Assembly (NCBI GenBank): GCA_934096075.1
Contig: CAKOLN010000003.1
Span: 26,184 to 90,183 of the forward strand
DNA length: 64,000 bases
Direction: 5' to 3'
From: an uncultured Bacilli bacterium
Lineage (GTDB): Bacteria > Bacillota_I > Bacilli_A > RF39 > UBA660
Shown here piece by piece: positions 1 to 64,000 of the stretch. The notes under the pieces are model-generated. The model was not told the origin of the DNA. It did not search any database and saw only the letters and a program-made list of their open reading frames with translations. How positions within the stretch are numbered: position 1 is the first letter of the stretch; each line of letters begins with the position of its first letter. The position numbers and the translations under genes were made by a program.

Positions 1-11
1 GTGAAAATTAA

Positions 12-338
12 ATGAATGGTAGTTACTACAAAAGCCCATTATTTCCAAACGAACCAATCTATGAAAGAGATACTGCAGTACCTAACCAAAATAATGACTT
101 ACCAATGGAACAAAGTTACATAGAAAATATACTAAGACTTAATAAAGGAAGAAAAGCAACAATATATGTAAGTTTTCCTGATTCCATAAATTGGAAAGAT
201 AAAATATTTACTGGAATAATTGAACAAGCAGGAAGAGATCATATCATATTAAGTGATCCTGAAACTGGAAAATGGTATATGATATTAATGATATACTTAG
301 ATTATGTTGAGTTCCAAGATAAAATAAACTACAAATAA
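12..338 (+). CDS. gerQ: Spore coat protein GerQ-like (C-terminal Spore_GerQ domain)
   Basis: 108 aa; the C-terminal motif ENILRLNKGRKATIYVSFPDS...WKDKIFTGIIEQAGRDHIILSDPETGKWYMILMIYLDYVEF matches the conserved GerQ/YwdL core from memory. An in-frame TAA lies immediately upstream, so the ORF starts at 12. A hairpin plus T-run terminator sits at about 340-366. Confidence 0.6.
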   Translation: MNGSYYKSPLFPNEPIYERDTAVPNQNNDLPMEQSYIENILRLNKGRKATIYVSFPDSINWKDKIFTGIIEQAGRDHIILSDPETGKWYMILMIYLDYVEFQDKINYK

Positions 339-480
339 GGTATCTTAAATGATACTTTTTATTTTGAAGAACTAAAAATCGCACTCTTGTGAATTAATTC
401 GTGAGTTAGATTTTTCCTTTTTTGTTTCTAAAAGTATTTATTTTTATGCTTACATATGGTATGATTGTTATGGTGGTAAT

Positions 481-876
481 ATGATTATTTCCAAAGGAAG
501 AGGATATGTATATGGTATAGAGTACCATATAGTATTTTGTACTAAATATCGTAAAAAAATAATAACCGATAGTGTAAAAGATTCACTTTTTCAAATAATT
601 ATATCATTATCTCAAGAAATGGATTTTAAAATAATAGAAATTAATACAGATTTAGACCATATTCACTTGTTAATTAGTTGTAAGCCTCAGCATTATATAC
701 CTACTATCGTAAAAAGATTAAAAGGTACAAGTGCAAGACTATTATTTAAATTATATCCAGAATTAAAAAAAGAATTATATGGTGGACATATGTGGAATCC
801 TTCTTATTTTGTTGCTACTGTTAGTGATACACTAGAAGATAATATTAAAGAATATATTTCTAATCAGGGGAAGTAG
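481..876 (+). CDS. tnpA: IS200/IS605 Y1 (HUH) transposase TnpA
   Basis: 131 aa; the HIVFCTKYRKK motif, the HUH-type HIHLLIS motif and a C-terminal catalytic Y region (WNPSYFVATVS) are typical of IS200-like TnpA. Confidence 0.85.
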   Translation: MIISKGRGYVYGIEYHIVFCTKYRKKIITDSVKDSLFQIIISLSQEMDFKIIEINTDLDHIHLLISCKPQHYIPTIVKRLKGTSARLLFKLYPELKKELYGGHMWNPSYFVATVSDTLEDNIKEYISNQGK

Positions 877-1968
877 GTGTTATTTATGGAGTATACTTAT
901 AGTTTTAGAATTTATCCTAATGAAGAGCAAATTGTTTTAATTGCTAAAACTTTTGGATGTTGTAGATTTATCTATAATTATTTTTTAGACTATTCTAATA
1001 ATAATGGCTATAGTTCAAAGTATACAAATAATAATACCTGTAATAGAGAGCTAAAAGTAGAATATCCTTGGCTTAAAGAAGTGGATAAGTTTGCTATTAC
1101 TAATACTATTTATAATTTAGATAATGCTTATAAAAGATATATAAACAAATTAGGTGGTAATCCTAGATTTAAAAAGAAAAATAAGGGAGAATCTTATCAA
1201 ACTAATTATACTAATAATAATATAGAAGTATTAGATAATTACATTAAATTACCTAAATTAGGTAAAGTACTCGCTAAAGTTCATAGAAAAGTAGAAGGTA
1301 CTATTATTAATGCTACAATAAAAAAATATAGTAATAATAAATATAAAGTAATGATATTAGTTAGAAAAGAAATTAAAAAGTTAGAAACTAATAGTTATAT
1401 AGTAGGAATAGATATGGGAGTTAGTAATTTTGTTCATGATAGTTCTAATAATATATATAATGCTCCTAAAGAATTAATGAATACTTATGATAAAATAGGT
1501 AGATTACAAAAAAGTCTTTCTTTAAAAAAGAAAGGCAGTAATAATTATAAGAAAATAGAAAATAAGATTAATAAACTATATGATAAATGTAATAATGTTA
1601 GAAATGATTTCTTACATAAATTAAGTACTAGTATTATAAACGAAAACCAAGTTATAGTAGTAGAAGATTTAAATGTTAAAGAAATGTTTCAAAATAAGAA
1701 TATAGCCAAAGTACTTGGAGATATATCTATATCTAAGTTTATTAATATGTTAGAATATAAAGCAAAATGGTATGGAAGAAAATTAATAAAGGTTGGTAGA
1801 TATTATCCATCTAGTCAGTTATGTAATAACTGTGGTTATCAAAATAAAAAAATAAAAGACTATAGTATAAGATCTTGGCAGTGTCCTAGATGCGATAGTG
1901 TACATGATAGAGATTATAATGCTGCGAACAATATACTAGATAAAGGAATAGAATTATTACTTATCTAA
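877..1968 (+). CDS. tnpB: IS605 OrfB / TnpB RNA-guided endonuclease (RuvC-like plus Zn finger)
   Basis: 363 aa; RuvC-I (VGIDMGV), RuvC-II (VVEDLNVKEM) and a C-terminal zinc finger (CNNCGY...CPRCDSVHDRDYNAANNI). It is full length with no frameshift. Confidence 0.85.
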   Translation: MLFMEYTYSFRIYPNEEQIVLIAKTFGCCRFIYNYFLDYSNNNGYSSKYTNNNTCNRELKVEYPWLKEVDKFAITNTIYNLDNAYKRYINKLGGNPRFKKKNKGESYQTNYTNNNIEVLDNYIKLPKLGKVLAKVHRKVEGTIINATIKKYSNNKYKVMILVRKEIKKLETNSYIVGIDMGVSNFVHDSSNNIYNAPKELMNTYDKIGRLQKSLSLKKKGSNNYKKIENKINKLYDKCNNVRNDFLHKLSTSIINENQVIVVEDLNVKEMFQNKNIAKVLGDISISKFINMLEYKAKWYGRKLIKVGRYYPSSQLCNNCGYQNKKIKDYSIRSWQCPRCDSVHDRDYNAANNILDKGIELLLI

Positions 1969-2130
1969 TTAATTATATATAGGGTAGGAACTATCCGAGT
2001 TTATGTCTCTTTACATTAATAATAGTATTATTAAATGGAGAAAATTCTAATAGTGATATTAGAAGCATGCGATATTAAATCGTGTGAGGTTCACAATAAA
2101 TGTAAACTAACAATATTTGTTAATTCAATG
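1850..2130 (+). ncRNA. Putative omegaRNA/reRNA of TnpB, derived from the tnpB 3' end plus the IS right end
   Basis: Inferred from established TnpB biology, in which the guide RNA scaffold overlaps the tnpB 3' end and the right end. A structured right-end region with hairpins is present. Not directly demonstrable from sequence alone. Confidence 0.3.
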
Positions 2131-2157
2131 AATTCAATTATGTGATACAATACTATT

Positions 2158-3384
2158 ATGAAGAAGTTTTTTAAAAGTTTAATAATATTTATTTTAATGT
2201 GCCCTTTAATAACAAAAGCATTTGAAATTGAAGGATTATATTCTAAAAATGTCTTAGTCTACAATTTAGATGAAGATAAGATTTTATATAATGTAAAAAG
2301 TGAAGATAAAATTAGCATAGCAAGTCTTACAAAAATAATGACTACAATAGTCGCTATAGAAAATATTGAAAATTTAGATGAAACCATAACTATAACTTCT
2401 AAAATGTTAGATGACATTCCATATGATGCATCAACCGCAGGATTAGAAGTTGGAGATAAGGTAACTTATAAAGATTTGTTATATGCAAGTCTTATACCTT
2501 CTGGAGCTGATGCAACTCAATCATTGGCAGTTTCGATCTCAGGTTCAGTATCTAAATTTGTAGAACTTATGAATAATAAAGCAAAAAGCTTAAATATGAA
2601 AAACACTCACTTCGTTAATACTACAGGACTAGATGCAGAAGGACATTATTCAACACTAGAAGACATACTTATTTTAATAAAATATGCCTTAAAAAATGAA
2701 ACATTTAAATCAGTATTTGAAACAAAATCATACACAACTACAAACAATATTAAACTTAAATCAACATTAGATTATTATAATAGAGATTTTAATTACAACA
2801 TATCTTATGTATTAGGATCAAAAACAGGTTTTACTGATGATGCAGGCCTATGCCTATTAACTTTATCAAATGTAGATGACACAAATATCATTACAATAAC
2901 AGCTAATGCACCCTATTCTTATGGTAACTCTAAAAACATGATGGACCTAAACACAATAAAAACATCATTAGATAAATCATTTGAAAAAGCAACACTCATA
3001 ACTGAAAACGAGCAACTAATAGTATTAAATACGAAATATGCTAAAGAAAAAGAAATAAAAATAACATCTCCTTCCGAAATAACTAAATATGTAGAAAAAC
3101 CTTTCAATAAAGATAAAATAAAAACTGAATATACTGGAGAAAAAATAATATCATACAAAACAGAAAAAGGTACTAAACTTGGAGAAATAAAAATAAGTTA
3201 TAATGATGAATTAGTAGATATAATTGAAGTTAAATTAGATAAAGATTTACACTTTAGTTTATGGGTATTTATTAAAGATAATATATTGCTAATCACTATA
3301 GTAATCATAGTATTTCTAATGCTTCTATTAATAATTAGAAAATCTAAAAAGAAAAGAAAGAGACTAAGAAAAATGAGACGATAA
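2158..3384 (+). CDS. D-alanyl-D-alanine carboxypeptidase (PBP5/DacB-type serine peptidase S11) with C-terminal TM anchor and K/R tail
   Basis: Signal peptide; SxxK motif (SLTKIM), SxN-like region and KTG motif (KTGFTDDAG); C-terminal hydrophobic segment followed by KKKRKRLRKMRR. Confidence 0.8.
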   Translation: MKKFFKSLIIFILMCPLITKAFEIEGLYSKNVLVYNLDEDKILYNVKSEDKISIASLTKIMTTIVAIENIENLDETITITSKMLDDIPYDASTAGLEVGDKVTYKDLLYASLIPSGADATQSLAVSISGSVSKFVELMNNKAKSLNMKNTHFVNTTGLDAEGHYSTLEDILILIKYALKNETFKSVFETKSYTTTNNIKLKSTLDYYNRDFNYNISYVLGSKTGFTDDAGLCLLTLSNVDDTNIITITANAPYSYGNSKNMMDLNTIKTSLDKSFEKATLITENEQLIVLNTKYAKEKEIKITSPSEITKYVEKPFNKDKIKTEYTGEKIISYKTEKGTKLGEIKISYNDELVDIIEVKLDKDLHFSLWVFIKDNILLITIVIIVFLMLLLIIRKSKKKRKRLRKMRR

Positions 3385-3398
3385 GTCTCTTTTATTAT
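3352..3398 (+). repeat. Direct repeat copy 1 (47 nt): stop codon plus rho-independent terminator hairpin of dacB
   Basis: aaaagaaagagactaagaaaaatgagacgataagtctcttttattat; 46/47 identical to 4397-4443. Contains a hairpin (gagact...agtctc) followed by a T-run. Confidence 0.8.
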
Positions 3399-3461
3399 AC
3401 TAAAACATATGATATAATTAATTTGAGACAAACTTAAAAGAGAAAAAATATAAAGAAAGGA

Positions 3462-4412
3462 GTGAAAGAAATGATTGATTTTTCTACTTCAATTGAAGAA
3501 TTAAATAGTTATAAGGGATCAGAAAAAAAGAAAACCTTAATTTACAATGGAAAAAAATATTTAGTAAAATTTCCAGATCCAATAAGAGAAAAAAATAAAA
3601 CAATTTCATATATAAATAATGCTTTTTCAGAATATGTAGGAAGCAATATCTTTAAATTACTAGGATTTGAAACTCAAAATACATTACTAGGTATTTATAA
3701 GTACAATAATAAAGACAAAGTAGTATGTGCTTGTGAAGACTTTACTGACAGTAACCACGAATTGTATGAATTTGAAAATCTTGCACTAAGTACTAATCCC
3801 GATAAAAAAATTCAAACTGAATTAAATGACATAATGGAAGTTATTAATTGGTTGACTAATTCAAAAGATATTAAATTGTATATAAATGATAATATAAAAG
3901 AAAAGTTTTGGAATATGTTTATCATAGACTGCTTAATTGGAAATACCGACAGACATAATGGCAACTGGGGATTATTGGTAAACACTAAAACTAAGGAAGC
4001 AAGTTTTTCACCAATATATGACTGTAGTTCTTGTTTAAATCCAATGTTAGATGATGAGGAATTATCTAAAATAGATGAAATAGAGTTAAAAAATTTAGCA
4101 ATTAATTCATATTCATGTCTTAAAGAAAATGGAAAAAAGATAAATTACATCACTTTCATAAAAAATGCAAAAAACGAAGACTGCAATAAAGCTTTATTAA
4201 GAGTATTTAAAAAAATTAACATAGAAGAAATTAATGACTTTATAGATAGTATAAAAGGAATATCAAAAACAAGAAAAAACTTTTATAAAAACATAATTAA
4301 TTATAGATATAATATATTAAATAAAATACATAAGAAAATAGTTAATTCAAGATATAAAGTAATTAGGGAATCTTATGATAAAATAAACATTGATAGAAAA
4401 GAAAGAGACTAA
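3462..4412 (+). CDS. HipA-like Ser/Thr kinase domain protein (HipA_C / CtkA / HipT-like, short form)
   Basis: 316 aa; the catalytic-loop motif CLIGNTDRHNGNWGLL matches the HipA_C GNxDxHxxN signature. No adjacent HipB/HipS-like small ORF. Own promoter (TGaTATAAT at about 3408-3420) and RBS AAAGGAG. Confidence 0.6.
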   Translation: MKEMIDFSTSIEELNSYKGSEKKKTLIYNGKKYLVKFPDPIREKNKTISYINNAFSEYVGSNIFKLLGFETQNTLLGIYKYNNKDKVVCACEDFTDSNHELYEFENLALSTNPDKKIQTELNDIMEVINWLTNSKDIKLYINDNIKEKFWNMFIIDCLIGNTDRHNGNWGLLVNTKTKEASFSPIYDCSSCLNPMLDDEELSKIDEIELKNLAINSYSCLKENGKKINYITFIKNAKNEDCNKALLRVFKKINIEEINDFIDSIKGISKTRKNFYKNIINYRYNILNKIHKKIVNSRYKVIRESYDKINIDRKERD

Positions 4413-4443
4413 GAAAAATGAGACGTTAAGTCTCTTTTATTAT
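4397..4443 (+). repeat. Direct repeat copy 2 (47 nt): terminator duplicated after the HipA-like gene
   Basis: aaaagaaagagactaagaaaaatgagacgttaagtctcttttattat. It is read in a different frame from copy 1, and here supplies the last codons and stop of the HipA-like ORF. Confidence 0.8.
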
Positions 4444-4546
4444 GTCTAATTCTATCAAATTTCAAAAAAATTCTAGTAATTTCCCCTATTTATGTGCTAT
4501 TATATATATACTAGCGGAGTATTGACTTAAAATTGTACCAAATCTT

Positions 4547-4575
4547 TCACAATTTGCAAATGCATAAAATTGTGA
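4547..4575. promoter_or_regulatory. Promoter of the rplI-dnaB operon with a 9-bp perfect inverted repeat (candidate operator)
   Basis: TTGCAA-17 bp-TGTGATATAAT (extended -10). The inverted repeat tcacaattt...(11)...aaattgtga spans the -35 and -10 elements. Confidence 0.5.
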
Positions 4576-4599
4576 TATAATATACTGACGGAGGATTTT

Positions 4600-5040
4600 A
4601 TGAAGATAATATTACTAGAAAATGTAAAAGGAACTGGAAAAAAAGATGAAATAAAAGAAGTTAAAGATGGCTTTGGAAATTTCCTTATAAAATCAAAAAA
4701 AGCAGTTTCTTATTCAGAAAAAAGTAAAGAGGTTCTAAAAACTCAATTAGAAAACAAAAAAGAAGAAGAAGACAGAATATATAAAGAAGCCTTAGAATTA
4801 AAAAGTAAGTTAGAAAAAACAAAACTAACTTTTAAAGTAAAAACTGGGGCTCAAGATAGAGTTTTTGGTAGTATAAGTTCTAAACAAATAAGTGAAGAAT
4901 TAAAAAAGAAAAACCTTAATGTAGACAAAAAAATAATAGATGCAGAAAACATAAATTCTCTAGGAATGCATTTAGTTAAAATAAAATTACATAAAAAAGT
5001 AACTGCCGAATTAAATGTAGAATTAAAAGGTGGTGAATAA
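4600..5040 (+). CDS. rplI: 50S ribosomal protein L9
   Basis: 146 aa; the N-terminal MKIILLENVKGTGKKDEIKEVKDGFGNFLI is typical of L9; RBS GGAGG. Confidence 0.9.
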   Translation: MKIILLENVKGTGKKDEIKEVKDGFGNFLIKSKKAVSYSEKSKEVLKTQLENKKEEEDRIYKEALELKSKLEKTKLTFKVKTGAQDRVFGSISSKQISEELKKKNLNVDKKIIDAENINSLGMHLVKIKLHKKVTAELNVELKGGE

Positions 5041-6390
5041 ATGGCAAGAAAAGAACCACAAAGTATTGAAGCAGAAATAAATGCTTTAGGATGTGCGTTC
5101 TTAAGTAAAAGTGCTTTAGACAAAGTATGTGAAGAATTAACCATGCCTATGTTTTACCTAGACGGTCATAAAAAAATATTTGAAGCATTATTAAATTTAA
5201 GAAGTACAGACACTGCAGTAGATATAACAACTGTAACTAATGAATTAGAAAGAACTAAATCACTTAGTTCAGTAGGCGGAATAGACTATTTAACTGAAAT
5301 AGTAAATTCAGTCGCAACACCTGCTAACTTAGAATACTACATAAAAATAATATTTGAAAAATACGTATTAAGATGTCTAATAGAAGAATCAACTAAAATA
5401 ATAGATGAATGCTATGATGAATCAGAAGATTTAAATTCTATAGTTGAAGATGCAGAAAAAAGAATTCTTGGAGTAAATAGTGATAGAATGATTAAAGATA
5501 TCAAACCTATTCAAGAAGTCTTAGTAAAAGCACAACAAGAAATAGAATCACTATCTAAAAATGGTGCAGACATAACAGGTGTACCTAGTGGATTTAAAGA
5601 CTTAGATAGAAGAACAGCTGGATTTCATGGCAATGAATTAATTATCTTAGCTGGTCGTCCAGGAATGGGTAAAAGTGCCCTTGCTATAAACATGGCAACA
5701 CATATGACAATAAATGCAAAAAAGTCAGTAGCCTTATTTAACCTAGAAATGGGAGCAACTCAAATAGTAAACAGAATGTTCTCATCCATTGGACAAATAG
5801 ATGGACAAAAACTAAGAACTGGTAGACTAGATCATATGGACTGGAAAAAATTTAACGAAGCATTAAGTCTACTAGCAGATACTAAGTTTTTTATAGATGA
5901 TACACCAGGAATAACAGTCGCAGAAATAAGAAGCAAATGTAGAAAATTAAAAAATAGTGATAAAGGTCTAGACTGTATAATAATAGACTACCTACAACTA
6001 ATAAGCAGTTCAAATAAGTACTCTGGACAAAGAACTAATGAGGTAAGTGAAATATCAAGAGACTTAAAAAAACTAGCAATGGAGTTAGAAGTGCCAGTAA
6101 TCGCCCTTGCACAACTATCTCGTGGTGTGGAACAAAGAGAAGACAAACGACCTTTAATGAGTGACTTAAAAGAAAGTGGCTCAATAGAACAAGATGCAGA
6201 TATTGTAATGTTCATTTATTGTGATGACTATTACAAATTCAAATCAAAAGAAAGACCTGCACTATCACCAACAGAACTAATAATTTCTAAACACAGAAGT
6301 GGTAGTACTGGTACAGTAGATTTAATTTTTGAAAGAGAACATGCTAATTTCAAAAATTATCTAAGAAGTGAGGAAAAAGAAAATGAATAA
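5041..6390 (+). CDS. dnaB: Replicative DNA helicase DnaB (DnaC in Bacillus nomenclature)
   Basis: 449 aa; Walker A GRPGMGKSA, RecA-like C-terminal domain, N-terminal DnaB domain; conserved synteny downstream of rplI. Confidence 0.92.
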   Translation: MARKEPQSIEAEINALGCAFLSKSALDKVCEELTMPMFYLDGHKKIFEALLNLRSTDTAVDITTVTNELERTKSLSSVGGIDYLTEIVNSVATPANLEYYIKIIFEKYVLRCLIEESTKIIDECYDESEDLNSIVEDAEKRILGVNSDRMIKDIKPIQEVLVKAQQEIESLSKNGADITGVPSGFKDLDRRTAGFHGNELIILAGRPGMGKSALAINMATHMTINAKKSVALFNLEMGATQIVNRMFSSIGQIDGQKLRTGRLDHMDWKKFNEALSLLADTKFFIDDTPGITVAEIRSKCRKLKNSDKGLDCIIIDYLQLISSSNKYSGQRTNEVSEISRDLKKLAMELEVPVIALAQLSRGVEQREDKRPLMSDLKESGSIEQDADIVMFIYCDDYYKFKSKERPALSPTELIISKHRSGSTGTVDLIFEREHANFKNYLRSEEKENE

Positions 6391-7846
6391 GAAAAGTATA
6401 TATTGGAGCTCAGTATTTGTAATCATACTAACTAGCCTAATATTTATACTTGGAACAGATAGAAAAAGTTATGATGAAAACCCTGAAACTGTTTATCAAG
6501 TATATCTAAACGGTCAAACAATAGGTGTCATCAAAAGTGAAGATGCCCTATATGACTTAATAGATAAAGAACAAAAAAATCTTAAAAAAGAATACAAAGT
6601 AAATAAAATATATGCTCCAATCGGACTAGAAGTAACTAAATTAGTAACATATGATAGTGAACTAGACGATGTAAAAGAAGTTTATAATAAAATAAAAGAT
6701 GAAGAACCATTTACTGTAAAAGGTTATGAAGTAACAATAACACATGATGAAAATAACATAGAAAAAATAAATGTACTAGATAAAAAGGACTTTGATACAG
6801 CAGTAGAAAATACAATAAAAGCTTTCGTAGATGAAACTGAATATGAAAAATACTTAAATGAAACTCAAGATGAAATAATAACAACAGGTTCAACTATAGA
6901 AAATATAAATATAAAAGAAAATATAACTATAAAAGAAAAATATCTAAGTACAGAAGACAAAATATATAGAGACGCAAATGAATTAAGTAGATACATGTTA
7001 TTTGGTACTGATGAAACTCAAGGAACACACATAGTAACCGCAGGAGAAACAATTAAACAAATTGCTGACGAATATGAACTATCAGTAAAAGAATTCTTAA
7101 TAGTTAACCCTGAAATAGTAAGTGAAAATGCATTATTATTTAACGGACAAGAAGTTAATGTAGGACTAGTAAAACCAATAATAAGTATTGTAGTAGAAAA
7201 TAATCTAGTTGAAGATAAAACAGTACCATATCAAAGTCAAACGAAATATGATAATAAATATGTGGTTGGTACAACATGGACAGAACAAACTGGACAAAAT
7301 GGTATCAGTAGAGTTGAATACTATACAGAAACAATAAATGGTGTAATAACTCAAGTAATACCATTAAGTACAGAAGTAATTAAACCAGTAGTAGATGAAG
7401 TAATAGTAAAAGGTGGTCTATCTATAAACTATGTAGGTGACACAGGTGCTTGGTATTGGCCAACAATAAGACCATATGTAATAACTTCATACTTTGGATG
7501 GAGAACAGACCCAATATCTGGAGAACATACATATCACCGTGGAATAGATATTTCCGGTACAGGTTATGGTTCACCAATATATGCTGCTCAATCAGGTACA
7601 ATCACTAGAATTGGATGGGCTGGAGACATGGGTAATTACATTTACATAGATCACGGAAAAGGATTCCAAACAATCTACATGCATTTAAGTGGTTTTGCAG
7701 ATGGAATGAGAAGTGGAGTTGCAGTAACTAAAGGAGAATTAATTGCATATATGGGAAGTACTGGATATTCAACTGGTACACACTTAGACTTCCGTATAAT
7801 GGCGAATGGTGTTTACATAGACCCACTAGGAGTAAAATATAACTAA
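6368..7846 (+). CDS. Membrane-anchored LysM plus M23 family metallopeptidase
   Basis: N-terminal TM; LysM-like segment (TAGETIKQIADEYELSVKEFLIVNPEI); M23 motifs HRGIDISG and HLDFRI. Confidence 0.8.
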   Translation: MRKKKMNKKSIYWSSVFVIILTSLIFILGTDRKSYDENPETVYQVYLNGQTIGVIKSEDALYDLIDKEQKNLKKEYKVNKIYAPIGLEVTKLVTYDSELDDVKEVYNKIKDEEPFTVKGYEVTITHDENNIEKINVLDKKDFDTAVENTIKAFVDETEYEKYLNETQDEIITTGSTIENINIKENITIKEKYLSTEDKIYRDANELSRYMLFGTDETQGTHIVTAGETIKQIADEYELSVKEFLIVNPEIVSENALLFNGQEVNVGLVKPIISIVVENNLVEDKTVPYQSQTKYDNKYVVGTTWTEQTGQNGISRVEYYTETINGVITQVIPLSTEVIKPVVDEVIVKGGLSINYVGDTGAWYWPTIRPYVITSYFGWRTDPISGEHTYHRGIDISGTGYGSPIYAAQSGTITRIGWAGDMGNYIYIDHGKGFQTIYMHLSGFADGMRSGVAVTKGELIAYMGSTGYSTGTHLDFRIMANGVYIDPLGVKYN

Positions 7847-8607
7847 TGAAAATCCATATACTAGGAAGTGGATCTAAAGGAAACTCTACATTTATAGATT
7901 TAGGAAACAAAAAAATCTTAATAGATGTAGGGTTTTCCTATAAACATATAAAAGAACAACTATCTAAAATAAACATAGATCCTAAAGAAATAGATGCTGT
8001 TCTAATAACCCATGACCATTCAGATCACACATATGGACTACCTGTATTTATAAACAAAGTTAACCCATTATTATATATAACTCCAGAAGTAGAAGAAGTA
8101 ATACTGAAAACACCTTACGAAAAAAGTATCTATTTAGGTGATGAATTATATATAGATGACGCTATGATAAAAGTAATACCTACATCTCATGATGCATTAA
8201 CATCAAATGGTTTTCTAATAGAAAAAAATAATGAATCTCTAGTATACATAACAGATACTGGTTACATAAATCAAAGATACTTTAAATTCCTACAAAACAA
8301 AACATACTACATAATAGAAAGCAACCATGATACCGAAAGATTAATAAAAGGAAGGTATCCAGAATATTTACAAAGAAGAATACTTAGTGATAAAGGACAC
8401 CTATCTAATGAATTATGTGCAGGTTATCTATCTAGATTTATCGGACCAAATACAAAAAAAGTTGTACTAGCACACTTATCAGAAGAAAATAATACAATAG
8501 ATTTAGCTTTAAACACAACTGAGTCAGTACTTAAAGAAAATAATATAAGTTTTTCAAACATAACATGTGCAAGTCAAACAGAATTAACCGAGGTAACTAA
8601 TGATTAA
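7846..8607 (+). CDS. MBL-fold metallo-hydrolase (YycJ/WalJ-like)
   Basis: 253 aa; HDHSDH motif; its position before rlmH matches yycJ-rlmH synteny in Bacilli. Confidence 0.75.
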   Translation: MKIHILGSGSKGNSTFIDLGNKKILIDVGFSYKHIKEQLSKINIDPKEIDAVLITHDHSDHTYGLPVFINKVNPLLYITPEVEEVILKTPYEKSIYLGDELYIDDAMIKVIPTSHDALTSNGFLIEKNNESLVYITDTGYINQRYFKFLQNKTYYIIESNHDTERLIKGRYPEYLQRRILSDKGHLSNELCAGYLSRFIGPNTKKVVLAHLSEENNTIDLALNTTESVLKENNISFSNITCASQTELTEVTND

Positions 8608-9037
8608 AATAATATGTATAGGTAAAATAAAAGAAAAATATCTAACAGATTTAATAAACGATTATCAAAAAAGAATAAACAAATATCATAAATTAGAAAT
8701 AATTGAACTAAAAGATTCCAACATAAATAATGAGAAAGAAGAAATACTTAAACATATAAAAACTTCTGATTACATTATATCAATGTGTATAGAAGGCAAG
8801 TTATTAACAACTTTAGAATTAAAAGATAAAATAGAAAGTCTTATGCTAAATGGTAACTCAAATATAACATTTATAATAGGTGGTTCTGATGGAATACATG
8901 ATGAAATAAAAAGACTAAGCAATGAATTAATATCTTTCTCAAAACTAACATTTCCTCATGGTTTATTTAGAGGGATACTATTAGAACAAATATATAGAAT
9001 ATTTAAAATAATGAATAATGAAACCTACCATAAGTAG
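8600..9037 (+). CDS. rlmH: 23S rRNA (pseudouridine1915-N3)-methyltransferase RlmH (SPOUT)
   Basis: 145 aa; YbeA/RlmH-like size and N-terminus (MIKIICIGKIKEKY...); synteny with yycJ. Confidence 0.7.
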   Translation: MIKIICIGKIKEKYLTDLINDYQKRINKYHKLEIIELKDSNINNEKEEILKHIKTSDYIISMCIEGKLLTTLELKDKIESLMLNGNSNITFIIGGSDGIHDEIKRLSNELISFSKLTFPHGLFRGILLEQIYRIFKIMNNETYHK

Positions 9038-9120
9038 GTTTTTACTTTTAAAATCATACTAGTTTATTTTAACCAAACATAATATAATATAAGTATAAAT
9101 AAAAAGATAAGGAGAACAAA

Positions 9121-9603
9121 ATGAAGAAAATATTCTTAATTGCAATTTGCATACTTATAATAGGATGTCAAAAAGAAGAAAATATTTATACTATAAAAGC
9201 AAACATTGAGGAAAATATTCTTAAGAATAAAGACTACAATAATTTAAGTTCATGTAAAATTGATGAAATCAATAATACAATAACTATAGAATTAATCAAT
9301 AATAGTGAAGAAGAACAAGAATGGTTTAAAAATAATATATCAAATTCAAATAAACTAATATTTAAGCAAGGAAAAGAAATTAAACAAGAAGAACTAACTT
9401 ATGTTTATAATTATATTAACGATTACATAAATTCAAATGGGCAAATAGAAAATTATACAGGTCATTACATAGATGAAATATGTAATAGTGTTGTAGTGAG
9501 TTTATTAGAAAATAACCAAAAACATCAAAATAATTTTAAACAAAACATAATTGATTCTAATCTAATAGAATTTAAAAAAGGAAATTATGGTATAGACCAA
9601 TAA
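9121..9603 (+). CDS. Lipoprotein, function unknown
   Basis: Lipobox LIIGC at residues 13-17; 160 aa, N/E/K-rich. Confidence 0.6.
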   Translation: MKKIFLIAICILIIGCQKEENIYTIKANIEENILKNKDYNNLSSCKIDEINNTITIELINNSEEEQEWFKNNISNSNKLIFKQGKEIKQEELTYVYNYINDYINSNGQIENYTGHYIDEICNSVVVSLLENNQKHQNNFKQNIIDSNLIEFKKGNYGIDQ

Positions 9604-9632
9604 CAAGTATCTACTCGAACTAGATACTTTTT
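9601..9632 (+). terminator. Rho-independent terminator (copy A), identical to 12382-12415
   Basis: taacaagtatctactcgaactagatacttttt: 8-bp stem agtatcta/tagatact, 7-nt loop, T-run. Confidence 0.8.
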
Positions 9633-9687
9633 AACTTGCTTAAAAAAATATTGTATTATATAATTTAAGTAGAAAGTAGGGAATGTA

Positions 9688-12384
9688 ATGAAAAAAATTA
9701 TTTATGTTTTAATGGGATTAATTATTATAATAAGTCCTAAATTTTTACAGGCAGAAATACCAGATGACTTTAAAAATTTACCAATTTATGAAAAAAATAA
9801 TAATTACTACATAGATGTAAATGTGGTAAATCCACAATATTTTATAGATAACTATTGCGTACAAGAAAATAAACAATGGAGTGACATTGAAAACTGTAGA
9901 GATCAAAAGTACTTTTTATTAATCAATATGCTTCAATCATCTCTTAAATTAGATGAAAATTATTTTTATAATGTTAACTCAACAGCTGAAACAATAACTA
10001 TTTATAATAAAGAAACAAGTACAGAGATAACAACATATTTAAATTTTAAGGATGCTGAAATAGCTATAGTAAAATCTTTAGCAACCTATAGAATAAATAA
10101 TAAAAACTATAGAAGTTATAATGTTTTACCAGCAATAAAATATACATTGGCATACAATGAAAACAAAAATAAAATATTATATAATCGCGAACTTAATACA
10201 ATTTTGTCTAAAAATGGAATGACAATCGAAATAGATAGTAATTTAACTAATTATCCAAAACAAATTAAGTATAATATATTAAAAAATGGTGTTATTTACT
10301 TTTCAGATTATATATATAGTGATTTTTATTACACCCTTCATGTTGAACCTATAACTTATGAAGAAAGACTAGATGAATTAAGTGATGAATACATAAAAGA
10401 AACCATATCAAAATTACTAAAAAACTATTTTAAAAATAGTACTATTACGATAGGAACATTAAATAGAGACACAAAACAATTAGCAATTACAATAGATTCA
10501 ATAGATTTTAATTTCAATTTAATAGTTGATAAAAATAAAATGTATGACTTTAATGAACATAACGAAACTTATTCTGACAATAACATTTATTTAGAAGATA
10601 TAAATAACCAATTTTCAGTAGATACAGCTTTTATAACAGAAGATGTAACTAATAAAGTAAAATTAACTAATATAAATATTGAAAGTGCCTATGAATTAAA
10701 GCTAAATGAATTAGAAAGTAAAAAAACAGTTACTAATTTTGATAATAATGTTATGATATACCTTCCAACTAATAAAGAAAAACTTGTTGGAGCCGAAGTT
10801 ACAGTTAATTACTACAAAGACTACTTATCAAAAGGTGAAAAACTTAAGGGGTCAATAGTTAATTATAACAATAAGACTTATGTAAAAATAGAAACAAATA
10901 AAGTTGGTATCTATGCTATAGATAATACACCTTACTTAGGAGATTCTTTAAAAGACTTACCAATAACTATAATTGATAATGATCATTTTCTAATAACATT
11001 TGATACGGTAGATCCAAAAATAATAGTAAAAGAAAGTCATATGTTTGATTTAACACCAGAATATAAAGAAAAAATATTTAAAGAGGCATATGTTTCAATT
11101 TATGATTCAACAACAGGAAATTATAAAGAAGTTACTGATCCTGATGAGAGAAAAAAAGTAATGACAGATGAATGGTACAACAAATATATAGAACAAGAAA
11201 AGAATGGTTATGTTAATTCAATAATAGATTTATATGTCAAGAAGGTTAACCCAAAAGCAGAAATTTTATACGCTTTAGCAAGTAACACACGCAATACGGA
11301 AATTTTATATACAAAACAATATAATAAAAAAGATTTTGAATCTGCTACAAATATACTTAATAAAATAAAAGATAAATATGAAACAAAAGGTTTAAGAGCG
11401 ATAAATTCAATTAGATTATATGGCGCACAAGATGCTGTCTTTGAAAATAATGATAAAGCACTTTATATATTTGATGATTTTAAAGAATATGTAATGTCAG
11501 TACCTGAAGAATATGACTTTGTATTTAGTATCGGTGGAACTGGTGGAGGAAACGGTGGCGGAGGAAATGAAGTAACCGTTGGAATTGTAAAAGATGGAAC
11601 ACTATTAAATGTTGGACATACATCATTTTCTTATGAATATTTTCTATATGTTGATAAAAAACAACCAGGAACAACTTTAGAAAAGGGACTAGAAATTCTA
11701 AAAAAATACTTCAAAAATTTACCTTTTGAATATAAGGAAGTAGAAGGATATAAAGATGATTGCTTAATAGATTACTCAGAAGAAGAATGTGGAGAATTCA
11801 TAGAATTAACAATAGACGGAAAATTTACATTAGCACTTATCAAAGAAAAAGAAGACTACAAAATAGAAGATAATTATGTAAGAAGTAATGATGAACATGT
11901 GGCTATAGAAAGTGATTCATACGATGTAGCACCGGATACAGTTGTTAAAAGCGAAAATGTATCTGATAACAAGGAATTAAAACACTTTGGTTTAGAAAGT
12001 GCATTCGATATCAAATTAATTCAATTAATAGGTGGAATATATAAAAAGAATATAGATGGAACTGTTACAGTGTACTTACCTACTATAAGAAAAAATATAG
12101 GAGAAAAAGTAAAAATCTATTATATAAAGGACGATTATACTATAGGAGAAACTTTAATAGGAGAAGTAGTAAAATATAATAACAAATATATGATTAAATT
12201 TGAAACAAATCACTTTAGTATATATGGCATAGAAAAAATGAATTCAAAAATTAATTCAGAAGAAATAGAAAATCCACAAACTGGGGATAATATTTACAAC
12301 TCATTTATTATACTAGTAACAAGCATACTATCCATATCGCTTATAATAATAAGCCAAATTAAAAAACAAAAAAATAACTATTAA
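9688..12384 (+). CDS. Large cell-surface protein with class B sortase-type NPQTG sorting signal
   Basis: 898 aa; signal peptide; internal Gly-rich GGTGGGNGGGGNE; C-terminal NPQTGD followed by a hydrophobic TM segment and the basic tail KKQKNNY, which is a canonical cell-wall sorting signal. NPQT(G/N) is the SrtB-type motif. Confidence 0.7.
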   Translation: MKKIIYVLMGLIIIISPKFLQAEIPDDFKNLPIYEKNNNYYIDVNVVNPQYFIDNYCVQENKQWSDIENCRDQKYFLLINMLQSSLKLDENYFYNVNSTAETITIYNKETSTEITTYLNFKDAEIAIVKSLATYRINNKNYRSYNVLPAIKYTLAYNENKNKILYNRELNTILSKNGMTIEIDSNLTNYPKQIKYNILKNGVIYFSDYIYSDFYYTLHVEPITYEERLDELSDEYIKETISKLLKNYFKNSTITIGTLNRDTKQLAITIDSIDFNFNLIVDKNKMYDFNEHNETYSDNNIYLEDINNQFSVDTAFITEDVTNKVKLTNINIESAYELKLNELESKKTVTNFDNNVMIYLPTNKEKLVGAEVTVNYYKDYLSKGEKLKGSIVNYNNKTYVKIETNKVGIYAIDNTPYLGDSLKDLPITIIDNDHFLITFDTVDPKIIVKESHMFDLTPEYKEKIFKEAYVSIYDSTTGNYKEVTDPDERKKVMTDEWYNKYIEQEKNGYVNSIIDLYVKKVNPKAEILYALASNTRNTEILYTKQYNKKDFESATNILNKIKDKYETKGLRAINSIRLYGAQDAVFENNDKALYIFDDFKEYVMSVPEEYDFVFSIGGTGGGNGGGGNEVTVGIVKDGTLLNVGHTSFSYEYFLYVDKKQPGTTLEKGLEILKKYFKNLPFEYKEVEGYKDDCLIDYSEEECGEFIELTIDGKFTLALIKEKEDYKIEDNYVRSNDEHVAIESDSYDVAPDTVVKSENVSDNKELKHFGLESAFDIKLIQLIGGIYKKNIDGTVTVYLPTIRKNIGEKVKIYYIKDDYTIGETLIGEVVKYNNKYMIKFETNHFSIYGIEKMNSKINSEEIENPQTGDNIYNSFIILVTSILSISLIIISQIKKQKNNY

Positions 12385-12415
12385 CAAAGTATCTACTCGA
12401 ACTAGATACTTTTTT
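12382..12415 (+). terminator. Rho-independent terminator (copy B), duplicate of 9601-9632 including the preceding TAACAA
   Basis: ttaacaaagtatctactcgaactagatactttttt. Confidence 0.8.
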
Positions 12416-12486
12416 CCTTCTTAATATAGAAATAAACTACATTATTTGATATAATGTATCTGTATAAGAATAAAAAGGAATAAAAT

Positions 12487-13353
12487 ATGAATAAGAATAA
12501 AAAGAATATAATAAATTTATTTATGTTTATAATAGGTATAACAATAGTATCAATAACATTTAATACTTTGTGTGTTCCAAAAAACATAGTAATTGGAGGA
12601 GTTAGTGGAATAGCAGTAATATTTAATTACTTATTCAAAATAGATGTTACGACTACATTACTTATTGGAAACATATTATTAATAGTAATGGGAGTATTAG
12701 TACTAGGATTTAAAGATACAATACCAAGTATCATTGGCTCATTCATATATACATTAGGAGTATATCTAACTGAAAATCTAATAACAGTACAAATTGATTC
12801 AATCTTTCTTAACATAGTAGCTGTAGGAGTATTATATGGAATAGGATGTACCTTAATATATCTAGCAGGTTATTCAACAGGTGGAACTGACATACTTGGA
12901 ATAATATTTCAAAAAAAATTAGGGTATCCATTAGGAAGAGCATTACTAATAATAAACATACTAATCTTAATATTTGGTACAGTAGTATTTGGACCTGAAA
13001 TGCTAATAATAGGACTTGTTATAAGATACTTAGAAAGCAGAATAATAGATAACTTCCTAATTGGAATAAGTGACTCTAAAGTATTATTCATAAATACTGA
13101 AAAAGAAGAAGAAATAAATAATTATATAATACATGAAATAAAAAGCGGAACAAGTGAAATAAAAATAAAAAGTGGTTATAAAGGAATACATAAAAATTTA
13201 TTAATGTGTGTAGTACCTACAGAAAAGTATATGCTATTAAAAGAAGAAATAAAGAAAATAGACAAAGATGCTTTTATAACTGTACTAGATGCATATGAAG
13301 TATATGGTGGTACAAATAGGTATAAACTACCATTACATGACCTAAGAATATAA
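12487..13353 (+). CDS. YitT-family membrane protein (DUF161 plus DUF2179)
   Basis: 288 aa; multiple TMs and a C-terminal soluble domain, as in B. subtilis YitT/YpjC family proteins. Confidence 0.6.
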   Translation: MNKNKKNIINLFMFIIGITIVSITFNTLCVPKNIVIGGVSGIAVIFNYLFKIDVTTTLLIGNILLIVMGVLVLGFKDTIPSIIGSFIYTLGVYLTENLITVQIDSIFLNIVAVGVLYGIGCTLIYLAGYSTGGTDILGIIFQKKLGYPLGRALLIINILILIFGTVVFGPEMLIIGLVIRYLESRIIDNFLIGISDSKVLFINTEKEEEINNYIIHEIKSGTSEIKIKSGYKGIHKNLLMCVVPTEKYMLLKEEIKKIDKDAFITVLDAYEVYGGTNRYKLPLHDLRI

Positions 13354-13377
13354 TGTATAATTGAAGTGGAGGTAAAA

Positions 13378-14064
13378 ATGAACTTAATTGAAGTGAGAAA
13401 TGTATATAAACAATATAGAAATGGTGTAACAGCCTTATGTGATATAAATCTTTCAATACCTAAAGGAGACTTTGTTTTTGTCATCGGATCAACAGCATCA
13501 GGTAAAAGTACACTAATAAAATTACTATATAGACAAGAAAAGCCAACTAAAGGAGAAGTATATGTAGGTGGAATAAATGTAGCAAAACTAAGAAACAGAA
13601 AAGTTTACATACTTAGAAGAAAAATAGGTATAGTATTCCAAGACTATAAACTATTACCACAAATGACTGTATTTGAAAATGTTGCATTTGCATTAGAAAT
13701 ATATGGATTACCAGAAAAAGAAATAAGAAAAAAAGTAATGACAGCCATAGAAAAAGTAGGACTAAAAGAAAAATTTAGAAGTTATCCAGATGAATTATCA
13801 GGTGGAGAACAACAAAGAGTATCAATCGCAAGAGCAATAGTAAATAACCCTAAAATACTAATATGCGATGAACCTACAGGTAATCTAGATCCAGACACAT
13901 CAATGGGAATAATGGAAATAATAAATAAAATAAATGAAGAAGGAACAACAATAATAATGGCAACACATGATAAAGACATAGTTAACAAATACAAAAAAAG
14001 AGTAATAACTTTAGAAAAAGGTATCCTTATTGGAGATAAAGAAAAAGGAGGATACAGTAAATAA
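13378..14064 (+). CDS. ftsE: Cell-division ABC transporter ATP-binding protein FtsE
   Basis: P-loop GSTASGKST, ABC signature LSGGEQQRVSIARA, Walker B ILICDEPT. GGAGG RBS ahead of the ATG at 13378; the ORF-track start at 13366 is an upstream in-frame GTG. Confidence 0.9.
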   Translation: MNLIEVRNVYKQYRNGVTALCDINLSIPKGDFVFVIGSTASGKSTLIKLLYRQEKPTKGEVYVGGINVAKLRNRKVYILRRKIGIVFQDYKLLPQMTVFENVAFALEIYGLPEKEIRKKVMTAIEKVGLKEKFRSYPDELSGGEQQRVSIARAIVNNPKILICDEPTGNLDPDTSMGIMEIINKINEEGTTIIMATHDKDIVNKYKKRVITLEKGILIGDKEKGGYSK

Positions 14065-14963
14065 TGAAAGCATTTAGAATATTAAGAAATAATTTAAAAG
14101 ATGGATTTAAAAGTGTATTTAGAAACTTTTCTCTAAGCCTAGCAAGTATAAGTTGTATAACAATAACTTTAATCTTAGTAGCCGTTTCAATAATACTATC
14201 AGAAAACATAAAAAACTTTACTGATGACATAGAAAAAGATGTAACAATAGTAGTATATGTTGATAAAGATGCTACTGAAGATGACAGAAAAGCAATTGAA
14301 CTTAAAATAGACTTCTTAGACAACATAGAAAGTGTAACATTCATGTCAAAAGAAGACATTAGAAAAGACATGGCAAGTGATTCTGATGGTTTAGGTACAA
14401 TATTAAATGAATATGATGAGACAAATAATCCATTATTGGATGAATATCTAGTAAAAGTAAAAGATACTGAAAAAATAGGTGTAACAGCCAAAAAAATTGA
14501 AGGAATAGACAAAGTAAACACAGTTAAATATGGAGAAGGAATGGTAGAAGAATTAGTAAAAATCTTCGACATAGTCAAGAAAATAACACTAGGTATAGTT
14601 GCCGGACTTATAATAGTAACTGCATTCTTAATAAGTAACACAATAAAAATAACTATATCTAATAGAAAAAGACAAATAGAAATAATGAGATTAGTTGGAG
14701 CATCAAACTCCTACATAAAATTACCTTTCTTCTTTGAAGGTATAATACTTGGATTCTTAGGAAGTATACTACCTATACTAATAAGTTGTTATGGTTACAT
14801 AATTCTTTATGATAAACTAGGTGGAATTCTATTTACAGAAGTAATAAGTTTAGTAAGCCCAGAAAAAATATTATTAAACTTATCAATAATATTAGTATCT
14901 ATTGGTGTATTAGTAGGTGCCTTTGGTTCATATAAAGCTGTAAGGAGGTACTTAAAAATATAA
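14064..14963 (+). CDS. ftsX: Cell-division permease FtsX
   Basis: 299 aa; TM1, large extracellular loop, three C-terminal TMs; overlaps the ftsE stop. Confidence 0.88.
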   Translation: MKAFRILRNNLKDGFKSVFRNFSLSLASISCITITLILVAVSIILSENIKNFTDDIEKDVTIVVYVDKDATEDDRKAIELKIDFLDNIESVTFMSKEDIRKDMASDSDGLGTILNEYDETNNPLLDEYLVKVKDTEKIGVTAKKIEGIDKVNTVKYGEGMVEELVKIFDIVKKITLGIVAGLIIVTAFLISNTIKITISNRKRQIEIMRLVGASNSYIKLPFFFEGIILGFLGSILPILISCYGYIILYDKLGGILFTEVISLVSPEKILLNLSIILVSIGVLVGAFGSYKAVRRYLKI

Positions 14964-16153
14964 TGAAGAAAAAAGTAGTATTAATTATATTATTACTAGG
15001 AATATTCTTCTCATTGCCAACTAAAAGTAATGCTACAACATTAGGAGACTTATATGATGAATTGTATGAACTAAGACAAGAAAAAGAAGAACAAGATAAT
15101 CAAAAACAAATGTCAGAAGAAGAATACAGAAAAACTAGTAATGAAATAATGACAACTGAACAAAACATAGAAAACTTGAATAAAAGAATACAAGAAGCAA
15201 CGGAAAAAATCGCGGAATTAGAAACTGAAATAAAAAAGAAAGAAGAAGAAACTAAAAAAATACTTGTATTTTTACAAGTAACAAGTGGTGAAAAATCATA
15301 CTTAGAGTACATCTTTAAAGCAAAAACATTTACTGATTTTATTCACAGAGTTTCAGTAGTAGAACAATTAAGTAAATATAATTCTAACTTAATAAAAGAA
15401 ATGAATGATTTAATAAAACAAAATAATGAATTAAAAGAACAACTTAAGAATGATATTAAAACTCAAGAATCTGAAAGAGAAAAATTAAAAGTTAAACTAT
15501 CTGAAATAGGAAGTAGAATAGATGAATTAGATGATGAAGCAATATCAATAGATGCTAAAATTAGTACTCAAGAAAGTCTAATAGCGTTCTACGAAGATAT
15601 GGGGTGTACTGACAAAAGTGATAACCTAGCAACTTGTGGAGACACTGTACCTACTGCAACAGGTTTCTTAAGACCAGTTAACAAAGGAATAATAATGAGT
15701 TGGTTTGGTTATAGATCAGATCCGTTTAGTGGAAGTTTATCATACCATAGTGGTCTAGATATATCAGACTCTTCTCCTGCAGAAGGAAAAGATGTTTACC
15801 CAGTCGCACCAGGAATAGTTAGTACTATTCAAAGATGGAGTTGTGGAGGAAATGTTATATTTATATATCACAACATAAATGGTAAAAACTATACATCAGT
15901 TTATATGCATTTATTAGATACTGCAGACACACAAGTCGGCGATGTAGTAACAACAAATCAAGTAATTGCACATATGGGTGGATACTCGACAAGTACTTCT
16001 CATGGTGGTTATGACTATTGTACAACAGGCGCACACCTTCACTTATCTATATGTGATGGCCATGTAACTGCTGGAGCATATCGTTCATCATTAATTGATC
16101 CAACATCAGTAATATACTTCCCAGATGGTTGGTTCTATGGAAGAGATTGGTAA
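14963..16153 (+). CDS. Coiled-coil M23 peptidase (EnvC/PcsB-like FtsEX-associated murein hydrolase)
   Basis: 396 aa; signal peptide, long coiled-coil region (EEL/K-rich), C-terminal M23 domain (HSGLDISD, HLHLSI); immediately follows ftsX. Confidence 0.8.
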   Translation: MKKKVVLIILLLGIFFSLPTKSNATTLGDLYDELYELRQEKEEQDNQKQMSEEEYRKTSNEIMTTEQNIENLNKRIQEATEKIAELETEIKKKEEETKKILVFLQVTSGEKSYLEYIFKAKTFTDFIHRVSVVEQLSKYNSNLIKEMNDLIKQNNELKEQLKNDIKTQESEREKLKVKLSEIGSRIDELDDEAISIDAKISTQESLIAFYEDMGCTDKSDNLATCGDTVPTATGFLRPVNKGIIMSWFGYRSDPFSGSLSYHSGLDISDSSPAEGKDVYPVAPGIVSTIQRWSCGGNVIFIYHNINGKNYTSVYMHLLDTADTQVGDVVTTNQVIAHMGGYSTSTSHGGYDYCTTGAHLHLSICDGHVTAGAYRSSLIDPTSVIYFPDGWFYGRDW

Positions 16154-16227
16154 GAGTCTTACAAAAGTAAGATTCTTTTCTTAAATAATCAAATGTGATA
16201 TAATTTACTCAAGAAAAGAGGTGTACT

Positions 16228-17151
16228 ATGTCTTTTACAACAAATATAAAAAATGAAATGTTAAATCTTGAATATCCAGAAACAGAAATAATCGCAGAAC
16301 TGTCAGCAATTATTAACATTTCCGCTGAAATAAAAAAAGATTCCTTCGAAATATATACAGAAAACATAGGAGTATCAAGAAGAATATATACACTCATAAA
16401 AAACTTATTCAATCAAAAAATTGAAATAACAACACAAGAAATTAACAGACTAAACAAAAACTACATAGTAAATATATCAGTAGAAGACAAAGATAAAAAA
16501 ATATTAAAAACACTTAATATAATAGATGAAAATAACAAAAGAAGATACATACCAGAAGATTACATAACTGATAACTTAGAAGAAAAAAAAGCTTATCTAA
16601 GAGGTGCATTTTTAATATGTGGTAGTGTTAATGATCCAAAAACAAGTAGATATCATTTAGAATTTATAATAGATAACAAAAAAGTTGCAAATTTTATAAA
16701 TAAATTATTAAATGACTTAAATTTTTCAAGCAAAGTATTAAAAAGAGAAAGACATTACATGGTATACATAAAAGAATCAGAAAAAATAAGTGACTTTATA
16801 AAACTATTAAATGCATATAACAGTTTATTCTATTATGAAGACATAAGAATATATAGAGATCACAAAAATATGACCAATAGACTAAATAACTGTGAACAAG
16901 CAAATATAGACAAAATTGTATTTTCTTCAAATGAACAATTAGAAAACATAAAAAAACTAAAAGAAATATATGACTTTGATCTGCTTGATGATAAAATAAA
17001 AGAAGTATGCATTTATAAAGAAAAATACCCAGAAAGTTCTATGGGCGAACTAGCTGAAATTATAAGTATGGAAACAGGCTCTAATATAACAAAAAGTGGT
17101 ATAAATCATAGATTTAGAAAAATAAAAGAAATGGTAAATAAGAAATCTTAA
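16228..17151 (+). CDS. whiA: Sporulation/cell-division regulator WhiA
   Basis: 307 aa; LAGLIDADG-like core (LRGAFLICGSVNDP, YHLEF) and C-terminal HTH (GELAEIISMETGSNITKSGINHRFRKI). Confidence 0.8.
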   Translation: MSFTTNIKNEMLNLEYPETEIIAELSAIINISAEIKKDSFEIYTENIGVSRRIYTLIKNLFNQKIEITTQEINRLNKNYIVNISVEDKDKKILKTLNIIDENNKRRYIPEDYITDNLEEKKAYLRGAFLICGSVNDPKTSRYHLEFIIDNKKVANFINKLLNDLNFSSKVLKRERHYMVYIKESEKISDFIKLLNAYNSLFYYEDIRIYRDHKNMTNRLNNCEQANIDKIVFSSNEQLENIKKLKEIYDFDLLDDKIKEVCIYKEKYPESSMGELAEIISMETGSNITKSGINHRFRKIKEMVNKKS

Positions 17152-17167
17152 AAATTTAGGAGTAGTT

Positions 17168-17761
17168 ATGAAAAAATTAAATAAAATAATATTAATCTTA
17201 TTTTTAGTGTGTATAACTGTTGGTTTATCAACAAATTTTTATATTATATATAACACTAAAGACAAAATTGTTAACAATTATAATGAACTAAAAGACATCT
17301 CAGCAATAGTAGTATTGGGTGCCGGAGTAAAAAATAATGAACCAAGCCCTATACTAAAAGACAGGCTAGATGAAGGAATAAAACTTTATAATGAAGGAAT
17401 TTCATCAAAAATAATAATGAGTGGAGATGGAACACATCAAGAAAGAAATGAAGTCGCAGTAATGAAAAATTATGCAATTAAACAAGGTATACCAGAAGAA
17501 AATATAATAACTGACCAATATGGCCTATCAACATATGATACTATTAAAAACATGAAAGAAACTTATAAACTAAATAAAATAATATTAGTAACACAAAAAT
17601 ATCACTTATACCGAGCACTATACATTTCTGATAAATACAAATTAGATTCATATGGTTCACCATCAGACTTAAGAAAACATAGTGGTGTTTTATATAGAGA
17701 ATCAAGAGAATTACTTGCCAGAACTAAAGACTTCTTTAAATGTTTAGCTACATTAAACTAA
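17168..17761 (+). CDS. DUF218 (SanA/YdcF/ElyC-family) membrane-anchored protein
   Basis: 197 aa; N-terminal TM; AIVVLGAGV...SPILKDRLDEGIKLY...IIMSGDG is typical of DUF218. Confidence 0.65.
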   Translation: MKKLNKIILILFLVCITVGLSTNFYIIYNTKDKIVNNYNELKDISAIVVLGAGVKNNEPSPILKDRLDEGIKLYNEGISSKIIMSGDGTHQERNEVAVMKNYAIKQGIPEENIITDQYGLSTYDTIKNMKETYKLNKIILVTQKYHLYRALYISDKYKLDSYGSPSDLRKHSGVLYRESRELLARTKDFFKCLATLN

Positions 17762-17817
17762 AGATTTACATAAAAATCAAATAGTGTTATAATACATCTC
17801 ATCAGAAGGGGGATACT

Positions 17818-18789
17818 ATGTTAACAAATACAGAACTAGAAGATATAAAAATGTTAATAAACATAGAAAATAACATATATAAAGCATATCTTGAATTAAG
17901 TACCACATTAAAAAGAAATAATGATACTAAAAAGAAAGAACTGATTAGTGAACTAAAAACACTTACAAACATAGAAGAAAATATCTTAAATAGACTTATT
18001 AATTCAGAAAGAAAGTTAAAAGAAATAGAGAAATATCTTAAAGATAATAATTATATAGATGAATTTGTTTGTACAGAAACGGAAATAATAGATAAAAAAA
18101 TAAATCAAATTGGTTTTAGTAAACTAAGACTAGCCAGTAGAATTCAAAATTTTAAATCTAAAATATGTATGCCTGAATTAGACGGAAAAATTATATCAGT
18201 AAAACCACCAAAAAGTGTATTGTTAAAATCATATATATCTAATTACTTATATGATAAAGATTTTTTCAATTTGATTACTTATTATTTATATCGAGAATTA
18301 GAAAATACAAATAACAAAAACAGGAAAGATATGTTAATAGATAAAATTATTTCACTAATATATCTAGACAAAGAACAAGAAAAAAATGCATTATCTAATG
18401 GTTTTAATTCTGATGAAAAAATAATATTAATGTATGATTGTATTACAACTAACCTAGGTATAGATAAAAATTTAGTGAGTGAATATAAAAAAATAAAAAT
18501 AAGTGCTATGACATCAATGACATTAAAAGCTTTAGTGATACCGGATGTATTTTATAATGATGAATCTTCGTATGATACAATAGAATATATTAAAGCGTCA
18601 TTTAAATCATGTTGTTATCTAGCTGATTCAAAGACAAAAGAAAATTTAATAAAACAAATAGAAATTTTAAAAAATACTCCACAAGGACAAATGTGTAAAA
18701 AATCATTTGATGTCTTAAATGATTGTATGAATGAAGTGGAAACATCTACAAATCAAATATACACAATAAAATCTTTAGTCAAAAACTAA
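17818..18789 (+). CDS. Hypothetical protein
   Basis: 323-aa ORF with start context GGGGGATACTATG; no recognisable motifs. Confidence 0.45.
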   Translation: MLTNTELEDIKMLINIENNIYKAYLELSTTLKRNNDTKKKELISELKTLTNIEENILNRLINSERKLKEIEKYLKDNNYIDEFVCTETEIIDKKINQIGFSKLRLASRIQNFKSKICMPELDGKIISVKPPKSVLLKSYISNYLYDKDFFNLITYYLYRELENTNNKNRKDMLIDKIISLIYLDKEQEKNALSNGFNSDEKIILMYDCITTNLGIDKNLVSEYKKIKISAMTSMTLKALVIPDVFYNDESSYDTIEYIKASFKSCCYLADSKTKENLIKQIEILKNTPQGQMCKKSFDVLNDCMNEVETSTNQIYTIKSLVKN

Positions 18790-18798
18790 AGATTCTTT

Positions 18799-19365
18799 TT
18801 ATATAACTTTATCAATAATTCCATACTCTAAAGCTTCGTTACTATCCATAAAATAATCTCTTTCAGTATCATTTTCTATCTTTTTAAGGCTTTTCCCAGT
18901 ATTATCACTTAATATTTTATTAATTTTCTTTTTCAACCTAATAATTCTCTCAGCTGCAATTTTAATCTCAGTTGCTTGCCCTTGACAGCCACCTAAAGGT
19001 TGATGTATCATCACTTCAGAATTTTTAAGTGCCAACCTTTTTCCTTTTTTACCACTAGACAGCAAAAAAGCTGCCATACTAGCACACATTCCAACACATA
19101 TAGTAGAAACATCACTCTTAATAAAATTCATAGTATCATAAATAGCCATCCCGGAAGTTATACTCCCACCAGGACTATTTATATACAAATAAATATCATC
19201 ATTACTAACTCCATCTAAATAAAGTAACTCACTCACCACTACATTACTTACTTCATCATTAATTTCTCCACTCAAAAAAATAATTCTATCTTTAAGTAGT
19301 CTACTATACAAGTCATAATATTTCTCTCTTCCATTTTCTTCTATAGTTATAGTTGGTATAATCAT
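18799..19365 (-). CDS. clpP: ATP-dependent Clp protease proteolytic subunit ClpP
   Basis: 188 aa; catalytic Ser in GMAASMAAF, His in MIHQPLGG; classic ClpP N-terminus. The only minus-strand gene in the window. Confidence 0.92.
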
Positions 19366-19470
19366 AAAATCCTCCTATAATATATTAGTGTTAAAAAACA
19401 AATTTTATACACTTAAATTGTATAAATAAAAATTCTATGATAAAATATACTTAGAATAAAGAGGTGTTAT

Positions 19471-21120
19471 ATGAAAGACAACATAATAATTGATGTAACT
19501 GGTTATGATAAAGTATTATTTAAAGAAGGCGGTACTCTAGAAGAACTATTAAAAAAAATAGATGCTCCTAAAAACATAATCGCAGGTATAATAAACAATG
19601 AAATATTAGAATTAAATTATAAACTTAAAGAAGACACTACTATAAAACTAATTACTACTAATGATAGACAAGGTTCAAAAATATACATAAATGGTTTAAA
19701 GTTTTTATACATAACTGCTATAAAAGAATTATATGGTGCATCCACTGATGTAAGACTTAAACATAGTTTAGACAAAGGAATATATACAACTATTGATATG
19801 GAACTAAACACAAAAGTATTAGATGATATAAAAGCAAAAATGCATGAACTTGTAGAAAAAGACTTACAAATAGAAAAAATAACAACAAGTAGAAAAGAAG
19901 CTATAAAATATTTTGATTCAATAAATGAACAAGAAAAATCAAGTAACTATAAACAAATGACTAATGAAGTAGTAACTCTTTATTCATTATTAGATTACTA
20001 TAACTATTTCTTTAGTCCAATGCCTATAAGTACAGGAATACTAAAAGATTTTGATCTAACTTTAACAAAAGATAAAGCTGTAATACTAGAATACCCAGAT
20101 ACTCTAACAGGTTCAATACCAAAATATAATCATATGGAAAAAGTACTAAATGTATTTACTACATACTCATCATGGGCAAATAAACTAAATGTTAACTATG
20201 TATCAGATGTAAATAATGTAGTAATCCAAGGAAAAATAAAAGAATTTATTCAACTAAATGAAATAAAACAAAATGATGATCTAAATAAAATAGCTAATGA
20301 AATAGAAAATAACATAAAAGATATAAAACTTGTACTAATCGCAGGACCTTCTTCATCAGGTAAAACAACAACAAGTAAAAAACTATCTTTATACTTAAAA
20401 AACAAAGGAATAAATCCATTTGTAATATCTACAGATGATTACTTTAAAGATAGAAAAGATACTCCAAAGAATGAAAAAGGCGAATACGAATATGACATAC
20501 TAGAAGCATTAGATATTGATTTATTTAATGAACAAATAACTAAATTACTAAATAATGAAAAAGTAAAAATACCAACATATAACTTTATTACTGGAGAAAA
20601 AGAATTTAAAAATAAAGAAATATCTATAGAAAATAGAGACTTAATTATAATTGAAGGTATACATACTTTAAATGAAGAATTAACTAAAAGTATACCTAGA
20701 AAAAATAAGTACAAAATATATATAAGTCCATTTACTCCACTTGATTTAGATAGACATAATCATGTATCAACTGTGGACATTAGACTTATAAGAAGACTAG
20801 TAAGAGATTATAGAACAAGAGGATATGACGGAGAAGCAACCTTAAAAAATTGGCCACTTGTAAGAGCAAGTGAAGAAAAATATATATTTCCTTATCAAAA
20901 AGAAGCAGATGTCGTTTTAAATACTGCTCTAATATATGAATTAGGAATACTTAAAACATATGCAATACCAATTTTACAAGGAATAGACTACAAAAGTGAA
21001 TTTTATATAGAAGCAATAAGAATAATGAATTTCTTAAAATATTTCTTAGATATACCAGAAAGTGCATTACCAACAACAGCACTATTAAGAGAATTTGTTG
21101 GTGGAAGTTATTTTGAATAG
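19471..21120 (+). CDS. TGS-domain / uridine-kinase-family (PRK/URK) fusion nucleoside kinase
   Basis: 549 aa; N-terminal ThrRS-like TGS-type domain; central P-loop LIAGPSSSGKTTT and PRK/URK-like region. Confidence 0.6.
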   Translation: MKDNIIIDVTGYDKVLFKEGGTLEELLKKIDAPKNIIAGIINNEILELNYKLKEDTTIKLITTNDRQGSKIYINGLKFLYITAIKELYGASTDVRLKHSLDKGIYTTIDMELNTKVLDDIKAKMHELVEKDLQIEKITTSRKEAIKYFDSINEQEKSSNYKQMTNEVVTLYSLLDYYNYFFSPMPISTGILKDFDLTLTKDKAVILEYPDTLTGSIPKYNHMEKVLNVFTTYSSWANKLNVNYVSDVNNVVIQGKIKEFIQLNEIKQNDDLNKIANEIENNIKDIKLVLIAGPSSSGKTTTSKKLSLYLKNKGINPFVISTDDYFKDRKDTPKNEKGEYEYDILEALDIDLFNEQITKLLNNEKVKIPTYNFITGEKEFKNKEISIENRDLIIIEGIHTLNEELTKSIPRKNKYKIYISPFTPLDLDRHNHVSTVDIRLIRRLVRDYRTRGYDGEATLKNWPLVRASEEKYIFPYQKEADVVLNTALIYELGILKTYAIPILQGIDYKSEFYIEAIRIMNFLKYFLDIPESALPTTALLREFVGGSYFE

Positions 21121-21132
21121 GAGGAAAAGTAA

Positions 21133-22137
21133 ATGATAAGAGTAGCAATTAATGGTTTTGGGAGAATAGGAAGATGTGCACTAAGACAAATGAGTGAATT
21201 AGATAATGTAAAAGTAGTCGCAATTAATGATTTATCTGATCCACTTACACTAGCATATCTATATAAGTATGATTCAGTTCATAGAACAAATAAAGAAAAA
21301 GTTACATATGATAATGATAGCATAATAGTTAAAGATGAAGAAATTAAAATATTTAAAGAAAATGATCCAAACAATTTACCTTGGAAAGAACTAGATATTG
21401 ATGTTGTTTTAGAATGTACTGGGGTATTCACATCTAGTGAAAAATCTCAAGCACATATAAACGCAGGAGCAAAAAAAGTAATCATAAGCGCACCTTCAAA
21501 AGATGACACGAAAACAGTAGTTTATGGAGTAAATGAAAGTATTTTAAATAGTGAAGATACAATTATAAGTGCTGCTTCTTGTACAACTAATTGTCTAGGA
21601 CCAGTATTAAAATTATTAAATGATAATTACCATGTAATAAGTGGGTTCATGTCTACAGTTCATGCAATGACAAACGACCAAGAAACACTCGATATAACTC
21701 ATAAAAAGGGTATAGAAAGTAGAAGAGGCAGAGCTGCTAGTTTAAACATAGTACCAACTTCAACAGGCGCTGCATCACAAATCGGTAAAGTTATACCCGA
21801 ATTAAATGGTAAACTTGATGGCGTGGCATATCGCGTACCAGTAGGGGATGGTTCACTAATAGACTTAAATGTTTTAGTAGAAAAAAATCCTACAATAGAT
21901 GAAGTAAATAAAATGTTCAAAACTAATCAAAATAATACAATTAAAATAGTAAATGCACCTTTAGTAAGTAGTGATATTATTGGATGTACAGAAGGTGCAG
22001 TAGTTGATTCACTTTTGACAAAAGTACTAGATATGAATGACTATTCAATGATTAAAGTATCAGCATGGTATGATAATGAATGGGGTTATACTAGTCAAAT
22101 GTTAAGAACTATGGAATATTGGATGAGTCTTAAATAA
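21133..22137 (+). CDS. gap: Glyceraldehyde-3-phosphate dehydrogenase
   Basis: NAD-binding INGFGRIGR; catalytic ASCTTNCL; 334 aa. Confidence 0.92.
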   Translation: MIRVAINGFGRIGRCALRQMSELDNVKVVAINDLSDPLTLAYLYKYDSVHRTNKEKVTYDNDSIIVKDEEIKIFKENDPNNLPWKELDIDVVLECTGVFTSSEKSQAHINAGAKKVIISAPSKDDTKTVVYGVNESILNSEDTIISAASCTTNCLGPVLKLLNDNYHVISGFMSTVHAMTNDQETLDITHKKGIESRRGRAASLNIVPTSTGAASQIGKVIPELNGKLDGVAYRVPVGDGSLIDLNVLVEKNPTIDEVNKMFKTNQNNTIKIVNAPLVSSDIIGCTEGAVVDSLLTKVLDMNDYSMIKVSAWYDNEWGYTSQMLRTMEYWMSLK

Positions 22138-22205
22138 AAAAATAATAAACTTGGTTGAAAATAAACAATAAATATAATATTATTAAAGTAGGGAGGTTAA
22201 AAAAT

Positions 22206-22748
22206 ATGACTAAATTAGAAAAAGCTATGCAACAAATGTGTACACCTGGTCTATGGGAAGCAACTATTAACTTTTGTTATCAAAATTCCAATAAAAAAGA
22301 AATATATCTTTATGATGGAGAAAGTAAAGCATACAACATAATAGTAAGAACAGGAATATCACCTTACTATGTAGAAGAACTACTAACAGGAATTCAAATA
22401 CCTATTATTTATCAAAGAAAATTAAAGGAAAAAGGTATAATAGAAGGAAAAATAATAAACAAAATTAATAGGGCTTATGGAGTAGTATTAAATATTTATG
22501 ATAAACCATTTTCAACTAATACCAATTATGAATTTCAACATCAAAATAATACTAATGAATTTTATGGACCATTTAATAAATACTATTCTCTAGATAAAAG
22601 TAAAACGTTAGTTAACAAATATCAAGAGTTGCATCCAGATTATAATGAATTTAAATTAGAATTAGAAGAATATTTAGATAAAACAATAACTGAAATGAAT
22701 GAATACATTAGAAGAGAGCAAATAATAAGATTAAACTTAAAAAAGTAA
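22206..22748 (+). CDS. Hypothetical protein inserted between gap and pgk
   Basis: 180 aa from the ATG at 22206, preceded by GGGAGG; the ORF track extends to 22155. No recognisable domain. Confidence 0.5.
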   Translation: MTKLEKAMQQMCTPGLWEATINFCYQNSNKKEIYLYDGESKAYNIIVRTGISPYYVEELLTGIQIPIIYQRKLKEKGIIEGKIINKINRAYGVVLNIYDKPFSTNTNYEFQHQNNTNEFYGPFNKYYSLDKSKTLVNKYQELHPDYNEFKLELEEYLDKTITEMNEYIRREQIIRLNLKK

Positions 22749-22820
22749 AGAAAGTGTTAAAAACTTTCTTTTTTCTTTTATTAACAAAAAATTATGTATA
22801 TAATAAAATTGGTGATATAT

Positions 22821-23960
22821 ATGAGAAAACTAAAAAATATCAAAGTAGAAAATAAAAAAGTATTAGTAAGAGTAGACTATAATGTACCAATTAAAAATGG
22901 TTTAGTCTTAGATAACAATAGAATAATACAAAGCATTGAAACAATAAATTACTTGATTGAACATAATGCTAAAATAATACTTATGTCTCACATGGGAAAA
23001 GTAAAAAAAGTAGAAGATAAAATGTTAAATACTTTAAAACCAGTAAAAATAGAATTAGAAAGAATATTAAATAGAAAAATTTATTTTGCTGAAGAATTAA
23101 AAGGAAAAGCATTAGAATCTCAAATTAACTCTCTTAAACCAGGAGAAATCTTACTAATGGAAAACACCAGATACATGGATGTTCCAGATAACTTAGAAAG
23201 TAGTTGTGATGAAGAACTTTCTAAATACTGGGCTAGTCTAGGAGATGTATTTATTCTAGATGCCTTTGGTTCATGTCATAGAAATCATGCATCTACTTAT
23301 GGAATAAGTAAGTACTTACCACATGCTATAGGTTTCTTAATAGAAAGAGAATTAAAAGAATTAAATAAAATAAAAAAAGATAAAAAAACTTTCATACTAG
23401 GTGGATCTAAAGTTAGTGATAAAATAGGCATAATAAAAAATCTAATGGACAACACCGACAAATTCTTAATTGGAGGTGCTATGTGTGCAACATTCCTAAC
23501 TGCGAATGGTAATCCAGTAGGAAGTACTTTTGTAGAAACTGATAAAATAACAGAATGTAAAAATCTTTTAAAAACAGGAAAAATAATAATTCCAATAGAC
23601 TATGTAACAGAAAATGGAGTAAAAAAATTAAATGATATATTTAATGATGAACACATACTAGATATTGGACCTAAAACAATAGAACTATTCAAAAATAGAA
23701 TTGATATAAATACCCTTATAGTATTAAACGGAACACTAGGTAAATATGAAGAAGATGCATATCAAAATGGTACAAAAGAAATATTTAATTATCTAAAAGA
23801 AAACATAGTAAAAACAGTAGTGCTTGGTGGAGATACATCATCTGCTGCAAAAAAATATAACTTTAATGCATCATACATTTCAACTGGAGGAGGAGCAAGC
23901 CTAGAATATCTAGAAGGTAAAGAATTTGAAACACTAAAAATAATGGAGGAATCCAAATGA
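22821..23960 (+). CDS. pgk: Phosphoglycerate kinase
   Basis: N-terminus MRKLKNIKVENKKVLVRVDYNVP; C-terminal GGGAS; the upstream ORF-track extension is unlikely. Confidence 0.9.
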   Translation: MRKLKNIKVENKKVLVRVDYNVPIKNGLVLDNNRIIQSIETINYLIEHNAKIILMSHMGKVKKVEDKMLNTLKPVKIELERILNRKIYFAEELKGKALESQINSLKPGEILLMENTRYMDVPDNLESSCDEELSKYWASLGDVFILDAFGSCHRNHASTYGISKYLPHAIGFLIERELKELNKIKKDKKTFILGGSKVSDKIGIIKNLMDNTDKFLIGGAMCATFLTANGNPVGSTFVETDKITECKNLLKTGKIIIPIDYVTENGVKKLNDIFNDEHILDIGPKTIELFKNRIDINTLIVLNGTLGKYEEDAYQNGTKEIFNYLKENIVKTVVLGGDTSSAAKKYNFNASYISTGGGASLEYLEGKEFETLKIMEESK

Positions 23961-24649
23961 AAACAATAGTACTGAATCATAAAAGTTACCTAAGTTATAA
24001 TGAAATAAATAAATATAAAGAAAAAATAAATAACATCCAAACTAAAAATATTAACCTAGTATTAATGCCTAACTTAGCATATCTATCATTATTTAAAGAT
24101 TCTAAAATTAAAATAGGTGCCCAAAATTTCTATAGTTATAACTATGGTTCATACACTGGTGAAATACCTCTTGAAATATTAAAAAGTCTAAACATAAATT
24201 ACACCCTAGTAGGCCATCCAGAAAGAATCACCTTAAAATTAGACACATATGAAGAAATAAAAGAAAAACTATATAGAAGCCTTAACTCAGGTTTCAAAAC
24301 TATTCTTTGTATAGGACATGATGAAAAACTAAGTACAATAAAAAAAGAATTAAAATATTACATAAAATCCTCAGACTATATAGACATAAAAAACTTAATA
24401 ATCGCATATGAACCAATATCTAAAATAGAAAATGAAGAAGCTAACTTAAAAGACATAGAATATTTAAATAAATATATAAAAGAATACTTCATGTATGAAT
24501 TTGAAGAAGAAATAGAATTTTTCTATGGAGGTTCAGTTAATAAAGAAAACATAAATGAAATTCTTAACATAACAGATGGTGTTATAATAGGAAAACTTAG
24601 TACTGACATAAACTCAGTTAAAGAAATAATAGAAAATATAACAAAATAA
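23957..24649 (+). CDS. tpiA: Triosephosphate isomerase, highly divergent (TIM-like)
   Basis: 230 aa; alignable to TIM: K near the N-terminus (NHKSY), catalytic His (GHPERI versus GHSERR), catalytic Glu (AYEP), and YGGSV. However, the loop-6 AIGTG is replaced by SKIENEE and the GGAS phosphate loop by GKLS. ATGA overlap with pgk. Confidence 0.65.
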   Translation: MKTIVLNHKSYLSYNEINKYKEKINNIQTKNINLVLMPNLAYLSLFKDSKIKIGAQNFYSYNYGSYTGEIPLEILKSLNINYTLVGHPERITLKLDTYEEIKEKLYRSLNSGFKTILCIGHDEKLSTIKKELKYYIKSSDYIDIKNLIIAYEPISKIENEEANLKDIEYLNKYIKEYFMYEFEEEIEFFYGGSVNKENINEILNITDGVIIGKLSTDINSVKEIIENITK

Positions 24650-24767
24650 AAACTATAAATACATTTCATGACACAAATCGTCATTATTAGACATAACTAG
24701 ACCTTTTTCGCTATGGATTTATGTATAATAAATTTATATAATAAAGACAGTGTTAAAGGAGAAATAA

Positions 24768-25532
24768 ATGAAAAAGAAAATAATGATTGTGGATGATAAC
24801 AAGGCCTTAGTAGGTATGTTAAAAGAGTTTATAAATAATACTAATGACTTAACATTATTAAAAGAAGCATATAATGGTGGAGAAGCATGGGAATATATAA
24901 AAGATAATTATAGTGAAATAGATGCTTTAATATTGGACTTAGTAATGCCAGAAAAAGATGGAATGTATTTATTAGACAAATTAAAAGAAAACAAAATAAA
25001 TTTAAAAATATTAGTATTAACAAGTTACAACGAACAAGAAACAATAAGAAATGTAAGTGAATATGGAGTAAAATATTTCATGCTAAAACCATTTGACTTA
25101 CAAGAATTACATAAAAGAATACAAGATATAACAAATCCTAAAGCAAAAGAAGCAAAAATAATAAATGTAGAAAAGAATAATACTCAAGCAATGATAACTA
25201 AACTCTTACATGAACTAGGAATACCATCACATATTAAAGGCTATCAATACATAAGAGAAGCCATCAATATGGTATATGATGATCCTAAACTTATAGGAGG
25301 CATAACTAAAGAATTATATCCAGAGATAAGCACTAAATATGGTCAATCAGTAACTCGAGTAGAAAGAGCAATTAGACACGCTATTGAAGTGAGTTGGAAT
25401 CGTGGAGATTGGGACTTAATGGAAGAAATCTTTGGACACTCAGTTGATATAGATCGAGCAAAACCTACAAACTCAGAATTTATAGTAACAATCGCAGACA
25501 AACTAAGATTAGATATGCTAAAAATACATTAA
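24768..25532 (+). CDS. spo0A: Sporulation master regulator Spo0A (REC plus Spo0A_C DNA-binding domain)
   Basis: 254 aa; receiver domain (DDN...D, LDLVMP); C-terminal Spo0A signature HIKGYQYIREAI...ISTKYGQSVTRVERAIRHAIEVSWNRGD...EFIVTIADKL. Confidence 0.9.
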   Translation: MKKKIMIVDDNKALVGMLKEFINNTNDLTLLKEAYNGGEAWEYIKDNYSEIDALILDLVMPEKDGMYLLDKLKENKINLKILVLTSYNEQETIRNVSEYGVKYFMLKPFDLQELHKRIQDITNPKAKEAKIINVEKNNTQAMITKLLHELGIPSHIKGYQYIREAINMVYDDPKLIGGITKELYPEISTKYGQSVTRVERAIRHAIEVSWNRGDWDLMEEIFGHSVDIDRAKPTNSEFIVTIADKLRLDMLKIH

Positions 25533-25584
25533 TTCTTTAAATTAAAAAAGAAATGTGCTAGAATGTATCTAGGTGATAAAAATA

Positions 25585-27093
25585 ATGAAAAAAGTAATAT
25601 TATTAATACTAGATGGATTTGGAATAAACAACAGTGAATATGGAAATGCAATAAAACAAGCAAGAACACCTGTAATAGATAAACTTCTAACAGTTTTTCC
25701 ACATGCACAATTAGCGGCTTCAGGAATAGAAGTTGGACTTCCAAAAGGACAAATGGGAAATAGTGAAGTTGGACACATGACTATAGGTAGTGGTAGAATT
25801 AATCCACAACCATTAACATACATAAATGATAAAATAAAAAGTAAAGAGTTTTTTGATAATGAAGTACTAAAAAATACAATGAACTTTGTAAAGGAAAATA
25901 ACTCAACACTTCACTTAATAGGACTTCTTTCTAATGGTGGAGTTCACTCAAGTATAAATCATTTCTATGCAGCTCTAGCAATGGCTAAACTAGAACATGT
26001 AGAAAAAGTGGTATTTCACTTTATAACTGATGGAAGAGATACAGATCCTAAAAGTGGAGTTAAATTTGTAACGGACTTTATGGAAAAAGCAAATAAACTT
26101 AAACTAGGAGAAATAGGTACTATCTCAGGTAGATATTATGCAATGGATAGAGATAATCGTTGGGAAAGAATAAAAAAATCCTATGATGCAATGTGCTACG
26201 GATTAGGTAATTCTTTTTCAAACTATGAAAGTTGTTTTAAAGAACACTATAAAAGAGATATAACCGACGAATTTATTAATCCAAGTATACTATCAAATAA
26301 CACTATAAAAGATAATGATGCAATACTATTTATTAACTTTAGACCAGAAAGAATGAAAGAACTAATAGATGCATTTCATGATAAAAACTTTAAACCATTC
26401 AAAACAAAACAATATCAAAACTTAAAATTAACATCTTTATTTAACATACATCAAGATATTGAATATGCTTTTGATACTGAAAAACCAAAAGAAACATTTG
26501 GTGAATACATAGATGGATTAGATTATACACAAGCAAGAATAGCTGAAACAGAAAAATATGCTCATGTTACATACTTCTTTGATGGAATGGAAGAACTATC
26601 AAGTAACAAATGTGATAAAATATTAGTACCATCTCCAAGTGTACCAACATATGATATGAAACCTGAAATGAGTGTAGGAGAAGTAACAGAAAATGTTTTA
26701 AAAGCAATTGATAATGATTATGATTTCATATTAGTTAATTTTGCAAATCCAGACATGGTTGGACACACAGGTAACTTTAATGCAACTAAAGATGCTATAG
26801 AAATATGTGACTTCTGTGTAGGAAAAATATTTGAAGCAGCTAAAGAACATTTCTATGAACTAGTAATAACTGCTGACCATGGTAATGCAGAAAAAATGTT
26901 AACAAGAGATGGAACACCAATAACTAGTCACACAACAAGTCTTGTTCCTTTCATAGTATGTAATGAAGAATATAAATTAAAAGAAACAGGATCACTAAAA
27001 GATATAATACCAACAATAATAGATATATATCAAATAAAAAAACCAGACAAAATGACTGGAGAAAGTTTAATAATTAAAGAAGATTCAAAGTAG
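25585..27093 (+). CDS. gpmI: 2,3-bisphosphoglycerate-independent phosphoglycerate mutase
   Basis: Start MKKVILLILDGFG; Ser-phosphotransfer region MGNSEVGHMTIG; metal-binding ADHGNAE; AGGTGA RBS. Confidence 0.9.
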   Translation: MKKVILLILDGFGINNSEYGNAIKQARTPVIDKLLTVFPHAQLAASGIEVGLPKGQMGNSEVGHMTIGSGRINPQPLTYINDKIKSKEFFDNEVLKNTMNFVKENNSTLHLIGLLSNGGVHSSINHFYAALAMAKLEHVEKVVFHFITDGRDTDPKSGVKFVTDFMEKANKLKLGEIGTISGRYYAMDRDNRWERIKKSYDAMCYGLGNSFSNYESCFKEHYKRDITDEFINPSILSNNTIKDNDAILFINFRPERMKELIDAFHDKNFKPFKTKQYQNLKLTSLFNIHQDIEYAFDTEKPKETFGEYIDGLDYTQARIAETEKYAHVTYFFDGMEELSSNKCDKILVPSPSVPTYDMKPEMSVGEVTENVLKAIDNDYDFILVNFANPDMVGHTGNFNATKDAIEICDFCVGKIFEAAKEHFYELVITADHGNAEKMLTRDGTPITSHTTSLVPFIVCNEEYKLKETGSLKDIIPTIIDIYQIKKPDKMTGESLIIKEDSK

Positions 27094-27163
27094 TCTTCTT
27101 TTTTATAATACTTTTTGATAAAATAAAATTATCACAAATTAACAAAAGATGAGGAGTTTAGCT

Positions 27164-28033
27164 ATGAAATACTATATAGAATTACAGGGAACTTGTTGGT
27201 TAGTTCAATACTTAAATTATATTAATAAAGATTATGATAAAGACAGTTTTTTTAAATATCTAGCACTAAATAGATTTTTAAGATACGAAAAGGCAATAAA
27301 ACTTGTTAATAACAAAGAACTTATTAACACTAAAGAATACTTATTAGAAACATTATTAACATTTGAAGGAAGTTTATTTGATATTGAAGATATATTAAAC
27401 TATAAAATAAATTGGGATTTAAAAAATGATATTAAACTAGAAGATATAATGTTAATGAATGAAAAAGTATTGATGTTTTTATTAGAAATGTATGATAACA
27501 ATATAGACTTGAGTAACAAGATTTTTGAAAAGTTAAATAAAACATTTGGTAATTTAAAATTTGAAAAAAATAAAAAAAACACACTTAATATAGTGATAAG
27601 TAATCCAAAATTAGAATACAAAAAAATAAATCTAATTAACAGTGAAAACCTATATCATACTCAGAAAAGTTTTTATAATGTACAAAATGTTAATGAAATA
27701 ATAGATAGAGAATTGACAAAAAACAAAAAGGTTTTAGTTTCAATAGATATAGCTAAATCAGTAACAGACATAAACAAAATTATATATCCGAAAGGAATAA
27801 AAAAGGATACTTTAAATAAATTTATATCTATAGATAATCACTATTACATATTAACTGAAAAAATAACTCTAAATAATGAAACATATTATAAAGCATTCAC
27901 TGGATATCAAAATGATGAATATGCATTAATTTCAAATAAATATTTGAAAGAGTTTCTAAATCATATAATATGTGATAAAATAACAATTAAAGAAGAAACA
28001 ACACTAGATTTTTATAAATATATGGAGGAATAA
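27164..28033 (+). CDS. Hypothetical protein
   Basis: 289 aa from the ATG after the GAGGAG RBS; no motifs recognised. Confidence 0.45.
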   Translation: MKYYIELQGTCWLVQYLNYINKDYDKDSFFKYLALNRFLRYEKAIKLVNNKELINTKEYLLETLLTFEGSLFDIEDILNYKINWDLKNDIKLEDIMLMNEKVLMFLLEMYDNNIDLSNKIFEKLNKTFGNLKFEKNKKNTLNIVISNPKLEYKKINLINSENLYHTQKSFYNVQNVNEIIDRELTKNKKVLVSIDIAKSVTDINKIIYPKGIKKDTLNKFISIDNHYYILTEKITLNNETYYKAFTGYQNDEYALISNKYLKEFLNHIICDKITIKEETTLDFYKYMEE

Positions 28034-28034
28034 A

Positions 28035-28820
28035 ATGCAAGAAATATCAAAATCAAATGAAAAAGTAAAAGAATTAAAAAACTTAAAAAATAAGGGAAAA
28101 AACAATTTAATGGTAGTAGAAGGTTTAGATGTAATTAAAGAAGCAATAAACTATAATGCTGAAATAATGAGTGTGTTTTATAATGAAGAAACATTAAGAG
28201 ATGAGGCACTAGAATTATTAAATGAATGTAAAAAAAGAGCAAAAGAAGTATATAGAATTTCGCTTAAAACATTTGAATCATTAAAAGAAAAAGAAAATGC
28301 AATACCTATCATAATTGTTGTTAAATATAAAGAATTAACATTAAAAGATATAGACAAAAATAAACATAAATTAATAATAGTAAATGATAGAATAGAATTA
28401 CCAGGTAACTTAGGAACTATATATAGAAGTGCATATGCAAGTGGAGTAGACCTAATAATAAATGTTAATCCTGTAACAACAATATACAAAGAAAAATTCT
28501 TGGCCAGTTCAAGAGGAACGATATTCAGTATTCCTACTATAAATACTACATATGAAGAAGCCCAAAAATCACTTTTAGAATTAGGCTATGATATATGTCT
28601 TTGTGAACCAGTTGAAGGAACATCATATAATGAATTTGACTATCAAGAAAATACAGCATTAGTAATAGGAAATGAAAGATTTGGAATTAATAAAGAATGG
28701 TACAATAACAAAAATAGTAAAGTATTTATACCAATGAAAGAAGGTATTAATTCAATAAATGTTTCAGTCGCAGGCTCAATAATAATGTTTGATGCTGGTA
28801 TAAAAATGAGGAAAATATGA
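28035..28820 (+). CDS. TrmH/SpoU-family RNA 2'-O-methyltransferase (RlmB-like)
   Basis: 261 aa; SPOUT motifs (LVIGNERFGI, SINVSVAGSI); stop overlaps the start of the downstream radical-SAM gene (ATGA). Confidence 0.7.
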   Translation: MQEISKSNEKVKELKNLKNKGKNNLMVVEGLDVIKEAINYNAEIMSVFYNEETLRDEALELLNECKKRAKEVYRISLKTFESLKEKENAIPIIIVVKYKELTLKDIDKNKHKLIIVNDRIELPGNLGTIYRSAYASGVDLIINVNPVTTIYKEKFLASSRGTIFSIPTINTTYEEAQKSLLELGYDICLCEPVEGTSYNEFDYQENTALVIGNERFGINKEWYNNKNSKVFIPMKEGINSINVSVAGSIIMFDAGIKMRKI

Positions 28821-30022
28821 AATTAAGTAAATATGTAATTAAGATTCCATATGGCACTAAAGTGATTTTATATAATACAGTAAATGATATGATTGTACTT
28901 TGCGATTATAAAGACTTTTTTAACAAAGAAACAAAACAATATTTAAAAAATAATGGATATTATGATAATAGTGAAAAACAATTAAAAAATTTTATAAAAA
29001 ATACTAAAAAGAAAAGAACCCAACTTGATATAACAATAAGTTTAACAGAGAGTTGTAATTTATGCTGTAAGTACTGCTCTCAAAGTGGAGTAAAAAATGA
29101 TTCATTTATAACTAAAGAAATAATTGATGAAATAATAGAATACATAGAAATTTGTAAAAATAAATATGGCTATAAAACATTTTCAATCCATTTATTTGGT
29201 GGAGAACCATTATTACAAAAGCAGGAGATTCTATATTTAAATAACAAATTAAAAGAAAAAAATATACCAATAAATTATTATATGGATACTAATGGAATAT
29301 TGTTAAGTGAAAAATTTATAAAAGAATTTGATAATATAACTTTTTGTGTAACATTAAGTAACAAATGCGACCACGATAATCTAAGAGTTACTTCAAACAA
29401 TACTGGAAGTTATGATTTAATTATGGAAAATCTAAACAAAATTCAGTATGTACTTGATAACAATCATAGATTAATGGTTAGATATAATGTGAATGATAGA
29501 AATATAAATGACTTAGAAGAATTCCTTAAAACAATTGAAAACATTAAAATAAGTGATTTTGTTGTAGCCTATACAAATAATTATAAAGAAAATTTATTTA
29601 TAAATAAATTACCTTATAAAAAGTATAAAAAATGGAATTCTAAAAAAATAATACCACTACTAGAAAAATATAATTATCCTATATCACTTCCTACATCAAG
29701 TTTTTATTGTAAAGGCTATGAAGACTATTCTATAAAAGTCTTTTCGAATGGTAAAATAGGTATGTGTAATGCCTATGATATTAGTAATTCAAAATATACA
29801 TTAAAAGAAATATTAGAAAACTACTATAAAACAAAAAAACTTATAAAACCTTTTGAAGAAGAAAGAAATCTTGATAATATAATAGATAAAGAATGTAAAA
29901 AATGTGCATTAATATATATATGTAATGGTAAATATTATTGCAGAGATAATAAATGTGATTTTTTAGATTATAATTTAAAAGAATACATTAAATCATATGT
30001 AAAAAATGTATTGAATAAATAA
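28817..30022 (+). CDS. Radical SAM enzyme with C-terminal SPASM/twitch-like Cys cluster and ~75-aa N-terminal extension (putative peptide-modifying maturase)
   Basis: 401 aa; CxxxCxxC as CNLCCKYC at about residues 80-87; C-terminal Cys cluster (MCNAY...CKKCALIYICNGKYYCRDNKC); the N-terminal extension before the rSAM core fits an RRE-like domain. Confidence 0.7.
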   Translation: MKLSKYVIKIPYGTKVILYNTVNDMIVLCDYKDFFNKETKQYLKNNGYYDNSEKQLKNFIKNTKKKRTQLDITISLTESCNLCCKYCSQSGVKNDSFITKEIIDEIIEYIEICKNKYGYKTFSIHLFGGEPLLQKQEILYLNNKLKEKNIPINYYMDTNGILLSEKFIKEFDNITFCVTLSNKCDHDNLRVTSNNTGSYDLIMENLNKIQYVLDNNHRLMVRYNVNDRNINDLEEFLKTIENIKISDFVVAYTNNYKENLFINKLPYKKYKKWNSKKIIPLLEKYNYPISLPTSSFYCKGYEDYSIKVFSNGKIGMCNAYDISNSKYTLKEILENYYKTKKLIKPFEEERNLDNIIDKECKKCALIYICNGKYYCRDNKCDFLDYNLKEYIKSYVKNVLNK

Positions 30023-30061
30023 AATAATTTGGTAAAATATAGTTAAGAAAGGAATTAAATT

Positions 30062-30166
30062 ATGAAAGTAATTAAGAAACCCGTTAAAAAATCTAAAATT
30101 AATGCAGCAGGATGTGGAGAAAACAAGGTTAATAGTAGCCATTGTGCATCAAAGAAAAGTAATTAA
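30062..30166 (+). CDS. Small ORF (34 aa) absent from the ORF track: candidate RiPP precursor / signalling peptide
   Basis: MKVIKKPVKKSKINAAGCGENKVNSSHCASKKSN; RBS AAAGGAA 8 nt upstream; a strong hairpin terminator (aggcccatatgggtct plus T-run, 30174-30200) lies immediately downstream; two Cys residues; sits directly after the rSAM/SPASM gene. Confidence 0.5.
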   Translation: MKVIKKPVKKSKINAAGCGENKVNSSHCASKKSN

Positions 30167-30272
30167 TTAGATTTAGGCCCATATGGGTCTTTATTTTTGT
30201 ATAAAATTACCACTACTTGCATTTTTTTTAAATTGTGCTAAAATAAAGTACACTGAAAAGAGGCGATTATAT

Positions 30273-32036
30273 ATGTCATTAATAAAAAAAGATACAAATT
30301 ATCCTAGTATTGATAAAACTCACGAAAAACAATATAATTTTTTTGAAAATAATCCAATAATTCCAAGCATAAGCATATTTAATGCAATAAACCTTATTAG
30401 TAAAAGCTATTCTAATGAAATTGCTGTTAATAGTTTAGAACTTAACAAGACTTTTAAATCGCTAATAAAAGATTCTGCTTTGCTTTCTAAAGCATTTAAA
30501 GAACTTGGAATAAAAAATGGTGACATAATTGTTGTATCAATGCCTAATTATTATCAAGCTGTAATTACTTTTTTTGCAGCAAATCGCATTGGAGCAACAA
30601 CAACATTTTTAAATTCATTTAGTAGTAAAGAAGAAATTAGTAATTATTTAAACTTATTTGAATCGCCTTTATTTATAAATTATAATAAAAGTGAAGAATA
30701 TAACAAATATATAAAAAATAATACAAAAGTAAGACAAATTATAACCCTATATGAAAAAGATTTAAATATGCCATATTTTAATGATAATACTAATAATTTT
30801 ATAGGCTATAATGATTTTATTTCTTTTAATGATGCAAAATTAGTTGGTAATTACTATAAAAAGCCATTAACAACATTATATGGAGGAAAAGAAAATGCTT
30901 TAATATTATACACAAGTGGAACTACAGGTAATCCAAAATCAGTAGTTTTAACCAATGAAAATATCTTGGCCTCAGGAATATACATGAAAAATTCAACAAA
31001 TTTATCAAATACTAAAGGAGAAAAATCATTAGTATGTGTACCATTTACTTACCCTTATGGTTTTTCAACATCAACATTAATGAGTTTATTATGTGGTAGA
31101 CAAGCAATTCTAGCACCTGATTTATCAAGTGAAAATATAAAAACATATTTAAAGAAAAATCCAAATATAATTTTTGGAAGCCCAGCATTATTAGAACTTA
31201 TAAAAAGAAATACACCTGAAAATCAAGATTTGTCATCAATTAAAACATTTATATCTGGTGGTGATTTTCTAACAGAAACGCAAGCGAAAGAAGGAAAAGA
31301 ATTTTTTAAAAAGCATAATGCAGAAGTAACAATATGTAATGGTTCTGGAAATGCGGAGACAGTTGGCGCCAGCACAAACTCAGTAGGAATAAAAATAAAA
31401 CCAGAAACAGTCGGAAAAATTCTAGTGGGCACAAAAGCAATTGTTATTAATCCTGACACAATGAAAGAATTAAAATATGGTGAAGAAGGTTTATTATGCA
31501 TAAGTGGTAAACATGTGTTTAAAGAATATTATAAAGAGCCAAAACTAACACAGGATTCAAAATTTATTTACAAAGGTAATACATATTTTAAAACAGGAAC
31601 AAGAGGCAAAATAGATAAAGAAGGTTACTTTACTTTAACTGGAAGAGATTCAAGATATTATATTATCTCAACTTTAAATAAAGTATATTGTGATAGAGTA
31701 CAATTAATTATGTCTAGAATAGATTGCATAGAAGCAGTAGCAATAGTAGAAAAACCTGACAAAGAAATGTTGTTTACAAACAAAGCATTTATTGTGTTAA
31801 AGGAAGGTATAAAAGCAAGCGAGGCAATAAAAAAATATATATTAAGAAAATGCACTGAAACTTTGAAATTAGAAAACGGAGAAGATGTTGAACTAAAAGA
31901 ATATGAAATACCTAGTAGCATAGAATTTGTTGAAAAATTGCCTAGAACCAAAGCAGATAAAATTGATTACAATGTTTTAAAAGAAAATGCAATAAATGAA
32001 TATAAAGAAGAACAGCATATACTAAAGCTTAAATAG
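30273..32036 (+). CDS. AMP-dependent synthetase/ligase (adenylate-forming enzyme, acyl-CoA-ligase-like)
   Basis: AMP-binding motif LYTSGTTGNPKSVVLT; A-domain-like architecture; RBS AAGAGG; start at the ATG at 30273. Confidence 0.8.
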   Translation: MSLIKKDTNYPSIDKTHEKQYNFFENNPIIPSISIFNAINLISKSYSNEIAVNSLELNKTFKSLIKDSALLSKAFKELGIKNGDIIVVSMPNYYQAVITFFAANRIGATTTFLNSFSSKEEISNYLNLFESPLFINYNKSEEYNKYIKNNTKVRQIITLYEKDLNMPYFNDNTNNFIGYNDFISFNDAKLVGNYYKKPLTTLYGGKENALILYTSGTTGNPKSVVLTNENILASGIYMKNSTNLSNTKGEKSLVCVPFTYPYGFSTSTLMSLLCGRQAILAPDLSSENIKTYLKKNPNIIFGSPALLELIKRNTPENQDLSSIKTFISGGDFLTETQAKEGKEFFKKHNAEVTICNGSGNAETVGASTNSVGIKIKPETVGKILVGTKAIVINPDTMKELKYGEEGLLCISGKHVFKEYYKEPKLTQDSKFIYKGNTYFKTGTRGKIDKEGYFTLTGRDSRYYIISTLNKVYCDRVQLIMSRIDCIEAVAIVEKPDKEMLFTNKAFIVLKEGIKASEAIKKYILRKCTETLKLENGEDVELKEYEIPSSIEFVEKLPRTKADKIDYNVLKENAINEYKEEQHILKLK

Positions 32037-32110
32037 AATTTATTCGAATAAATATTAAATAAATTCTTTTTTTGTGATATAATTTACTTAAAATACGAGG
32101 AGTTGATTAT

Positions 32111-34327
32111 ATGGGAACTGGAATATACTTTCCAATTAGTGCTTTATTATTTAGCTTATTGATAATGTTATTATTCTTTTTAAAAGAACATATTAATACA
32201 ATGGAAACAAAACTTTATGGTGCAATAGTTATAACAAATTTTTTAGGTTTAATCATTGAAATCCTATGTACATTAGCATCAAAAATATATGAAACTAATA
32301 AACTTTTTGCAGACATTATCTTAAAATTATATCTAGTTTATTTAGTAACATGGGCACTAATATTTACGATTTATATAATATTAATTTCATTTAATAATAA
32401 TAAACTAAAAAATAATAAAGAAAAATTACTTAGAATCGCAAAAATATTTTATTTTATTTCAGTAATAATAATTTATATTTTACCAATTGATTTAGTAATA
32501 AAAAATAATTTTTCAATAAGATATACAACTGGACCAAGTGTATATTTTACATACTTTATTTCATTTGTAATGATTATAGTTATGCTTTATTGTATGATAA
32601 AAAATTATAAAAATTTGAAATCAAAGAAATACCTACCATTATTTACTTTTTTAACTTTAGGTACTGCAACGATGATTTTTCAAATGATTAATCCTCAATT
32701 TTTATTAATAACATATATGGAAACATTTATAACTGTATTAATGTATCATACAATTGAAAACCCAGATGTTAAAATGAAAAATGAATTAGAACTAGCCAAA
32801 AATAAAGCAGATCAAGCAAATAATGCAAAATCAGATTTCTTATCAAGTATGTCGCATGAAATAAGAACACCATTAAATGCAATTGTAGGTTTATCAGAAA
32901 ATATGCAAACAGAAACAAACATGAATGTAATACATTCTAATGCAAAAGATGTAGTCGATGCAAGTTATATACTTTTAGATATAGTAAATAGTATACTAGA
33001 TATAAGTAAAATAGAAGCAGGAAAAATGGAAATGGTAAATACTAACTATAATCTAAAAAGTGAAGTAAAAAAACTAGTAAAACTATTAGAAACAAGAATA
33101 GGAGAAAAAGATTTAAAACTAGTAACAAATATAAGTGATGAAATACCAAATGTATTATATGGGGATGTAAATAAAGTAAAACAAATAATAACAAACTTAG
33201 TAACAAATGCAATAAAATATACAGACAGTGGAGAAGTAGATTTCACAATAGATGCAGAAAACAAAGATGATAAATGTAACTTAACAATAACAGTAAAAGA
33301 TACAGGAAGAGGAATAAAAGAAGAACAACTAAAACACCTATATGAAAAATTTGAAAGACTAGAAAGTGATAAAAACACAACAATCGAAGGAACAGGATTA
33401 GGACTAGCAATAACAAAACAATTAGTAGGAATGTTTAAAGGAACAATAACAGTAGATAGTATATATGGAAAAGGTTCAACATTCAAAGTAACACTAACAC
33501 AAGACATAAAAGAAGGAGTAATACTAGAAGAACATAATGAAACAGAACAACAAAAATATAATAATGTAAAAGTACTAGTAGTAGATGATAGTAGTCTAAA
33601 CTTAAAAGTAGCCGACACAATATTAAGAAAATATAATATAGAAACAGAACTAGTAACAAGTGGACAAGAATCAATAGAAAAATGCAAAACAAATAAATAT
33701 GATATAGTATTTATGGACATAATGATGCCTTCAATGTCAGGAGAAGAAACATTAAAAAAACTAAAAGAAATAAAAGACTTTAACACACCAGTGGTAGCCT
33801 TAACCGCAGATGCAATGGAAGGAAAGAAAGAAATATATCTAAGTGAAGGATTTATAGATTATCTAAGTAAACCAATACAAAGACCAGAATTAGAAGAAGT
33901 ACTAGGTAAAATATTAAGTAATAACATTTCATCAGAAACAAGAACAGAAGATAAAAGTACAAATAACCTATCATACTTAGAAGAACACGGTATAGATACA
34001 AAAACGCCATTAGAAATGTTTGGTAGTGAAGAAATGTACATAGATTCAATAAAAACATTTATAGAAGAAACACCAGAATCTTATACTAATCTTATGAGAT
34101 ACTATTTAGACAATGATTTAGAAGATTATAAAATTTTAGTTCACAAATTAAAAAGTGAAAGCAGGTATATTGGACTAAATAAATTCTCAGATATGTGTTT
34201 AGAACATGAAATAAAAGCAAAAGAAGGGGATAATCAATATATAATATCTAACTTTAGTAGCTTAATAAAAGAATACAAAAATGTAATGAGAATATTAAAA
34301 GATTTTATATGTACGACAAATAAATAA
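32111..34327 (+). CDS. Hybrid sensor histidine kinase (7 TM – HisKA – HATPase_c – REC – HPt)
   Basis: 738 aa; seven N-terminal TM helices; H-box SHEIRTPLNAI; N/G boxes (NAIKYT, GTGLGLAI); REC (VLVVDDSSLN...FMDIMMP); C-terminal HPt-like helix with HKLKSES. Confidence 0.8.
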   Translation: MGTGIYFPISALLFSLLIMLLFFLKEHINTMETKLYGAIVITNFLGLIIEILCTLASKIYETNKLFADIILKLYLVYLVTWALIFTIYIILISFNNNKLKNNKEKLLRIAKIFYFISVIIIYILPIDLVIKNNFSIRYTTGPSVYFTYFISFVMIIVMLYCMIKNYKNLKSKKYLPLFTFLTLGTATMIFQMINPQFLLITYMETFITVLMYHTIENPDVKMKNELELAKNKADQANNAKSDFLSSMSHEIRTPLNAIVGLSENMQTETNMNVIHSNAKDVVDASYILLDIVNSILDISKIEAGKMEMVNTNYNLKSEVKKLVKLLETRIGEKDLKLVTNISDEIPNVLYGDVNKVKQIITNLVTNAIKYTDSGEVDFTIDAENKDDKCNLTITVKDTGRGIKEEQLKHLYEKFERLESDKNTTIEGTGLGLAITKQLVGMFKGTITVDSIYGKGSTFKVTLTQDIKEGVILEEHNETEQQKYNNVKVLVVDDSSLNLKVADTILRKYNIETELVTSGQESIEKCKTNKYDIVFMDIMMPSMSGEETLKKLKEIKDFNTPVVALTADAMEGKKEIYLSEGFIDYLSKPIQRPELEEVLGKILSNNISSETRTEDKSTNNLSYLEEHGIDTKTPLEMFGSEEMYIDSIKTFIEETPESYTNLMRYYLDNDLEDYKILVHKLKSESRYIGLNKFSDMCLEHEIKAKEGDNQYIISNFSSLIKEYKNVMRILKDFICTTNK

Positions 34328-34394
34328 AAATGTAAACAGGTAATAAGAAAAAATATTATCTGTTTTTTCTATTTGCCTATAATGCTTGAAAAAA

Positions 34395-34589
34395 GAGGTG
34401 TAAACTTTACAAAAAATTTATTTAAAAAAAGGGTTGATTTTTACATAATTTTATCATATAATTATCATTGTATGACTGCGGAGAAGCGCGAGGTTGCTGA
34501 TACACCCGGTTAAGTTGTGATATCTTAACTAAATATCAGGTAATTCGTGCCGAGCGAGTCTATTATAAAATAGGCGAAGGAGGGTAATT
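34395..34589 (+). promoter_or_regulatory. S10-operon promoter plus ~110-nt GC-rich structured leader
   Basis: TTGATT-17-TATAAT at about 34432-34460; the leader (gactgcggagaagcgcgaggttgctgatacacccggttaag...gtgccgagcgagtc) is far more GC-rich than its surroundings. Confidence 0.5.
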
Positions 34590-34898
34590 ATGGCAAAAGA
34601 GAAGGTTCGTATCAAATTAAAAGCGTATGATCATAGAATACTTGATGTAGCAGCAAGCAAAATAGTAGATACAATCAAAAGAACAGGTGGTAAAGTTTCT
34701 GGACCAGTTCCACTACCAACTGATGTTGAAAAATTCACTATATTAAGAGCTGTTCACAAATATAAAGATTCTCGTGAACAATTTGAAATGCGTACACACA
34801 AAAGATTAATAGATGTAGATAGTCCAAGTAAAGAAACAGTTGATGCATTATCACACTTAGATTTACCTAGTGGAGTAGACATCGAAATCAAATTATAA
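34590..34898 (+). CDS. rpsJ: 30S ribosomal protein S10
   Basis: 102 aa; [19 protein letters not shown] is the S10 signature. Confidence 0.97.
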
Positions 34899-34918
34899 TA
34901 ATGGAGGGAGTAATTAAA

Positions 34919-35704
34919 ATGAAAGGAATCTTAGGACGTAAAGTTGGAATGACTGAAGTCTTCACAACTAACGGATTACTTATACCTGTAACTGTTGTTG
35001 AAGTTGAACCAAATATAATAACTCAAATTAAAACAGTTGAAAAAGATGGGTATAACAGCATTCAATTAGGTGCTTTCACTAAAAGAGAAAAAGTATCTAA
35101 TAAACCAGAAATGGGACATATTAAGAAAGCTAACACTACACCTAAGCGCTTCTTAAAAGAAATTAAAGGGTTAGATGTATCAAACTATGAAGTTGGACAA
35201 ATAATCGGTGTAGACACTTTTGAAGCTGGAGAACTTGTAGATGTAACTGGTACATCAAAAGGAAAAGGCTTCCAAGGAACAATTAAAAGACATAACTTCT
35301 CAAGAGGACCTATGTCACACGGTTCTCATTACCACAGAGCTGTAGGTTCACGTGGACCAATGAGACCAATGAGAGTATTAAAAGGAAAGAAATTACCAGG
35401 ACATATGGGTAATGAACAAGTAACTATTCAAAATCTAGAAATAATTGCAGTAGATACTGAAAATAATTGCTTATTAATAAGTGGTAATATTCCAGGACCT
35501 AAAAAAGGTTATGTTCTTGTAAGAACAGCTGTTAAAAATGGTGGAAAAAATGAAGCAAAAGAATTAGTTTCATATGTAGTTGAAGAAGTAGTAGAAAATA
35601 CTGAAGAAGTAGTAACTGAAGAAATTACAGAAACACCAGAAACAGCCGTTGAAGAAACAACTGAAACAGTTGAAGAAACTTCACAAAAGGAAGGTGAAGA
35701 ATAA
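34919..35704 (+). CDS. rplC: 50S ribosomal protein L3, with ~55-aa acidic C-terminal extension
   Basis: [12 protein letters not shown] start after GGAGGG; tail [40 protein letters not shown]. Confidence 0.95.
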
Positions 35705-36327
35705 TGGCAAAAATTAAAGTATTAAATTTAAATGGAGAAACAAAGGAAGACATCACATTAAATGATACTGTATGGAACACTGAAGTAAATGAAATAGTTT
35801 TATCAGATGCTATTAAATTACAAATGGCTTCATTAAGACAAGGAACTCATGATACTAAAGGTAGAAGTGAAGTATCTGGTGGTGGAAGAAAACCATGGAG
35901 ACAAAAAGGTACTGGGCGTGCTCGTCAAGGTACAATAAGAGCTCCTCACTGGGTTGGTGGTGGAATAGTATTCGGACCAACTCCAAGAGATTATGGTTTC
36001 AAAATGAATAAGAAAGAAAGAAGACTTGCATTAAGAAGTGCTCTTTCAGACAAATTCCAAAATAAAGAATTATGTGTTGTAGAAAATTTAGAATTGGCTA
36101 CACCAAAAACTAAAGACTTCAAGAAAGTTTTAGAAACATTAAAATTAGAAGGAAAAACACTTATAGTTACTGATGGTGAAAATGGTAATGCATGTTTAGC
36201 AGCAAGAAACTTAACTAACTTACATGTAATTGAACCAAGTAGCATCAATGTATTAGATTTAGTAGGTGCAGATAACTTATTAATCGATGTTGAAAGTGTT
36301 AAAAAGATAGAGGAGGTGCTTAAATAA
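35704..36327 (+). CDS. rplD: 50S ribosomal protein L4
   Basis: 207 aa; RQGTHDTKGRSEVSGGGRKPWRQKGTGRARQG motif. Confidence 0.95.
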   Translation: MAKIKVLNLNGETKEDITLNDTVWNTEVNEIVLSDAIKLQMASLRQGTHDTKGRSEVSGGGRKPWRQKGTGRARQGTIRAPHWVGGGIVFGPTPRDYGFKMNKKERRLALRSALSDKFQNKELCVVENLELATPKTKDFKKVLETLKLEGKTLIVTDGENGNACLAARNLTNLHVIEPSSINVLDLVGADNLLIDVESVKKIEEVLK

Positions 36328-36596
36328 TGAATTACGAAATAATTAAAGCACCAGTTATAACTGAAAAAACAAATAACTTAGCAAGTGAAAACGTATATGT
36401 ATTCAAAGTTGATAAAAAAGCTAACAAAACTCAAATTAAACAAGCAATTGAATCAAAATTTGGAGTAAAAGTAGAAAGCGTTAACACTGTTAATACACAA
36501 AGCAAAAAAAGAAGAGTAGGAAAATATACAGGTTACACATCTTCTTATAAAAAAGCTTATGTAAAACTAAAGGAAGGCTCTAAAATAGAGTTTTAG
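36327..36596 (+). CDS. rplW: 50S ribosomal protein L23
   Basis: 89 aa; position and conserved IIKAPVITEK. Confidence 0.93.
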   Translation: MNYEIIKAPVITEKTNNLASENVYVFKVDKKANKTQIKQAIESKFGVKVESVNTVNTQSKKRRVGKYTGYTSSYKKAYVKLKEGSKIEF

Positions 36597-36609
36597 AAGG
36601 TGATTATAT

Positions 36610-37443
36610 ATGGCAATAAGAAAATTCAAACCAATAACTAATGGTCAAAGAAATAAAAGTACATTAGTAAACGAAGAAATAACAAAATCTACTCCAGAAA
36701 AAAGCTTAACTGAAAAATTAAATAAAAAAGCTGGAAGAAATAATCAAGGTAAAATAACTGTTAGACATCGTGGTGGCGGAGTTAAAAGAAAATACCGTGT
36801 AATAGATTTCAAAAGAAATAAAGATGGTGTTATCGGGACTGTTGCATCAATCGAATATGATCCAAACAGAAGTGCTAATATAGCTTTAATAAACTATGCA
36901 GATGGTGAAAAAAGATATATAATAGCACCACTTGATTTAAAAGTTGGAGATAAAATTGAAAGTGGAGAAAATGTAGATATCAAAGTTGGTAATGCTCTTC
37001 CACTTATGAACATTCCTGTTGGTACAGTTGTACACAACATCGAAATGAATCCTGGAAAAGGTGCTCAACTAGCAAGAGGTGCTGGATCAAGTGCACAAAT
37101 CCTAGGAAGAGAAGGAAAATACGTATTATTAAGATTAAAGAGTGGTGAAACTAGAAAGGTTCAAGGTGTATGCCGTGCTACAATTGGTACAGTAGGAAAT
37201 CTTGATTATGAACTAGTACACTTAGGTAAAGCAGGTCGTAAAAGACTTATGGGTTGGCGTCCAACAGTACGTGGATCAGTTATGAACCCTAATGATCACC
37301 CTCATGGTGGTGGTGAAGGTAAAGCTCCAGTAGGACGTAAAGGACCAATGACTCCTTGGGGTAAACCAGCTCTTGGATTAAAAACACGTAAAACAAAGAA
37401 AGCAAGCGAGAAATTAATAGTATCTCGTAGAAAGAAAAAATAA
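36610..37443 (+). CDS. rplB: 50S ribosomal protein L2
   Basis: 277 aa; [11 protein letters not shown] and [14 protein letters not shown] motifs. Confidence 0.97.
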
Positions 37444-37460
37444 AGAAAGGATTTGTGAGT

Positions 37461-37727
37461 ATGTCAAGAAGTTTAAAAAAAGGACCTTACGTTTTTGAAA
37501 GATTACTAAATAAAGTAAAATCATTAAACGAAAGTGGAAAAAAAGAAGTAATTAAAACTTGGTCACGTCGTTCAACAATCTATCCTGATTTCGTTGGACA
37601 CACAATTGCAGTACACAATGGAAAAGATTTCATTCCTGTGTATATCACAGAAGACATGGTTGGTCACAAACTAGGAGAGTTTGCATTAACTCGTAAGTTT
37701 GGTGGACACGCTGGCGAAAACAAATAG
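37461..37727 (+). CDS. rpsS: 30S ribosomal protein S19
   Basis: [11 protein letters not shown] start; ~88 aa. Confidence 0.95.
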
Positions 37728-37739
37728 GAAGGTGAATAA

Positions 37740-38087
37740 ATGGAAACTTATGCAATACATAAAGGTGCCATGATTGCACCTAGAAAAGCAAGAATGACAC
37801 TTGACCTTATAAGAGGAAAAAAAGTAACAGAAGCAAGAGCAATACTATTAACAACTAACACTAAAGGTAGTCGTTTAATCAGTAAAGTTCTTGAAAGTGC
37901 TACTGCAAATGCAGTAAACAACTTAAATCTTAAAGAAGAAGATTTATATGTAACAGAAACTTATATCAGTGAAGGACCTACATTAAAAAGAAGTAAAATA
38001 GCTTCTCGTGGTTCAGTTGATAGAAGAGACAAAAGAACAAGTCACATATTTGTTAAAGTAAGTGACAAGAAAGGAGCTACAGAATAG
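37740..38087 (+). CDS. rplV: 50S ribosomal protein L22
   Basis: 115 aa; operon position; conserved [13 protein letters not shown]. Confidence 0.95.
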
Positions 38088-38088
38088 C

Positions 38089-38766
38089 ATGGGACAAAAA
38101 GTAAGTCCAGTCGGACTAAGAATTGGAATCAATAAAGACTGGGAAAGCAAATGGTATGCTAAAAATAAAGATTTCTCTAAAATGTTAAATACAGATATTA
38201 AAATTCGTAAATACTTAGAAAAAGCTTTAAAAGGTAGCTCAGTTGCAAACATAGTTATTGAAAGAAACAATAAAAGAACAAATGTAATAATTAACACTTC
38301 TAAACCAGGTGTTGTAATAGGACGTGGTGGAGAAGAAATAGAAAAACATAAGAAAGCTTTATCAAAATTAACTGGTGAAGACATCTATGTTTCAATCGTT
38401 GAAATCAAACAACCAGACTTAAATGCAGCATTAGTTGCAGAACAAATTGCAATGCAAATTGAAAATCGTGCTTCATTCAGAATGGCTCAAAAAAGAGCAA
38501 TAAGAAATACAATGAAAGCAGGAGCAAAGGGTATTAAAACTCAAGTATCAGGTCGTTTAAATGGTGCAGAAATTGCAAGAAGCGAAGGATACACTGAAGG
38601 AACAGTACCACTTCATACTTTAAGAGCTGATATAGATTATGCTCATAAAGAAGCTGATACTATTTATGGAAAAATCGGTGTAAAAGTATGGATCTATAAA
38701 GGAGAAATCCTTCCTGCTAAAGGAAATAAGGGAGGTAAGAAAGATGTTACTACCAAAGAGAACTAA
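38089..38766 (+). CDS. rpsC: 30S ribosomal protein S3
   Basis: [13 protein letters not shown] start; KH domain. Confidence 0.96.
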
Positions 38767-39175
38767 ATATAGAAAACCTCATCGTGTTAGTTACGAAGGA
38801 AAAAGTAAAGGTAAAAATGTATTATCTTACGGAGAATATGGATTAGTTGCAAAAGAAGGAGCTTATATCACTGCTAGACAAATAGAAGCTGCTCGTGTAG
38901 CTATGACAAGAGAAATGAAAAAGTCTAAAAGAGGTAAAGTATTCATCAACATATTCCCTCATTTAGCAAGAACTAAAAAACCTTTGGAAGTTCGTATGGG
39001 AAGCGGAAAAGGTAACGTAGAAGAATGGGTAGCAGTAGTTAAAGAAGGTAAAATCATGTTTGAAATGACTGATGTAACTGAAGAAACTGCTAGAGAAGCA
39101 TTCAGATTAGCTGGACATAAACTACCTATCAAAACAAAATTCATTAAGAAAGAAGGTGTAACTAATGAAAACTAG
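38744..39175 (+). CDS. rplP: 50S ribosomal protein L16
   Basis: [14 protein letters not shown] start. Confidence 0.96.
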
Positions 39176-39359
39176 TGAAATAAGAAAAATGTCTACAGAA
39201 GATATCAACAAAAAAATCACTGAAACTAAAGCTGAATTATGGAATTTGCGTTTCAGTAGTGCTACTGGTTCATTAGAAAAACCTCATAAAATTAGAGAAT
39301 TAAGACATGACGTTGCCAGAATGAAAACTGTACTTAACGAACGTAAGGAAAGTAAGTAG
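39165..39359 (+). CDS. rpmC: 50S ribosomal protein L29
   Basis: 64 aa; operon position. Confidence 0.93.
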
Positions 39360-39367
39360 GAGGATTT

Positions 39368-39625
39368 ATGGAAAAGACTAATGAAACTAGAGTAGGTAAA
39401 GTAGTAAGCACTAGTATGGATAAAACAATTGTAGTATTAGTTGAAACTTACAAAAATCACCCACTTTATAAAAAAAGAGTAAAATACTCTAAAAAATATA
39501 AAGCACATGATGAAGAAAACAAAGCAAAAGTTGGAGACATTGTAAAAATATCTGCATGTCGTCCACTAAGTAAAACTAAAAGATATGTATTAGATAGCAT
39601 TGTTGAAGAAGCTATCATACTTTAA
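39368..39625 (+). CDS. rpsQ: 30S ribosomal protein S17
   Basis: 85 aa; [16 protein letters not shown]. Confidence 0.95.
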
Positions 39626-39642
39626 GAAAGGACGTGGGTATT

Positions 39643-40011
39643 ATGGTACAACCAGAAAGCCGTTTAAAAGTAGCCGATAACTCAGGTGCTCGTGAAATAT
39701 TAGTAATAAGAGTACTTGGTGGTTCATTTGTAAGAAGTGGAAACATCGGTGACGTAGTAGTTGGGACTGTTAAAAAAGCAATACCTAACTCTAACACTAA
39801 AAAAGGAAAAGTAGTAAAAGCTGTAATAGTTAGAACAGTTCAAGGCGTTAAAAGACCTGATGGATCATACATCAAATTTGATGATAATGCTTGTGTTCTA
39901 ATTAAAGATGATAAGAGTCCAGTAGGAACTCGTGTTCTAGGACCTGTTGCTAGAGAATTAAGAGATAAAGATTTCATGAAAATCGTTTCACTAGCACCAG
40001 AAGTATTATAG
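39643..40011 (+). CDS. rplN: 50S ribosomal protein L14
   Basis: [19 protein letters not shown]; 122 aa. Confidence 0.96.
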
Positions 40012-40023
40012 GAGGGTACTAAC

Positions 40024-40287
40024 GTGAAAATAAAAGTTGGAGATAAAGTAACTGTTATCGCTGGAGATGACAAAGGAAAACAAGGAAAAGTATCAAAAGT
40101 TTTAAGAAGCGAATCAAGAGTAATAGTTGAAGGTGTTAATATTGTAAAAAAACATGTGAAACCAAATAGAACTAATGAAACTGGTGGAATACTTGAAACA
40201 GAAGCTCCTATCCATATTTCAAATGTAAAAGTTTTAAAAGAAGAAAAAAAAGAAACTAAGAAAGAAACAAAGAAAGTAAGTAAATAG
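40024..40287 (+). CDS. rplX: 50S ribosomal protein L24 (GTG start; KKET-repeat tail)
   Basis: [23 protein letters not shown]; KOW motif. Confidence 0.93.
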
Positions 40288-40297
40288 GAGGCAAATA

Positions 40298-40837
40298 ATG
40301 GAAACATTAAAAGAAGTTTATGAAAAAGAAATCGTGCCTGCTCTAACAGAAAAGTTTAAATATACTTCAAGAATGCAAGTACCTAAACTTGAGAAGATAG
40401 TTCTTAACATGGGTGTAGGTGATGCTACTACAGATTCTAAATACTTAGATGCTGCAGTAAAAGAACTTGAAGTAATCGCTGGACAAAAACCAGTTATAAC
40501 AAAAGCAAAAAAATCAATCGCTGGATTTAAACTAAGAGAAGGAAACAAAATCGGATGTAAAGTTACATTACGTGGTGAAAATATGTATATCTTCTTAGAA
40601 AAATTAATTAAGATAGCATTACCTCGTGTTCGTGACTTTAGAGGAATTTCAAAAGGAAGTTTTGATGGAAGAGGAAACTATACTCTAGGAATTAAAGAAC
40701 AATTAATATTCCCAGAAGTAGACTACGATCAAGTTATTAAAACAAGAGGACTTGATATAGTAATGGTAACAACTGCTAAAACAAATGAAGAAGCATTAGA
40801 ATTACTAAGTGGTTTTGGTTTACCTTTCAAGAAATAA
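40298..40837 (+). CDS. rplE: 50S ribosomal protein L5
   Basis: 179 aa; conserved L5 sequence. Confidence 0.96.
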
Positions 40838-40849
40838 GGAGGCATTTAA

Positions 40850-41035
40850 GTGGCAAAAACAAGTAAATTAGTTAGCTGGAAAAAAGGGTCAAAATTCAAA
40901 GCTAGAAATTATACTAGATGCGAAAGATGTGGAAGACCTCACGGTGTATTAAGAAAATTCGGACTATGCCGTATATGCTTTAGAGAATTAGCTTATAAAG
41001 GACAAATACCAGGCGTTAAAAAGTCTAGTTGGTAA
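40850..41035 (+). CDS. rpsN: 30S ribosomal protein S14 type Z (zinc-ribbon)
   Basis: 61 aa; CERCGRPH...CRIC. Confidence 0.95.
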
Positions 41036-41053
41036 GAAGGGAGGACTAAAGTT

Positions 41054-41449
41054 ATGGTAAATGATATAATTGCAGATATGCTTACAAGAATGCGTAATGC
41101 AGTTGCAATGAAATATAAAACAGTTGAAGTACTTAGTTCTAAAATGACAAAAGAAATAGCTACAATATTAACAAATGAAGGATACATCGATGGTTTTGAA
41201 GAAAAAACTGAAGGTGCAAGCAAAACATTAACATTAAATTTAAAATATGGACAAAGAAAAGAAAACATTATAACAGGACTTAAAAGAATCAGTAAACCTG
41301 GTCTAAGAGTTTATGTTAAAAGTGATGAAGTTCCAAAAGTATTAAATGGTCTTGGAATAGCAATCATATCTACTTCAAAAGGAATTATGACAGACAAGGA
41401 AGCAAGAAAAGAAAACTTAGGTGGAGAAGTTCTTGCATACATCTGGTAG
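41054..41449 (+). CDS. rpsH: 30S ribosomal protein S8
   Basis: 131 aa; DMLTRMRNA motif. Confidence 0.96.
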
Positions 41450-41456
41450 GTGAATT

Positions 41457-41993
41457 ATGAGTAGAATAGGTAAAAGAGTATTAGTTATACCTGAAGGTGT
41501 AACAGTTGATGTTAATGGAAATGTTGTAACAGTAAAAGGAAAATTAGGAGAATTAACTCTTAATACAAAACCTGGAATCAATGTATTAGTTAATGAAGGA
41601 AATGTAACAGTTGAAAGAGCAAATGACTCAAAAGAATTAAAACAATTACATGGAACTACTAATGCTAACATAAATAATATGTTAATTGGAGTAAGTACAG
41701 GATACAAAAAAGAATTAGAAATTAATGGTGTTGGTTATAAATTCCAAGTTGCTGGTAATAAATTAACTATCAGTGCAGGTTATAGTCATCCAGTTATCAT
41801 GGAAGCACCAGAAGGAATCAAATTAGATTCACCTAGTCAAACTGAATTAAATATATCAGGATATGACAAACAAGCCGTTGGAGAATTCACTGCATTAGTA
41901 CGTAAAGTACGTGGACCTGAACCATACAAAGGAAAAGGTATCAAATATAAAGATGAATTCATAAGACGTAAGGAAGGAAAGAAAGCTGCATAG
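41457..41993 (+). CDS. rplF: 50S ribosomal protein L6
   Basis: 178 aa; MSRIGKRVLVIPEGV. Confidence 0.96.
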   Translation: MSRIGKRVLVIPEGVTVDVNGNVVTVKGKLGELTLNTKPGINVLVNEGNVTVERANDSKELKQLHGTTNANINNMLIGVSTGYKKELEINGVGYKFQVAGNKLTISAGYSHPVIMEAPEGIKLDSPSQTELNISGYDKQAVGEFTALVRKVRGPEPYKGKGIKYKDEFIRRKEGKKAA

Positions 41994-42004
41994 GGAGGTA
42001 AAAT

Positions 42005-42358
42005 ATGATAAAGAAAGAATCAAAAAATGCTAATCGTATAGCAAGACATAAACGTATCAGAAAGAACTTATCTGGTACAGCTACTACACCAAGATTAAAT
42101 GTATTCAAAAGTAATACAAACATCTATGCTCAAATAATAGATGATGAAAAGGGTGTAACATTAGTAAGTGCATCTTCTCTAGAAATGAAACTAAATAAAT
42201 GTGATATCGAAACTGCTAAAAAAGTTGGAGCAGAAGTTGCTAAAAGAGCATTAGATAAAAAAATCACTGAAGTAGTTTTTGACCGTGGTGGATATCAATA
42301 TCATGGTAAAGTAAAAGCCCTAGCAGACAGTGCTCGTGAAGCAGGACTACAATTCTAA
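42005..42358 (+). CDS. rplR: 50S ribosomal protein L18
   Basis: 117 aa; operon position. Confidence 0.94.
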
Positions 42359-42371
42359 AGGAGGGACTATA

Positions 42372-42914
42372 ATGGAAAAAACAGAAAGAACTAATAATAA
42401 AGAAAGAAATAATAAAAGAGAATTCGTTAAAAAAAGTCCTTATGAAGAAAAAGTAATTTCAATTGGACGTGTAAGCAAAACCACTAAAGGTGGTCGTACA
42501 ATGAGATTCACTGCAACAGTTGCTGTTGGAGATAGAAAAGGTCGTGTTGGACTTGGAACAGGAAAAGCTGGAGAAGTACCAGAAGCAATTTCAAAAGCAA
42601 TCAAAGCTGCTGAAAAAAATGTAATTAAAGTTAATCTAGTTGAAGGAAGAACTTTAAGTCATGAAGCAATTGGTGTTTGCGGAGCTGCTAGAGTACTAGT
42701 AAAACCTGCTAAAGCCGGTAGTGGAATCATCGCTGGTGGACCAGTTCGTAACGTATTAGAACTTGCTGGAGTAAAAGATATAGTATCTAAATCTTTAGGA
42801 AGTAATACACAAATAAACACTGCTAAAGCTGCTATGGAGGCATTAAAAATGCAAAGAGATGCTGAACACGTAGCAAGTCTTCGTGGTAAAAAAGTAGAGG
42901 AGATTATAGGATAA
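42372..42914 (+). CDS. rpsE: 30S ribosomal protein S5 (N/K/E-rich N-terminal extension)
   Basis: GGAGGG RBS before the ATG at 42372; conserved S5 core [11 protein letters not shown]. The stop overlaps the rplO start, with no L30 gene between. Confidence 0.95.
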
Positions 42915-43357
42915 TGAAATTAAATGAATTAAAAAATCATCCTGGATCTACTCACAAAAGAAAAATAGTAGGTAGAGGACCAGGAAGTGGACTAGGAAAA
43001 ACAAGTGGACGTGGAGAAAAAGGTCAAAAAGCGCGTTCAGGAGCAAGTATTAAACCTTGGTTTGAAGGTGGACAAAATCCATTATACAAAAGAATACCAA
43101 GAAGAGGATTTAATAATGCAAGATTTACTACTAGATATAGTGTAGTAAATGTATCAGACCTTAATAGATTTGAAGATAATACAACTGTAACACCTGAACT
43201 TCTTAAAGAAGTAGGTTTAGTGAAAAAAGAATTAAGTGGAGTTAAAATCCTAGGAAGTGGAAACTTAGAAAAGAAATTAACTGTAAAAGCTAATTTATTC
43301 ACAAACAGTGCTATCAATAAAATAGAAAGTATCGGTGGAAAAGTTGAGGTGATTTAG
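42914..43357 (+). CDS. rplO: 50S ribosomal protein L15
   Basis: 147 aa; [12 protein letters not shown]. Confidence 0.95.
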
Positions 43358-44614
43358 ATGTTCTCAACATTTAAACAAATTTTCAAAAAAACTAACAAAG
43401 ATTTAAAACAAAGAGTATTTTATACATTAGGAGCATTATTCATATTTGCACTAGGTAATGCAATTACTGTTCCAGGTATGAAGGCAATAACTAAAGACTT
43501 AGGATTCTTAGAATTATTAAATGCAATGAGTGGTGGAGGACTAAAAAGATTTAGTATATTTGCGTTAGGTGTATCACCTTACATAACTGCTTCTATAATA
43601 TTACAAGTATTACAAATGGATTTAATGGGAATAACTTATTTCCAAGAATTAAAAGAAATGGGAGAAGCTGGCAGAACTAAAATTAATAAAATCAATAGAT
43701 ATTTAGGTATCGGATTTGCATTAATAGAGGGTTACATTTACTCACTAATGTTTATGGGTAAAGGGGCAGATCCAATTCAATATGTAAAAATAAGTTTATT
43801 ATTAACTGCTGGAACTGCATTCCTACTTTGGTTAGGTGATCAAATAACTAACAAAGGTATAGGAAATGGAATAAGTCTTATCATTATGGCAGGTATAGTT
43901 AGTACTGTTCCAAGCATGATGATTGAAGCATTCAAAAATCTAGTAGTAAATGGTTCAAACTCAGTTGTAGGAATCATATCATTTGTAATATTCATACTAC
44001 TATATGTTGGAATAATAATTGGTGTAATATATGTACAAGAGGCTGAAAGAAGAATACCTGTACAATATTCAAACAGAAGTGCAGGAGCATACAAAGCTAA
44101 TCAATCATTCTTACCATTAAGAATAAATTCAGCTGGAGTAATGCCGGTAATCTTCGCATCAGCAGTACTTGCAATACCAACAACTCTAACATACTTTATA
44201 AAAAGTGAAGGATTTAAATCTTTTATAACTAAATATTTAACAACAACAACTCCAATAGGATTTGTAGTATATATCCTTCTAATAATTGCATTCACATATG
44301 GATATACATTTGTAGCTGCAGTTAACCCTGAAGATATATCAAAAAATCTTAACAAACAAAACGGATACATTCCAGGAATAAGACCAGGAACTGAAACTAC
44401 TAAATACATTTCAAAAATTCTTTCAAGAATCACATTCCTAGGAGCAATATTTATAGCTGTTATAGCAGCACTACCAATTGTATTTAGTTGGATTTCGAAT
44501 ATGCCTAGTATAGTAACTCTTGGAGGAACAAGTATCTTAATCGTTGTAGGAGTATTACTAGAATTATATAAACAAATAGAAAGTTCAGTAGCAAGTCGTG
44601 CTTATAGGAGGTAA
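43358..44614 (+). CDS. secY: Preprotein translocase SecY
   Basis: 418 aa; 10 TMs; conserved SecY motifs. Confidence 0.96.
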   Translation: MFSTFKQIFKKTNKDLKQRVFYTLGALFIFALGNAITVPGMKAITKDLGFLELLNAMSGGGLKRFSIFALGVSPYITASIILQVLQMDLMGITYFQELKEMGEAGRTKINKINRYLGIGFALIEGYIYSLMFMGKGADPIQYVKISLLLTAGTAFLLWLGDQITNKGIGNGISLIIMAGIVSTVPSMMIEAFKNLVVNGSNSVVGIISFVIFILLYVGIIIGVIYVQEAERRIPVQYSNRSAGAYKANQSFLPLRINSAGVMPVIFASAVLAIPTTLTYFIKSEGFKSFITKYLTTTTPIGFVVYILLIIAFTYGYTFVAAVNPEDISKNLNKQNGYIPGIRPGTETTKYISKILSRITFLGAIFIAVIAALPIVFSWISNMPSIVTLGGTSILIVVGVLLELYKQIESSVASRAYRR

Positions 44615-44619
44615 TTAAA

Positions 44620-45279
44620 TTGAACATAATTTGGATAGCACCACCAGCCGCTGGTAAAGGTACATATAGTTCTTTACTAAAAGAAAAATATGGCTTTAAC
44701 CACATAGGCGCAGGAGATGCACTAAGAGAACAAATTAGTTTAAAAACTGAAATAGGAAAAGAAGTTGAAAGCATCATCAACAAAGGTGAAATGGTTAATG
44801 ATGAATTAATGGCAAAATTGATTGAAGCAAAATTAAAAAGTCTAGATTTAACTAAACCATTTATGCTTGACGGATATCCTAGAAAAATGAATCAAGCACA
44901 AGATTATGAACAAATACTAAAAAAATTAAATTTGGATGTGGATAAAGTTATATTTATCAACATTTCAAAAGAAACAGGACTAAAAAGAATATTAGGAAGA
45001 TTAAACTGTCCTAATTGTAAAAGAAGCTATAACAAATTTCTAAAAGACACAATGCCAAAAACTGAAGGAATATGTGATGATTGTAAAACACCACTTATTT
45101 CCAGGGTTGATGACACAAAAGAGTCTTATGAAACAAGATATAATGTGTACATGACTGAAACAAAACCAGTTATTGAATACTACAAAAATCTTGGAAAATT
45201 AATAGAAATAGATGGTTCTAAAAGTCCAGAAGAAACACTTAAAGTTATAGAAAATATCTTAGGAGTAAATAATGGTTAG
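44620..45279 (+). CDS. adk: Adenylate kinase (Zn-binding lid)
   Basis: P-loop GPPAAGKGT; lid CPNCKRSY...CDDCKT. Confidence 0.95.
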   Translation: MNIIWIAPPAAGKGTYSSLLKEKYGFNHIGAGDALREQISLKTEIGKEVESIINKGEMVNDELMAKLIEAKLKSLDLTKPFMLDGYPRKMNQAQDYEQILKKLNLDVDKVIFINISKETGLKRILGRLNCPNCKRSYNKFLKDTMPKTEGICDDCKTPLISRVDDTKESYETRYNVYMTETKPVIEYYKNLGKLIEIDGSKSPEETLKVIENILGVNNG

Positions 45280-46018
45280 TACTAAAACTGAAAGTGAAAT
45301 TAGCCTAATGAGTTATGCCGGGAAAGTATGCTTTGACTTACTAGAATTAATGGAAACAGTAATTAAGCCTGGCATAACTACAGAAGAGCTAAATAAAATC
45401 GCTGATAAATTTATAAGAGAAAAAGGCTGTACACCATCATTCCTTAACTACGAAGGTTATCCAGCTAGCATATGCACATCAATAAACGAAGAAGTGGTGC
45501 ATGGAATACCTAGTAAAAGAAAACTAAAAAATGGTGACATAATCACTATTGATGTAGGAGCAATCTATAAAGGATATCATGGAGATACAGCAAGAACTTA
45601 CAAAGTTGGTAAAATTTCTAATGAAGTAAGTGACTTAATGAAATACACAAAAGAAGCTTTGTATAAGGGCTTAAGTGTAATCAAACCTGGTATAAAACTA
45701 AATGAAGTATGTAAGGCTATCGAAAGTGTAGCAAAAGAACATGGATATGGAGTAATTCGTGAATTAACAGGTCACGGAATAGGAACTGAAATGCATGAGG
45801 ATCCATACATTCCAAACTATGCTAACAATGAAAGTGAACTAATTCTAAAAGAAGGAATGACTTTAGCAATCGAGCCAATGTTTAGTTTAAAAGGTAGACA
45901 AGTATGGCTACTAGATGATGATTGGACAATCATAACCCGTGATTCATCACCAGCAGCACATTATGAACATACAATTGTAGTTACAAAAGATGGCTACAAA
46001 ATACTAACAGGAGAGTGA
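45272..46018 (+). CDS. map: Methionine aminopeptidase type I
   Basis: 248 aa; metal ligands D...D...H...E...E in conserved contexts (HGIGTEMHE). Confidence 0.94.
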
Positions 46019-46022
46019 TTTA

Positions 46023-46365
<343 letters not shown>

Positions 46366-46377
46366 TAGGAGGAAATA

Positions 46378-46743
46378 ATGGCACGTATTAAAAATATTGA
46401 TTTACCAAAAGAAAAGAGAATTGTTATCGGTTTAACTTATATTTATGGTATCGGACCAAGCCGTGCACAAAAAATATGTGCAGCAGCAGGTGTAAGCGAA
46501 GACATAAGAGTTAAAGATTTAACAAATGATCAAATCAACGACTTAAGAAAAGCATGTGATGAATATGTATTAGTCGGTGACTTAAAACGTGAAGTTGAAA
46601 TGAACATTAAAACTAAAATGGAAATCAACTCATATCAAGGTACTAGACATAAAAAAGGTCTTCCAGTTAGAGGACAAAGAACTAGTAGAAATGCTAGAAC
46701 TCGTAAAGGTAAAGCTAAAACAATAGCTAATAAGAAAAAATAG
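46378..46743 (+). CDS. rpsM: 30S ribosomal protein S13
   Basis: 121 aa; [10 protein letters not shown]. Confidence 0.96.
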
Positions 46744-46755
46744 GAGGTTAATGTA

Positions 46756-47139
46756 ATGGCATATAATAGAAGAAAAAGAAAAGTCAAAAAGGATGTCACT
46801 GTTGGTGAAGCACATATTCATACTACATACAATAACACAATAGTAACAATCACTGACGAAAATGGTGGAGTAATAAGCTGGGCTTCTTCAGGAAGTATCG
46901 GATACAAAGGAAGTAAGAAGAAAACTCCATTCGCTGCTGGACAATCAGCAGAAGCTGCAGGAAAAGTTGCATATGACATGGGACTTAGAAAAGTAAGTGT
47001 ATACGTAAAAGGAATTGGTGGAGGACGTGAAACTGCAATTCGTTCATTACAAACTGCAGGACTTGAAATCACTTCGATCACAGATGTAACACCAATACCA
47101 CATAATGGATGTAGACCACCTAAGAGAAGACGTGTTTAG
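46756..47139 (+). CDS. rpsK: 30S ribosomal protein S11
   Basis: 127 aa; conserved. Confidence 0.96.
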
Positions 47140-47154
47140 GAAAGGGGAAATATT

Positions 47155-48105
47155 ATGTTAAGATTTGAAAAACCAGATTATAAAGTTGTAGAATATAATG
47201 AAAGCAACTTTTATGCAAAATTTGTATTAGAACCATTAGAAAGAGGTTTTGGTACAACTATAGGAAACGCTTTAAGAAGAGTAATGTTATCACACTTACC
47301 AGGTAGTGCTGTAAAAAGCATCAAAATCGAAGGTGTACTTCATGAATTCCAAAAAATAGATGGAGTTGTTGAAGATGTAACAGAAATAGTTTTAAACATG
47401 AAAAAATTAGTAGTTAAAAACTTTACTGAAGAAGACAAAGTCTTATACCTAAAAGCAAATCAAGAAGGTGTAGTAACTGCTAATGACATAACACCAGACG
47501 CAGATGTTGAAATTGTTAACAAAGATTTAGTAATTGCAACACTAGCAAAAGGTGGAAACCTAGACATGCAAATAACAATTGGTAATGGACGTGGATATGT
47601 TGATGCAAAAATCAATAGAAAAGAAATGAAAAATGTACCAGTTGGTGTAATACCTGTAGACTCACTATATAGTCCAATCGAAAGAGTAAGCTATGAAGTT
47701 GAACCTGCACGTGTAGGACAAAGTGAAAACTATGATAAATTAATAATGGAAGTTTATACAAATGGTTCTATGACTCCACAAGAAGCAATGGCTTTGTCAA
47801 GTAGAATCTTAATCGAACATTTTGATATAATTACTAAAATTAACAAAATAGCAGACATGACAGGATTATTATCTGACAAAGAAGAAGATCCAATTCAAAA
47901 AACATTGGAAACACCAATTGAAGAATTAGATTTATCTGTAAGAGCTTACAATTGCTTAAAGAGAGCTGGACATCATACTCTTCAAGACTTAACATCATTG
48001 ACTGAACCTGAAATGATGAAAATCAGAAACTTAGGTAAAAAATCTTTAAAAGAGGTAATGGATAAAATAAAAGAAATGGGACTAAAGTTCCGTGACGAAG
48101 AATAG
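47155..48105 (+). CDS. rpoA: DNA-directed RNA polymerase alpha subunit
   Basis: 316 aa; NTD plus alpha-CTD (DLSVRAYNCLKRAG). Confidence 0.96.
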   Translation: MLRFEKPDYKVVEYNESNFYAKFVLEPLERGFGTTIGNALRRVMLSHLPGSAVKSIKIEGVLHEFQKIDGVVEDVTEIVLNMKKLVVKNFTEEDKVLYLKANQEGVVTANDITPDADVEIVNKDLVIATLAKGGNLDMQITIGNGRGYVDAKINRKEMKNVPVGVIPVDSLYSPIERVSYEVEPARVGQSENYDKLIMEVYTNGSMTPQEAMALSSRILIEHFDIITKINKIADMTGLLSDKEEDPIQKTLETPIEELDLSVRAYNCLKRAGHHTLQDLTSLTEPEMMKIRNLGKKSLKEVMDKIKEMGLKFRDEE

Positions 48106-48114
48106 GAGGTACTT

Positions 48115-48456
48115 ATGGCATACAGAAAATTGAATAGAGATACTAAAAAAAGAAAAAGTATCCTTTCTGGTGAAACAAAAATTGTAATAAAAAATGGTCG
48201 TATTGAAACAACTGAAGAAAGAGCAAAAGAAGTAAGAAAATTTGTTGACAAAATGATTACCTATGCTAAAAAGGGAGACTTAAATTCTAGAAGACAAGCA
48301 TTAGCTTTCTTAGAAAATGATACAGAAGCTGTAAAAATATTATTTGATGAATTAGCTCCAAAATATGCTGATAGATTAGGTGGATATACTAGAATAATTA
48401 AACTAAAAGAAAGAAGAGGAGACGATGCTTTAATAGTAAGTCTAGAATTAGTTTAA
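48115..48456 (+). CDS. rplQ: 50S ribosomal protein L17
   Basis: 113 aa; a terminator hairpin follows at 48460-48495. Confidence 0.94.
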   Translation: MAYRKLNRDTKKRKSILSGETKIVIKNGRIETTEERAKEVRKFVDKMITYAKKGDLNSRRQALAFLENDTEAVKILFDELAPKYADRLGGYTRIIKLKERRGDDALIVSLELV

Positions 48457-48565
48457 TCATAAATACTCTAAAAATTTAGAGTATTTTTATTTTGAAAATA
48501 TTGTGAAACTATTCAAATTATTTTACATTTGTGGTATGATTATAAATAGAATAGGTGTGATACTA

Positions 48566-49768
48566 ATGAAAAAAGGAACTAAGGTTATAAAAAGCAGGAA
48601 AGAAAGAAATGCATCTTTTAATTTAATAGAAGTTATAATCATAATTATAATGACCAGTTTAATAGTGGGAGTTTCAACAGGAGTAATTGTATATAGTAAT
48701 TATGCTAAGGAAACTTCAGGAATAAAAGATGACAATCAATATATAAGTGAATTTAAGAAGGCATACAACAATATAATAAACGGATATGTTGAAAAGGTTG
48801 ATGAATCTAAATTAATTGATGCAGCTATAGAGGGTATGTACGATTATTTAGGAGATCCATACACAAACTATATTGATGAAACAAATACAGATGATCTTAC
48901 TGATCGTTTAAATGGTAAATACACGGGTATAGGTATTGAAATAACAAAAGTAGAAGATGGAATACTAGTTATAAATGTTTTTAAGGATGGTCCAGCATAT
49001 ATTGCCGGAATAGAGGCAGGGGATATATTGATTAAATTAAATGGAAACGATATAACAAGCCTATCAGCAGCAGAGGTATCCAATAGTATTAAAAATTCAA
49101 ATAAAGATACCATAGAATTAAGTTTTGTAAGATCTGGAATAACAATAACTAAAACGGTTAATGTAAAAAATGTTAATATTCCTTCTATTAGTAAAGAAAA
49201 CTTTAATAATGTAGGATATATTAAGATAGATACATTTTCAAATACAACTTATACTCAATTTAAAGACTCTTTGGAATCACTTGAAAAAGATGGCATCACA
49301 AGCTTAATAATAGATGTAAGGAATAATGGAGGAGGTTACTTAAATAGCGCTGTAGAAATAGCTGAATTATTTGTAGAAAAGGGTAAAAATATTTATGGAT
49401 TAGAAAACAAATCAGGTAAAAATTTTTATGAAGATAATACAAAAGCAAAAAGAAATTATAAAATTGCAGTATTAATAAATGGTACAAGTGCATCAGCATC
49501 AGAAGTACTAACATGTGCATTAAAAGAAAGCTATGGAGCCGTAGTAATTGGAACAACAAGTTATGGAAAAGGGACAGTGCAAGAAACATCAAAGTTATTA
49601 AGTGGAGGAATGGTAAAGTACACCACTGCCTATTGGTTAACACCAAGCGGAAATTCAATAAATAATACAGGAATAAAGCCTGACATAGAGGTAATAATGG
49701 ATAATACAGAAAATTACTCATATGATAATGATACACAACTACAAACAGCGATAAATACAGTTAAATAA
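48566..49768 (+). CDS. ctpA: C-terminal processing (tail-specific) peptidase S41, PDZ-containing, membrane-anchored
   Basis: N-terminal TM; PDZ (GIEITKVEDGILVINVFKDGPAYIAG); S41 catalytic Ser in GTSASASE and Lys in YGKGTVQ. The start at 48566 is preferred over the upstream ORF-track start. Confidence 0.8.
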   Translation: MKKGTKVIKSRKERNASFNLIEVIIIIIMTSLIVGVSTGVIVYSNYAKETSGIKDDNQYISEFKKAYNNIINGYVEKVDESKLIDAAIEGMYDYLGDPYTNYIDETNTDDLTDRLNGKYTGIGIEITKVEDGILVINVFKDGPAYIAGIEAGDILIKLNGNDITSLSAAEVSNSIKNSNKDTIELSFVRSGITITKTVNVKNVNIPSISKENFNNVGYIKIDTFSNTTYTQFKDSLESLEKDGITSLIIDVRNNGGGYLNSAVEIAELFVEKGKNIYGLENKSGKNFYEDNTKAKRNYKIAVLINGTSASASEVLTCALKESYGAVVIGTTSYGKGTVQETSKLLSGGMVKYTTAYWLTPSGNSINNTGIKPDIEVIMDNTENYSYDNDTQLQTAINTVK

Positions 49769-50024
49769 ACTGTATTTATTTTATATAAAAGTTGTTACTT
49801 ATAAAATAGAGGTATTAAATATTCAAACTATATACTATAATAAATCAATTATCATTAGATAATAAAAGACTAATCAAGGGTTAAAATAAATTCGACTAAT
49901 TCTGGGACTTAATTTCCACCTATAAAAAAAACGGGAACTTCAAATAAAATTCAATGTAATTTTACCATAATATATAAAAAAACCATAAATTATGATATAA
50001 TGAATACATTGAAAGAGGCAAATT

Positions 50025-50552
50025 ATGAAATTAAATATTGGTGATACAATTAAAATACATTGCTATAAACATAATGGACTAATATATAAAACTTGGGATA
50101 AAGCAATTGTACTTGACATAAAGAAAGATTTTATAGTATTAGGAAATAATAATGTTTTAGTAACCAAAAAAGATGGTAGAAGTTGGCATACTAAAGAACC
50201 GGCAATCATGTTTTTCTATAAAAATAGGTGGTTTAATATAATTGCTCAATTAAAAAGAACTGGACTATTTTATTACTGTAATATAGCAAGTCCTTATGTT
50301 ATTGACAATGGTGTTATAAAATATATTGATTATGATTTGGATTTAAGAGTATTTCCAGATGGAGCTTTTAGAGTATTAGATAGAAATGAGTATAATTATC
50401 ATAGAAGGTTAATGAAATATCCATATGAAATTAATACTATAATAAGATATGAATTGACATCATTGATAGATTTAAAAAGAAAAGGATTAGGACCATTTGA
50501 TTCGAAGATGATTAATTACTATTATAAAATTTATCAAAAAATAAATAAATAA
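50025..50552 (+). CDS. DUF402 (FomD/YgaC-like) putative nucleoside di/triphosphatase
   Basis: 175 aa; resemblance to the Firmicute UPF0374/DUF402 family. Confidence 0.5.
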   Translation: MKLNIGDTIKIHCYKHNGLIYKTWDKAIVLDIKKDFIVLGNNNVLVTKKDGRSWHTKEPAIMFFYKNRWFNIIAQLKRTGLFYYCNIASPYVIDNGVIKYIDYDLDLRVFPDGAFRVLDRNEYNYHRRLMKYPYEINTIIRYELTSLIDLKRKGLGPFDSKMINYYYKIYQKINK

Positions 50553-50599
50553 TGGTAATTTTTTTCTACTTAACACATATTATAAAATATAGTAAAAAA

Positions 50600-50870
50600 A
50601 ATAAAAAAAAGCTTGCATTACTACAAAAAAAGTGGTAAATTATTAATCGTTGCTGAAACGAAAGGTAATTATATATATCAAATAATGCAATAACAAAAAA
50701 ATAAAAAAAAATAAAAAAAAGTATTGCATTATGTTAAAAAGAGTGGTATATTAATACCCGTTAGTTGCGAAAAGCGACAGCAAAACTTAGAAATGAAAAA
50801 ATGTTAAAAAAAATAAAAAAATATGTTGACATTTAATTCTGAGTTTGATATATTATATAAGCAACCAAGA
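50600..50870 (+). promoter_or_regulatory. Three tandem rRNA promoters with A-tract UP elements, plus boxA-like antiterminator
   Basis: P1 TTGCAT-17-TAAATT (about 50614-50645); P2 TTGCAT-17-TATATT (about 50725-50755); P3 TTGACA-17-TATATT (about 50826-50856). Each is preceded by AAAAATAAAAAAAA tracts. A boxA-like tgatctttgaaaac lies at about 50887-50900. Confidence 0.6.
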
Positions 50871-50967
50871 AAAACAAGAAGTAAATGATCTTTGAAAACT
50901 GAGTAAAATGAAATGAGTTTTATAGTTAGGATTTAAACAAAATCAATTCCGAAAATCGAATAGATTT

Positions 50968-52541
<1,574 letters not shown>

Positions 52542-52822
52542 ATGGAGTAATAACTAGTAGAAAAAAGAACCGTAAATATCATTCGGGGTTTGCTTAATTG
52601 AAACATGATATATTATAAACTAACATAAAACACATTTTACTCGGCTTTGAGAGATTATTTCTCTCAATATTGTATTTAATTATACGATAATTGTTCTTTG
52701 AAAACTTGATAATGTGATGTTCATATTGTTCTTACGAGCAACAATATGAATGCTTAATTTTTTGGTAATTTATTTAAAGATAAATATTAAGAAATAGCTC
52801 ATCAAATTAGGATATATAAAGT

Positions 52823-55740
<2,918 letters not shown>

Positions 55741-55805
55741 CATTTAATTTGATGTTTTTAATCACATTATCTTGTTTTGAGAGAACAATTATGGTATAAT
55801 CATTT

Positions 55806-55912
55806 TATTGGTGACGATAGCAAAGTGGATACACCTGTTCCCATCTCGAACACAGAAGTTAAGCACTTTAACGGCGAAGATAGTGTAAGCGAAAATAGCA
55901 AGTTGCCAATAT
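55806..55912 (+). rRNA. rrf: 5S ribosomal RNA
   Basis: GTTCCCATCTCGAACACAGAAGTTAAGC core; terminal helix UAUUGG/CCAAUA. The ends are approximate. Confidence 0.85.
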
Positions 55913-55930
55913 TTTTTTTGCAATAAAATA

Positions 55931-55960
55931 CTTGAAATGTTTTAACAAATATTGTATAAT
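55931..55960 (+). promoter_or_regulatory. Promoter for tRNA-His (TTGAAA-17-TATAAT)
   Basis: cttgaaatgttttaacaaatattgtataatc, immediately upstream of the tRNA. Confidence 0.6.
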
Positions 55961-55971
55961 CATATCTACAT

Positions 55972-56048
55972 GGCGGTATTGGTGAAGTGGTTAACACACC
56001 AGATTGTGGCTCTGGCATGCAAGGGTTCGACTCCCTTATACCGCCCCA
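55972..56048 (+). tRNA. tRNA-His (GUG) with encoded G-1 and CCA
   Basis: Acceptor stem GGCGGUA/UACCGCC with an extra 5' G pairing the C73 discriminator; anticodon loop UUGUGGC; T-loop GGTTCGACTCC; 3' CCA encoded. A terminator hairpin follows at 56055-56085. Confidence 0.9.
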
Positions 56049-56127
56049 TTAAAAAATAACACTTGATAAAGTGTTTTTTTATTTACTACAAATAACAAAT
56101 ATGCTAATATTAAAGTGGTGATTATTA

Positions 56128-57099
56128 ATGATGAAAAATAAAATTTGTGTTGTTCTAGGAACAATAATTACAATATTAGTTATTACTCTAATAATAGATT
56201 TAATAAGTATTAAAATGACATCTATGCCTTTAATTATATTGAAGGAAGAAGACGGTGTGGATAAAGTATATTATGGAATATTGTATAATACCTATGATTG
56301 TTCTTTAAATAAAAAAGTAACAATAAAACTAAAAATGACTAAATATTCTTGTCCTGTTAAAACATCAAATACTTACATAATAGAAGATGAATCTAAACTT
56401 ATAAATAATTTTACTTGTAATGAAGTACTAGATGAAATATACAAAGATAATGATTATTCTTATAATTTAACATGTGAAAAAGCAAGTTATATACAAGTAA
56501 AATATAGTGATGGACTTAAAATGAACATAAAAGATGCTCTAAAAAATGGCAAGATAAATATAGAAGATTTAAAAACATATAACATTGAATTTGTTAAGGT
56601 ACCACTAAATAAAAATGAACAGTATCTGCCAACTGAACCAATTCTTCCTAGTGAGCCGACAACACCTGAAACACCAGTAATACCAATAACACCGGATATT
56701 CCTAATTCATCAACTGGAAACAATGAACCTGACAGTGCATCCACACCAACAATACCAACGAATCCAACTGAACCTAGTACACCTTCATCAGATAAAAATG
56801 ATACAGTAATTGTTAATCCTGGAATAAAAAAAGATAACTTAAAAAATCCTACTACTTCCGCCAAATCAATTGAAGTTATAGATAAATCAACAGGAAAATA
56901 TTGTGCAGAAGCAATTGAATATTTTTATCAAAATTATTATTTTAGTTGTATTAAAAGTAATTATGTATATGTAAAAATAAATGGTAAAGAATATTTACTA
57001 AAAGATGCATTAAAAAATGGTATCGTTACAATGAAAGAGTTAGAAGATGCAGGATACAAATTTAGAAAAAATAACAATATGAACTTTGCAGACAGATAA
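56128..57099 (+). CDS. Membrane-anchored protein with two homologous domains separated by a Pro/Thr-rich linker
   Basis: 323 aa; N-terminal TM; linker PTEPILPSEPTTPETPVIPITPDIP...PTIPTNPTEPSTPSS; repeated motif (Y.VK...L.KDALKNG....EL...Y.F) in both halves. Confidence 0.55.
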   Translation: MMKNKICVVLGTIITILVITLIIDLISIKMTSMPLIILKEEDGVDKVYYGILYNTYDCSLNKKVTIKLKMTKYSCPVKTSNTYIIEDESKLINNFTCNEVLDEIYKDNDYSYNLTCEKASYIQVKYSDGLKMNIKDALKNGKINIEDLKTYNIEFVKVPLNKNEQYLPTEPILPSEPTTPETPVIPITPDIPNSSTGNNEPDSASTPTIPTNPTEPSTPSSDKNDTVIVNPGIKKDNLKNPTTSAKSIEVIDKSTGKYCAEAIEYFYQNYYFSCIKSNYVYVKINGKEYLLKDALKNGIVTMKELEDAGYKFRKNNNMNFADR

Positions 57100-57167
57100 A
57101 ATACTAGAAATAGTATTTTTTTAAATTGATGAAGCAGACATGTCATGTTATACTTAAATCAAAGTAG

Positions 57168-57593
57168 GTGATGATAATTGATACTAAAGTAAAATACCTG
57201 GTAGAAAGAAAACATATCGATCCTTCAAAGATAGTTGTTATTTCTTATACAAACAAAGCAACTGATGAATTAGAAGACAGAATAAAATATAAAAAGTGTC
57301 CTAATGCTTACATAGAAGCAATGAGCGTTCATAAATCAAAAGGATTAGGAGCAGACCAAGTTATTATTTTAAATGTTACTAATAAAAATTTTCCTGAAGA
57401 AGCAAGAAAAACATTTTGGATTAAAAATCTTTTTGATGATCATGAATTTGTAGAGGAATTTCCGGATGCAGAGGAAAGAAGAGTATTTTATGTAGCATTA
57501 ACTAGAACAAAAAAAGATGTATATTTATTAACACCAAGGGAAAAATCTAAAAAATCTCCGTTTGTTAGGGAATTGCTGGAAAGTGAAATATAA
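57168..57593 (+). pseudogene. UvrD/PcrA-like helicase remnant (internally deleted, N-terminally truncated)
   Basis: Contains a motif-Ia-like YTNKATDELEDRI fused almost directly to the C-terminal motifs SVHKSKGLGADQVII and VFYVALTRTKKDVYL. The Walker A region and ~400 central residues are absent; no proper upstream start. Confidence 0.5.
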
Positions 57594-57764
57594 ATAAAGA
57601 ATATCGATTTAACACCACAAAAATCACTATTAACAAGATATTCACATTAACTTAAAAAATTGGATTTTTTAAGAATATATAATTACAAAGGGTTATTAAA
57701 TATAACTCTTTTTTAGTCCATTCCATTTATTAACAAAGTCATAAAATATATTGGAGGTACAAAA

Positions 57765-58097
57765 ATGTTAAATATGACCTTATTAAAAAATGTCTTAATA
57801 ATAGCAATGGCTAGTAGTATAATATCTACTGCATTAACTCAACAATTAAAAGAATCATTAAAATGCAAAGAAAAAGGTAAATTACCAATAAAATGTTTTT
57901 TAATATCTATGATAATAGGAACAATGTTTAGTCTTACTTTTTCAGATATAAATATAAAATATGCTTTATGGGTAGGACTTATAAGTTTTATAGGTGCGGA
58001 TGCAATCTACAAAGCATTTGAAGACAAAATATTTAAAAGTTTTAGTTCGATAGAAAATGCGATTTATATAGAAAGGAAGGATAAAAAAGATGTTTAG
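57765..58097 (+). CDS. Putative holin (3-TM small membrane protein with charged C-terminus)
   Basis: 110 aa; three predicted TMs; C-terminal ERKDKKDV; overlaps the start of the downstream M23 peptidase by 8 nt. Confidence 0.5.
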   Translation: MLNMTLLKNVLIIAMASSIISTALTQQLKESLKCKEKGKLPIKCFLISMIIGTMFSLTFSDINIKYALWVGLISFIGADAIYKAFEDKIFKSFSSIENAIYIERKDKKDV

Positions 58098-58740
58098 ATA
58101 TCCAGTTAATTATATTGCTATCACTCAATATTTTAAAAGTGGAGTCCACAATGGTTTGGATTTGGGATGGAATTCTAATTATTATGGAAAAGAACAGCCT
58201 ATATATGCGTCAGCTTCAGGAACTATTATTGAATTAAAAAATGATTATACAACTACAGATTCAACCGGTTCTTCATACGGAAATTATGTAAAAATAAAGC
58301 ATGATAATAATCTATTCACACTTTATGCACATTTAAAAACAAATAGTATTCCTTATAAAATTGGTGATACAGTTAAACAAGGAACTCAAATAGGAATAAT
58401 GGGAAATACAGGAAGAAGTAATGGAAATCACTTGCACTTTGAAATATTTGAAGGAACAACAAAAGTAAATCCATTAAATTTAACTTATGTTTACAGCGAT
58501 CAGATAATTTCAAAAAATTTAGATGCAACGGAAGGATTACTATATTACATTCCTGAAACACCGAAAGCTGATAAGGAATTACAAGAACTCCAAGACAAAA
58601 TAAATTTGCAATTAAAAGAAATTGAATCACTAAAAAACGAAATAAATGAACTAAAACAAAATAAATTCGAATATACAATAACCAAAACAAGTTTATATAA
58701 AATAAATCTATATGAAGGTGAAATATTAATAGTAAAATAA
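58090..58740 (+). CDS. M23 peptidase without signal peptide plus C-terminal coiled coil (endolysin-like)
   Basis: 216 aa; M23 motifs HNGLDLGW and GNHLHFEIFEG; coiled coil KELQELQDKINLQLKEIESLKNEINELKQNK; no signal peptide. Confidence 0.7.
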   Translation: MFRYPVNYIAITQYFKSGVHNGLDLGWNSNYYGKEQPIYASASGTIIELKNDYTTTDSTGSSYGNYVKIKHDNNLFTLYAHLKTNSIPYKIGDTVKQGTQIGIMGNTGRSNGNHLHFEIFEGTTKVNPLNLTYVYSDQIISKNLDATEGLLYYIPETPKADKELQELQDKINLQLKEIESLKNEINELKQNKFEYTITKTSLYKINLYEGEILIVK

Positions 58741-58817
58741 AAATTAAATTTCTTTCATCCCTTTAAAAAAACAAAATATCCTGGTATAATTATTACATAA
58801 TAGAAAAGGGGAATAAA

Positions 58818-59621
58818 ATGAAAAGAATTATTATTTATATACTTTTAATTATATCATTCACATCTCTTGGTATAATAGGATTAAAAAACCAGCCAATAGA
58901 TTTACCAGAAAAAGAATTATTAAATAAAGAGCTATATTTATTTAATACAAAAACAGGTAATTATGAAATATTAAAAATAACAAGTGATAAATTTGAATAT
59001 ACTGGAGAATCTTTAGATTTAAATAATTGCAAAAAATATGAATATAACTCTGGAACAGGTATACTTAAATTAGATTGTAATAAAGCAATTAGAATTGTTG
59101 GCAAGGTGGGAAATTCATATGTTTTCAAAGTTAATAACAATAATGTTTTTCTCTACTTTACAAAATCTGACAGTTATAATGGTGAATTTCAAAGAACATT
59201 TAATACTACTAAGGAAAATTATGTAACTGAAGGTATAACAAAAATTACGCCATTATCATTAGATTATAATACATTAATTCAAACTTTATCTTCTAATGAA
59301 ATAAAATACATATATATAAAATCAAATGACTGCTCTGAAATTTGTGATATATATAATAATATTTATTCTTCTAGTAATATGGGAAATAAGTATTATTTAG
59401 AACTAAATACACTAACAGTCGAAAATTTAATTAATTTAGAAAATATTAATAAACCATTTAGAGATTTACTGACTGGAACAATAAAATATCCTTTAATAAT
59501 AGAAGTTCAAAATAACAATATTATAAGAAATTTTGAAGTGAAAGTTGATGGATTAGATTTTAGTAATTACATAAATTTAGATGAAGAAAAGGAGATATCA
59601 AATGAACAAAATAAGCAATAA
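58818..59621 (+). CDS. Hypothetical secreted/lipoprotein-like protein
   Basis: 267 aa; N-terminal hydrophobic signal; extended -10 promoter upstream (ctggtataat). Confidence 0.45.
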   Translation: MKRIIIYILLIISFTSLGIIGLKNQPIDLPEKELLNKELYLFNTKTGNYEILKITSDKFEYTGESLDLNNCKKYEYNSGTGILKLDCNKAIRIVGKVGNSYVFKVNNNNVFLYFTKSDSYNGEFQRTFNTTKENYVTEGITKITPLSLDYNTLIQTLSSNEIKYIYIKSNDCSEICDIYNNIYSSSNMGNKYYLELNTLTVENLINLENINKPFRDLLTGTIKYPLIIEVQNNNIIRNFEVKVDGLDFSNYINLDEEKEISNEQNKQ

Positions 59622-61932
59622 AGAACTAGTAATAATAGATAAATATTTTAGATTAGCAAATTATCTTTCAGTTGGACAACTATACTTATTAGATAATCCA
59701 TTGCTAAGAAGAAAACTTGAACTTAAAGATATAAAACCACATGTTGTTGGACACTGGGGAACCGCTCCTGGACAAAACTTCATATACTTGCATTTAAATA
59801 GAATGATAAAAAAATATAACTTGAATATGATCTACATATCTGGACCAGGTCATGGTGGAGAAGCCATGATTGCGAACACTTTTATAGAAGGTTCTTATAC
59901 AAAAATATATAATAATATAACAAATGATGAAGAAGGATTAAAAAAATTGTTTAAACAATTCTCTTTTCCAGGTGGTGTATCTTCACATGTTGCACCTGAG
60001 ACACCAGGAAGTATTAACGAAGGCGGAGAACTTGGTTATAGTTTAAGTCATGCTTATGGAGCAGTATTAGATAATCCAACATTAATCGCCGCCTGTGTAA
60101 TAGGAGATGGAGAAGCCGAAACAGGTCCACTTCAAGCAAGTTGGCAACTTAACAAAATAATAAATCCAAAAAAAGATGGAATAGTTTTGCCTATCTTACA
60201 TTTAAATGGTTATAAAATTGCAAACCCAACAATATTATCTAGAATACCTGAAGATGAATTAATTTCATACTTCAAAGGACTAGGTTACAAACCATATATA
60301 GTTGAAGGTAATGATGAAAAGAAAATGCACATAAAAATGGCTTCTACTATGGAAGAAGTAATAACTTATATAAATAAAATAAAAAAAGCATCACAAAATA
60401 CAGACTTCAGACCATTCTATCCAATAATAATCTTAAGAACACCAAAAGGATGGACTGGACCAAAAGAAGTAGAGGGTTCATTTAAATCACATCAAATCCC
60501 TTTAATAGTAGATGCCGAACATCCAGATAATGTTAGTTTATTAGAAAAATGGATGAAAAAATATAAACCAGAAGAATTATTTAATGAAGATGGAAGTATA
60601 AAAGAAGAAATAACAAACTATGCTCCACCACTAGATAAATGCATGGGACTAAATCCTAATACAAATGGTGGCTTATTACTAAAAGAATTAAAAACACCAA
60701 ATCTAAAAAAATATGGAGTAAAAATAAAAACACCAGGTTGCATAGAAAAAGAAGACATGAGAGAACTTGGTAAATACATTAGAGATTTAATAAAATTAAA
60801 TGAAAAAAATAATAACTTTAGAATATTTGGACCAGATGAAGCCTTATCAAATAGACTTAATTATGTATTTGATGTAACTAATAAAAAATGGGGTACTAAA
60901 ATAATTAAACAAGATGAATTATTAAACAGAAATGGTATGGTTATAGATGGAGTGCTATCTGAACATGCCTGTGAAGGAATGCTAGAAGGCTACTTATTAA
61001 CAGGAAGGCATGGTTTCTTTCATTCATATGAAGCATTTATAAGAATAGTTGATTCAATGACAAGCCAACATGCAAAATGGTTAAAAGTTACAAGTGAATT
61101 ACCATGGAGAAAACCAATAAGTTCATTAAACTACATACTTACAAGTCATGTATGGCAACAAGATCATAATGGTTATACACATCAAAATCCCGGATTTATC
61201 AACCACATATTAACAAAAAAAGCTGAAATATCAAGAATATACTTACCATTTGACTCAAACTCACTAATATCAACATTTGACCATGTAATAAAAACAAAAA
61301 ATTACATAAATGTTATCATCGCATCAAAACATATGAGACCACAATGGTTAAACATGGAAGATGCAATTCAACATTGTGAAAAAGGTTTAGACATTTGGGA
61401 GTGGGCAAGTACAAATAGTGGTAAAAATCCGGATATAGTCCTAGCATGCGCAGGAGACACACCAACTTTAGAAACATTGGCCGCAACAACAATACTAAAA
61501 GAACACTTGCCTAGCCTTAAAATAAGAGTCGTAAATGTTGTAGACCTAATGAAACTTGAATCAAATAAAAAACATCCACACGGATTAACAGATTCTGAGT
61601 ATAACAAAATATTTACCACAAACAAACCAATCATATTCACATTCCATGGTTATCCAAATGTAATACATGAATTAACTTATAATCGCACAAACAGAGAAAT
61701 TCATGTAAGAGGTTACAATGAAGAAGGTACAATAACAACACCATTCGACATGAGAGTTCAAAATAAAATAGATAGATACCACATAGTATTAGATGTCTTA
61801 AAATATGTACCAGGTTTATCTAAAGAAAAAGAACTTAAAAATTACTGTAATAAAATGTTAGAAAAACATAACTCATACATTAGAGAATATGGAAAAGATA
61901 TTGAAGAGGTATCAAATTGGAAATGGAAATAA
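59602..61932 (+). CDS. xfp: Xylulose-5-phosphate/fructose-6-phosphate phosphoketolase
   Basis: ANYLSVGQLYLLDNPLL, GHWGTAPGQNFIYLHLNR, ISGPGHGG motifs; ~776 aa from the ATG at 59602 after AAAAGGAG. Confidence 0.92.
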   Translation: MNKISNKELVIIDKYFRLANYLSVGQLYLLDNPLLRRKLELKDIKPHVVGHWGTAPGQNFIYLHLNRMIKKYNLNMIYISGPGHGGEAMIANTFIEGSYTKIYNNITNDEEGLKKLFKQFSFPGGVSSHVAPETPGSINEGGELGYSLSHAYGAVLDNPTLIAACVIGDGEAETGPLQASWQLNKIINPKKDGIVLPILHLNGYKIANPTILSRIPEDELISYFKGLGYKPYIVEGNDEKKMHIKMASTMEEVITYINKIKKASQNTDFRPFYPIIILRTPKGWTGPKEVEGSFKSHQIPLIVDAEHPDNVSLLEKWMKKYKPEELFNEDGSIKEEITNYAPPLDKCMGLNPNTNGGLLLKELKTPNLKKYGVKIKTPGCIEKEDMRELGKYIRDLIKLNEKNNNFRIFGPDEALSNRLNYVFDVTNKKWGTKIIKQDELLNRNGMVIDGVLSEHACEGMLEGYLLTGRHGFFHSYEAFIRIVDSMTSQHAKWLKVTSELPWRKPISSLNYILTSHVWQQDHNGYTHQNPGFINHILTKKAEISRIYLPFDSNSLISTFDHVIKTKNYINVIIASKHMRPQWLNMEDAIQHCEKGLDIWEWASTNSGKNPDIVLACAGDTPTLETLAATTILKEHLPSLKIRVVNVVDLMKLESNKKHPHGLTDSEYNKIFTTNKPIIFTFHGYPNVIHELTYNRTNREIHVRGYNEEGTITTPFDMRVQNKIDRYHIVLDVLKYVPGLSKEKELKNYCNKMLEKHNSYIREYGKDIEEVSNWKWK

Positions 61933-62144
61933 ACTATTTAATTAAACAAAAAATAAAGAGTAACATCTAATATACTAGGAATACTAAAAATTCCTAATAT
62001 AAAATTTAATTAAAAATTTGTATTTCCTCCTAAAAATCGTTTAATAGACTATACTGGTCTCAAATATATAAATTAATAAAAGCTACTTAACAAAAGTAGT
62101 TTTTTTTACACCAAGTTTATGATAAAATTATAAAGAGGATAGTT

Positions 62145-62972
62145 ATGAAAAAGGGTATATTAATTATTATAATATTAAATTTAAATATAATGATGTTAAA
62201 TGCATCAACTGGACTTCTAAAAGATGGAAGTATTTTTAAATGTGATGGTGAATACTATGGAACCCATGGAAAAGATGTACACTATCATAAAGCAGAAAAA
62301 TCAACTAATGGTAACTACAAAGCAACTGGAGAATCATTAGGTACAAATTGGGTATGTGACGGTGAAATTGTAGACATTGACGACACAATAGTTTTGGAAA
62401 AACAAGAAGTAACATTTAATAGATGTGTAGATGGAGACACTGCAGTATTTAATGTAAATAATAAAGAAGAAAAATTTAGATTTCTAGCAGTAGATACACC
62501 AGAAACAAAACATCCTACAAAAGGAGTTCAAGCATATGGTAAAGAAGCAAGTGATTATACATGTGACAAACTTAAAAATGCAACTAAAATAGAAGTAGAA
62601 TATGAAGAAAATAAAACAGATAAATATAACAGATATTTAGGATGGATATGGATAGATGGAAAACTTTTACAAGAAGAATTAATATCTAATGGCCTAGCAG
62701 AAGTATCTTACATATATGGTAACTACAAATATACCAATCACTTATGCAATGTACAAACTACTGCAATAAAAAATAACCTAGGAATATGGACTACTAACAG
62801 AGAAGAAGGATTTTGTTCAAGCATTAGAAAACTCAACATAGAAAGAACAACTACAACCACAAGTGAAGATGAAACAAAAACAGAAGAAAGTCTAAATACT
62901 CAAGATTTACTATATTCATTACCAATACTATTTTTATTATTTATAGTAAAAAAACTAGGAGGTAAAAAATGA
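62145..62972 (+). CDS. nuc: Secreted thermonuclease (staphylococcal-nuclease/SNase-like) with C-terminal hydrophobic anchor
   Basis: Signal peptide; SNase core (FRFLAVDTPETKHP, YGKEASDY, NRYLGWIWIDG, GLAEVSYIY); C-terminal LPILFLLFIVKKLGGKK. Confidence 0.8.
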   Translation: MKKGILIIIILNLNIMMLNASTGLLKDGSIFKCDGEYYGTHGKDVHYHKAEKSTNGNYKATGESLGTNWVCDGEIVDIDDTIVLEKQEVTFNRCVDGDTAVFNVNNKEEKFRFLAVDTPETKHPTKGVQAYGKEASDYTCDKLKNATKIEVEYEENKTDKYNRYLGWIWIDGKLLQEELISNGLAEVSYIYGNYKYTNHLCNVQTTAIKNNLGIWTTNREEGFCSSIRKLNIERTTTTTSEDETKTEESLNTQDLLYSLPILFLLFIVKKLGGKK

Positions 62973-63247
62973 TAATTAATGGAAAAGAAGTTAGTATTGA
63001 TGATTTAGTAGAAACAATAGACATTAATAACAACATACCCAAAACAAGAAAAAACGGCTTAGTTTTAAGAGATTCACAAATTGAAACATTAAAAAAATAT
63101 AACATAGAATATGAAAACTTTACTAGTTTATCAAGCCTAATATTTGAAATAGAAGAAATCTTAACATATGAAACTGACTTAGATGATTTAGAAGAATTGA
63201 GTGCAGAACTATCAGAACAAAACTACTATAATAACACAAACAAGTAA
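62969..63247 (+). CDS. Small acidic protein translationally coupled to the nuclease gene (ATGA overlap)
   Basis: 92 aa; D/E-rich C-terminal half (TYETDLDDLEELSAELSEQ). Confidence 0.45.
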   Translation: MIINGKEVSIDDLVETIDINNNIPKTRKNGLVLRDSQIETLKKYNIEYENFTSLSSLIFEIEEILTYETDLDDLEELSAELSEQNYYNNTNK

Positions 63248-63256
63248 GGAGTAGCT

Positions 63257-64000
63257 ATGAAAAAAGAATATTTAATAAAGAAAGAAGAAGTAATATCTAA
63301 TTTAGAAAGTAACATAAATGGTTTATCAACAAAAGAAGCAAATAAAAGATTAAACAAATATGGTAAAAATGTACTACCTAAAAAGAAACAAAAAACTTTT
63401 ATACAAGTATTTCTAAGTGAATTTAAAAATCCTATAGTTTATATATTATTTATATCTATGATACTATCATTCATAATAGGTGAATATATTGATGGTTTAT
63501 TTATACTTTTTGTTGTATTAATAGATGCAATATTAGGTTCAATACAAGAATATAGAAGTAACAAAAATGCAGAAGCCCTAGCAAGTCTTATTAAAATAGA
63601 AGCATTAGTTATAAGAGATGGAATAGAATATATGGTGCCAAGTGAAGACTTAGTAATAGGCGACATTGTATTATTAGAATCAGGCACAAGAGTACCTGCA
63701 GATATAAGATTAATTGAAACACAAAATTTATCAATAGATGAATCAATGTTAACAGGAGAATCTATTCCAAGAGAAAAAAAATCAAGCACATTAAAAAAAG
63801 AAGAAACTCTAAGTGAAAGAATCAACATGGCTTATTTAGGAACATCCGTAATGAGGGGAAGAGGAAAAGGAATAGTCACAGGAACAGGTACTAATACTGA
63901 AATAGGAGTACTAGCAAAAGAAGTATTAGAAAAAGAAGATACAATAACTCCACTTCAAATAAGAATGACAAAATTTACTAAAACTCTAGGTATGCTAACA
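63257..64000 (+). CDS. P-type cation-transporting ATPase (Ca2+/Mg2+-type), 5' part; continues beyond the window
   Basis: AAGGAG RBS; N-terminal Cation_ATPase_N (LSTKEANKRLNKYGKNVLP), TM1-2, actuator-domain motif LTGES. No stop codon before the window end. Confidence 0.8.
   Translation, partial: MKKEYLIKKEEVISNLESNINGLSTKEANKRLNKYGKNVLPKKKQKTFIQVFLSEFKNPIVYILFISMILSFIIGEYIDGLFILFVVLIDAILGSIQEYRSNKNAEALASLIKIEALVIRDGIEYMVPSEDLVIGDIVLLESGTRVPADIRLIETQNLSIDESMLTGESIPREKKSSTLKKEETLSERINMAYLGTSVMRGRGKGIVTGTGTNTEIGVLAKEVLEKEDTITPLQIRMTKFTKTLGMLT

Follow-up and report, generated by a model that had tools for sequence, protein, structure and literature searches.

The window, a stretch of 64,000 nucleotides from an uncultured Bacilli bacterium, carries a radical-SAM (rSAM) gene followed by a 34-codon open reading frame, and it raises the question of which neighboring genes belong with this pair and what they do together. 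The first-pass annotation had grouped five genes here, running from a methyltransferase to a histidine kinase; these five genes, the ATGA overlap, the CxxxCxxC motif and the seven-Cys SPASM motif are all where it had placed them, but the module itself has different boundaries. Positions 27164–30200 are one four-gene operon encoding a cysteine peptidase, a SPOUT RNA methyltransferase, an RRE-rSAM-SPASM enzyme and a 34-aa precursor peptide, and the ligase and histidine kinase that follow are a separate transcription unit that the peptide module does not need. The features of the region are the following.

27102..27129, + strand: putative operon promoter, TTTATA-16-TAAAAT (consensus scan and sequence; a weak match in an AT-rich genome)
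27164..28033, + strand: papain-fold cysteine peptidase of the bleomycin-hydrolase/PepC (C1B) type, 289 aa
28035..28820, + strand: SpoU/TrmH (SPOUT) 2'-O-ribose methyltransferase with an L30e-like N-terminal RNA-binding domain, 261 aa
28817..30022, + strand: RRE-like/radical-SAM/SPASM peptide maturase, 401 aa
30062..30166, + strand: 34-aa precursor peptide, MKVIKKPVKKSKINAAGCGENKVNSSHCASKKSN
30175..30200, + strand: intrinsic terminator closing the operon, stem GGCCCA/UGGGUC plus T-run
30217..30244, + strand: the neighboring unit's own promoter, TTGCAT-16-(TGc)TAAAAT, outside the module (about 35 nt kept between the window and L005)
30273..32036, + strand: AMP-binding (acyl-CoA-ligase-like) enzyme, 587 aa, outside the module (Pfam AMP-binding, 182 bits)
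32111..34327, + strand: multi-TM hybrid histidine kinase, outside the module (HisKA, HATPase_c, REC (Response_reg) and Hpt)

The putative operon promoter begins shortly 3' of the gpmI stop codon (27093) and a weak hairpin, and each of the four genes has a ribosome-binding site upstream. The peptidase gene starts at ATG 27164 behind GAGGAG (the mechanical reading frame begins at 27149) and ends 1 nt before the methyltransferase gene, whose GGAGGAA lies inside the final peptidase codons; the methyltransferase TGA in turn overlaps the rSAM ATG. The good ribosome-binding site and terminator attributed to the 34-aa reading frame are both present (GAAAGGA, 8 nt upstream, and 30175–30200). This terminator is the sole terminator-like site in the 11 kb scanned, and a hairpin with a T-run also lies 3' of the peptide gene in two relatives, L091 and L003. 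The four-gene block stays intact while both of its flanks vary (window, L001, L003, L005, L090 and L091). The conserved neighborhood that had been anticipated does exist, as peptidase-methyltransferase-rSAM-peptide; it includes neither ligase nor kinase, and its constant partners are the methyltransferase, which had been treated as incidental, and the peptidase, which had been overlooked. The cluster is found in every sampled close relative among core genes (gpmI, the S10 operon, gap, EF-Tu), in small genomes of 25% GC. In the window's clade the conserved block contains no transporter or exporter gene, an arrangement that would be unexpected for a secreted antibiotic.

The rSAM protein is built, as peptide maturases are, from three parts: an RRE-like domain, a radical-SAM domain and a SPASM domain. 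It matches Pfam Radical_SAM with 53 bits, its CxxxCxxC motif is C80/C84/C87, and its C-terminal cysteines are arranged as C298-x13-G-x4-C317 ... C360-x2-C363-x5-C369-x5-C375-x4-C380; both sets of cysteines are invariant or nearly so among 18 homologs. Its top NCBIfam matches are all RiPP maturases (PapB, geopeptide, CefB, CcpM and YhhB), as the maturase assignment in the first-pass annotation had predicted, and every score is far under its cut-off (PapB, the best, has 75 bits against a cut-off of 340). In the profile searches it had proposed, Radical_SAM matches and the maturase models score under their cut-offs, but neither SPASM nor PqqD from Pfam matches the sequence. The N-terminal extension of RRE size does appear in the AF2 model as an RRE-like domain of three strands then three helices (beta3-alpha3, residues 7–66, pLDDT >90). 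A sequence/profile search of the PDB places ChlB and CteB first, and the Foldseek alignment with CteB (E 7e-17) covers 438 columns, so that the N-terminal domain is part of the match. By both sequence and fold the nearest solved relative is CteB, a thioether-forming maturase, at about 20% identity. We found no curated family that fits the rSAM protein or the peptide.

Coding selection acts on the 34-aa peptide gene, which keeps its place beside the rSAM gene across phyla. Its ribosome-binding site, reading frame and length (33–34 codons) are kept in L001, L005, L091 and L003; the five orthologs have differences at 20–24 nt per 105 nt, with synonymous changes and with indels of whole codons only (window against L001: 11 synonymous and 8 non-synonymous codon changes). 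The leader is approximately MKVIKKPVKKSKIN(AAG), with the conserved motif M-K-(V/I)-(V/I)-K-K-P (V-(L/V)-V-(D/N)-L is its actinobacterial equivalent), and the core bears C18 and C28, two conserved cysteines in the setting G-C-G ... S-S-H-C. Such an ORF adjoins every close rSAM homolog, and peptides with the same leader adjoin rSAM proteins of 28–36% identity in Clostridia, Thermoactinomyces (Bacilli), Ezakiella, Actinobacteria and Alphaproteobacteria. The pairing persists at loci that have no methyltransferase, and a single MAG contig, L007, has an in-frame fusion of the peptide to the rSAM C-terminus; AF2 left the fused peptide undocked, with peptide pLDDT <50. Conservation of the small reading frame in relatives is thereby borne out. 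The peptide matches none of the curated precursor models, including SCIFF. In the window's clade it is very basic (pI 10.1), whereas pI is 4.6–5.1 for the peptides of Actinobacteria and Alphaproteobacteria. Elsewhere in the family, two loci without a methyltransferase have ABC transporters directly 3' of the peptide gene, and CysS adjoins both alphaproteobacterial loci. The L010 set of methyltransferase, U32 protein (a relative of the UbiU and TrhP hydroxylases), peptide and rSAM protein has a tyrosine integrase on one side and, on the other, a serine recombinase accompanied by DarT/macro (DarTG-like) genes, which puts it on a mobile island.

The methyltransferase matches Pfam SpoU_methylase (111 bits) and MRM3-like_sub_bind, the L30e-like substrate-binding domain, and falls under all NCBIfam cut-offs (RlmB, 96 of 160 bits; NshR/TsnR, 78 of 425). 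The nearest PDB sequences are 1ipa (76 bits) and, alongside it, 7qiu (YsgA/RlmP, 76) and 9h1k (RlmR, 75), then AviRb, NshR and Tsr; 4x3l scores 71 bits. Of the 14 lineages of the rSAM family, 9 have a homologous L30e-SPOUT methyltransferase at the locus; among 141 rSAM loci that are more distant and score lower, just 1 has it (Fisher p 2e-10). In Actinobacteria the order is peptide, rSAM and then a convergent methyltransferase gene. In a tree, however, the methyltransferases of the window's clade cluster with rSAM-free homologs and apart from the rSAM-linked enzymes of other phyla; the closest homologs outside the clade (53, 45 and 42% identity) have no adjoining rSAM gene, and one of them lies in a tsaE-tsaB-rimI-tsaD operon. 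From these relationships the window's enzyme may belong to the ordinary housekeeping rRNA methyltransferases. The upstream 289-aa protein has a bleomycin-hydrolase/PepC-like cysteine-peptidase fold. Its family is confined to the window's low-GC clade (33 database matches), and Cys16 (in QGTCW) and His231, invariant among homologs, are its putative catalytic residues.

Taken as a whole, the locus is probably best explained as the cluster of a new, uncurated rSAM-RiPP family in which the methyltransferase might protect or modify the ribosome. The RRE-like domain would bind the M-K-(V/I)-(V/I)-K-K-P leader, probably as an added beta-strand, and the rSAM/SPASM core would apply 5'-deoxyadenosyl radical chemistry to the peptide core around its two cysteines. 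The enzyme most likely cross-links the 34-aa peptide, and by extrapolation from relatives as distant as CteB (about 20% identity) the most likely product would have Cys-to-carbon thioether cross-links of the kind CteB makes. The cysteine peptidase would then remove or trim the leader. Judging from the nearest matches, the 23S A-loop 2'-O-methyltransferases RlmP and RlmR, the SPOUT enzyme would methylate rRNA, although with matches of about 75 bits its RNA target is a guess. It may protect or modify the ribosome: because such a methyltransferase recurs beside this rSAM family, we infer that the peptide could target the ribosome and that methylation could shield the producer, much as Tsr/NshR do in thiopeptide producers.

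The first-pass annotation had instead proposed a quorum signal or a killing factor: the AMP-ligase would tailor or activate the peptide, and the hybrid kinase would sense it and possibly feed Spo0A. The domains it named stand (AMP-binding in the ligase; REC and HPt in the histidine kinase), but the 617-aa ligase frame (30183–32036) probably has the wrong start, ATG 30273 behind AAGAGG giving 587 aa, and the seven TM segments are not firm, since five strong and one or two weaker hydrophobic segments in the hydropathy scan imply 5–7. Both genes do follow the peptide gene in the window and in L005, whose rSAM proteins are 65% identical, and the multi-TM sensor region of the kinase contains no recognizable ligand domain. 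They are placed outside the module because a terminator and a separate extended −10 promoter, shared by the window and L005, lie between peptide gene and ligase; because in L001 and L003 the four-gene block occurs with neither ligase nor kinase nearby (of three close relatives with contigs past the peptide gene only L005 has them, yet the L001 and L005 rSAM proteins are 82% identical); and because the window and L005 ligases are just 27% identical, against 65–74% for rSAM and methyltransferase. All other lineages of the rSAM family were found to lack an accompanying kinase or ligase. As an HK-REC-Hpt phosphorelay hybrid, the kinase differs from the agr and Com types, and nothing in the analysis supports quorum signaling, a connection to Spo0A or a killing factor of the SkfA type. 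We therefore regard this proposal as highly unlikely.

It is scarcely credible that the rSAM enzyme has RNA (together with the methyltransferase) or some other protein as its substrate and that the small ORF is an unrelated basic protein or a leader-like regulatory ORF. The operon does couple rSAM with an RNA methyltransferase, the L010 set includes a hydroxylase-related U32 protein, the window-clade peptide is strongly basic and CysS is a neighbor in Alphaproteobacteria; but the enzyme has the RRE-rSAM-SPASM architecture and its best matches are exclusively peptide maturases, the peptide has once been fused to the rSAM protein and co-occurs with it where the methyltransferase is absent, and basicity is not a family trait. 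Rather doubtful, though less remote, is a SCIFF-like housekeeping role, in which the rSAM enzyme modifies a peptide that stays in the cell and acts physiologically, methyltransferase and peptidase merely share the operon, and there is neither antibiotic nor immunity. SCIFF, a peptide whose function is unclear, is widely conserved in clostridia, and CteB, the closest solved enzyme, matures it. Such a role would suit the missing transporter, the presence of the cluster in each close relative sampled, among core genes of small, 25% GC genomes, and the rSAM-free nearest methyltransferase homologs, one in a tsaEBD operon. Methyltransferase adjacency across phyla is nevertheless beyond chance, the mobile-island context of L010 would be left unexplained, other family loci have ABC exporters, and the peptide fits neither SCIFF nor any other curated precursor model.

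The kind of system, then, is already known, and the rSAM-peptide family is undescribed. Like SCIFF/CteA-CteB (thermocellin) and the ranthipeptide and sactipeptide systems PapA-PapB and SkfA-SkfB, the locus has a short Cys-containing precursor beside a single RRE-rSAM-SPASM maturase, and like SCIFF systems it is compact and, as they often are, transporter-free. It differs from them in the distance of its enzyme from PapB and CteB, in a window-clade core with two cysteines only and no conserved CxxxD/E motif, and in a SPASM spacing of Cx2Cx5Cx5C in place of the comparators' Cx2Cx5Cx3C. We found no report of a SPOUT methyltransferase or C1B-like peptidase partner for SCIFF, ranthipeptide or sactipeptide systems. 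The peptidase shares the Cys-Trp nucleophile motif and conserved His of bleomycin hydrolase/aminopeptidase C (MEROPS C1B: Gal6, PepC, PepW), but is shorter (289 against about 445 aa), has three residues from Gln to Cys where C1B enzymes have six, and shows no detected sequence-level similarity to them.

An L30e-like SPOUT 2'-O-ribose rRNA methyltransferase beside biosynthetic genes recalls the thiopeptide clusters (Tsr/NshR self-resistance) and avilamycin (AviRb), and among NCBIfam models NshR/TsnR ranks second for the enzyme; its score is so far below that model's cut-off that it lies outside the NshR/TsnR family, and the housekeeping A-loop enzymes are nearer to it. The chemistry is also that of rSAM/SPASM, unlike the YcaO, dehydratase and cycloaddition steps of thiopeptides. 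With RlmP (YsgA, Gm2553) and RlmR (Um2552) the methyltransferase has in common the combination of L30e-like and SPOUT domains and a comparable length, similarity that at about 75 bits does not establish orthology. Those two are stand-alone housekeeping genes, whereas here the gene is an operon partner of an rSAM enzyme and its peptide.

All of the genes named in the first-pass annotation lie where it placed them, in a window whose GC content is about 25%. The features of the region are as follows.

27164-28033: putative cysteine peptidase, 289 aa, with a predicted bleomycin-hydrolase/PepC-like fold
28035-28820: SpoU methyltransferase (SpoU_methylase domain, 111 bits, plus an L30e-like substrate-binding domain)
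28817-30022: radical SAM (rSAM) enzyme, 401 aa, its ATG overlapped by the methyltransferase TGA
30062-30166: 34-aa ORF with a GAAAGGA RBS
30175-30200: terminator 3' of the 34-aa ORF, the sole terminator-like site in 11 kb
30217-30244 (and approximately L005:4885-4920, the locus of a close relative): promoter-like stretch of ~35 nt with an extended -10 (TTGCAT-16-TGcTAAAAT; TTGCAT ... TGTGCTAAAAT/TATAAT ... GTACAC)
30273 (probable start): AMP-binding enzyme, past the terminator
Downstream: hybrid histidine kinase (HisKA, HATPase_c, REC and Hpt; 5-7 hydrophobic segments)

A weak promoter-like site past gpmI, RBSs ahead of 27164 and 28035, the ATGA overlap and the single terminator are together consistent with one operon. 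The ATGA overlap of the methyltransferase and rSAM genes that had been noted is present, as are the RBS of the 34-aa ORF and the terminator behind it. In all close relatives the SpoU methyltransferase gene lies directly 5' of the rSAM gene with the overlap kept, and a 287-294 aa protein is encoded 5' of the methyltransferase, while the genes that flank the four-gene block are different in every lineage.

The comparative and structural evidence supports well the conclusion that this block makes a RiPP, with the 34-aa ORF encoding the precursor peptide and the rSAM gene a maturase of probable RRE-rSAM-SPASM type. A word-indexed search with the rSAM enzyme found 35 related proteins. In each close relative (61-82% identity) whose contig extends beyond the rSAM gene (L001, L005, L091 and L003), that gene is followed by an ORF of 33-34 codons, the one in L003 having been overlooked by the gene caller. 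These small ORFs have 20-24 differences in 105 nt, with synonymous changes as common as non-synonymous ones; their RBS is kept, and the only indels among them are of whole codons. Moreover, a small Cys peptide with a similar N-terminus adjoins each of the rSAM enzymes of 28-36% identity, whose hosts include Clostridia, Thermoactinomyces, Ezakiella, Alphaproteobacteria, and Pseudonocardiales and other Actinobacteria. With these counterparts, near and distant, the 34-aa ORF stands as a conserved gene.

The peptide N-terminus has the form MK(V/I)(V/I)KKP where the host is low-GC and V(L/V)V(D/N)L where it is an actinobacterium, and the predicted leader of the window peptide is MKVIKKPVKKSKIN. Most cores have C-x2-C-(N/Q)-G-S-x-S-(D/G) in common; the window clade has a derived core, G-C-G-x4-5-S-S-H-C, and the core in L010, the locus of a Clostridiales MAG, falls between the two types. 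Nine family peptides gave no match to NCBIfam or Pfam at E values up to 10, which rules out a known precursor family. A generally basic, rRNA-binding peptide is likewise rejected as a family trait, since high pI is confined to the window clade and the peptides from Actinobacteria and Alphaproteobacteria have an acidic pI.

The family varies in how its precursors are arranged. At L007:2961-4292 the rSAM homolog (P0014, 42% identical) carries the peptide in frame at its C-terminus (...KGES-MKVVKKPKKIMSSGCGSSKVSSHCQSRKNG); this join, seen on a single MAG contig, may be a genuine fusion of enzyme and substrate or may result from the loss of a stop codon. At L018:3129-4589 a single peptide has its core repeated twice in tandem (...SGCYTPCQQGSSGGNK x2) and the rSAM gene is split by a frameshift, and L011:9325-9572 has two precursor genes in tandem. 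In a metagenome locus of 33% GC (L103:4781-8489) a 25-aa peptide, MKVIKKPKEKKQNVKMCCSCTNTIS, is encoded 5' of the rSAM gene, and genes for another rSAM enzyme and for an APH-type phosphotransferase come after, which suggests extra tailoring in some family members.

The window enzyme belongs to the Radical SAM superfamily (PF04055, 53 bits against a cut-off of 29.5 bits), and the CxxxCxxC reported at residues ~80-87 is C80-x3-C84-x2-C87, whose three cysteines are invariant among homologs. The NCBIfam models that match it best all describe RiPP maturases (PapB at 75 bits, geopeptide, CefB, CcpM and YhhB), with scores far under their cut-offs. CteB is the nearest solved protein by sequence (E 1e-8), ChlB followed by CteB the nearest by profile, and in Foldseek CteB comes out on top (E 7e-17, 438 columns), followed in order by ChlB, anSME, SuiB, TigE and SkfB. 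The enzyme is thus a peptide maturase of the RiPP type, as had been thought. Assignment to the PapB ranthipeptide maturases fails at 75 bits against the 340-bit cut-off of NF047865. The SCIFF maturase model is absent from the best 25 NCBIfam matches, the window peptide has 2 Cys against the six-Cys-in-45 of the SCIFF model, and the sequence match to CteB goes no further than the E value given. An anSME-like formylglycine maturase is ruled out, as the peptide has no CxPxR and anSME ranks beneath CteB and ChlB; so is an anti-phage defense system, for which the sole match was a generic 53-bit one to the pVip rSAM core. In an exhaustive profile search 1546 proteins reached E 1e-30 or better, and some 100 representative clusters (50% identity) had scores of more than 200 bits. 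The family is a real one of moderate size that has no curated model. In two alphaproteobacterial loci (L009:6560-9447 and L013:6472-9369) a cysteinyl-tRNA synthetase gene adjoins the rSAM gene, co-directional in one and divergent in the other, an adjacency that could be due to shared ancestry.

The two accessory domains that had been proposed for this enzyme fare less simply. The SPASM criterion is Cx9-15Gx4C ... Cx2Cx5Cx3C ... C, with 7 Cys and two auxiliary Fe-S clusters. The C-terminus of the window enzyme has seven conserved Cys, Cx13Gx4C ... Cx2Cx5Cx5Cx4C, and its full-length fold matches CteB and anSME, but the third spacing is x5 where x3 is expected and the Pfam SPASM model (PF13186) gives no match; the SPASM assignment is tentative. 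An RRE is a PqqD-like winged helix-turn-helix of ~70-90 residues, three beta-strands followed by three helices, that binds the leader. In the AF2 model of P0014 (pLDDT 84) there are strands at 7-12, 15-20 and 25-30 and helices at 31-35, 39-47 and 54-66, all with pLDDT >90, so that residues 7-66 have the RRE topology in the predicted structure, and the Foldseek alignment to CteB includes the N-terminus. The Pfam PqqD model, however, matched none of 8 N-terminal domains at E values up to 10; an RRE detectable by sequence is accordingly rejected, and it is the predicted fold that argues for one. The natural fusion was no help in docking the leader, as its peptide tail is disordered in the AF2 model (pLDDT <50).

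The AMP-binding enzyme and the histidine kinase had been placed in the same peptide-sensing module, and here the first-pass annotation does not hold. The terminator separates the peptide gene from the ligase gene, and the promoter-like stretch, which may include an operator, is kept ahead of the ligase-kinase pair in both the window and L005 in spite of a ligase identity of 27%. Between these two loci the kinases are 47%, the rSAM enzymes 65% and the methyltransferases 74% identical. Ligase and kinase genes are missing in L003 and in L001, whose rSAM enzyme is 82% identical to that of L005, and none of the other family loci has either. The association of rSAM and peptide is found across relatives, but that of ligase and kinase with them goes no further than the window and L005, which also speaks against a quorum-sensing cassette, in which the kinase would co-occur with the precursor. 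On synteny, promoter and terminator, and the low ligase identity, the two are neighbors and not module members, and dropping them from the model spares effort on a signaling hypothesis. The kinase has the expected HisKA, HATPase_c, REC and Hpt domains, but 5-7 hydrophobic segments rather than a clear 7 TM; its REC and Hpt are fused to it in the window, and in L005 Hpt-REC is a separate 245-aa protein. The two genes (30273-34327) form an uncharacterized pair of an AMP-binding enzyme and a multi-TM hybrid kinase immediately 5' of the S10 ribosomal-protein operon.

Elsewhere in the window, full-length Spo0A is encoded at 24768-25532 between tpi and gpmI (it scores 264 bits with TIGR02875, whose cut-off is 200 bits), and there are genes for a D-Ala-D-Ala carboxypeptidase-like protein, M23 peptidases and FtsEX. 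Spo0A and these cell-wall enzymes indicate a walled organism that probably forms spores or has spore-forming ancestors; its genome has 25% GC, one relative is labeled Mycoplasmatota/Tenericutes, and a scan of GTDB representatives gave no match closer than 35%. A jump in GC to 45% is due to a complete rRNA operon at 50969-56048 (16S 50969-52539, 23S 52823-55743, 5S 55807-55911, then tRNA-His). Judged by eye from the translations, an IS200/IS605-type element lies at 481-1968, with a 131-aa TnpA-like ORF and, behind it, a 363-aa TnpB-like one.

The 287-294 aa protein is confined to the clade of the window (33 database matches, one labeled "Mycoplasmatota/Tenericutes bacterium"), although a remote homolog occupies the corresponding place in L007 (hhalign probability 91%). 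It has no sequence match to curated families, and a sequence link to PepC failed even by profile. It is at most a candidate for peptidase family C1B, whose definition asks for a papain fold with catalytic Gln, Cys, His and Asn and for sequence membership in Peptidase_C1_2. No exporter is encoded in the four-gene block, and in two loci that lack the methyltransferase ABC transporter genes lie right behind the peptide gene.

The methyltransferase is a SpoU/TrmH SPOUT enzyme with an L30e-like domain (PF00588, 111 bits against 29.7; PF22435, 30.9 bits against 27), yet it passes no NCBIfam cut-off. It scores 96 bits against 160 for RlmB, the 23S rRNA Gm2251 methyltransferase (TIGR00186), a model on which its rSAM-linked and non-linked relatives score 80-110 bits, and 78 bits against 425 for NshR/TsnR (NF000477), the thiopeptide-resistance enzymes defined by 2'-O-methylation of A1067. 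Closest by sequence are 1ipa, YsgA/RlmP (7qiu, Gm2553) and RlmR (9h1k and 4x3l, Um2552), then AviRb, NshR and Tsr. Profiles for the rSAM family and for the methyltransferase were run on 175 loci. Of the 14 lineages whose rSAM scores 385 bits or more (L018 with its frameshifted rSAM included), 9 have a methyltransferase homolog in the locus, versus 1 of 141 loci with a lower-scoring rSAM (Fisher p 2e-10). Its gene overlaps the rSAM gene in low-GC Firmicutes and L018, lies directly upstream in Thermoactinomyces and is convergent downstream in Actinobacteria, and this variation argues against inherited synteny. Such a recurring rSAM-SPOUT methyltransferase pairing is not typical of rSAM RiPPs; a literature search on rSAM RiPPs with SPOUT or rRNA methyltransferases, whose incomplete coverage leaves absence unproven, found no paper linking the two.

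A dedicated methyltransferase co-evolving with the rSAM enzyme is weakened by the wider phylogeny. The nearest homologs outside the clade (53, 45 and 42% identity) have no adjoining rSAM gene, one of them lying within a tsaE-tsaB-rimI-tsaD operon, and in a neighbor-joining tree the methyltransferases of the window clade group with these outside homologs, while the rSAM-linked ones from other phyla make up a clade of their own. This leaves two origins of the association, or else a housekeeping methyltransferase in the window clade that happens to lie in the operon. The lack of an exporter in the block and the restriction of high peptide pI to the window clade also count against a dedicated immunity gene.

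A target-modifying enzyme encoded in a cluster is a classic pointer to the target. It is conceivable, if rather unlikely, that the window holds the founding example of a cross-phylum family of peptides, cross-linked by rSAM enzymes, whose target is the ribosomal A-site/peptidyl-transferase region. The RlmP/RlmR-like methyltransferase, which in L010 is accompanied by a U32 protein akin to RNA and quinone hydroxylases, would then modify the same rRNA site, so as to confer immunity on the producer or to allow the peptide to tune the producer's own ribosomes. The cluster at L010:869-9627 has genes for the methyltransferase, an unknown 296-aa protein, the U32 (UbiU/TrhP-like) protein and, upstream of the rSAM gene, the peptide. 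This set is bounded on one side by a tyrosine integrase of phage type and on the other by a large serine recombinase, the latter followed by DarT and macro-domain (DarTG-like) genes, which places it on a mobile island. Should the methyltransferase serve self-protection, the peptide would be a candidate for a new ribosome inhibitor, and the methyltransferase gene one for a transferable resistance gene; the A-site reading, if true, would mean a new ribosome-targeting RiPP class and a new rRNA-methylation resistance determinant, already on a mobile island.

The four-gene RiPP cluster is now bounded, with its precursor identified and leader and core delimited by cross-phylum comparison, and its rSAM enzyme and peptide, which fit no curated model, represent an undescribed family. 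Beyond this we infer, in decreasing order of strength, the type of cross-link, which is probably a thioether, trimming of the leader by the peptidase-like protein, and a ribosome-directed methyltransferase. In sactipeptides the Cys sulfur is joined to the alpha-carbon, and in ranthipeptides to the beta- or gamma-carbon, of the acceptor residue; the window system falls outside the PapB and SCIFF families, yet it appears to work like a sactipeptide or ranthipeptide system.

Follow-up and report, generated by a model that had tools for sequence, protein, structure and literature searches.

Uncharacterised families of radical-SAM (rSAM) RiPPs are numerous, and a conserved leader joined to a variable core is the usual pattern of a RiPP precursor. 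Three groups of described systems are closest to the locus reported here. In the ranthipeptides CteA-CteB (SCIFF/thermocellin) and PapA-PapB (freyrasin), a small Cys-containing precursor adjoins a maturase composed of an RRE, a radical-SAM and a SPASM domain. In the sactipeptides (subtilosin/AlbA, sporulation killing factor/SkfB, thuricin CD), Cys thioethers are installed by rSAM enzymes with a SPASM or Twitch domain on a leader-dependent small precursor. In the streptococcal RaS-RiPPs (streptide StrA/StrB-SuiB, NxxcA/NxxcB), a very short precursor with a short leader adjoins an rSAM/SPASM gene.

We analysed a 64,000-nucleotide stretch of DNA (the window) from an uncultured host lineage of 25% GC and probably reduced genome. 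It contains a 34-aa ORF whose ATG lies 39 nt downstream of the stop of an rSAM/SPASM gene on the same strand. We propose that this ORF encodes a RiPP precursor and that its partner is the enzyme encoded just upstream, a reading to which we assign a probability of about 0.8. The pair shares with the ranthipeptides and the RaS-RiPPs the adjacency of a small precursor to an rSAM/SPASM gene, and with SCIFF also a Clostridia-like, low-GC host and a housekeeping-like context. However, the window precursor possesses two Cys, not six (the SCIFF model has six Cys in about 45 residues), carries neither the SCIFF nor the Cys-X3-Asp motif, and is located downstream of its enzyme. The sactipeptides resemble it in their small leader-dependent precursors and in their Cys thioethers (in the window, predicted ones), yet the window peptide has no hydrophobic hairpin core, the window has no dedicated transporter or protease genes, and structurally SkfB matches the enzyme much less well (rank 17). 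With the RaS-RiPPs it shares a very short precursor and a short leader, and it happens to carry an Asn four residues before each Cys; by contrast, there are no shp/rgg quorum-sensing genes near the window pair, and the arrangement is N-x3-C rather than NxxC. Judged by sequence criteria, the precursor/maturase pair is outside every curated family tested, including SCIFF and PapA/PapB. It would add to the radical-SAM RiPPs an uncurated precursor/maturase family whose very short precursor has two Cys and a recognition motif at its extreme N-terminus. In the literature covered (most subscription journals lay outside it), no description of this peptide family or of a SpoU-linked rSAM RiPP was found.

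The features of the window that bear on this reading are as follows.

25573-27093: iPGM, upstream of the block
27149..28033, + strand: 294-aa protein with a predicted compact C1B-like fold (bleomycin hydrolase / aminopeptidase C), first gene of a four-gene block
28035..28820, + strand: TrmH/SpoU-family RNA 2'-O-methyltransferase with an L30e-like RNA-binding N-domain (Pfam/NCBIfam); its stop overlaps the rSAM start (ATGA)
28817..30022, + strand: radical-SAM/SPASM peptide maturase, 401 aa (Pfam, NCBIfam, AF2, Foldseek)
30011..30038, + strand: promoter-like site TTGAAT-16 nt-(TGg)TAAAAT with a TG extension (promoter scan), overlapping the 3' end of the rSAM gene
30048-30054, + strand: Shine-Dalgarno AAAGGAA, 7-nt spacer to the ATG
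30062..30166, + strand: candidate 34-aa precursor peptide gene, ORF MKVIKKPVKKSKINAAGCGENKVNSSHCASKKSN, with a basic, leader-like N-terminal part MKV(I/V)KK.. and a core containing Cys18 and Cys28
30175..30200, + strand: intrinsic-terminator-like hairpin with a 6-bp stem (one G·U pair) and a 4-nt loop, then TTTATTTTTG
30273-32036: AMP-dependent ligase, 587 aa, downstream of the peptide
32111-34327: hybrid histidine kinase
from about 34.6 kb: S10 ribosomal operon, downstream
50969-55911: rRNA operon

The ORF had been missing from the supplied ORF list only because of its 60-aa cut-off. An earlier note on this DNA had nevertheless picked it out as a candidate precursor from its ribosome-binding site, the terminator-like hairpin after its stop and the 250-nt gap around it, all of which we found in place, the gap between the flanking genes being 30023-30272. 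Six of the first 12 residues are Lys, in line with the lysine-rich N-terminal half described in the note, and both Cys are in the C-terminal half, as the note had it. Other details required correction. The Shine-Dalgarno was rightly identified but is 7 nt from the start codon rather than 8; the Cys spacing is C-x9-C rather than C-x11-C, with C-x8-C, C-x3-C or C-x2-C in relatives; of the GCGEN motif expected to be conserved, 'GCG' is kept and the remainder is not; and the terminator stem described as perfect (aggccc/gggtct) holds one G·U pair. A longer version of the ORF is not possible because an in-frame TAA is located at 30056-30058. The same 34-aa product has already been called, without a name, on 77 public contigs; samples with the locus include ERZ27260640, ERR11570370 and SRR32508931, and a six-frame search of the 64-kb window revealed no further copies of the peptide.

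The signals around the ORF recur in its relatives. A purine-rich Shine-Dalgarno is found at the equivalent place in 8 of 8 loci. The hairpin at 30175-30190 (AGGCCC-ATAT-GGGTCT; -10.5 kcal/mol, z = -2.0), together with TTTATTTTTG, is the sole terminator-like site within 27-33 kb. In L088, a locus related at 98%, the stem is agaccc/gggtct and entirely Watson-Crick, the G·U pair of the window being replaced by A-U. A hairpin and U-run after the stop are seen in the window, L088, L091 (weak), L092, L086 and L093 with differing sequences, and in L082 they are placed further downstream. Seven of the 8 loci have a -10-like TGnTAAAAT/TATAAT element at the corresponding place. The locus itself is very AT-rich (about 25% GC), and promoter-like sites in the AT-rich DNA of the window are not commoner than in shuffled sequence; the putative site at 30011..30038 may serve the peptide as a promoter of its own. 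If so, it may increase the amount of peptide mRNA, on top of an operon in which the four genes for the C1B-like peptidase, SpoU, rSAM/SPASM and the peptide (27149-30166) would be transcribed together up to the hairpin.

Next, we examined the conservation of the reading frame, which was the check named by the earlier note. A search with the rSAM protein gave 28 homologues in 5.8 billion clusters, and contigs were taken for those of 98-42% identity. The small ORF was present on every fetched contig that reaches beyond the rSAM stop (L082-L088, L091, L092 and L093), so that the frame is kept in all loci extending far enough. The peptides of these loci include the following.

L088 and L091: same as in the window
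L092: MKIIKKAVKKGKINAAGCGAEKVNSSHCPSKKSN
L082: MKVVKNANKKSKINAAGCGSGKVNSSHCSSKKTN
L084: …NSCHC…
L086: MKVIKKNTKKSKINASGCGSSKMSSHCSSKKSN, one codon lost in frame
L093: MKVVKKPKKIMSSGCGSSKVSSHCQSRKNG

Among seven diverged orthologous loci, dN/dS was 0-0.38 for all pairs (Nei-Gojobori), and variable columns in the codon alignment were distributed over codon positions 1, 2 and 3 as 11, 6 and 21. Between the window and L091, the peptide gene has accumulated nine synonymous and no non-synonymous changes, the chance of which is about 0.186^9. As the rSAM proteins of the same two loci are only 72% identical, the peptide is under tighter constraint than its enzyme. The peptide ORF is a real gene under purifying selection. 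Since reduced genomes keep few accessory genes, such strong selection suggests a function important to the cell. A 44-aa variant (P0030 / P0082; MKVVKNATKKSKINATGCDEEKANSSPCSSKRYHTICIISKSVL), in which the C-terminus is altered and longer and contains extra Cys, could be either a frameshifted allele or a separate subfamily.

The strongest support for the precursor reading, absent from the earlier note, is the rSAM/SPASM gene upstream. Its 401-aa product possesses the CX3CX2C cluster motif (C80, C84, C87) and seven Cys in the SPASM region (C298, C317, C360, C363, C369, C375 and C380). C80/C84/C87, C298-x13-G-x4-C317 and C360-x2-C363-x5-C369…C375…C380 are invariant or nearly so in 19 homologues. 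The best NCBIfam matches were all RiPP maturases, namely PapB (5.9e-21), geopeptide, CefB, CcpM and YhhB; the PapB model gave 75 bits against a cut-off of 340, and the remaining maturase models were also far below their cut-offs. CteB (5WGG) is the closest sequence in the PDB. In Foldseek, CteB was again at the top (E = 3e-16, full-length alignment), with SuiB second, followed by anSME, TigE and SkfB; EpeE was matched too. By all sequence and fold hallmarks, the enzyme is a peptide maturase. An AF2 model (pLDDT 86) places strands at 7-12, 15-20 and 25-30 and helices at 31-35, 37-45 and 52-63, giving an N-terminal β3α3 domain that is RRE-like, with the PqqD-like topology of a RiPP recognition element predicted for it. 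From this model and the analogy to CteB, the basic MKV(I/V)KKP.. segment of the peptide would be the leader that docks on the RRE-like domain. Reductive cleavage of SAM would then yield a 5'-deoxyadenosyl radical to abstract hydrogen at a core position, and thioether crosslinks like those of sacti- or ranthipeptides would form from Cys18, Cys28 or both.

Relatives of the pair were then sought in more distant lineages. Homologues of the rSAM enzyme with 30-42% identity adjoin small Cys-containing peptides in L001-L004, L007, L009, L093 and L104; in the scan of a genome collection, the rSAM relatives among the matches listed were at most 35% identical. The peptides at these loci, in addition to that of L093 given above, are listed below.

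L001: MVVVKKPIKSIKIVCGCGNGNWSSQCKKDQ, 30 aa, upstream of the enzyme
L002: two copies, MKIVKKPV…
L003: MRVIINKKNLKSKSVACGGCQGSHSG
L004: MKVVKEKSVISMCCAGCNGSGASDIVDE
L007: MRIIVKSKDDSNKKGPLVWDCGECNGSRSDR
L009: two-repeat peptide, 4398-4589
L104: MKIVINLKSSDKRGKASVSVDEVCGGMCRAEYQG, a metagenome locus

These peptides have in common an N-terminal M-K/R-V/I-V/I…K motif and two invariant Cys, whereas their cores vary. The precursors are 26-34 aa long. In an alignment of 13 family sequences, only M1 and both Cys are invariant, with K5 nearly so. A conserved leader and a variable core give the family a RiPP-type pattern. As the spacing between the two Cys ranges from 2 to 9 residues, the members do not simply share one crosslink topology. 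When the L093 and L002 peptides were searched against the window in six frames, only the ORF at 30062-30166 was matched (E = 8e-8 and 4e-6). Co-occurrence and co-variation of the peptide with this rSAM subfamily across lineages argue for a partnership of peptide and enzyme. Taken together with the kept frame and the maturase gene next to it, the precursor-peptide interpretation of the earlier note is upheld.

The boundaries of the family were also apparent. Beside about 140 more distant rSAM loci listed, the family signature was not found, apart from a stray match at L075 that looks unrelated. An exhaustive phmmer search with the peptide against 1.84 billion representatives gave two true relatives only, and a metagenome scan added one new peptide-bearing locus (L104) and a close, truncated one (L098); the family is thus either rare or rarely called. 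None of nine family peptides matched a precursor family in NCBIfam or Pfam, even at E <= 10, and this holds for the window precursor in NCBIfam. An NxxC-type Asn-Cys motif was considered and rejected, because L086 and L093 do not keep the Asn positions.

Several individual loci merit separate mention. In L093 (2961-4292; P0014), there is no stop between rSAM and peptide, resulting in a 443-aa fusion in which the Shine-Dalgarno and ATG of the peptide are kept; this fusion is either natural or an artefact of sequencing or assembly. At 4398-4589 of L009, the core is present in two tandem repeats (…GCYTPCQQGSSGGNK…), making it a multi-core precursor, and the rSAM ORF of the same locus is in two pieces (3129-3551 and 3561-4346). 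An ABC transporter adjoins the peptide-enzyme pair in L007, as in bacteriocin clusters. L006 (5998-8542, Enterococcus casseliflavus NBRC 100478), and likewise L101 and L102, contain two tandem rSAM/SPASM genes with 33% identity to the window enzyme; a search near these tandem genes showed no peptide bearing the family signature.

What the enzyme does to the peptide is a separate question from whether it is the partner. The most likely chemistry is that the two invariant Cys form thioethers, because the nearest structures and families are thioether-forming and no other core residue is invariant. If the peptide is modified in the first place, we put a thioether crosslink at somewhat better than even odds. 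Alternatively, the peptide may be an rSAM substrate that undergoes formylglycine-type oxidation, epimerisation, C-C or C-O crosslinking or methylation, with its Cys serving cluster binding, a disulfide or a metal site. The Foldseek neighbours give this some room, as they include anSME (Cys oxidation), SuiB (Lys-Trp C-C) and EpeE (an epimerase); no curated thioether-maturase model reached its cut-off, and the varying Cys spacing is no argument for a fixed ring. However, the best matches in both sequence and fold, CteB and PapB, form thioethers, the two Cys are the only invariant residues of the core, and the peptides lack a conserved Trp, Tyr or Lys-Trp type motif. We regard a non-thioether modification as the leading alternative, albeit an unlikely one, to a thioether-crosslinked RiPP.

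The gene in front of the enzyme invites a further interpretation. The SpoU protein belongs to an RrmA/AviRb/NshR-like subgroup and not to RlmB proper (NshR/TsnR, 77.9 bits vs a cut-off of 425; RlmB, 95.9 vs 160), although the SpoU proteins of all loci score as generic TrmH family. The SpoU gene adjoins rSAM in the clade of the window and in L093, L098, L001, L003 and L009. By contrast, SpoU homologues of 41-53% identity have no rSAM gene called beside them and reside in housekeeping contexts, and rSAM and peptide occur without SpoU in L002, L004, L007 and L104. The adjacency of the two genes in several lineages, while each also occurs without the other, indicates that their linkage is a real recurrent pattern. 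In L001, the operon comprises SpoU, a 296-aa protein, U32 (UbiU/TrhP-like), the peptide and rSAM (869-8210) and has a tyrosine integrase on one side and a large serine recombinase on the other, which suggests that the TrmH/SpoU-rSAM-peptide module can be mobile.

The TrmH/SpoU-rSAM-peptide operon is translationally coupled in the window and is found in at least four deeply diverged lineages. NshR, Tsr and AviRb, which confer self-resistance in producers of thiopeptides or orthosomycins, are comparable in that the window SpoU falls in the same subgroup, has an L30e-like N-domain and is part of an operon with a RiPP enzyme; they differ in that the window protein scores far below the NshR/TsnR cut-off and its closer homologues lack an rSAM neighbour. 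The recurrent operon could be a ribosome-directed module, an idea that we hold to be distinctly improbable as it stands. In one version, the crosslinked basic peptide would be a ribosome-targeting antibiotic and 2'-O-methylation would provide self-immunity to the producer; in another, a crosslinked micro-protein would work on the ribosome within the cell, alongside rRNA modification. The recurrent linkage to an RNA methyltransferase is a concrete lead on target or immunity. Should the antibiotic version be true, a gut bacterium of reduced genome would apply thiopeptide-like logic to a chemical class that is new.

The same surroundings can be read without any modification of the peptide. The ORF could encode a genuine small, basic protein that is not altered by the rSAM enzyme: a micro-protein that binds metal or associates with RNA or the ribosome and shares the TrmH operon by chance. 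The peptide is Lys-rich and very basic as a whole (pI 10.1), like small ribosomal proteins, and its gene shares an operon with that of an RNA methyltransferase. The surroundings are housekeeping (glycolysis, ribosomal operon), and the exporters, immunity genes and regulators that are typical of bacteriocin clusters were not found in the window. But the family tracks rSAM and not SpoU, being without the latter in four loci, it is fused to rSAM in L093, and its conserved leader and variable core are typical of RiPPs. An unmodified micro-protein is consequently very unlikely in our estimate, well behind a RiPP precursor with a different chemistry.

The four-gene block (294-aa protein, SpoU, rSAM and peptide) is kept together while its flanking genes change between loci, the gene after the peptide being that for the AMP-ligase, a PlsC acyltransferase, GtrA or iPGM. 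A short ORF followed by a terminator ahead of a gene is the layout of an attenuator, yet we give next to no credence to a regulatory leader peptide or attenuator for the AMP-ligase gene, or to a chance ORF in a non-coding spacer or RNA element, because the amino-acid sequence is under purifying selection, the ORF is kept while the downstream gene changes (which effectively refutes the idea), an Rfam search of the spacer gave no family at gathering score or E <= 1, and the sequence after the terminator, which the window and L088 have in common, holds by eye a promoter-like TTGCAT…TGcTAAAAT motif, suggestive of a transcription unit of its own for the downstream gene.

The first gene of the block may bear on the maturation of the putative RiPP precursor. 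Its 294-aa product had no Pfam or NCBIfam match at E <= 0.01, PF03051 (Peptidase_C1_2) included, apart from a spurious one to NhaR, and its homologues are confined to the clade of the window, one of them being labelled as a hypothetical protein of a 'Tenericutes bacterium' MAG. Q13-G-T-C16-W17 and H231 are invariant. An AF2 model (pLDDT 87) positions C16 at the N-terminus of a helix and predicts a papain-like fold with a Gln/Cys/His catalytic arrangement. Invariant Q13, C16 and H231, together with the placement of C16 in the model, make the protein a candidate compact C1B-like cysteine peptidase. Compared to peptidase C1B (bleomycin hydrolase, PepC/PepW), it is about 150 residues shorter and only 15% identical, and from its modelled fold it may represent an undescribed minimal C1B subfamily. 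That this co-operonic candidate peptidase cuts off the leader is speculative. L093 encodes a true homologue of 302 aa (probability 94.7%). Homology to the 296-aa protein of the L001 operon was considered as well and discarded, with an hhalign probability of 0.3%.

Downstream of the block, a comparison of the window (30167-32110) with L088 (4351-5660) showed a difference in the gene that follows the peptide. The rSAM proteins are 98% identical, the peptide is the same and about 85 nt after its stop are conserved; these comprise the terminator and the promoter-like stretch mentioned above, which was noticed by eye and is absent from the promoter-scan output. The next gene encodes a PlsC-type acyltransferase (382 aa) in L088 and the AMP-dependent ligase (587 aa) in the window, with the same hybrid histidine kinase after both. 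The difference is a strain-level cassette swap of two lipid or acyl-activating genes. Upstream of the block, a Spo0A gene (24768-25532; TIGR02875, 264 bits) stands between tpiA and the iPGM gene of the glycolytic gap-pgk-tpi-gpmI cluster (22794-27093), which is unusual in a lineage whose relatives are binned as 'Tenericutes'.

Follow-up and report, generated by a model that had tools for sequence, protein, structure and literature searches.

What does a membrane-bound histidine kinase that carries its own phosphorelay sense, and to which receiver does it hand the phosphoryl group? These questions are raised by a gene in a 64-kb stretch of DNA (64,000 nucleotides, hereafter the window) from an uncultured Bacilli bacterium. 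A sequence-only reading had placed this kinase next to a peptide-modification locus in a Spo0A-containing genome, and had suggested that it represents either a fused mini-phosphorelay feeding Spo0A or the sensor for the adjacent peptide.

The kinase gene is real and intact, and it encodes a membrane sensor kinase with a fused H1-D1-H2 phosphorelay. Its ORF is a single uninterrupted ATG-to-stop reading frame, and the identical protein is present on public contigs. The domain order proposed earlier was confirmed by Pfam, AlphaFold2 and a PDB profile comparison, with H249, D536 and H678 intact. The gene and its immediate flanks comprise the following features.

32075–32083, + strand: TGaTATAAT, an extended −10-like element, 14 nt 5′ of the GAGGAG ribosome-binding site at 32097–32102 (sequence reading)
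32111–34327, + strand: hybrid histidine kinase gene, 738 aa, 7TM-HisKA-HATPase-REC-HPt (ORF, Pfam and NCBIfam evidence)
32111–32755, + strand: N-terminal 7TM sensor (aa 1–215), a GPCR-like helical bundle with a predicted extracellular β-hairpin at aa 127–140 (AlphaFold2)
32750–32767, + strand: invariant TIENPD junction (aa 214–219) between TM7 and the DHp helix (invariant in two alignments)
32825–33022, + strand: HisKA/DHp domain with phospho-acceptor H249, codon 32855–32857 (Pfam; H-box SHEIRTP invariant)
33161–33499, + strand: HATPase_c catalytic domain with N, G1 and G2 boxes intact (Pfam, alignments)
33572–33901, + strand: internal receiver with D536 (codon 33716–33718), D492/D493, T565 and K587 (Pfam, alignments)
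33962–34315, + strand: C-terminal HPt domain (aa 618–735) with H678, codon 34142–34144 (Pfam, BarA alignment, PDB profile)
34334–34368, + strand: A+T-rich hairpin followed by a T-run, 3′ of the kinase stop codon and 5′ of the S10 operon leader (sequence reading)

Pfam matched HisKA at aa 239–304 (52 bits), HATPase_c at aa 351–463 (97 bits) and Response_reg at aa 488–597 (87 bits). The Hpt match (aa 647–702) reached 23.7 bits, slightly below the cut-off of 24.6. Despite this score, the HPt assignment holds on sequence comparison, because a profile of the family's C-terminal module matched only HPt domains in the PDB (CheA P1, 9.7e-5; HPt proteins, 1.3e-4), H678 lines up with the phospho-His of the BarA HPt, and the motif HxLKS(D/E)xxYxG shows no variation across relatives. 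H678 itself is invariant among canonical relatives. The full set of catalytic residues is present (H249; N-box N366; G1, DTGRGI, 397–402; G2, GTGLGL, 427–432), as are all the REC and HPt sites (D492/D493, D536, T565, K587 and H678).

In cytoplasmic domain order and H1-D1-H2 sites, the kinase resembles BarA, TorS and ArcB, which were also its best NCBIfam matches. The scores (342, 336 and 284 bits) fall far below the respective cut-offs (890, 676.5 and 838), and hence we rejected an equivalog assignment to any of the three. Unlike these kinases, the window protein uses a 7TM bundle as its sensor and lacks any periplasmic, PAS or HAMP region; no gene for a cognate DNA-binding regulator lies near it, and its host is a Gram-positive spore former. 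HPt-bearing hybrid kinases are uncommon in Firmicutes.

No Pfam model covers the 7TM sensor domain. An AlphaFold2 model based on a 23-sequence alignment (pLDDT 88, pTM 0.86) predicts helices at residues 6–24, 31–59, 64–93, 97–123, 142–164, 172–193 and 200–215. The 7TM assignment thus holds, and the Lys-rich loops 1–2, 3–4 and 5–6 lie on the cytoplasmic side of the model, giving an N-out/C-in topology. A comparison with 7TMR-DISM sensors, advised in the sequence-only reading along with the topology prediction, revealed no kinship: the 7TMR-DISM_7TM model gave an E-value of 0.92 in one of the 23 members, which amounts to no match, and the sensor has no DISMED2 extracellular domain, its outside part consisting of the 14-residue hairpin alone.

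This kinase belongs to a large, undescribed family with members in low-G+C gut Bacilli and some Clostridia. The sensor-domain family comprises 1223 cluster representatives at 50% identity; database labels of relatives are Bacilli or Mycoplasmatota metagenome-assembled genomes, and homologue names are generic. At 90% clustering, ribosomal protein L2 groups with Clostridium sp. CAG:628. Our literature search found no account of the family or of the gene pairing described below. Family loci were recovered from metagenome contigs with an N-terminal-only alignment. A profile search of genome contigs with the full-length alignment, in which matches to the generic H-box pattern dominated, returned at least four family loci (L005, L010, L012 and L030).

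To which receiver, then, does the phosphorelay lead? Upstream of the kinase, the window carries these features.

24768–25532, + strand: spo0A, listed for context, with membership of the kinase's system not implied (TIGR02875 at 264 bits; cut-off, 200)
27149–28820, + strand: a 294-aa protein of unassigned function and a SpoU-family RNA 2′-O-methyltransferase (Pfam, NCBIfam, comparison)
28817–30022, + strand: radical-SAM/SPASM-like peptide maturase (rSAM), 401 aa, accessory and strain-variable (Pfam, NCBIfam)
30062–30166, + strand: 34-aa ORF MKVIKKPVKKSKINAAGCGENKVNSSHCASKKSN containing two Cys, probably a RiPP precursor (ORF reading; copy in L162)
30175–30200, + strand: intrinsic-terminator-like hairpin and T-run ending the rSAM-peptide unit (terminator scan)
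30183–32036, + strand: AMP-binding enzyme of the ANL superfamily, acyl-CoA-synthetase-like, with a probable start at 30273 giving 587 aa (Pfam AMP-binding, 182 bits)

The spo0A gene is genuine, as its score attests, and lies 6.6 kb upstream of the kinase on the same strand. In the scheme put forward earlier, H678 of the HPt domain would phosphorylate Spo0A, replacing Spo0F plus Spo0B and controlling the initiation of sporulation. Several observations fit this scheme. The H1-D1-H2 architecture is intact, no receiver gene directly follows the kinase, and neither purpose-built HMMs for REC and HPt nor tblastn found a second receiver, Spo0F-like or HPt-REC gene in the 64-kb window. The only REC domains in the window are those of the kinase and of Spo0A, and there is no Spo0F or Spo0B gene within it. 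Sporulation genes are present (GerQ, a CtpB-like protease and Spo0A), and the convergence of many sensors on one output module recalls KinA–E acting on Spo0F. The relay shares with Spo0F-Spo0B-Spo0A its four-step His-Asp-His-Asp logic, a spore-former genome and a nearby spo0A. Precedents exist in C. beijerinckii and A. thermocellus, where hybrid HK-REC kinases influence sporulation and where a new relay ending at Spo0A was put forward (PMC11210211). In light of the same study, the premise from which the scheme had started, namely that Clostridia lack Spo0F and Spo0B, is dated. Lineages without spo0A have been described as well (RFN20 CAG-288 and CAG-826; PMC10868615).

Comparison across the family, however, points elsewhere. 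A spo0A gene within 10 kb of the kinase was seen only in the window's near-identical strains (L001–L003) and in none of the remaining family loci; in the L087 lineage, which has the enzyme-HK-S10 synteny, spo0A is not upstream. Proximity to spo0A reflects the location of the strain-variable island that carries the kinase. Some relatives have dedicated partners in the place expected for Spo0A: HPt-REC proteins of 245–274 aa are encoded directly downstream of the kinase in five loci (L005, L118, L127, L162 and L166), and in two others (L088 and L101) the stop codon of the kinase gene is overlapped by a gene for a 124-aa REC-only protein. Moreover, a pseudo-HPt variant (His to Asp) occurs in the same species group. 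In contrast to the sporulation phosphorelay, the kinase carries D1 and H2 in its own chain, its HPt is of the monomeric four-helix type rather than Spo0B-like, and neither a PAS domain nor conserved spo0A linkage is seen. Judged from these comparisons, a specific tie of the kinase to Spo0A is not supported, and we consider Spo0A an improbable acceptor. The fused relay itself is what stands of the original proposal.

We then considered the neighbouring peptide. The peptide-modification locus exists much as described earlier, with its rSAM gene, 34-aa ORF and terminator, but the ANL gene intervenes between it and the kinase. The best NCBIfam match of the rSAM protein was the PapB family, at 75 bits against a cut-off of 340; a PapB-type ranthipeptide maturase was therefore rejected in favour of a generic radical-SAM/SPASM-like maturase. 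Were the 7TM domain to sense the mature, rSAM-modified peptide, the locus would constitute an agr- or com-like quorum-sensing circuit. The rSAM, peptide, enzyme and kinase genes are indeed codirectional, and receptors for peptide pheromones typically have multi-TM sensors. The 294-aa protein and SpoU genes, which form the left part of the strain-variable island, are kept with rSAM and peptide in L162, where the whole block through ANL and kinase recurs in a different genomic context (rSAM 64% and peptide 76% identical, the latter at the matching relative position).

Yet sensor and peptide separate in both directions. In L162 the peptide is accompanied by a different sensor and an enzyme only 27% identical to the window's, and in L003 the sensor (98%) and enzyme are as in the window while rSAM and peptide are missing. 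The rSAM and peptide genes occur in two of ∼68 family lineages, compared to 89% for the ANL enzyme. The hairpin at 30175–30200, the sole terminator called between 24.5 and 34.7 kb, ends the peptide unit. Finally, the kinase belongs to the HisKA type and carries REC and HPt domains, in contrast to the HPK10-type AgrC/ComD, and neither a LytTR regulator nor an AgrB-like protein accompanies it. Collectively, these data make it very unlikely that the kinase is the sensor for the adjacent peptide.

The neighbour that does recur is the ANL enzyme. Its nearest solved structure is FadD-1 (3g7s, 7e-29), and its nearest solved relatives are fatty-acyl-CoA ligases. An alignment of 74 partner enzymes shows conservation of the A3 (TSGTTGxPK), A7, A8 and A10 Lys motifs. 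All NCBIfam scores for the enzyme were below the respective cut-offs. A hinge insertion, suggested by Pfam coordinates, was discarded in view of the ordinary A8–A10 motifs in the family alignment. In 82 of 91 family loci (59 of 66 after dereplication at 90%), the gene directly upstream of the kinase is an ANL gene in the same orientation. The neighbourhoods of these paired loci are otherwise unrelated, and the adjacency is kept at sensor identities as low as ∼25–30%. Duplication copies the whole pair, giving the order amp-HK-amp-HK in L157, L169 and L139. A few sensors have no directly adjacent ANL gene: L004 has none, L002 has an acyltransferase instead, and in L085 and L091 the enzyme is two genes off. 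In L002, L163 and L090 the kinase has a PF01553 acyltransferase beside it.

Pairwise comparisons revealed how the parts of these loci travel. Sensor (TM) identity correlates with enzyme identity (r = 0.80) and less so with identity of the kinase core (r = 0.50), and core with enzyme gave r = 0.41. When the core was held constant, the TM-enzyme correlation was 0.76; when the TM domain was held constant, the core-enzyme correlation was 0.01. In at least five lineages, cores with ≥95% identity go together with TM domains sharing 25–45% and enzymes sharing 26–42%. The tandem copies in L157 illustrate this clearly: identity is 29% between the two sensors and 28% between the two enzymes, compared to 99.2% nucleotide identity over 1197 bp of core beginning 19 nt 5′ of TIENPD. 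The L157 and L169 paralogues share this TIENPD-side core boundary with the window locus. TIENPD is a hallmark of the family and marks the left edge of its homogenised, recombining kinase core.

Exchanges between strains break at two joints, the TM7/DHp junction and the REC/HPt linker. DNA homology of the window to L002 and L004 picks up at ∼32725 (HK codon ∼205), and the homology break between L001 and L003 falls at window position ∼33957 (codon ∼616), just 5′ of the HPt. In L002, the segment from just past pgm to HK codon ∼205 is exchanged for an acyltransferase and a different sensor; L004 has a third sensor at the window locus, and L170 and L171 carry two further sensors plus another ANL enzyme on the same core. 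Conversely, one cassette type (type A; enzyme 57–63% and sensor 56–62% identical to the window's) is found on five different core clusters, including that of a dead kinase in which Ala replaces the His (L096). Thus the 7TM sensor and ANL enzyme behave as one exchangeable cassette. The H-box His is missing in 31 of 67 complete family proteins, and the upstream enzyme is kept in 29 of these 31. By this count, about half of the sampled family are His-less pseudokinases that retain the enzyme and the 7TM domain.

One caveat here is that contigs assembled from short metagenomic reads may join different copies of the repeated core into chimeras, so some of the apparent alleles are perhaps paralogues. 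L003, which has a pseudo-HPt and a dockerin protein downstream, cannot be taken as a simple allele, given that L170 and L171 carry the same right flank with other sensors; it may be a paralogue at another locus, or the product of chimeric joining within the repeated core. Assembly collapse does not account for the tandem arrangement, however, because L157 and L169 are independent contigs that agree in order and whose core copies differ at 8–10 sites (99.2–99.3% identity over 1197 nt).

Could the adjacency of enzyme and kinase be non-functional hitch-hiking, with the kinase an ordinary intramembrane sensor of envelope or lipid stress and the mosaic a product of core gene conversion and assembly chimeras? 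The TM-enzyme correlation, which we had entertained as proof of co-evolution, was downgraded for this reason: linkage combined with core gene conversion yields the same pattern. Many contigs end, or may be mis-joined, inside the repeated core, and some family members have no adjacent ANL gene. In addition, the extended −10-like element between the two genes suggests that enzyme and kinase are separately transcribable, and the kinase may also have a promoter of its own. No G+C-rich terminator was called between the two genes; the scan requires at least three G-C pairs, and for that reason it left the A+T-rich hairpin at 34334–34368 uncalled. Against hitch-hiking, the adjacency persists down to ∼25–30% sensor identity in otherwise unrelated neighbourhoods, tandem duplications copy the pair every time, and the pair is maintained in nearly all proteins without the catalytic His (29 of 31). 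The agreement of L157 and L169, with their core differences, speaks against assembly collapse. We therefore view mere hitch-hiking as rather unlikely. The argument for functional coupling comes only from the conserved adjacency, the correlation being explicable by linkage.

On balance, we lean towards a reading in which the kinase acts as a GPCR-fold receptor that is matched to its enzyme, detects a lipophilic carboxylate or acyl compound and feeds a shared phosphorelay. The cytoplasmic DHp-CA-REC unit (plus HPt in the window) would serve as a common output module, near-identical among paralogues and alleles. The 7TM bundle, we infer, would share its ligand with the partner enzyme, binding within the membrane the very compound that this enzyme activates or makes; alternatively, it might read the activity of the ANL enzyme through direct contact. 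This input would control autophosphorylation of H249, and the phosphoryl group would then pass to D536, to H678 and on to a receiver encoded away from the kinase. Within this reading, substrate or flux sensing by a 'transceptor' with vectorial acylation has a little under an even chance, a signal-synthase/receptor pair is possible though doubtful, and protein-protein co-sensing alone is unlikely. As the cores are identical, output would not be substrate-specific, which sits uneasily with a model of simple cognate-enzyme induction.

Known systems offer partial parallels to such an enzyme-matched receptor. RpfC, of the Xanthomonas DSF system, is a multi-TM sensor with five TM helices that is fused to HisKA-HATPase-REC-HPt and senses a fatty-acid signal, and its cluster includes RpfB, a fatty-acyl-CoA ligase. 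The likeness is confined to the kinase architecture and the acyl-CoA-ligase-like neighbour. The window sensor has seven helices, compared to five in RpfC, with no detectable sequence relation, and neither an RpfF-type crotonase synthase nor an RpfG HD-GYP regulator is among the conserved neighbours in 94 loci.

LuxN and CqsS are multi-TM HisKA-HATPase-REC kinases, each encoded beside the gene for the synthase of its acyl-derived ligand. In the parallel Vibrio quorum-sensing circuit, several receptors converge on one HPt protein, LuxU (PMC4398556). In the present family, too, the HPt is not fused in many members, and a separate HPt(-REC) gene occurs in some. Here, however, the partner is an ANL adenylating enzyme rather than an AHL or CAI-1 synthase, the window's HPt is fused, and the relay of relatives ends on a bare receiver rather than a LuxO-type regulator.

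RetS/LadS-GacS provides another precedent, comprising 7TM-anchored hybrid kinases of the 7TMR-DISM kind, some of which modulate a partner kinase without kinase chemistry. The RetS kinase domain was among the matches to our kinase, and the His-less half of the sampled family invites this comparison; the window protein itself is fully canonical. In agr (AgrB-D-C), comQXP and comCD/blp (for comCD, PMC5629823), the signal genes and the sensor part vary as a block within a species while the kinase domain is conserved, with the joint at the sensor/kinase boundary. The kinases of these pherotype loci sense peptides, and several are of the HPK10 type. The present family shows the same arrangement, in that a variable block of enzyme and sensor is joined to a constant kinase domain at the sensor/kinase boundary. 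The cassette types are old and cross-species (type A retains 56–63% identity across genera), and hence they look more like discrete specificities than rapid diversification.

The family bears on environmental sensing in gut Bacilli with reduced genomes. For sporulation biology, the locus provides a candidate non-canonical route to Spo0A, albeit one not favoured by the present evidence. A more far-reaching idea, and a long shot, is that enzyme and matched 7TM domain form a new class of enzyme-coupled lipid/acyl receptors, with several orthogonal, pherotype-like channels per genome converging through the homogenised kinase-REC(-HPt) on one relay; in this spore former, whose kinase has no dedicated terminal receiver beside it, the relay would lead to Spo0A and couple acyl-signal or nutrient sensing to sporulation. 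The genetic logic is itself unusual, in that an adenylating enzyme and a 7TM receptor are inherited and exchanged as a unit while the signalling module stays constant or loses catalysis. If the coupling is functional, enzyme-matched intramembrane receptors would represent a new input principle for two-component systems, and the cassettes would be natural 'plug-in' sensors with precise domain-boundary joints for receptor engineering.

The ORF at 32111-34327 (+) is an uninterrupted frame of 738 codons, in a region of 25% G+C whose neighbouring genes all lie on the same strand.

Pfam domains of the window kinase
aa 239-304, HisKA
aa 351-463, HATPase_c
aa 488-597, Response_reg
aa 647-702, Hpt (23.7 bits, slightly under the 24.6 cut-off)

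The marginal Hpt assignment was cross-checked by three routes. The H678 motif (VHKLKSESRYIGL) is kept in every canonical relative in the alignment; a profile of the module, compared with solved structures, retrieved HPt domains only (CheA P1, 9.7e-5; HPt proteins, 1.3e-4); and the HPt histidine of BarA pairs with H678 in a single-sequence alignment. H249, the N, G1 and G2 boxes, D492/D493, D536, T565 and K587 are likewise intact. Judged from these residues, the protein has the architecture of an H249, D536, H678 relay. Its cytoplasmic part is like that of BarA, ArcB and TorS, with scores far under the equivalog cut-offs.

No Pfam model matched the N-terminal 215 residues. A confident AlphaFold2 model (pLDDT 88, pTM 0.86; alignment of 23 sequences) predicts seven membrane-spanning helices, with a short β-hairpin on the extracellular side, in N-out/C-in topology because the three Lys-rich loops are cytoplasmic. 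K72, in the outer half of TM3, is nearly invariant. Taken together, the Pfam domains, HPt checks and model bear out the order 7TM-HisKA-HATPase-REC-HPt given by the sequence-only reading.

The exact window protein and many relatives were found in gut and rumen metagenomes. Named relatives are few and are labeled 'Bacilli bacterium' or 'Mycoplasmatota bacterium' MAGs; ribosomal protein L2 falls in a 90% cluster with Clostridium sp. CAG:628. We collected 94 instances with flanks of up to 10 kb per side, annotated them with a custom ORF caller and HMMs, and dereplicated at a 90% threshold.

Features of family loci (all instances; dereplicated)
ANL adenylating enzyme, 580-660 aa, directly 5', same strand: 82/91; 59/66
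HPt fused, complete kinases only: 21/71; 14/48
Separate HPt-REC gene, 245-274 aa, directly 3' of the kinase: 5; 5
HPt-fused kinase whose stop codon is overlapped by a REC-only gene of 124 aa: 3; 1

Beyond the ANL enzyme, we found neither a conserved neighbor nor a recurring DNA-binding regulator across the family loci. Several loci carry enzyme and kinase twice in tandem (enzyme-kinase-enzyme-kinase). In L087 and L088 a full-length UvrD gene lies just 5' of the enzyme-kinase pair. In the window itself, short N- and C-terminal UvrD-type pieces are joined in a 141-aa ORF (57168-57593), probably a gene remnant. Other window genes include an IS200/IS605 element (481-1968) with a Y1 transposase (TnpA) and TnpB (OrfB_IS605, Cas12f-like TNB domain), an 898-aa ORF (9688-12384) to which Pfam assigned nothing at E≤1e-4, and a 549-aa protein (19471-21120) with a C-terminal uridine-kinase/PRK domain and an N-terminal extension of ∼270 aa that shows only a weak ThrRS-like match.

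One proposal had been that the kinase feeds Spo0A, which is encoded in an unusual location, within a row of glycolytic genes whose order is identical in L002 and L003, two loci near-identical to the window.

21133-27093, gap, 197-aa unknown, pgk, tpi, spo0A, pgm
24768-25532, spo0A, genuine (TIGR02875, 264 bits)

Apart from the kinase itself, the 64-kb window encodes no REC protein but Spo0A; no receiver gene follows the window kinase, and hybrid HK-REC kinases have been implicated in clostridial sporulation (PMC11210211). Against this, spo0A lies within 10 kb of the kinase only in L001-L003, all near-identical to the window, a linkage confined to one species group; relatives own dedicated terminal receivers, in the HPt-REC and REC-only genes beside their kinases; and the window kinase sits in a strain-variable island. 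The comparative data give no support to Spo0A as a specific target, and we regard its phosphorylation by this kinase as improbable.

GerQ and a CtpB-like S41 protease are encoded in the window (12-338 and 48503-49768) and CotE lies close to a family kinase in L088 (16058-16588), consistent with spore-forming hosts. The stretch 5041-9037 (L9, DnaB, M23/LysM/G5 peptidase, YycJ-like metallo-β-lactamase, RlmH) lacks walR/walK at their Bacillus position, which may reflect a reduced two-component repertoire. L003 encodes a 262-aa protein (18022-18810), apparently a response regulator that is decayed or chimeric: behind its OmpR-type receiver a winged helix begins but gives way to an unrelated tail rich in Asn, Ser and Thr. 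The window has no counterpart of it.

The alternative proposal was that the 7TM domain senses an adjacent radical-SAM-modified peptide.

28035-28820, SpoU-family RNA methyltransferase
28817-30200, radical-SAM/SPASM-like gene, 34-aa two-Cys ORF and terminator
30183-32036, AMP-binding (ANL) enzyme, between peptide locus and kinase

The rSAM-peptide unit, likely a small RiPP cluster, is strain-variable. It is absent from L003, which keeps the same sensor, and recurs in another genomic context in the distant L162 (6728-8079; rSAM 64% and peptide 76% identical), preceded as in the window by the 294-aa protein (47%) and SpoU (75%). The enzyme that follows it there is unrelated (27%), and the sensor is a different one; at the DNA level, homology ends past the peptide gene and restarts in the kinase core. 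Moreover, the terminator ends the peptide unit, and comparison with AgrC/ComD places the window kinase outside the HPK10 type. The evidence is thus against peptide sensing. The original domain observation is confirmed, and the interpretation put on it is borne out only in part. The SpoU-family gene is weakly similar to NshR/TsnR thiopeptide-resistance 23S rRNA methyltransferases (78 bits versus a cut-off of 425) and to RlmB; it could confer self-resistance or simply be a housekeeping methylase.

DNA comparison of four strains shows the window locus to be a mosaic whose joints fall at domain boundaries. L002 is 97–99% identical to the window up to just past pgm and again from kinase codon ∼205; the stretch in between encodes an acyltransferase (PF01553) and a 7TM domain unrelated to that of the window (25% identity). 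L004 has a third sensor. In L003, enzyme and sensor are 97–98% identical to those of the window, with a second departure at the REC/HPt linker, leading into a pseudo-HPt (His to Asp). L170 and L171 join the same core to two further sensors and another ANL enzyme. These patterns show that modules are exchanged, with joints between TM7 and DHp and between REC and HPt.

Across 71 instances, enzyme identity follows TM-domain identity (r = 0.80; partial r = 0.76 given core), and core identity adds nothing given TM identity (partial r = 0.01). At least five lineages combine core identity of ≥95% with sensor and enzyme identities of 25–45%. In the tandems of L157 and L169 (8157-15549), paired cores are 99.2–99.3% identical in DNA, sensors and enzymes <30%, and the identical tract starts 19 nt before the TIENPD junction and extends beyond the stop codon. 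Conversely, the window's type of cassette, type A, occurs on five different core clusters (56–63% identity to the window). We infer that the core follows the genome, by concerted evolution, and the cassette follows its type. Many metagenome contigs stop just past the sensor domain, suggesting that the core is repeated within genomes and interrupts their assembly. Linkage plus gene conversion of the core can alone produce the TM-enzyme correlation; kept adjacency and co-duplication of the pair are the stronger argument for functional coupling.

Of the distinct proteins that are complete (67), 31 have another residue in place of the H-box His (Asn in 16, Gln in 9, Ile in 4, Ala and Gly in one each), and none of the 31 has a G2 box or a fused HPt. 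They retain the 7TM domain, TIENPD junction and receiver-like domain (e.g. L136, L150, L124, L159), and 29 still have the ANL enzyme 5'; one, L096, carries the window's type of enzyme (63%) and sensor (56%). All 18 HPt-fused proteins, like the window protein, are fully canonical. By these sequence criteria, a large pseudokinase subfamily makes up about half of the sampled family. Since enzyme pairing outlasts His loss, the invariant heart of the family is enzyme, 7TM and TIENPD, with kinase chemistry optional, recalling RetS-type modulators.

Enzyme-kinase pairing and 7TM topology are established; for mechanism, we propose that one lipophilic carboxylate or acyl compound is recognized by both enzyme and 7TM bundle, or that the two contact each other. 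This proposal is supported by the closest solved relatives of the enzyme, which are fatty-acyl-CoA ligases, by its intact ANL motifs, by the PlsC-type acyltransferases that repeatedly adjoin the kinase, and by K72 in TM3. With several cassettes per genome feeding output modules that are identical, a common response is more probable than one specific to each substrate. For the window kinase, the terminal receiver would be encoded elsewhere, unlinked.

The nearest functional paradigms are RpfC/RpfB, where the signal is a fatty acid and an acyl-CoA ligase is a neighbor; Vibrio LuxN and CqsS, multi-TM hybrid kinases that lie next to enzyme genes and converge on a single HPt protein (LuxU); the agr and comQXP pherotype loci, where sensor and synthesis genes vary together as a block; and, for the family, the 7TM pseudokinases of RetS/GacS. 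The window system lacks at least one defining feature of each. Our literature search found no description of the family or of any ANL-kinase pairing. The main interest lies in the family itself rather than in the two earlier proposals: its enzyme-paired 7TM (pseudo)kinases are abundant and undescribed, their cassettes are exchanged, and their signaling core evolves in concert.

Follow-up and report, generated by a model that had tools for sequence, protein, structure and literature searches.

In a population of human-gut MAGs (from the Hadza and other cohorts) labelled as uncultured Bacilli, a ribosomal RNA operon that closes with tRNA-His is followed by a helicase fragment, a small membrane protein (here called tm3) and a peptidase of the M23 family. 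This raises the question whether the locus is the scar of a prophage that once entered the tRNA gene or a lysis module that the host has made its own, both of which had been put forward in an earlier note on this DNA. In the following, "the window" is the whole stretch of 64 kb that was analysed. Its nucleotides 57765-58740 are probably a phage-derived holin and M23 endolysin cassette, domesticated as a vertically inherited module for programmed lysis. This reading is based on homology to phage cassettes, intact catalytic residues, synteny, purifying selection, co-divergence with a neighbouring phosphoketolase (XFP) and an autonomous regulatory region.

Gene order and neighbours

The ORF listing recovered three ORFs at 57168-57593 (141 aa), 57765-58097 (110 aa) and 58090-58740 (216 aa), with the 16S-23S-5S operon (50969-55911) upstream of the cluster. 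The flanks carry housekeeping genes (the rRNA operon, ribosomal proteins, XFP, SNase, a P-type ATPase and BipA), and the locus has the same GC content as these flanks (window GC 27%). The overlap of 8 nt between tm3 and the M23 gene (read off the sequence as ATGTTTAG), the three hydrophobic segments and charged tail of the 110-aa protein, and the coiled-coil M23 protein lacking a signal peptide were all found as described earlier. The cluster was also said to lie immediately downstream of tRNA-His, which is not the case, since the 323-aa ORF (56128-57099) and two terminator-like hairpins intervene (Table 1).

This 323-aa ORF (p323) has no Pfam match. It is found in the syntenic locus L021 (52% identity) and is missing from the close strain L007. 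An N-terminal hydrophobic signal or anchor sequence is present in every one of p323, p267 and SNase. A standard terminator scan gave no match, the stems being AT-rich; folding then revealed three hairpins with U-runs, and each transcription unit here closes with an AT-rich hairpin and U-run.

Table 1. Features between tRNA-His and p267, with their positions in the window
Feature	Position	Strand	Remarks
tRNA-His(GTG)	55973..56048	+	closes the 16S-23S-5S operon; ARAGORN and Rfam
Terminator-like hairpin with U-run, 3' of tRNA-His	56058..56075	+	fold energy -8 kcal/mol, z = -3.8
p323, 323-aa ORF, Pro/Thr-rich, N-terminal membrane anchor	56128..57099	+	variable insert outside the cassette
UvrD/PcrA/helicase IV-like remnant, internally deleted	57168..57593	+	motif Ia joined to motifs V-VI
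Terminator-like hairpin with U-run	57687..57711	+	fold energy -8.3 kcal/mol, z = -3.5
Promoter-like region	57718..57748	+	CCATTCC, 15 nt, CATAAAATA (57740-57748)
tm3, class-I-like holin homologue, 110 aa	57765..58097	+	three hydrophobic segments, charged C-terminal tail
M23 catalytic domain (aa 1-150) of the endolysin-like protein	58090..58539	+	without signal peptide
C-terminal module of the M23 protein	58573..58737	+	coiled-coil helix (aa 162-190) and conserved tail
p267, signal-anchored	58818..59621	+	constant downstream neighbour; overlaps the start of the phosphoketolase (XFP) gene

The helicase remnant

Alignment with PcrA places residues 4-40 of the 141-aa ORF on PcrA 41-77 (motif Ia, just past the Walker A loop) and residues 50-122 on PcrA 560-619 (motifs V-VI). 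Pfam matches cover positions 29-79 of UvrD-helicase and 285-346 of UvrD_C, and NCBIfam assigns the ORF to helicase IV (E = 5.9e-26). The PcrA alignment and the Pfam matches thus agree with the previous description as an internally deleted UvrD-like fragment; the ORF is the product of a true internal deletion, with Walker A and B both missing. The same alignment ruled out that the ORF is a contiguous 2A domain.

The 141-aa remnant is confined to the source species. L007 has a different remnant with only the 3' half in common, and all other syntenic species are devoid of it. The fragment is strain-variable, missing from other species and no part of the cassette; the helicase gene is decaying and unconnected with tm3-M23. 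Together with the 323-aa ORF it would represent later, strain-variable insertions into the gap between tRNA-His and the cassette, with no role in the latter. Among the PADLOC defence models the helicase remnant matches the generic GajB and DRT-helicase models; no match to these models was found for the holin and the M23 protein.

tm3 as a holin homologue

The hydropathy of tm3 peaks at about residues 5-25, 43-60 and 66-82, as judged from hydropathy only. Its tail of 28 aa contains 13 charged residues (7 K/R and 6 D/E). The features of a holin (small size, three hydrophobic segments and a charged, hydrophilic C-terminus) are all present. The window protein itself stays below the threshold of the holin models (best phrog_2073, E = 0.06; no Pfam match at E <= 1). 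In a sample of 34 homologues with 47-82% identity to the window protein, PHROG 1299, annotated as "holin", was matched by 30 (best E = 2.7e-10) and PF06946 (Hol118, the A118 holin) by 20 (best E = 8.7e-6). By way of these close homologues, the predicted membership of tm3 in a holin family is well supported.

Relatives of tm3 (55-60% identical) occur in clear phages or prophages (L086-L095), in which tape-measure, tail and fibre genes are followed directly by the holin and this in turn directly by the endolysin. In L086-L089 the tm3 relative is paired with a CHAP lysin, in L090-L092 with a 246-aa M23 and coiled-coil lysin, and in L093-L095 (podovirus-like contig, P22-type portal) with a 337-aa M23 lysin. 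The matches to phrog_1299 and Hol118 and the occurrence of relatives in phage lysis cassettes support the earlier proposal that the two genes together make a holin and endolysin cassette. With 188 cluster representatives (E <= 1e-3) in a set of 1.84 billion proteins the family is small, and a search of the GenBank phages with tm3 revealed no detectable relative. A dual-start (antiholin) motif, considered for tm3, was dropped because Met1 and Met4 are unconserved in the orthologues.

The M23 endolysin

The 216-aa protein belongs to Peptidase_M23 (PF01551) with E = 1.6e-25 and 89.6 bits (cut-off 28.7) according to Pfam. The residues HxxxD (H20, D24), H81 and HxH (H114, H116) are invariant across 21 M23 homologues, and these catalytic motifs align with those of TagE/Csd. 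An AlphaFold model of the protein (pLDDT 86.7) displays the M23 fold from residue 2, where the beta strands begin, to about residue 150, then a long helix (162-190) and a tail of lower confidence. Foldseek matches for the model were ShyA, Csd1/2, SpoIIQ, DipM, LytM, EnpA and the endolysin of phage 2638A, with a probability of 1.00 to ShyA, Csd1, LytM and EnpA. Searching the GenBank phages with the M23 protein gave generic M23-domain matches only.

A hydrophobic stretch was sought over the full length of the protein and none was found (maximum Kyte-Doolittle value over 15 residues 0.73). In the first 44 aa, which already include the catalytic domain from residue 2 onwards, hydropathy does not exceed 0.33. 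The assignment of the protein as a putative holin-dependent, signal-less endolysin is well supported by these features.

Downstream of the catalytic domain, the conserved tail follows the consensus F-x-Y-x-V-x-K-T-S-L-Y-K-I-x-L-Y-E-G-E-x-L-x-I-K. Two prophage lysins, the M23 lysin of L090 and a CHAP enzyme (L023/L096), carry the C-terminal module, too, and it is weakly detectable on IMG/VR lysins. Coiled coil and tail form a swappable endolysin module. The fold search was uninformative as to the C-terminal module.

Regulatory region

Most chromosomal loci, in either clade, have a (C/A)ATAnnnTA box 4-6 nt ahead of the ribosome-binding site. In the window it reads CATAAAATA and lies 4 nt before the ribosome-binding site GGAGG (57753-57757); a site of the kind CCATTCC-N15-CATAAAATA occurs only once in the 64 kb. 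In most chromosomal loci a hairpin terminator precedes the holin gene and is followed by about 50 nt containing the box. The phage copies of tm3, whose genes are embedded in late operons, lack the box region.

The hairpin at 57687..57711 is predicted to shield the cassette from transcription that starts further upstream. Together with the promoter-like box, a candidate promoter, it points to an autonomous control of the pair by the host. Given the conserved box CATAnnnTA, sigma-E or sigma-K, the sigma factors of the mother cell, might recognise this promoter, but the -35 region fits imperfectly and an AT-rich -10 box of sigma-A is equally possible.

Conservation of the pair

Relatives were searched with the M23 protein, using one genome per species. 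The order tm3-M23-(0-5 kb)-p267-XFP was detected in at least 15 species (about 16; L007-L023), including Clostridium sp. CAG:628. Across the syntenic species identities amount to 71-99% for XFP, 48-98% for M23 and 62-100% for tm3. In 15 of 15 loci the pair consists of two intact ORFs with an overlap of 4 or 8 nt. At unsaturated dS, dN/dS values are 0.03-0.15 for tm3 and 0.05-0.2 for M23, and they stay below about 0.4 over all pairs examined. In the trio L018/L020/L022 dN/dS amounts to 0.03-0.06 for tm3 and 0.12-0.18 for M23, and the dS of tm3 and M23 equals that of XFP. Judged by these ratios, tm3-M23 is evidently under purifying selection, and with dN/dS staying below 0.2 over saturated dS a chance fixation of the cassette beside the tRNA is unlikely.

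Distances of both proteins correlate with those of XFP (Mantel r = 0.94 for M23 and 0.81 for tm3; p <= 2e-4), and in a neighbour-joining tree the XFP-linked copies of tm3 are monophyletic and stand apart from the phage copies. A tRNA-His gene is located upstream of the holin gene in seven loci (L007, L012, L018, L020, L021, L022 and L027), at a distance of about 100 nt in L018, L020, L022 and L027. This adjacency spans the deepest split of the XFP-linked clade and therefore speaks for an old arrangement instead of a fresh integration; tRNA-His appears to be the ancestral upstream neighbour of the cassette. In a second lineage (4 species) tm3-M23 adjoins frr-nusB-xseA-spoIVB, and in a third it follows tRNA-His beside large surface proteins. 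A scan of metagenomes anchored on XFP yielded one locus with 99% identity (L103), which carries the cassette; the remainder were more distant XFPs (64-68%) without cassette and p267. The scan shows that the cassette is restricted to its clade and is not a measure of its frequency inside the clade. Two findings had been named in the earlier note as speaking against its reading, namely a fixed synteny and a lack of phage association of the two families. Synteny is indeed fixed across the clade, but both families are clearly phage-associated.

In close relatives M23 exhibits a dS of 1.0 where that of XFP is 0.08, and the amino acid identity of M23 is 81%. For p267, which varies together with M23, amino acid identity is 60-71% between near-identical genomes. 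These values indicate that the M23-p267 block probably consists of divergent alleles spread by recombinational exchange and is not in decay. With alleles of M23-p267 replaced between close relatives, inheritance of this block is not strictly clonal.

Proposed function and alternatives

According to the mechanism that we propose, an ancestor of these low-GC gut Bacilli would have taken over a phage cassette as a gene pair of its own. The dedicated promoter in the interval between terminator and ribosome-binding site would give rise to one bicistronic, translationally coupled mRNA. The 110-aa holin would build up in the membrane and form lesions on reaching a threshold, through which the cytoplasmic, signal-less M23 zinc endopeptidase could cross and cleave the peptide cross-links of peptidoglycan. 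Either the cell that makes the two proteins or a specialised subpopulation, e.g. the sporulating mother cell, would then lyse or turn locally permeable. Pore formation, lytic activity and the purpose of lysis are inferred.

The window encodes Spo0A, an FtsEX-PcsB-like M23 protein and a G5-M23 protein, suggesting that the organism is walled and possibly spore-forming. An ancestral loss of most lyt/cwl hydrolases was inferred for related uncultured orders of Bacilli (PMC10868615), and if this holds for the order of the present host, too, a phage lysin, once captured, could plausibly have taken the place of an autolysin. A more specific version holds that in these spore-forming gut Bacilli with reduced genomes the old captured cassette, possibly driven by a sigma-E/sigma-K promoter (the CATAnnnTA box), is a programmed autolysin, e.g. 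for mother-cell lysis and spore release, and that strain differences in the C-terminal module of M23 and in p267 follow variation of the cell wall. In this detailed form it is rather unlikely.

Regarding the alternatives, it might be that a phage recently entered tRNA-His and decayed to helicase fragment, holin and lysin, as the upstream tRNA-His, a helicase gene that is decaying and differs by strain, and the phage derivation of the holin and lysin families would suggest. The expected traces are absent, however. A second copy of the tRNA-His 3' end, the att-like repeat proposed in the earlier note, was sought in the window with up to 3 mismatches and was not found. There are no meaningful direct repeats in 55900-64000, no integrase or other phage genes at the locus (50-64 kb of the window) and no phage genes in the syntenic loci, and GC resembles that of the flanks. 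Moreover, the pair is intact in all syntenic species in which the helicase is absent, is subject to strong purifying selection and co-diverges with XFP, while monophyly and matching dS oppose a series of independent recent insertions. A decaying prophage at a tRNA-His hotspot is thus not supported and is contradicted by the sequence data, making this origin very improbable. Alternatively, the pair might be no lysis device at all, the small membrane protein anchoring or regulating M23 in wall remodelling during division, shape maintenance or engulfment. M23/LytM proteins often serve division or sporulation (cf. the matches to SpoIIQ, DipM, EnvC and ShyA), and the organism has Spo0A. We regard this as quite unlikely. 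The M23 protein lacks an export signal and is paired with a holin homologue, so that membrane lesions would be its only way to the wall; FtsEX-PcsB-like and G5-M23 enzymes are already present for remodelling, and the full architecture including the C-terminal module is common to prophage lysins.

Two further explanations, which are the main alternatives, accept holin and lysin as such. The pair could mediate holin-dependent export resembling type 10 secretion, in which a local opening frees signal-less cargo without general lysis, or few specialised cells lyse. Domesticated pairs of holin and endolysin with a role in secretion are documented (PMC9527704, PMC6200909, PMC10847048), and the tm3-M23 pair is chromosomal, outside any prophage, conserved and autonomously regulated. 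Nevertheless, no linked signal-less cargo was found, as p323, p267 and SNase, which include constant as well as variable neighbours, all carry a signal or anchor, and the neighbours vary by lineage (XFP-linked, frr-linked or beside surface proteins). Export appears unlikely on these grounds. It is unlikely, too, that the pair releases a phage-like particle (a gene transfer agent, a tailocin or a PBSX-like element) whose structural genes reside elsewhere. For gene transfer agents, unlinked lysis genes are known. Lysis by gene transfer agents is mentioned in PMC13236601. The same host group contains siphovirus-like prophages, and these hold the nearest relatives of the cassette. Against this stand the two or more fixed positions of the cassette across lineages, none of which has structural genes within 10 kb.

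The domesticated lysis module, the second option of the earlier note, is therefore the best explanation of the locus. It would mean that a holin and a lysin beside a tRNA gene need not be the scar of a prophage. In these uncultured human-gut commensals the cassette is intact, long conserved and equipped with its own regulatory region, and the pair is a concrete candidate for lysis or for the release of cell contents (e.g. spores, DNA or public goods). With it come a small holin family and a C-terminal module new among endolysins, both specific to these organisms and their phages.

Comparison with known systems

Phage lysis cassettes kept by their hosts are known from few pathogens, in which they serve toxin or chitinase release, and from gene transfer agents. 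Chromosomal cassettes of endospore formers include xhlAB-xlyA of PBSX, bhlAB-blyA of SPbeta and the holin-cwlA pair of the skin element in B. subtilis. The latter are situated inside recognisable defective prophages, whereas the cassette described here stands alone among housekeeping genes and is conserved across species.

Hol118 and the endolysin of Listeria phage A118 have several features in common with the tm3-M23 pair, i.e. a small holin or holin homologue (about 100 aa, three hydrophobic segments, charged tail) whose gene immediately precedes, and is coupled with, that of a signal-less endolysin. Unlike the A118 genes, the pair is chromosomal and vertically inherited, possesses a promoter-like region and includes an M23 partner with a coiled-coil tail. 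Furthermore, the window protein stays below the threshold of PF06946, and its family is absent from GenBank phages. The M23 domains of EnpA (Enterococcus prophage, PDB 6SMK) and of the 2638A endolysin (staphylococcal phage, PDB 6YJ1) display the same fold and zinc site, and both proteins depend on a holin, as is predicted for the one studied here, and like it have no signal peptide. In contrast to them, the M23 protein has no SH3b, LysM or other recognised wall-binding domain, carrying the coiled coil and a conserved tail of 25 aa instead, and its gene lies outside a phage.

A holin and a peptidoglycan hydrolase of phage origin, encoded on the chromosome apart from any prophage and used by the host, are also found in C. 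difficile (TcdE/TcdL) and in the type 10 secretion systems of Serratia (ChiW/ChiX), Salmonella and Yersinia (PMC6200909, PMC9527704, PMC10847048). In contrast to these, the locus has no linked signal-less cargo or dedicated regulator, it is located beside an rRNA operon, and its host is a commensal of the Gram-positive type. Whereas TcdL is a fragment, the M23 endolysin has its full length and an intact active site.

Lysostaphin, zoocin A and enterolysin A are M23 endopeptidases acting on peptidoglycan cross-links, as is proposed here. These secreted bacteriolysins have a Sec signal, targeting domains and immunity genes, whereas the M23 protein of the window is signal-less and predicted to depend on its holin. 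Variation of the M23 alleles between strains, as observed among close relatives, would suit an antagonism locus.

Context and relatives of the tm3-M23 gene pair

A signal-less M23 peptidase close to tRNA genes and to the phosphoketolase gene XFP also occurs in a more distant clade (L047, L050 and L053-L055), whose XFP is 64% identical. In these loci a tRNA array is followed by a 195-aa two-TM protein and a signal-less M23 peptidase of 230 aa, with XFP located 4-6 kb further downstream. The C-terminus of this M23 protein differs and is possibly SH3b-like. The holin homologue tm3 is absent from all five loci, indicating that the signal-less M23 peptidase near tRNAs and XFP may be older than its pairing with tm3.

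In L070, labelled as uncultured Bacilli, and in L071, labelled as uncultured 'Mycoplasma sp.', tm3 is accompanied by an approximately 300-aa M23 lysin. The same promoter-like CATAnnnTA box precedes the ribosome-binding site in both loci and a tRNA-Gly is found nearby.

The chromosomal tm3-M23 pair of the L023/L096 species has a prophage end only 4 kb upstream. This prophage end encodes a CHAP lysin, which bears the same coiled-coil and tail module as M23, along with a tm3 paralogue and Gp10_C fibre-like ORFs. This neighbourhood is a possible route for exchange of the module.

Features discussed in this section, with their coordinates
Feature	Sequence	Position	Remark
G5 and M23 protein	window	6368-7846	
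FtsE-FtsX, then PcsB-like coiled-coil and M23 protein	window	13366-16153	
Spo0A	window	24768-25532	
Helicase remnant	window	57168-57593	
p267	window	58818-59621	signal-anchored protein; without family match
Staphylococcal-type thermonuclease	window	62145-62972	NucI-like, E = 4.8e-34
tRNA array, two-TM protein and M23 region	L047, L053	about 7200-8700	
tm3	L070	994	
tm3	L071	6657	
Prophage end	L023/L096	1-3010	

Neighbouring genes

The p267 gene keeps a constant position directly upstream of the phosphoketolase gene, which it overlaps. Between genomes with 98-99% identical phosphoketolases, the identity of p267 reaches only 60-71%, so it is a hypervariable surface protein. The variable tract extends into the 3' end of the M23 gene.

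The best 120 database relatives of the UvrD/PcrA-like helicase remnant (P0241-P0360) are all short (87-247 aa) and UvrD_C-only, some of them encoded on contigs of 118-139 kb. Those of 182 aa share a conserved N-terminus, M-x-N-P-x-Q-I-K-K-E-L. In P0291 Walker A is joined to the C-terminus by an independent fusion. The short proteins are either products of repeated decay within a single helicase IV/GajB-like family or members of a genuine family of stand-alone mini-proteins.

At least three M23 enzymes are encoded in the 64-kb window. The presence of FtsE-FtsX with the PcsB-like M23 protein, the G5-M23 protein and Spo0A shows that the organism is walled and possibly spore-forming. The thermonuclease carries an N-terminal signal sequence and a hydrophobic and basic C-terminal anchor; a conserved 92-aa ORF follows directly, overlapping its stop codon.
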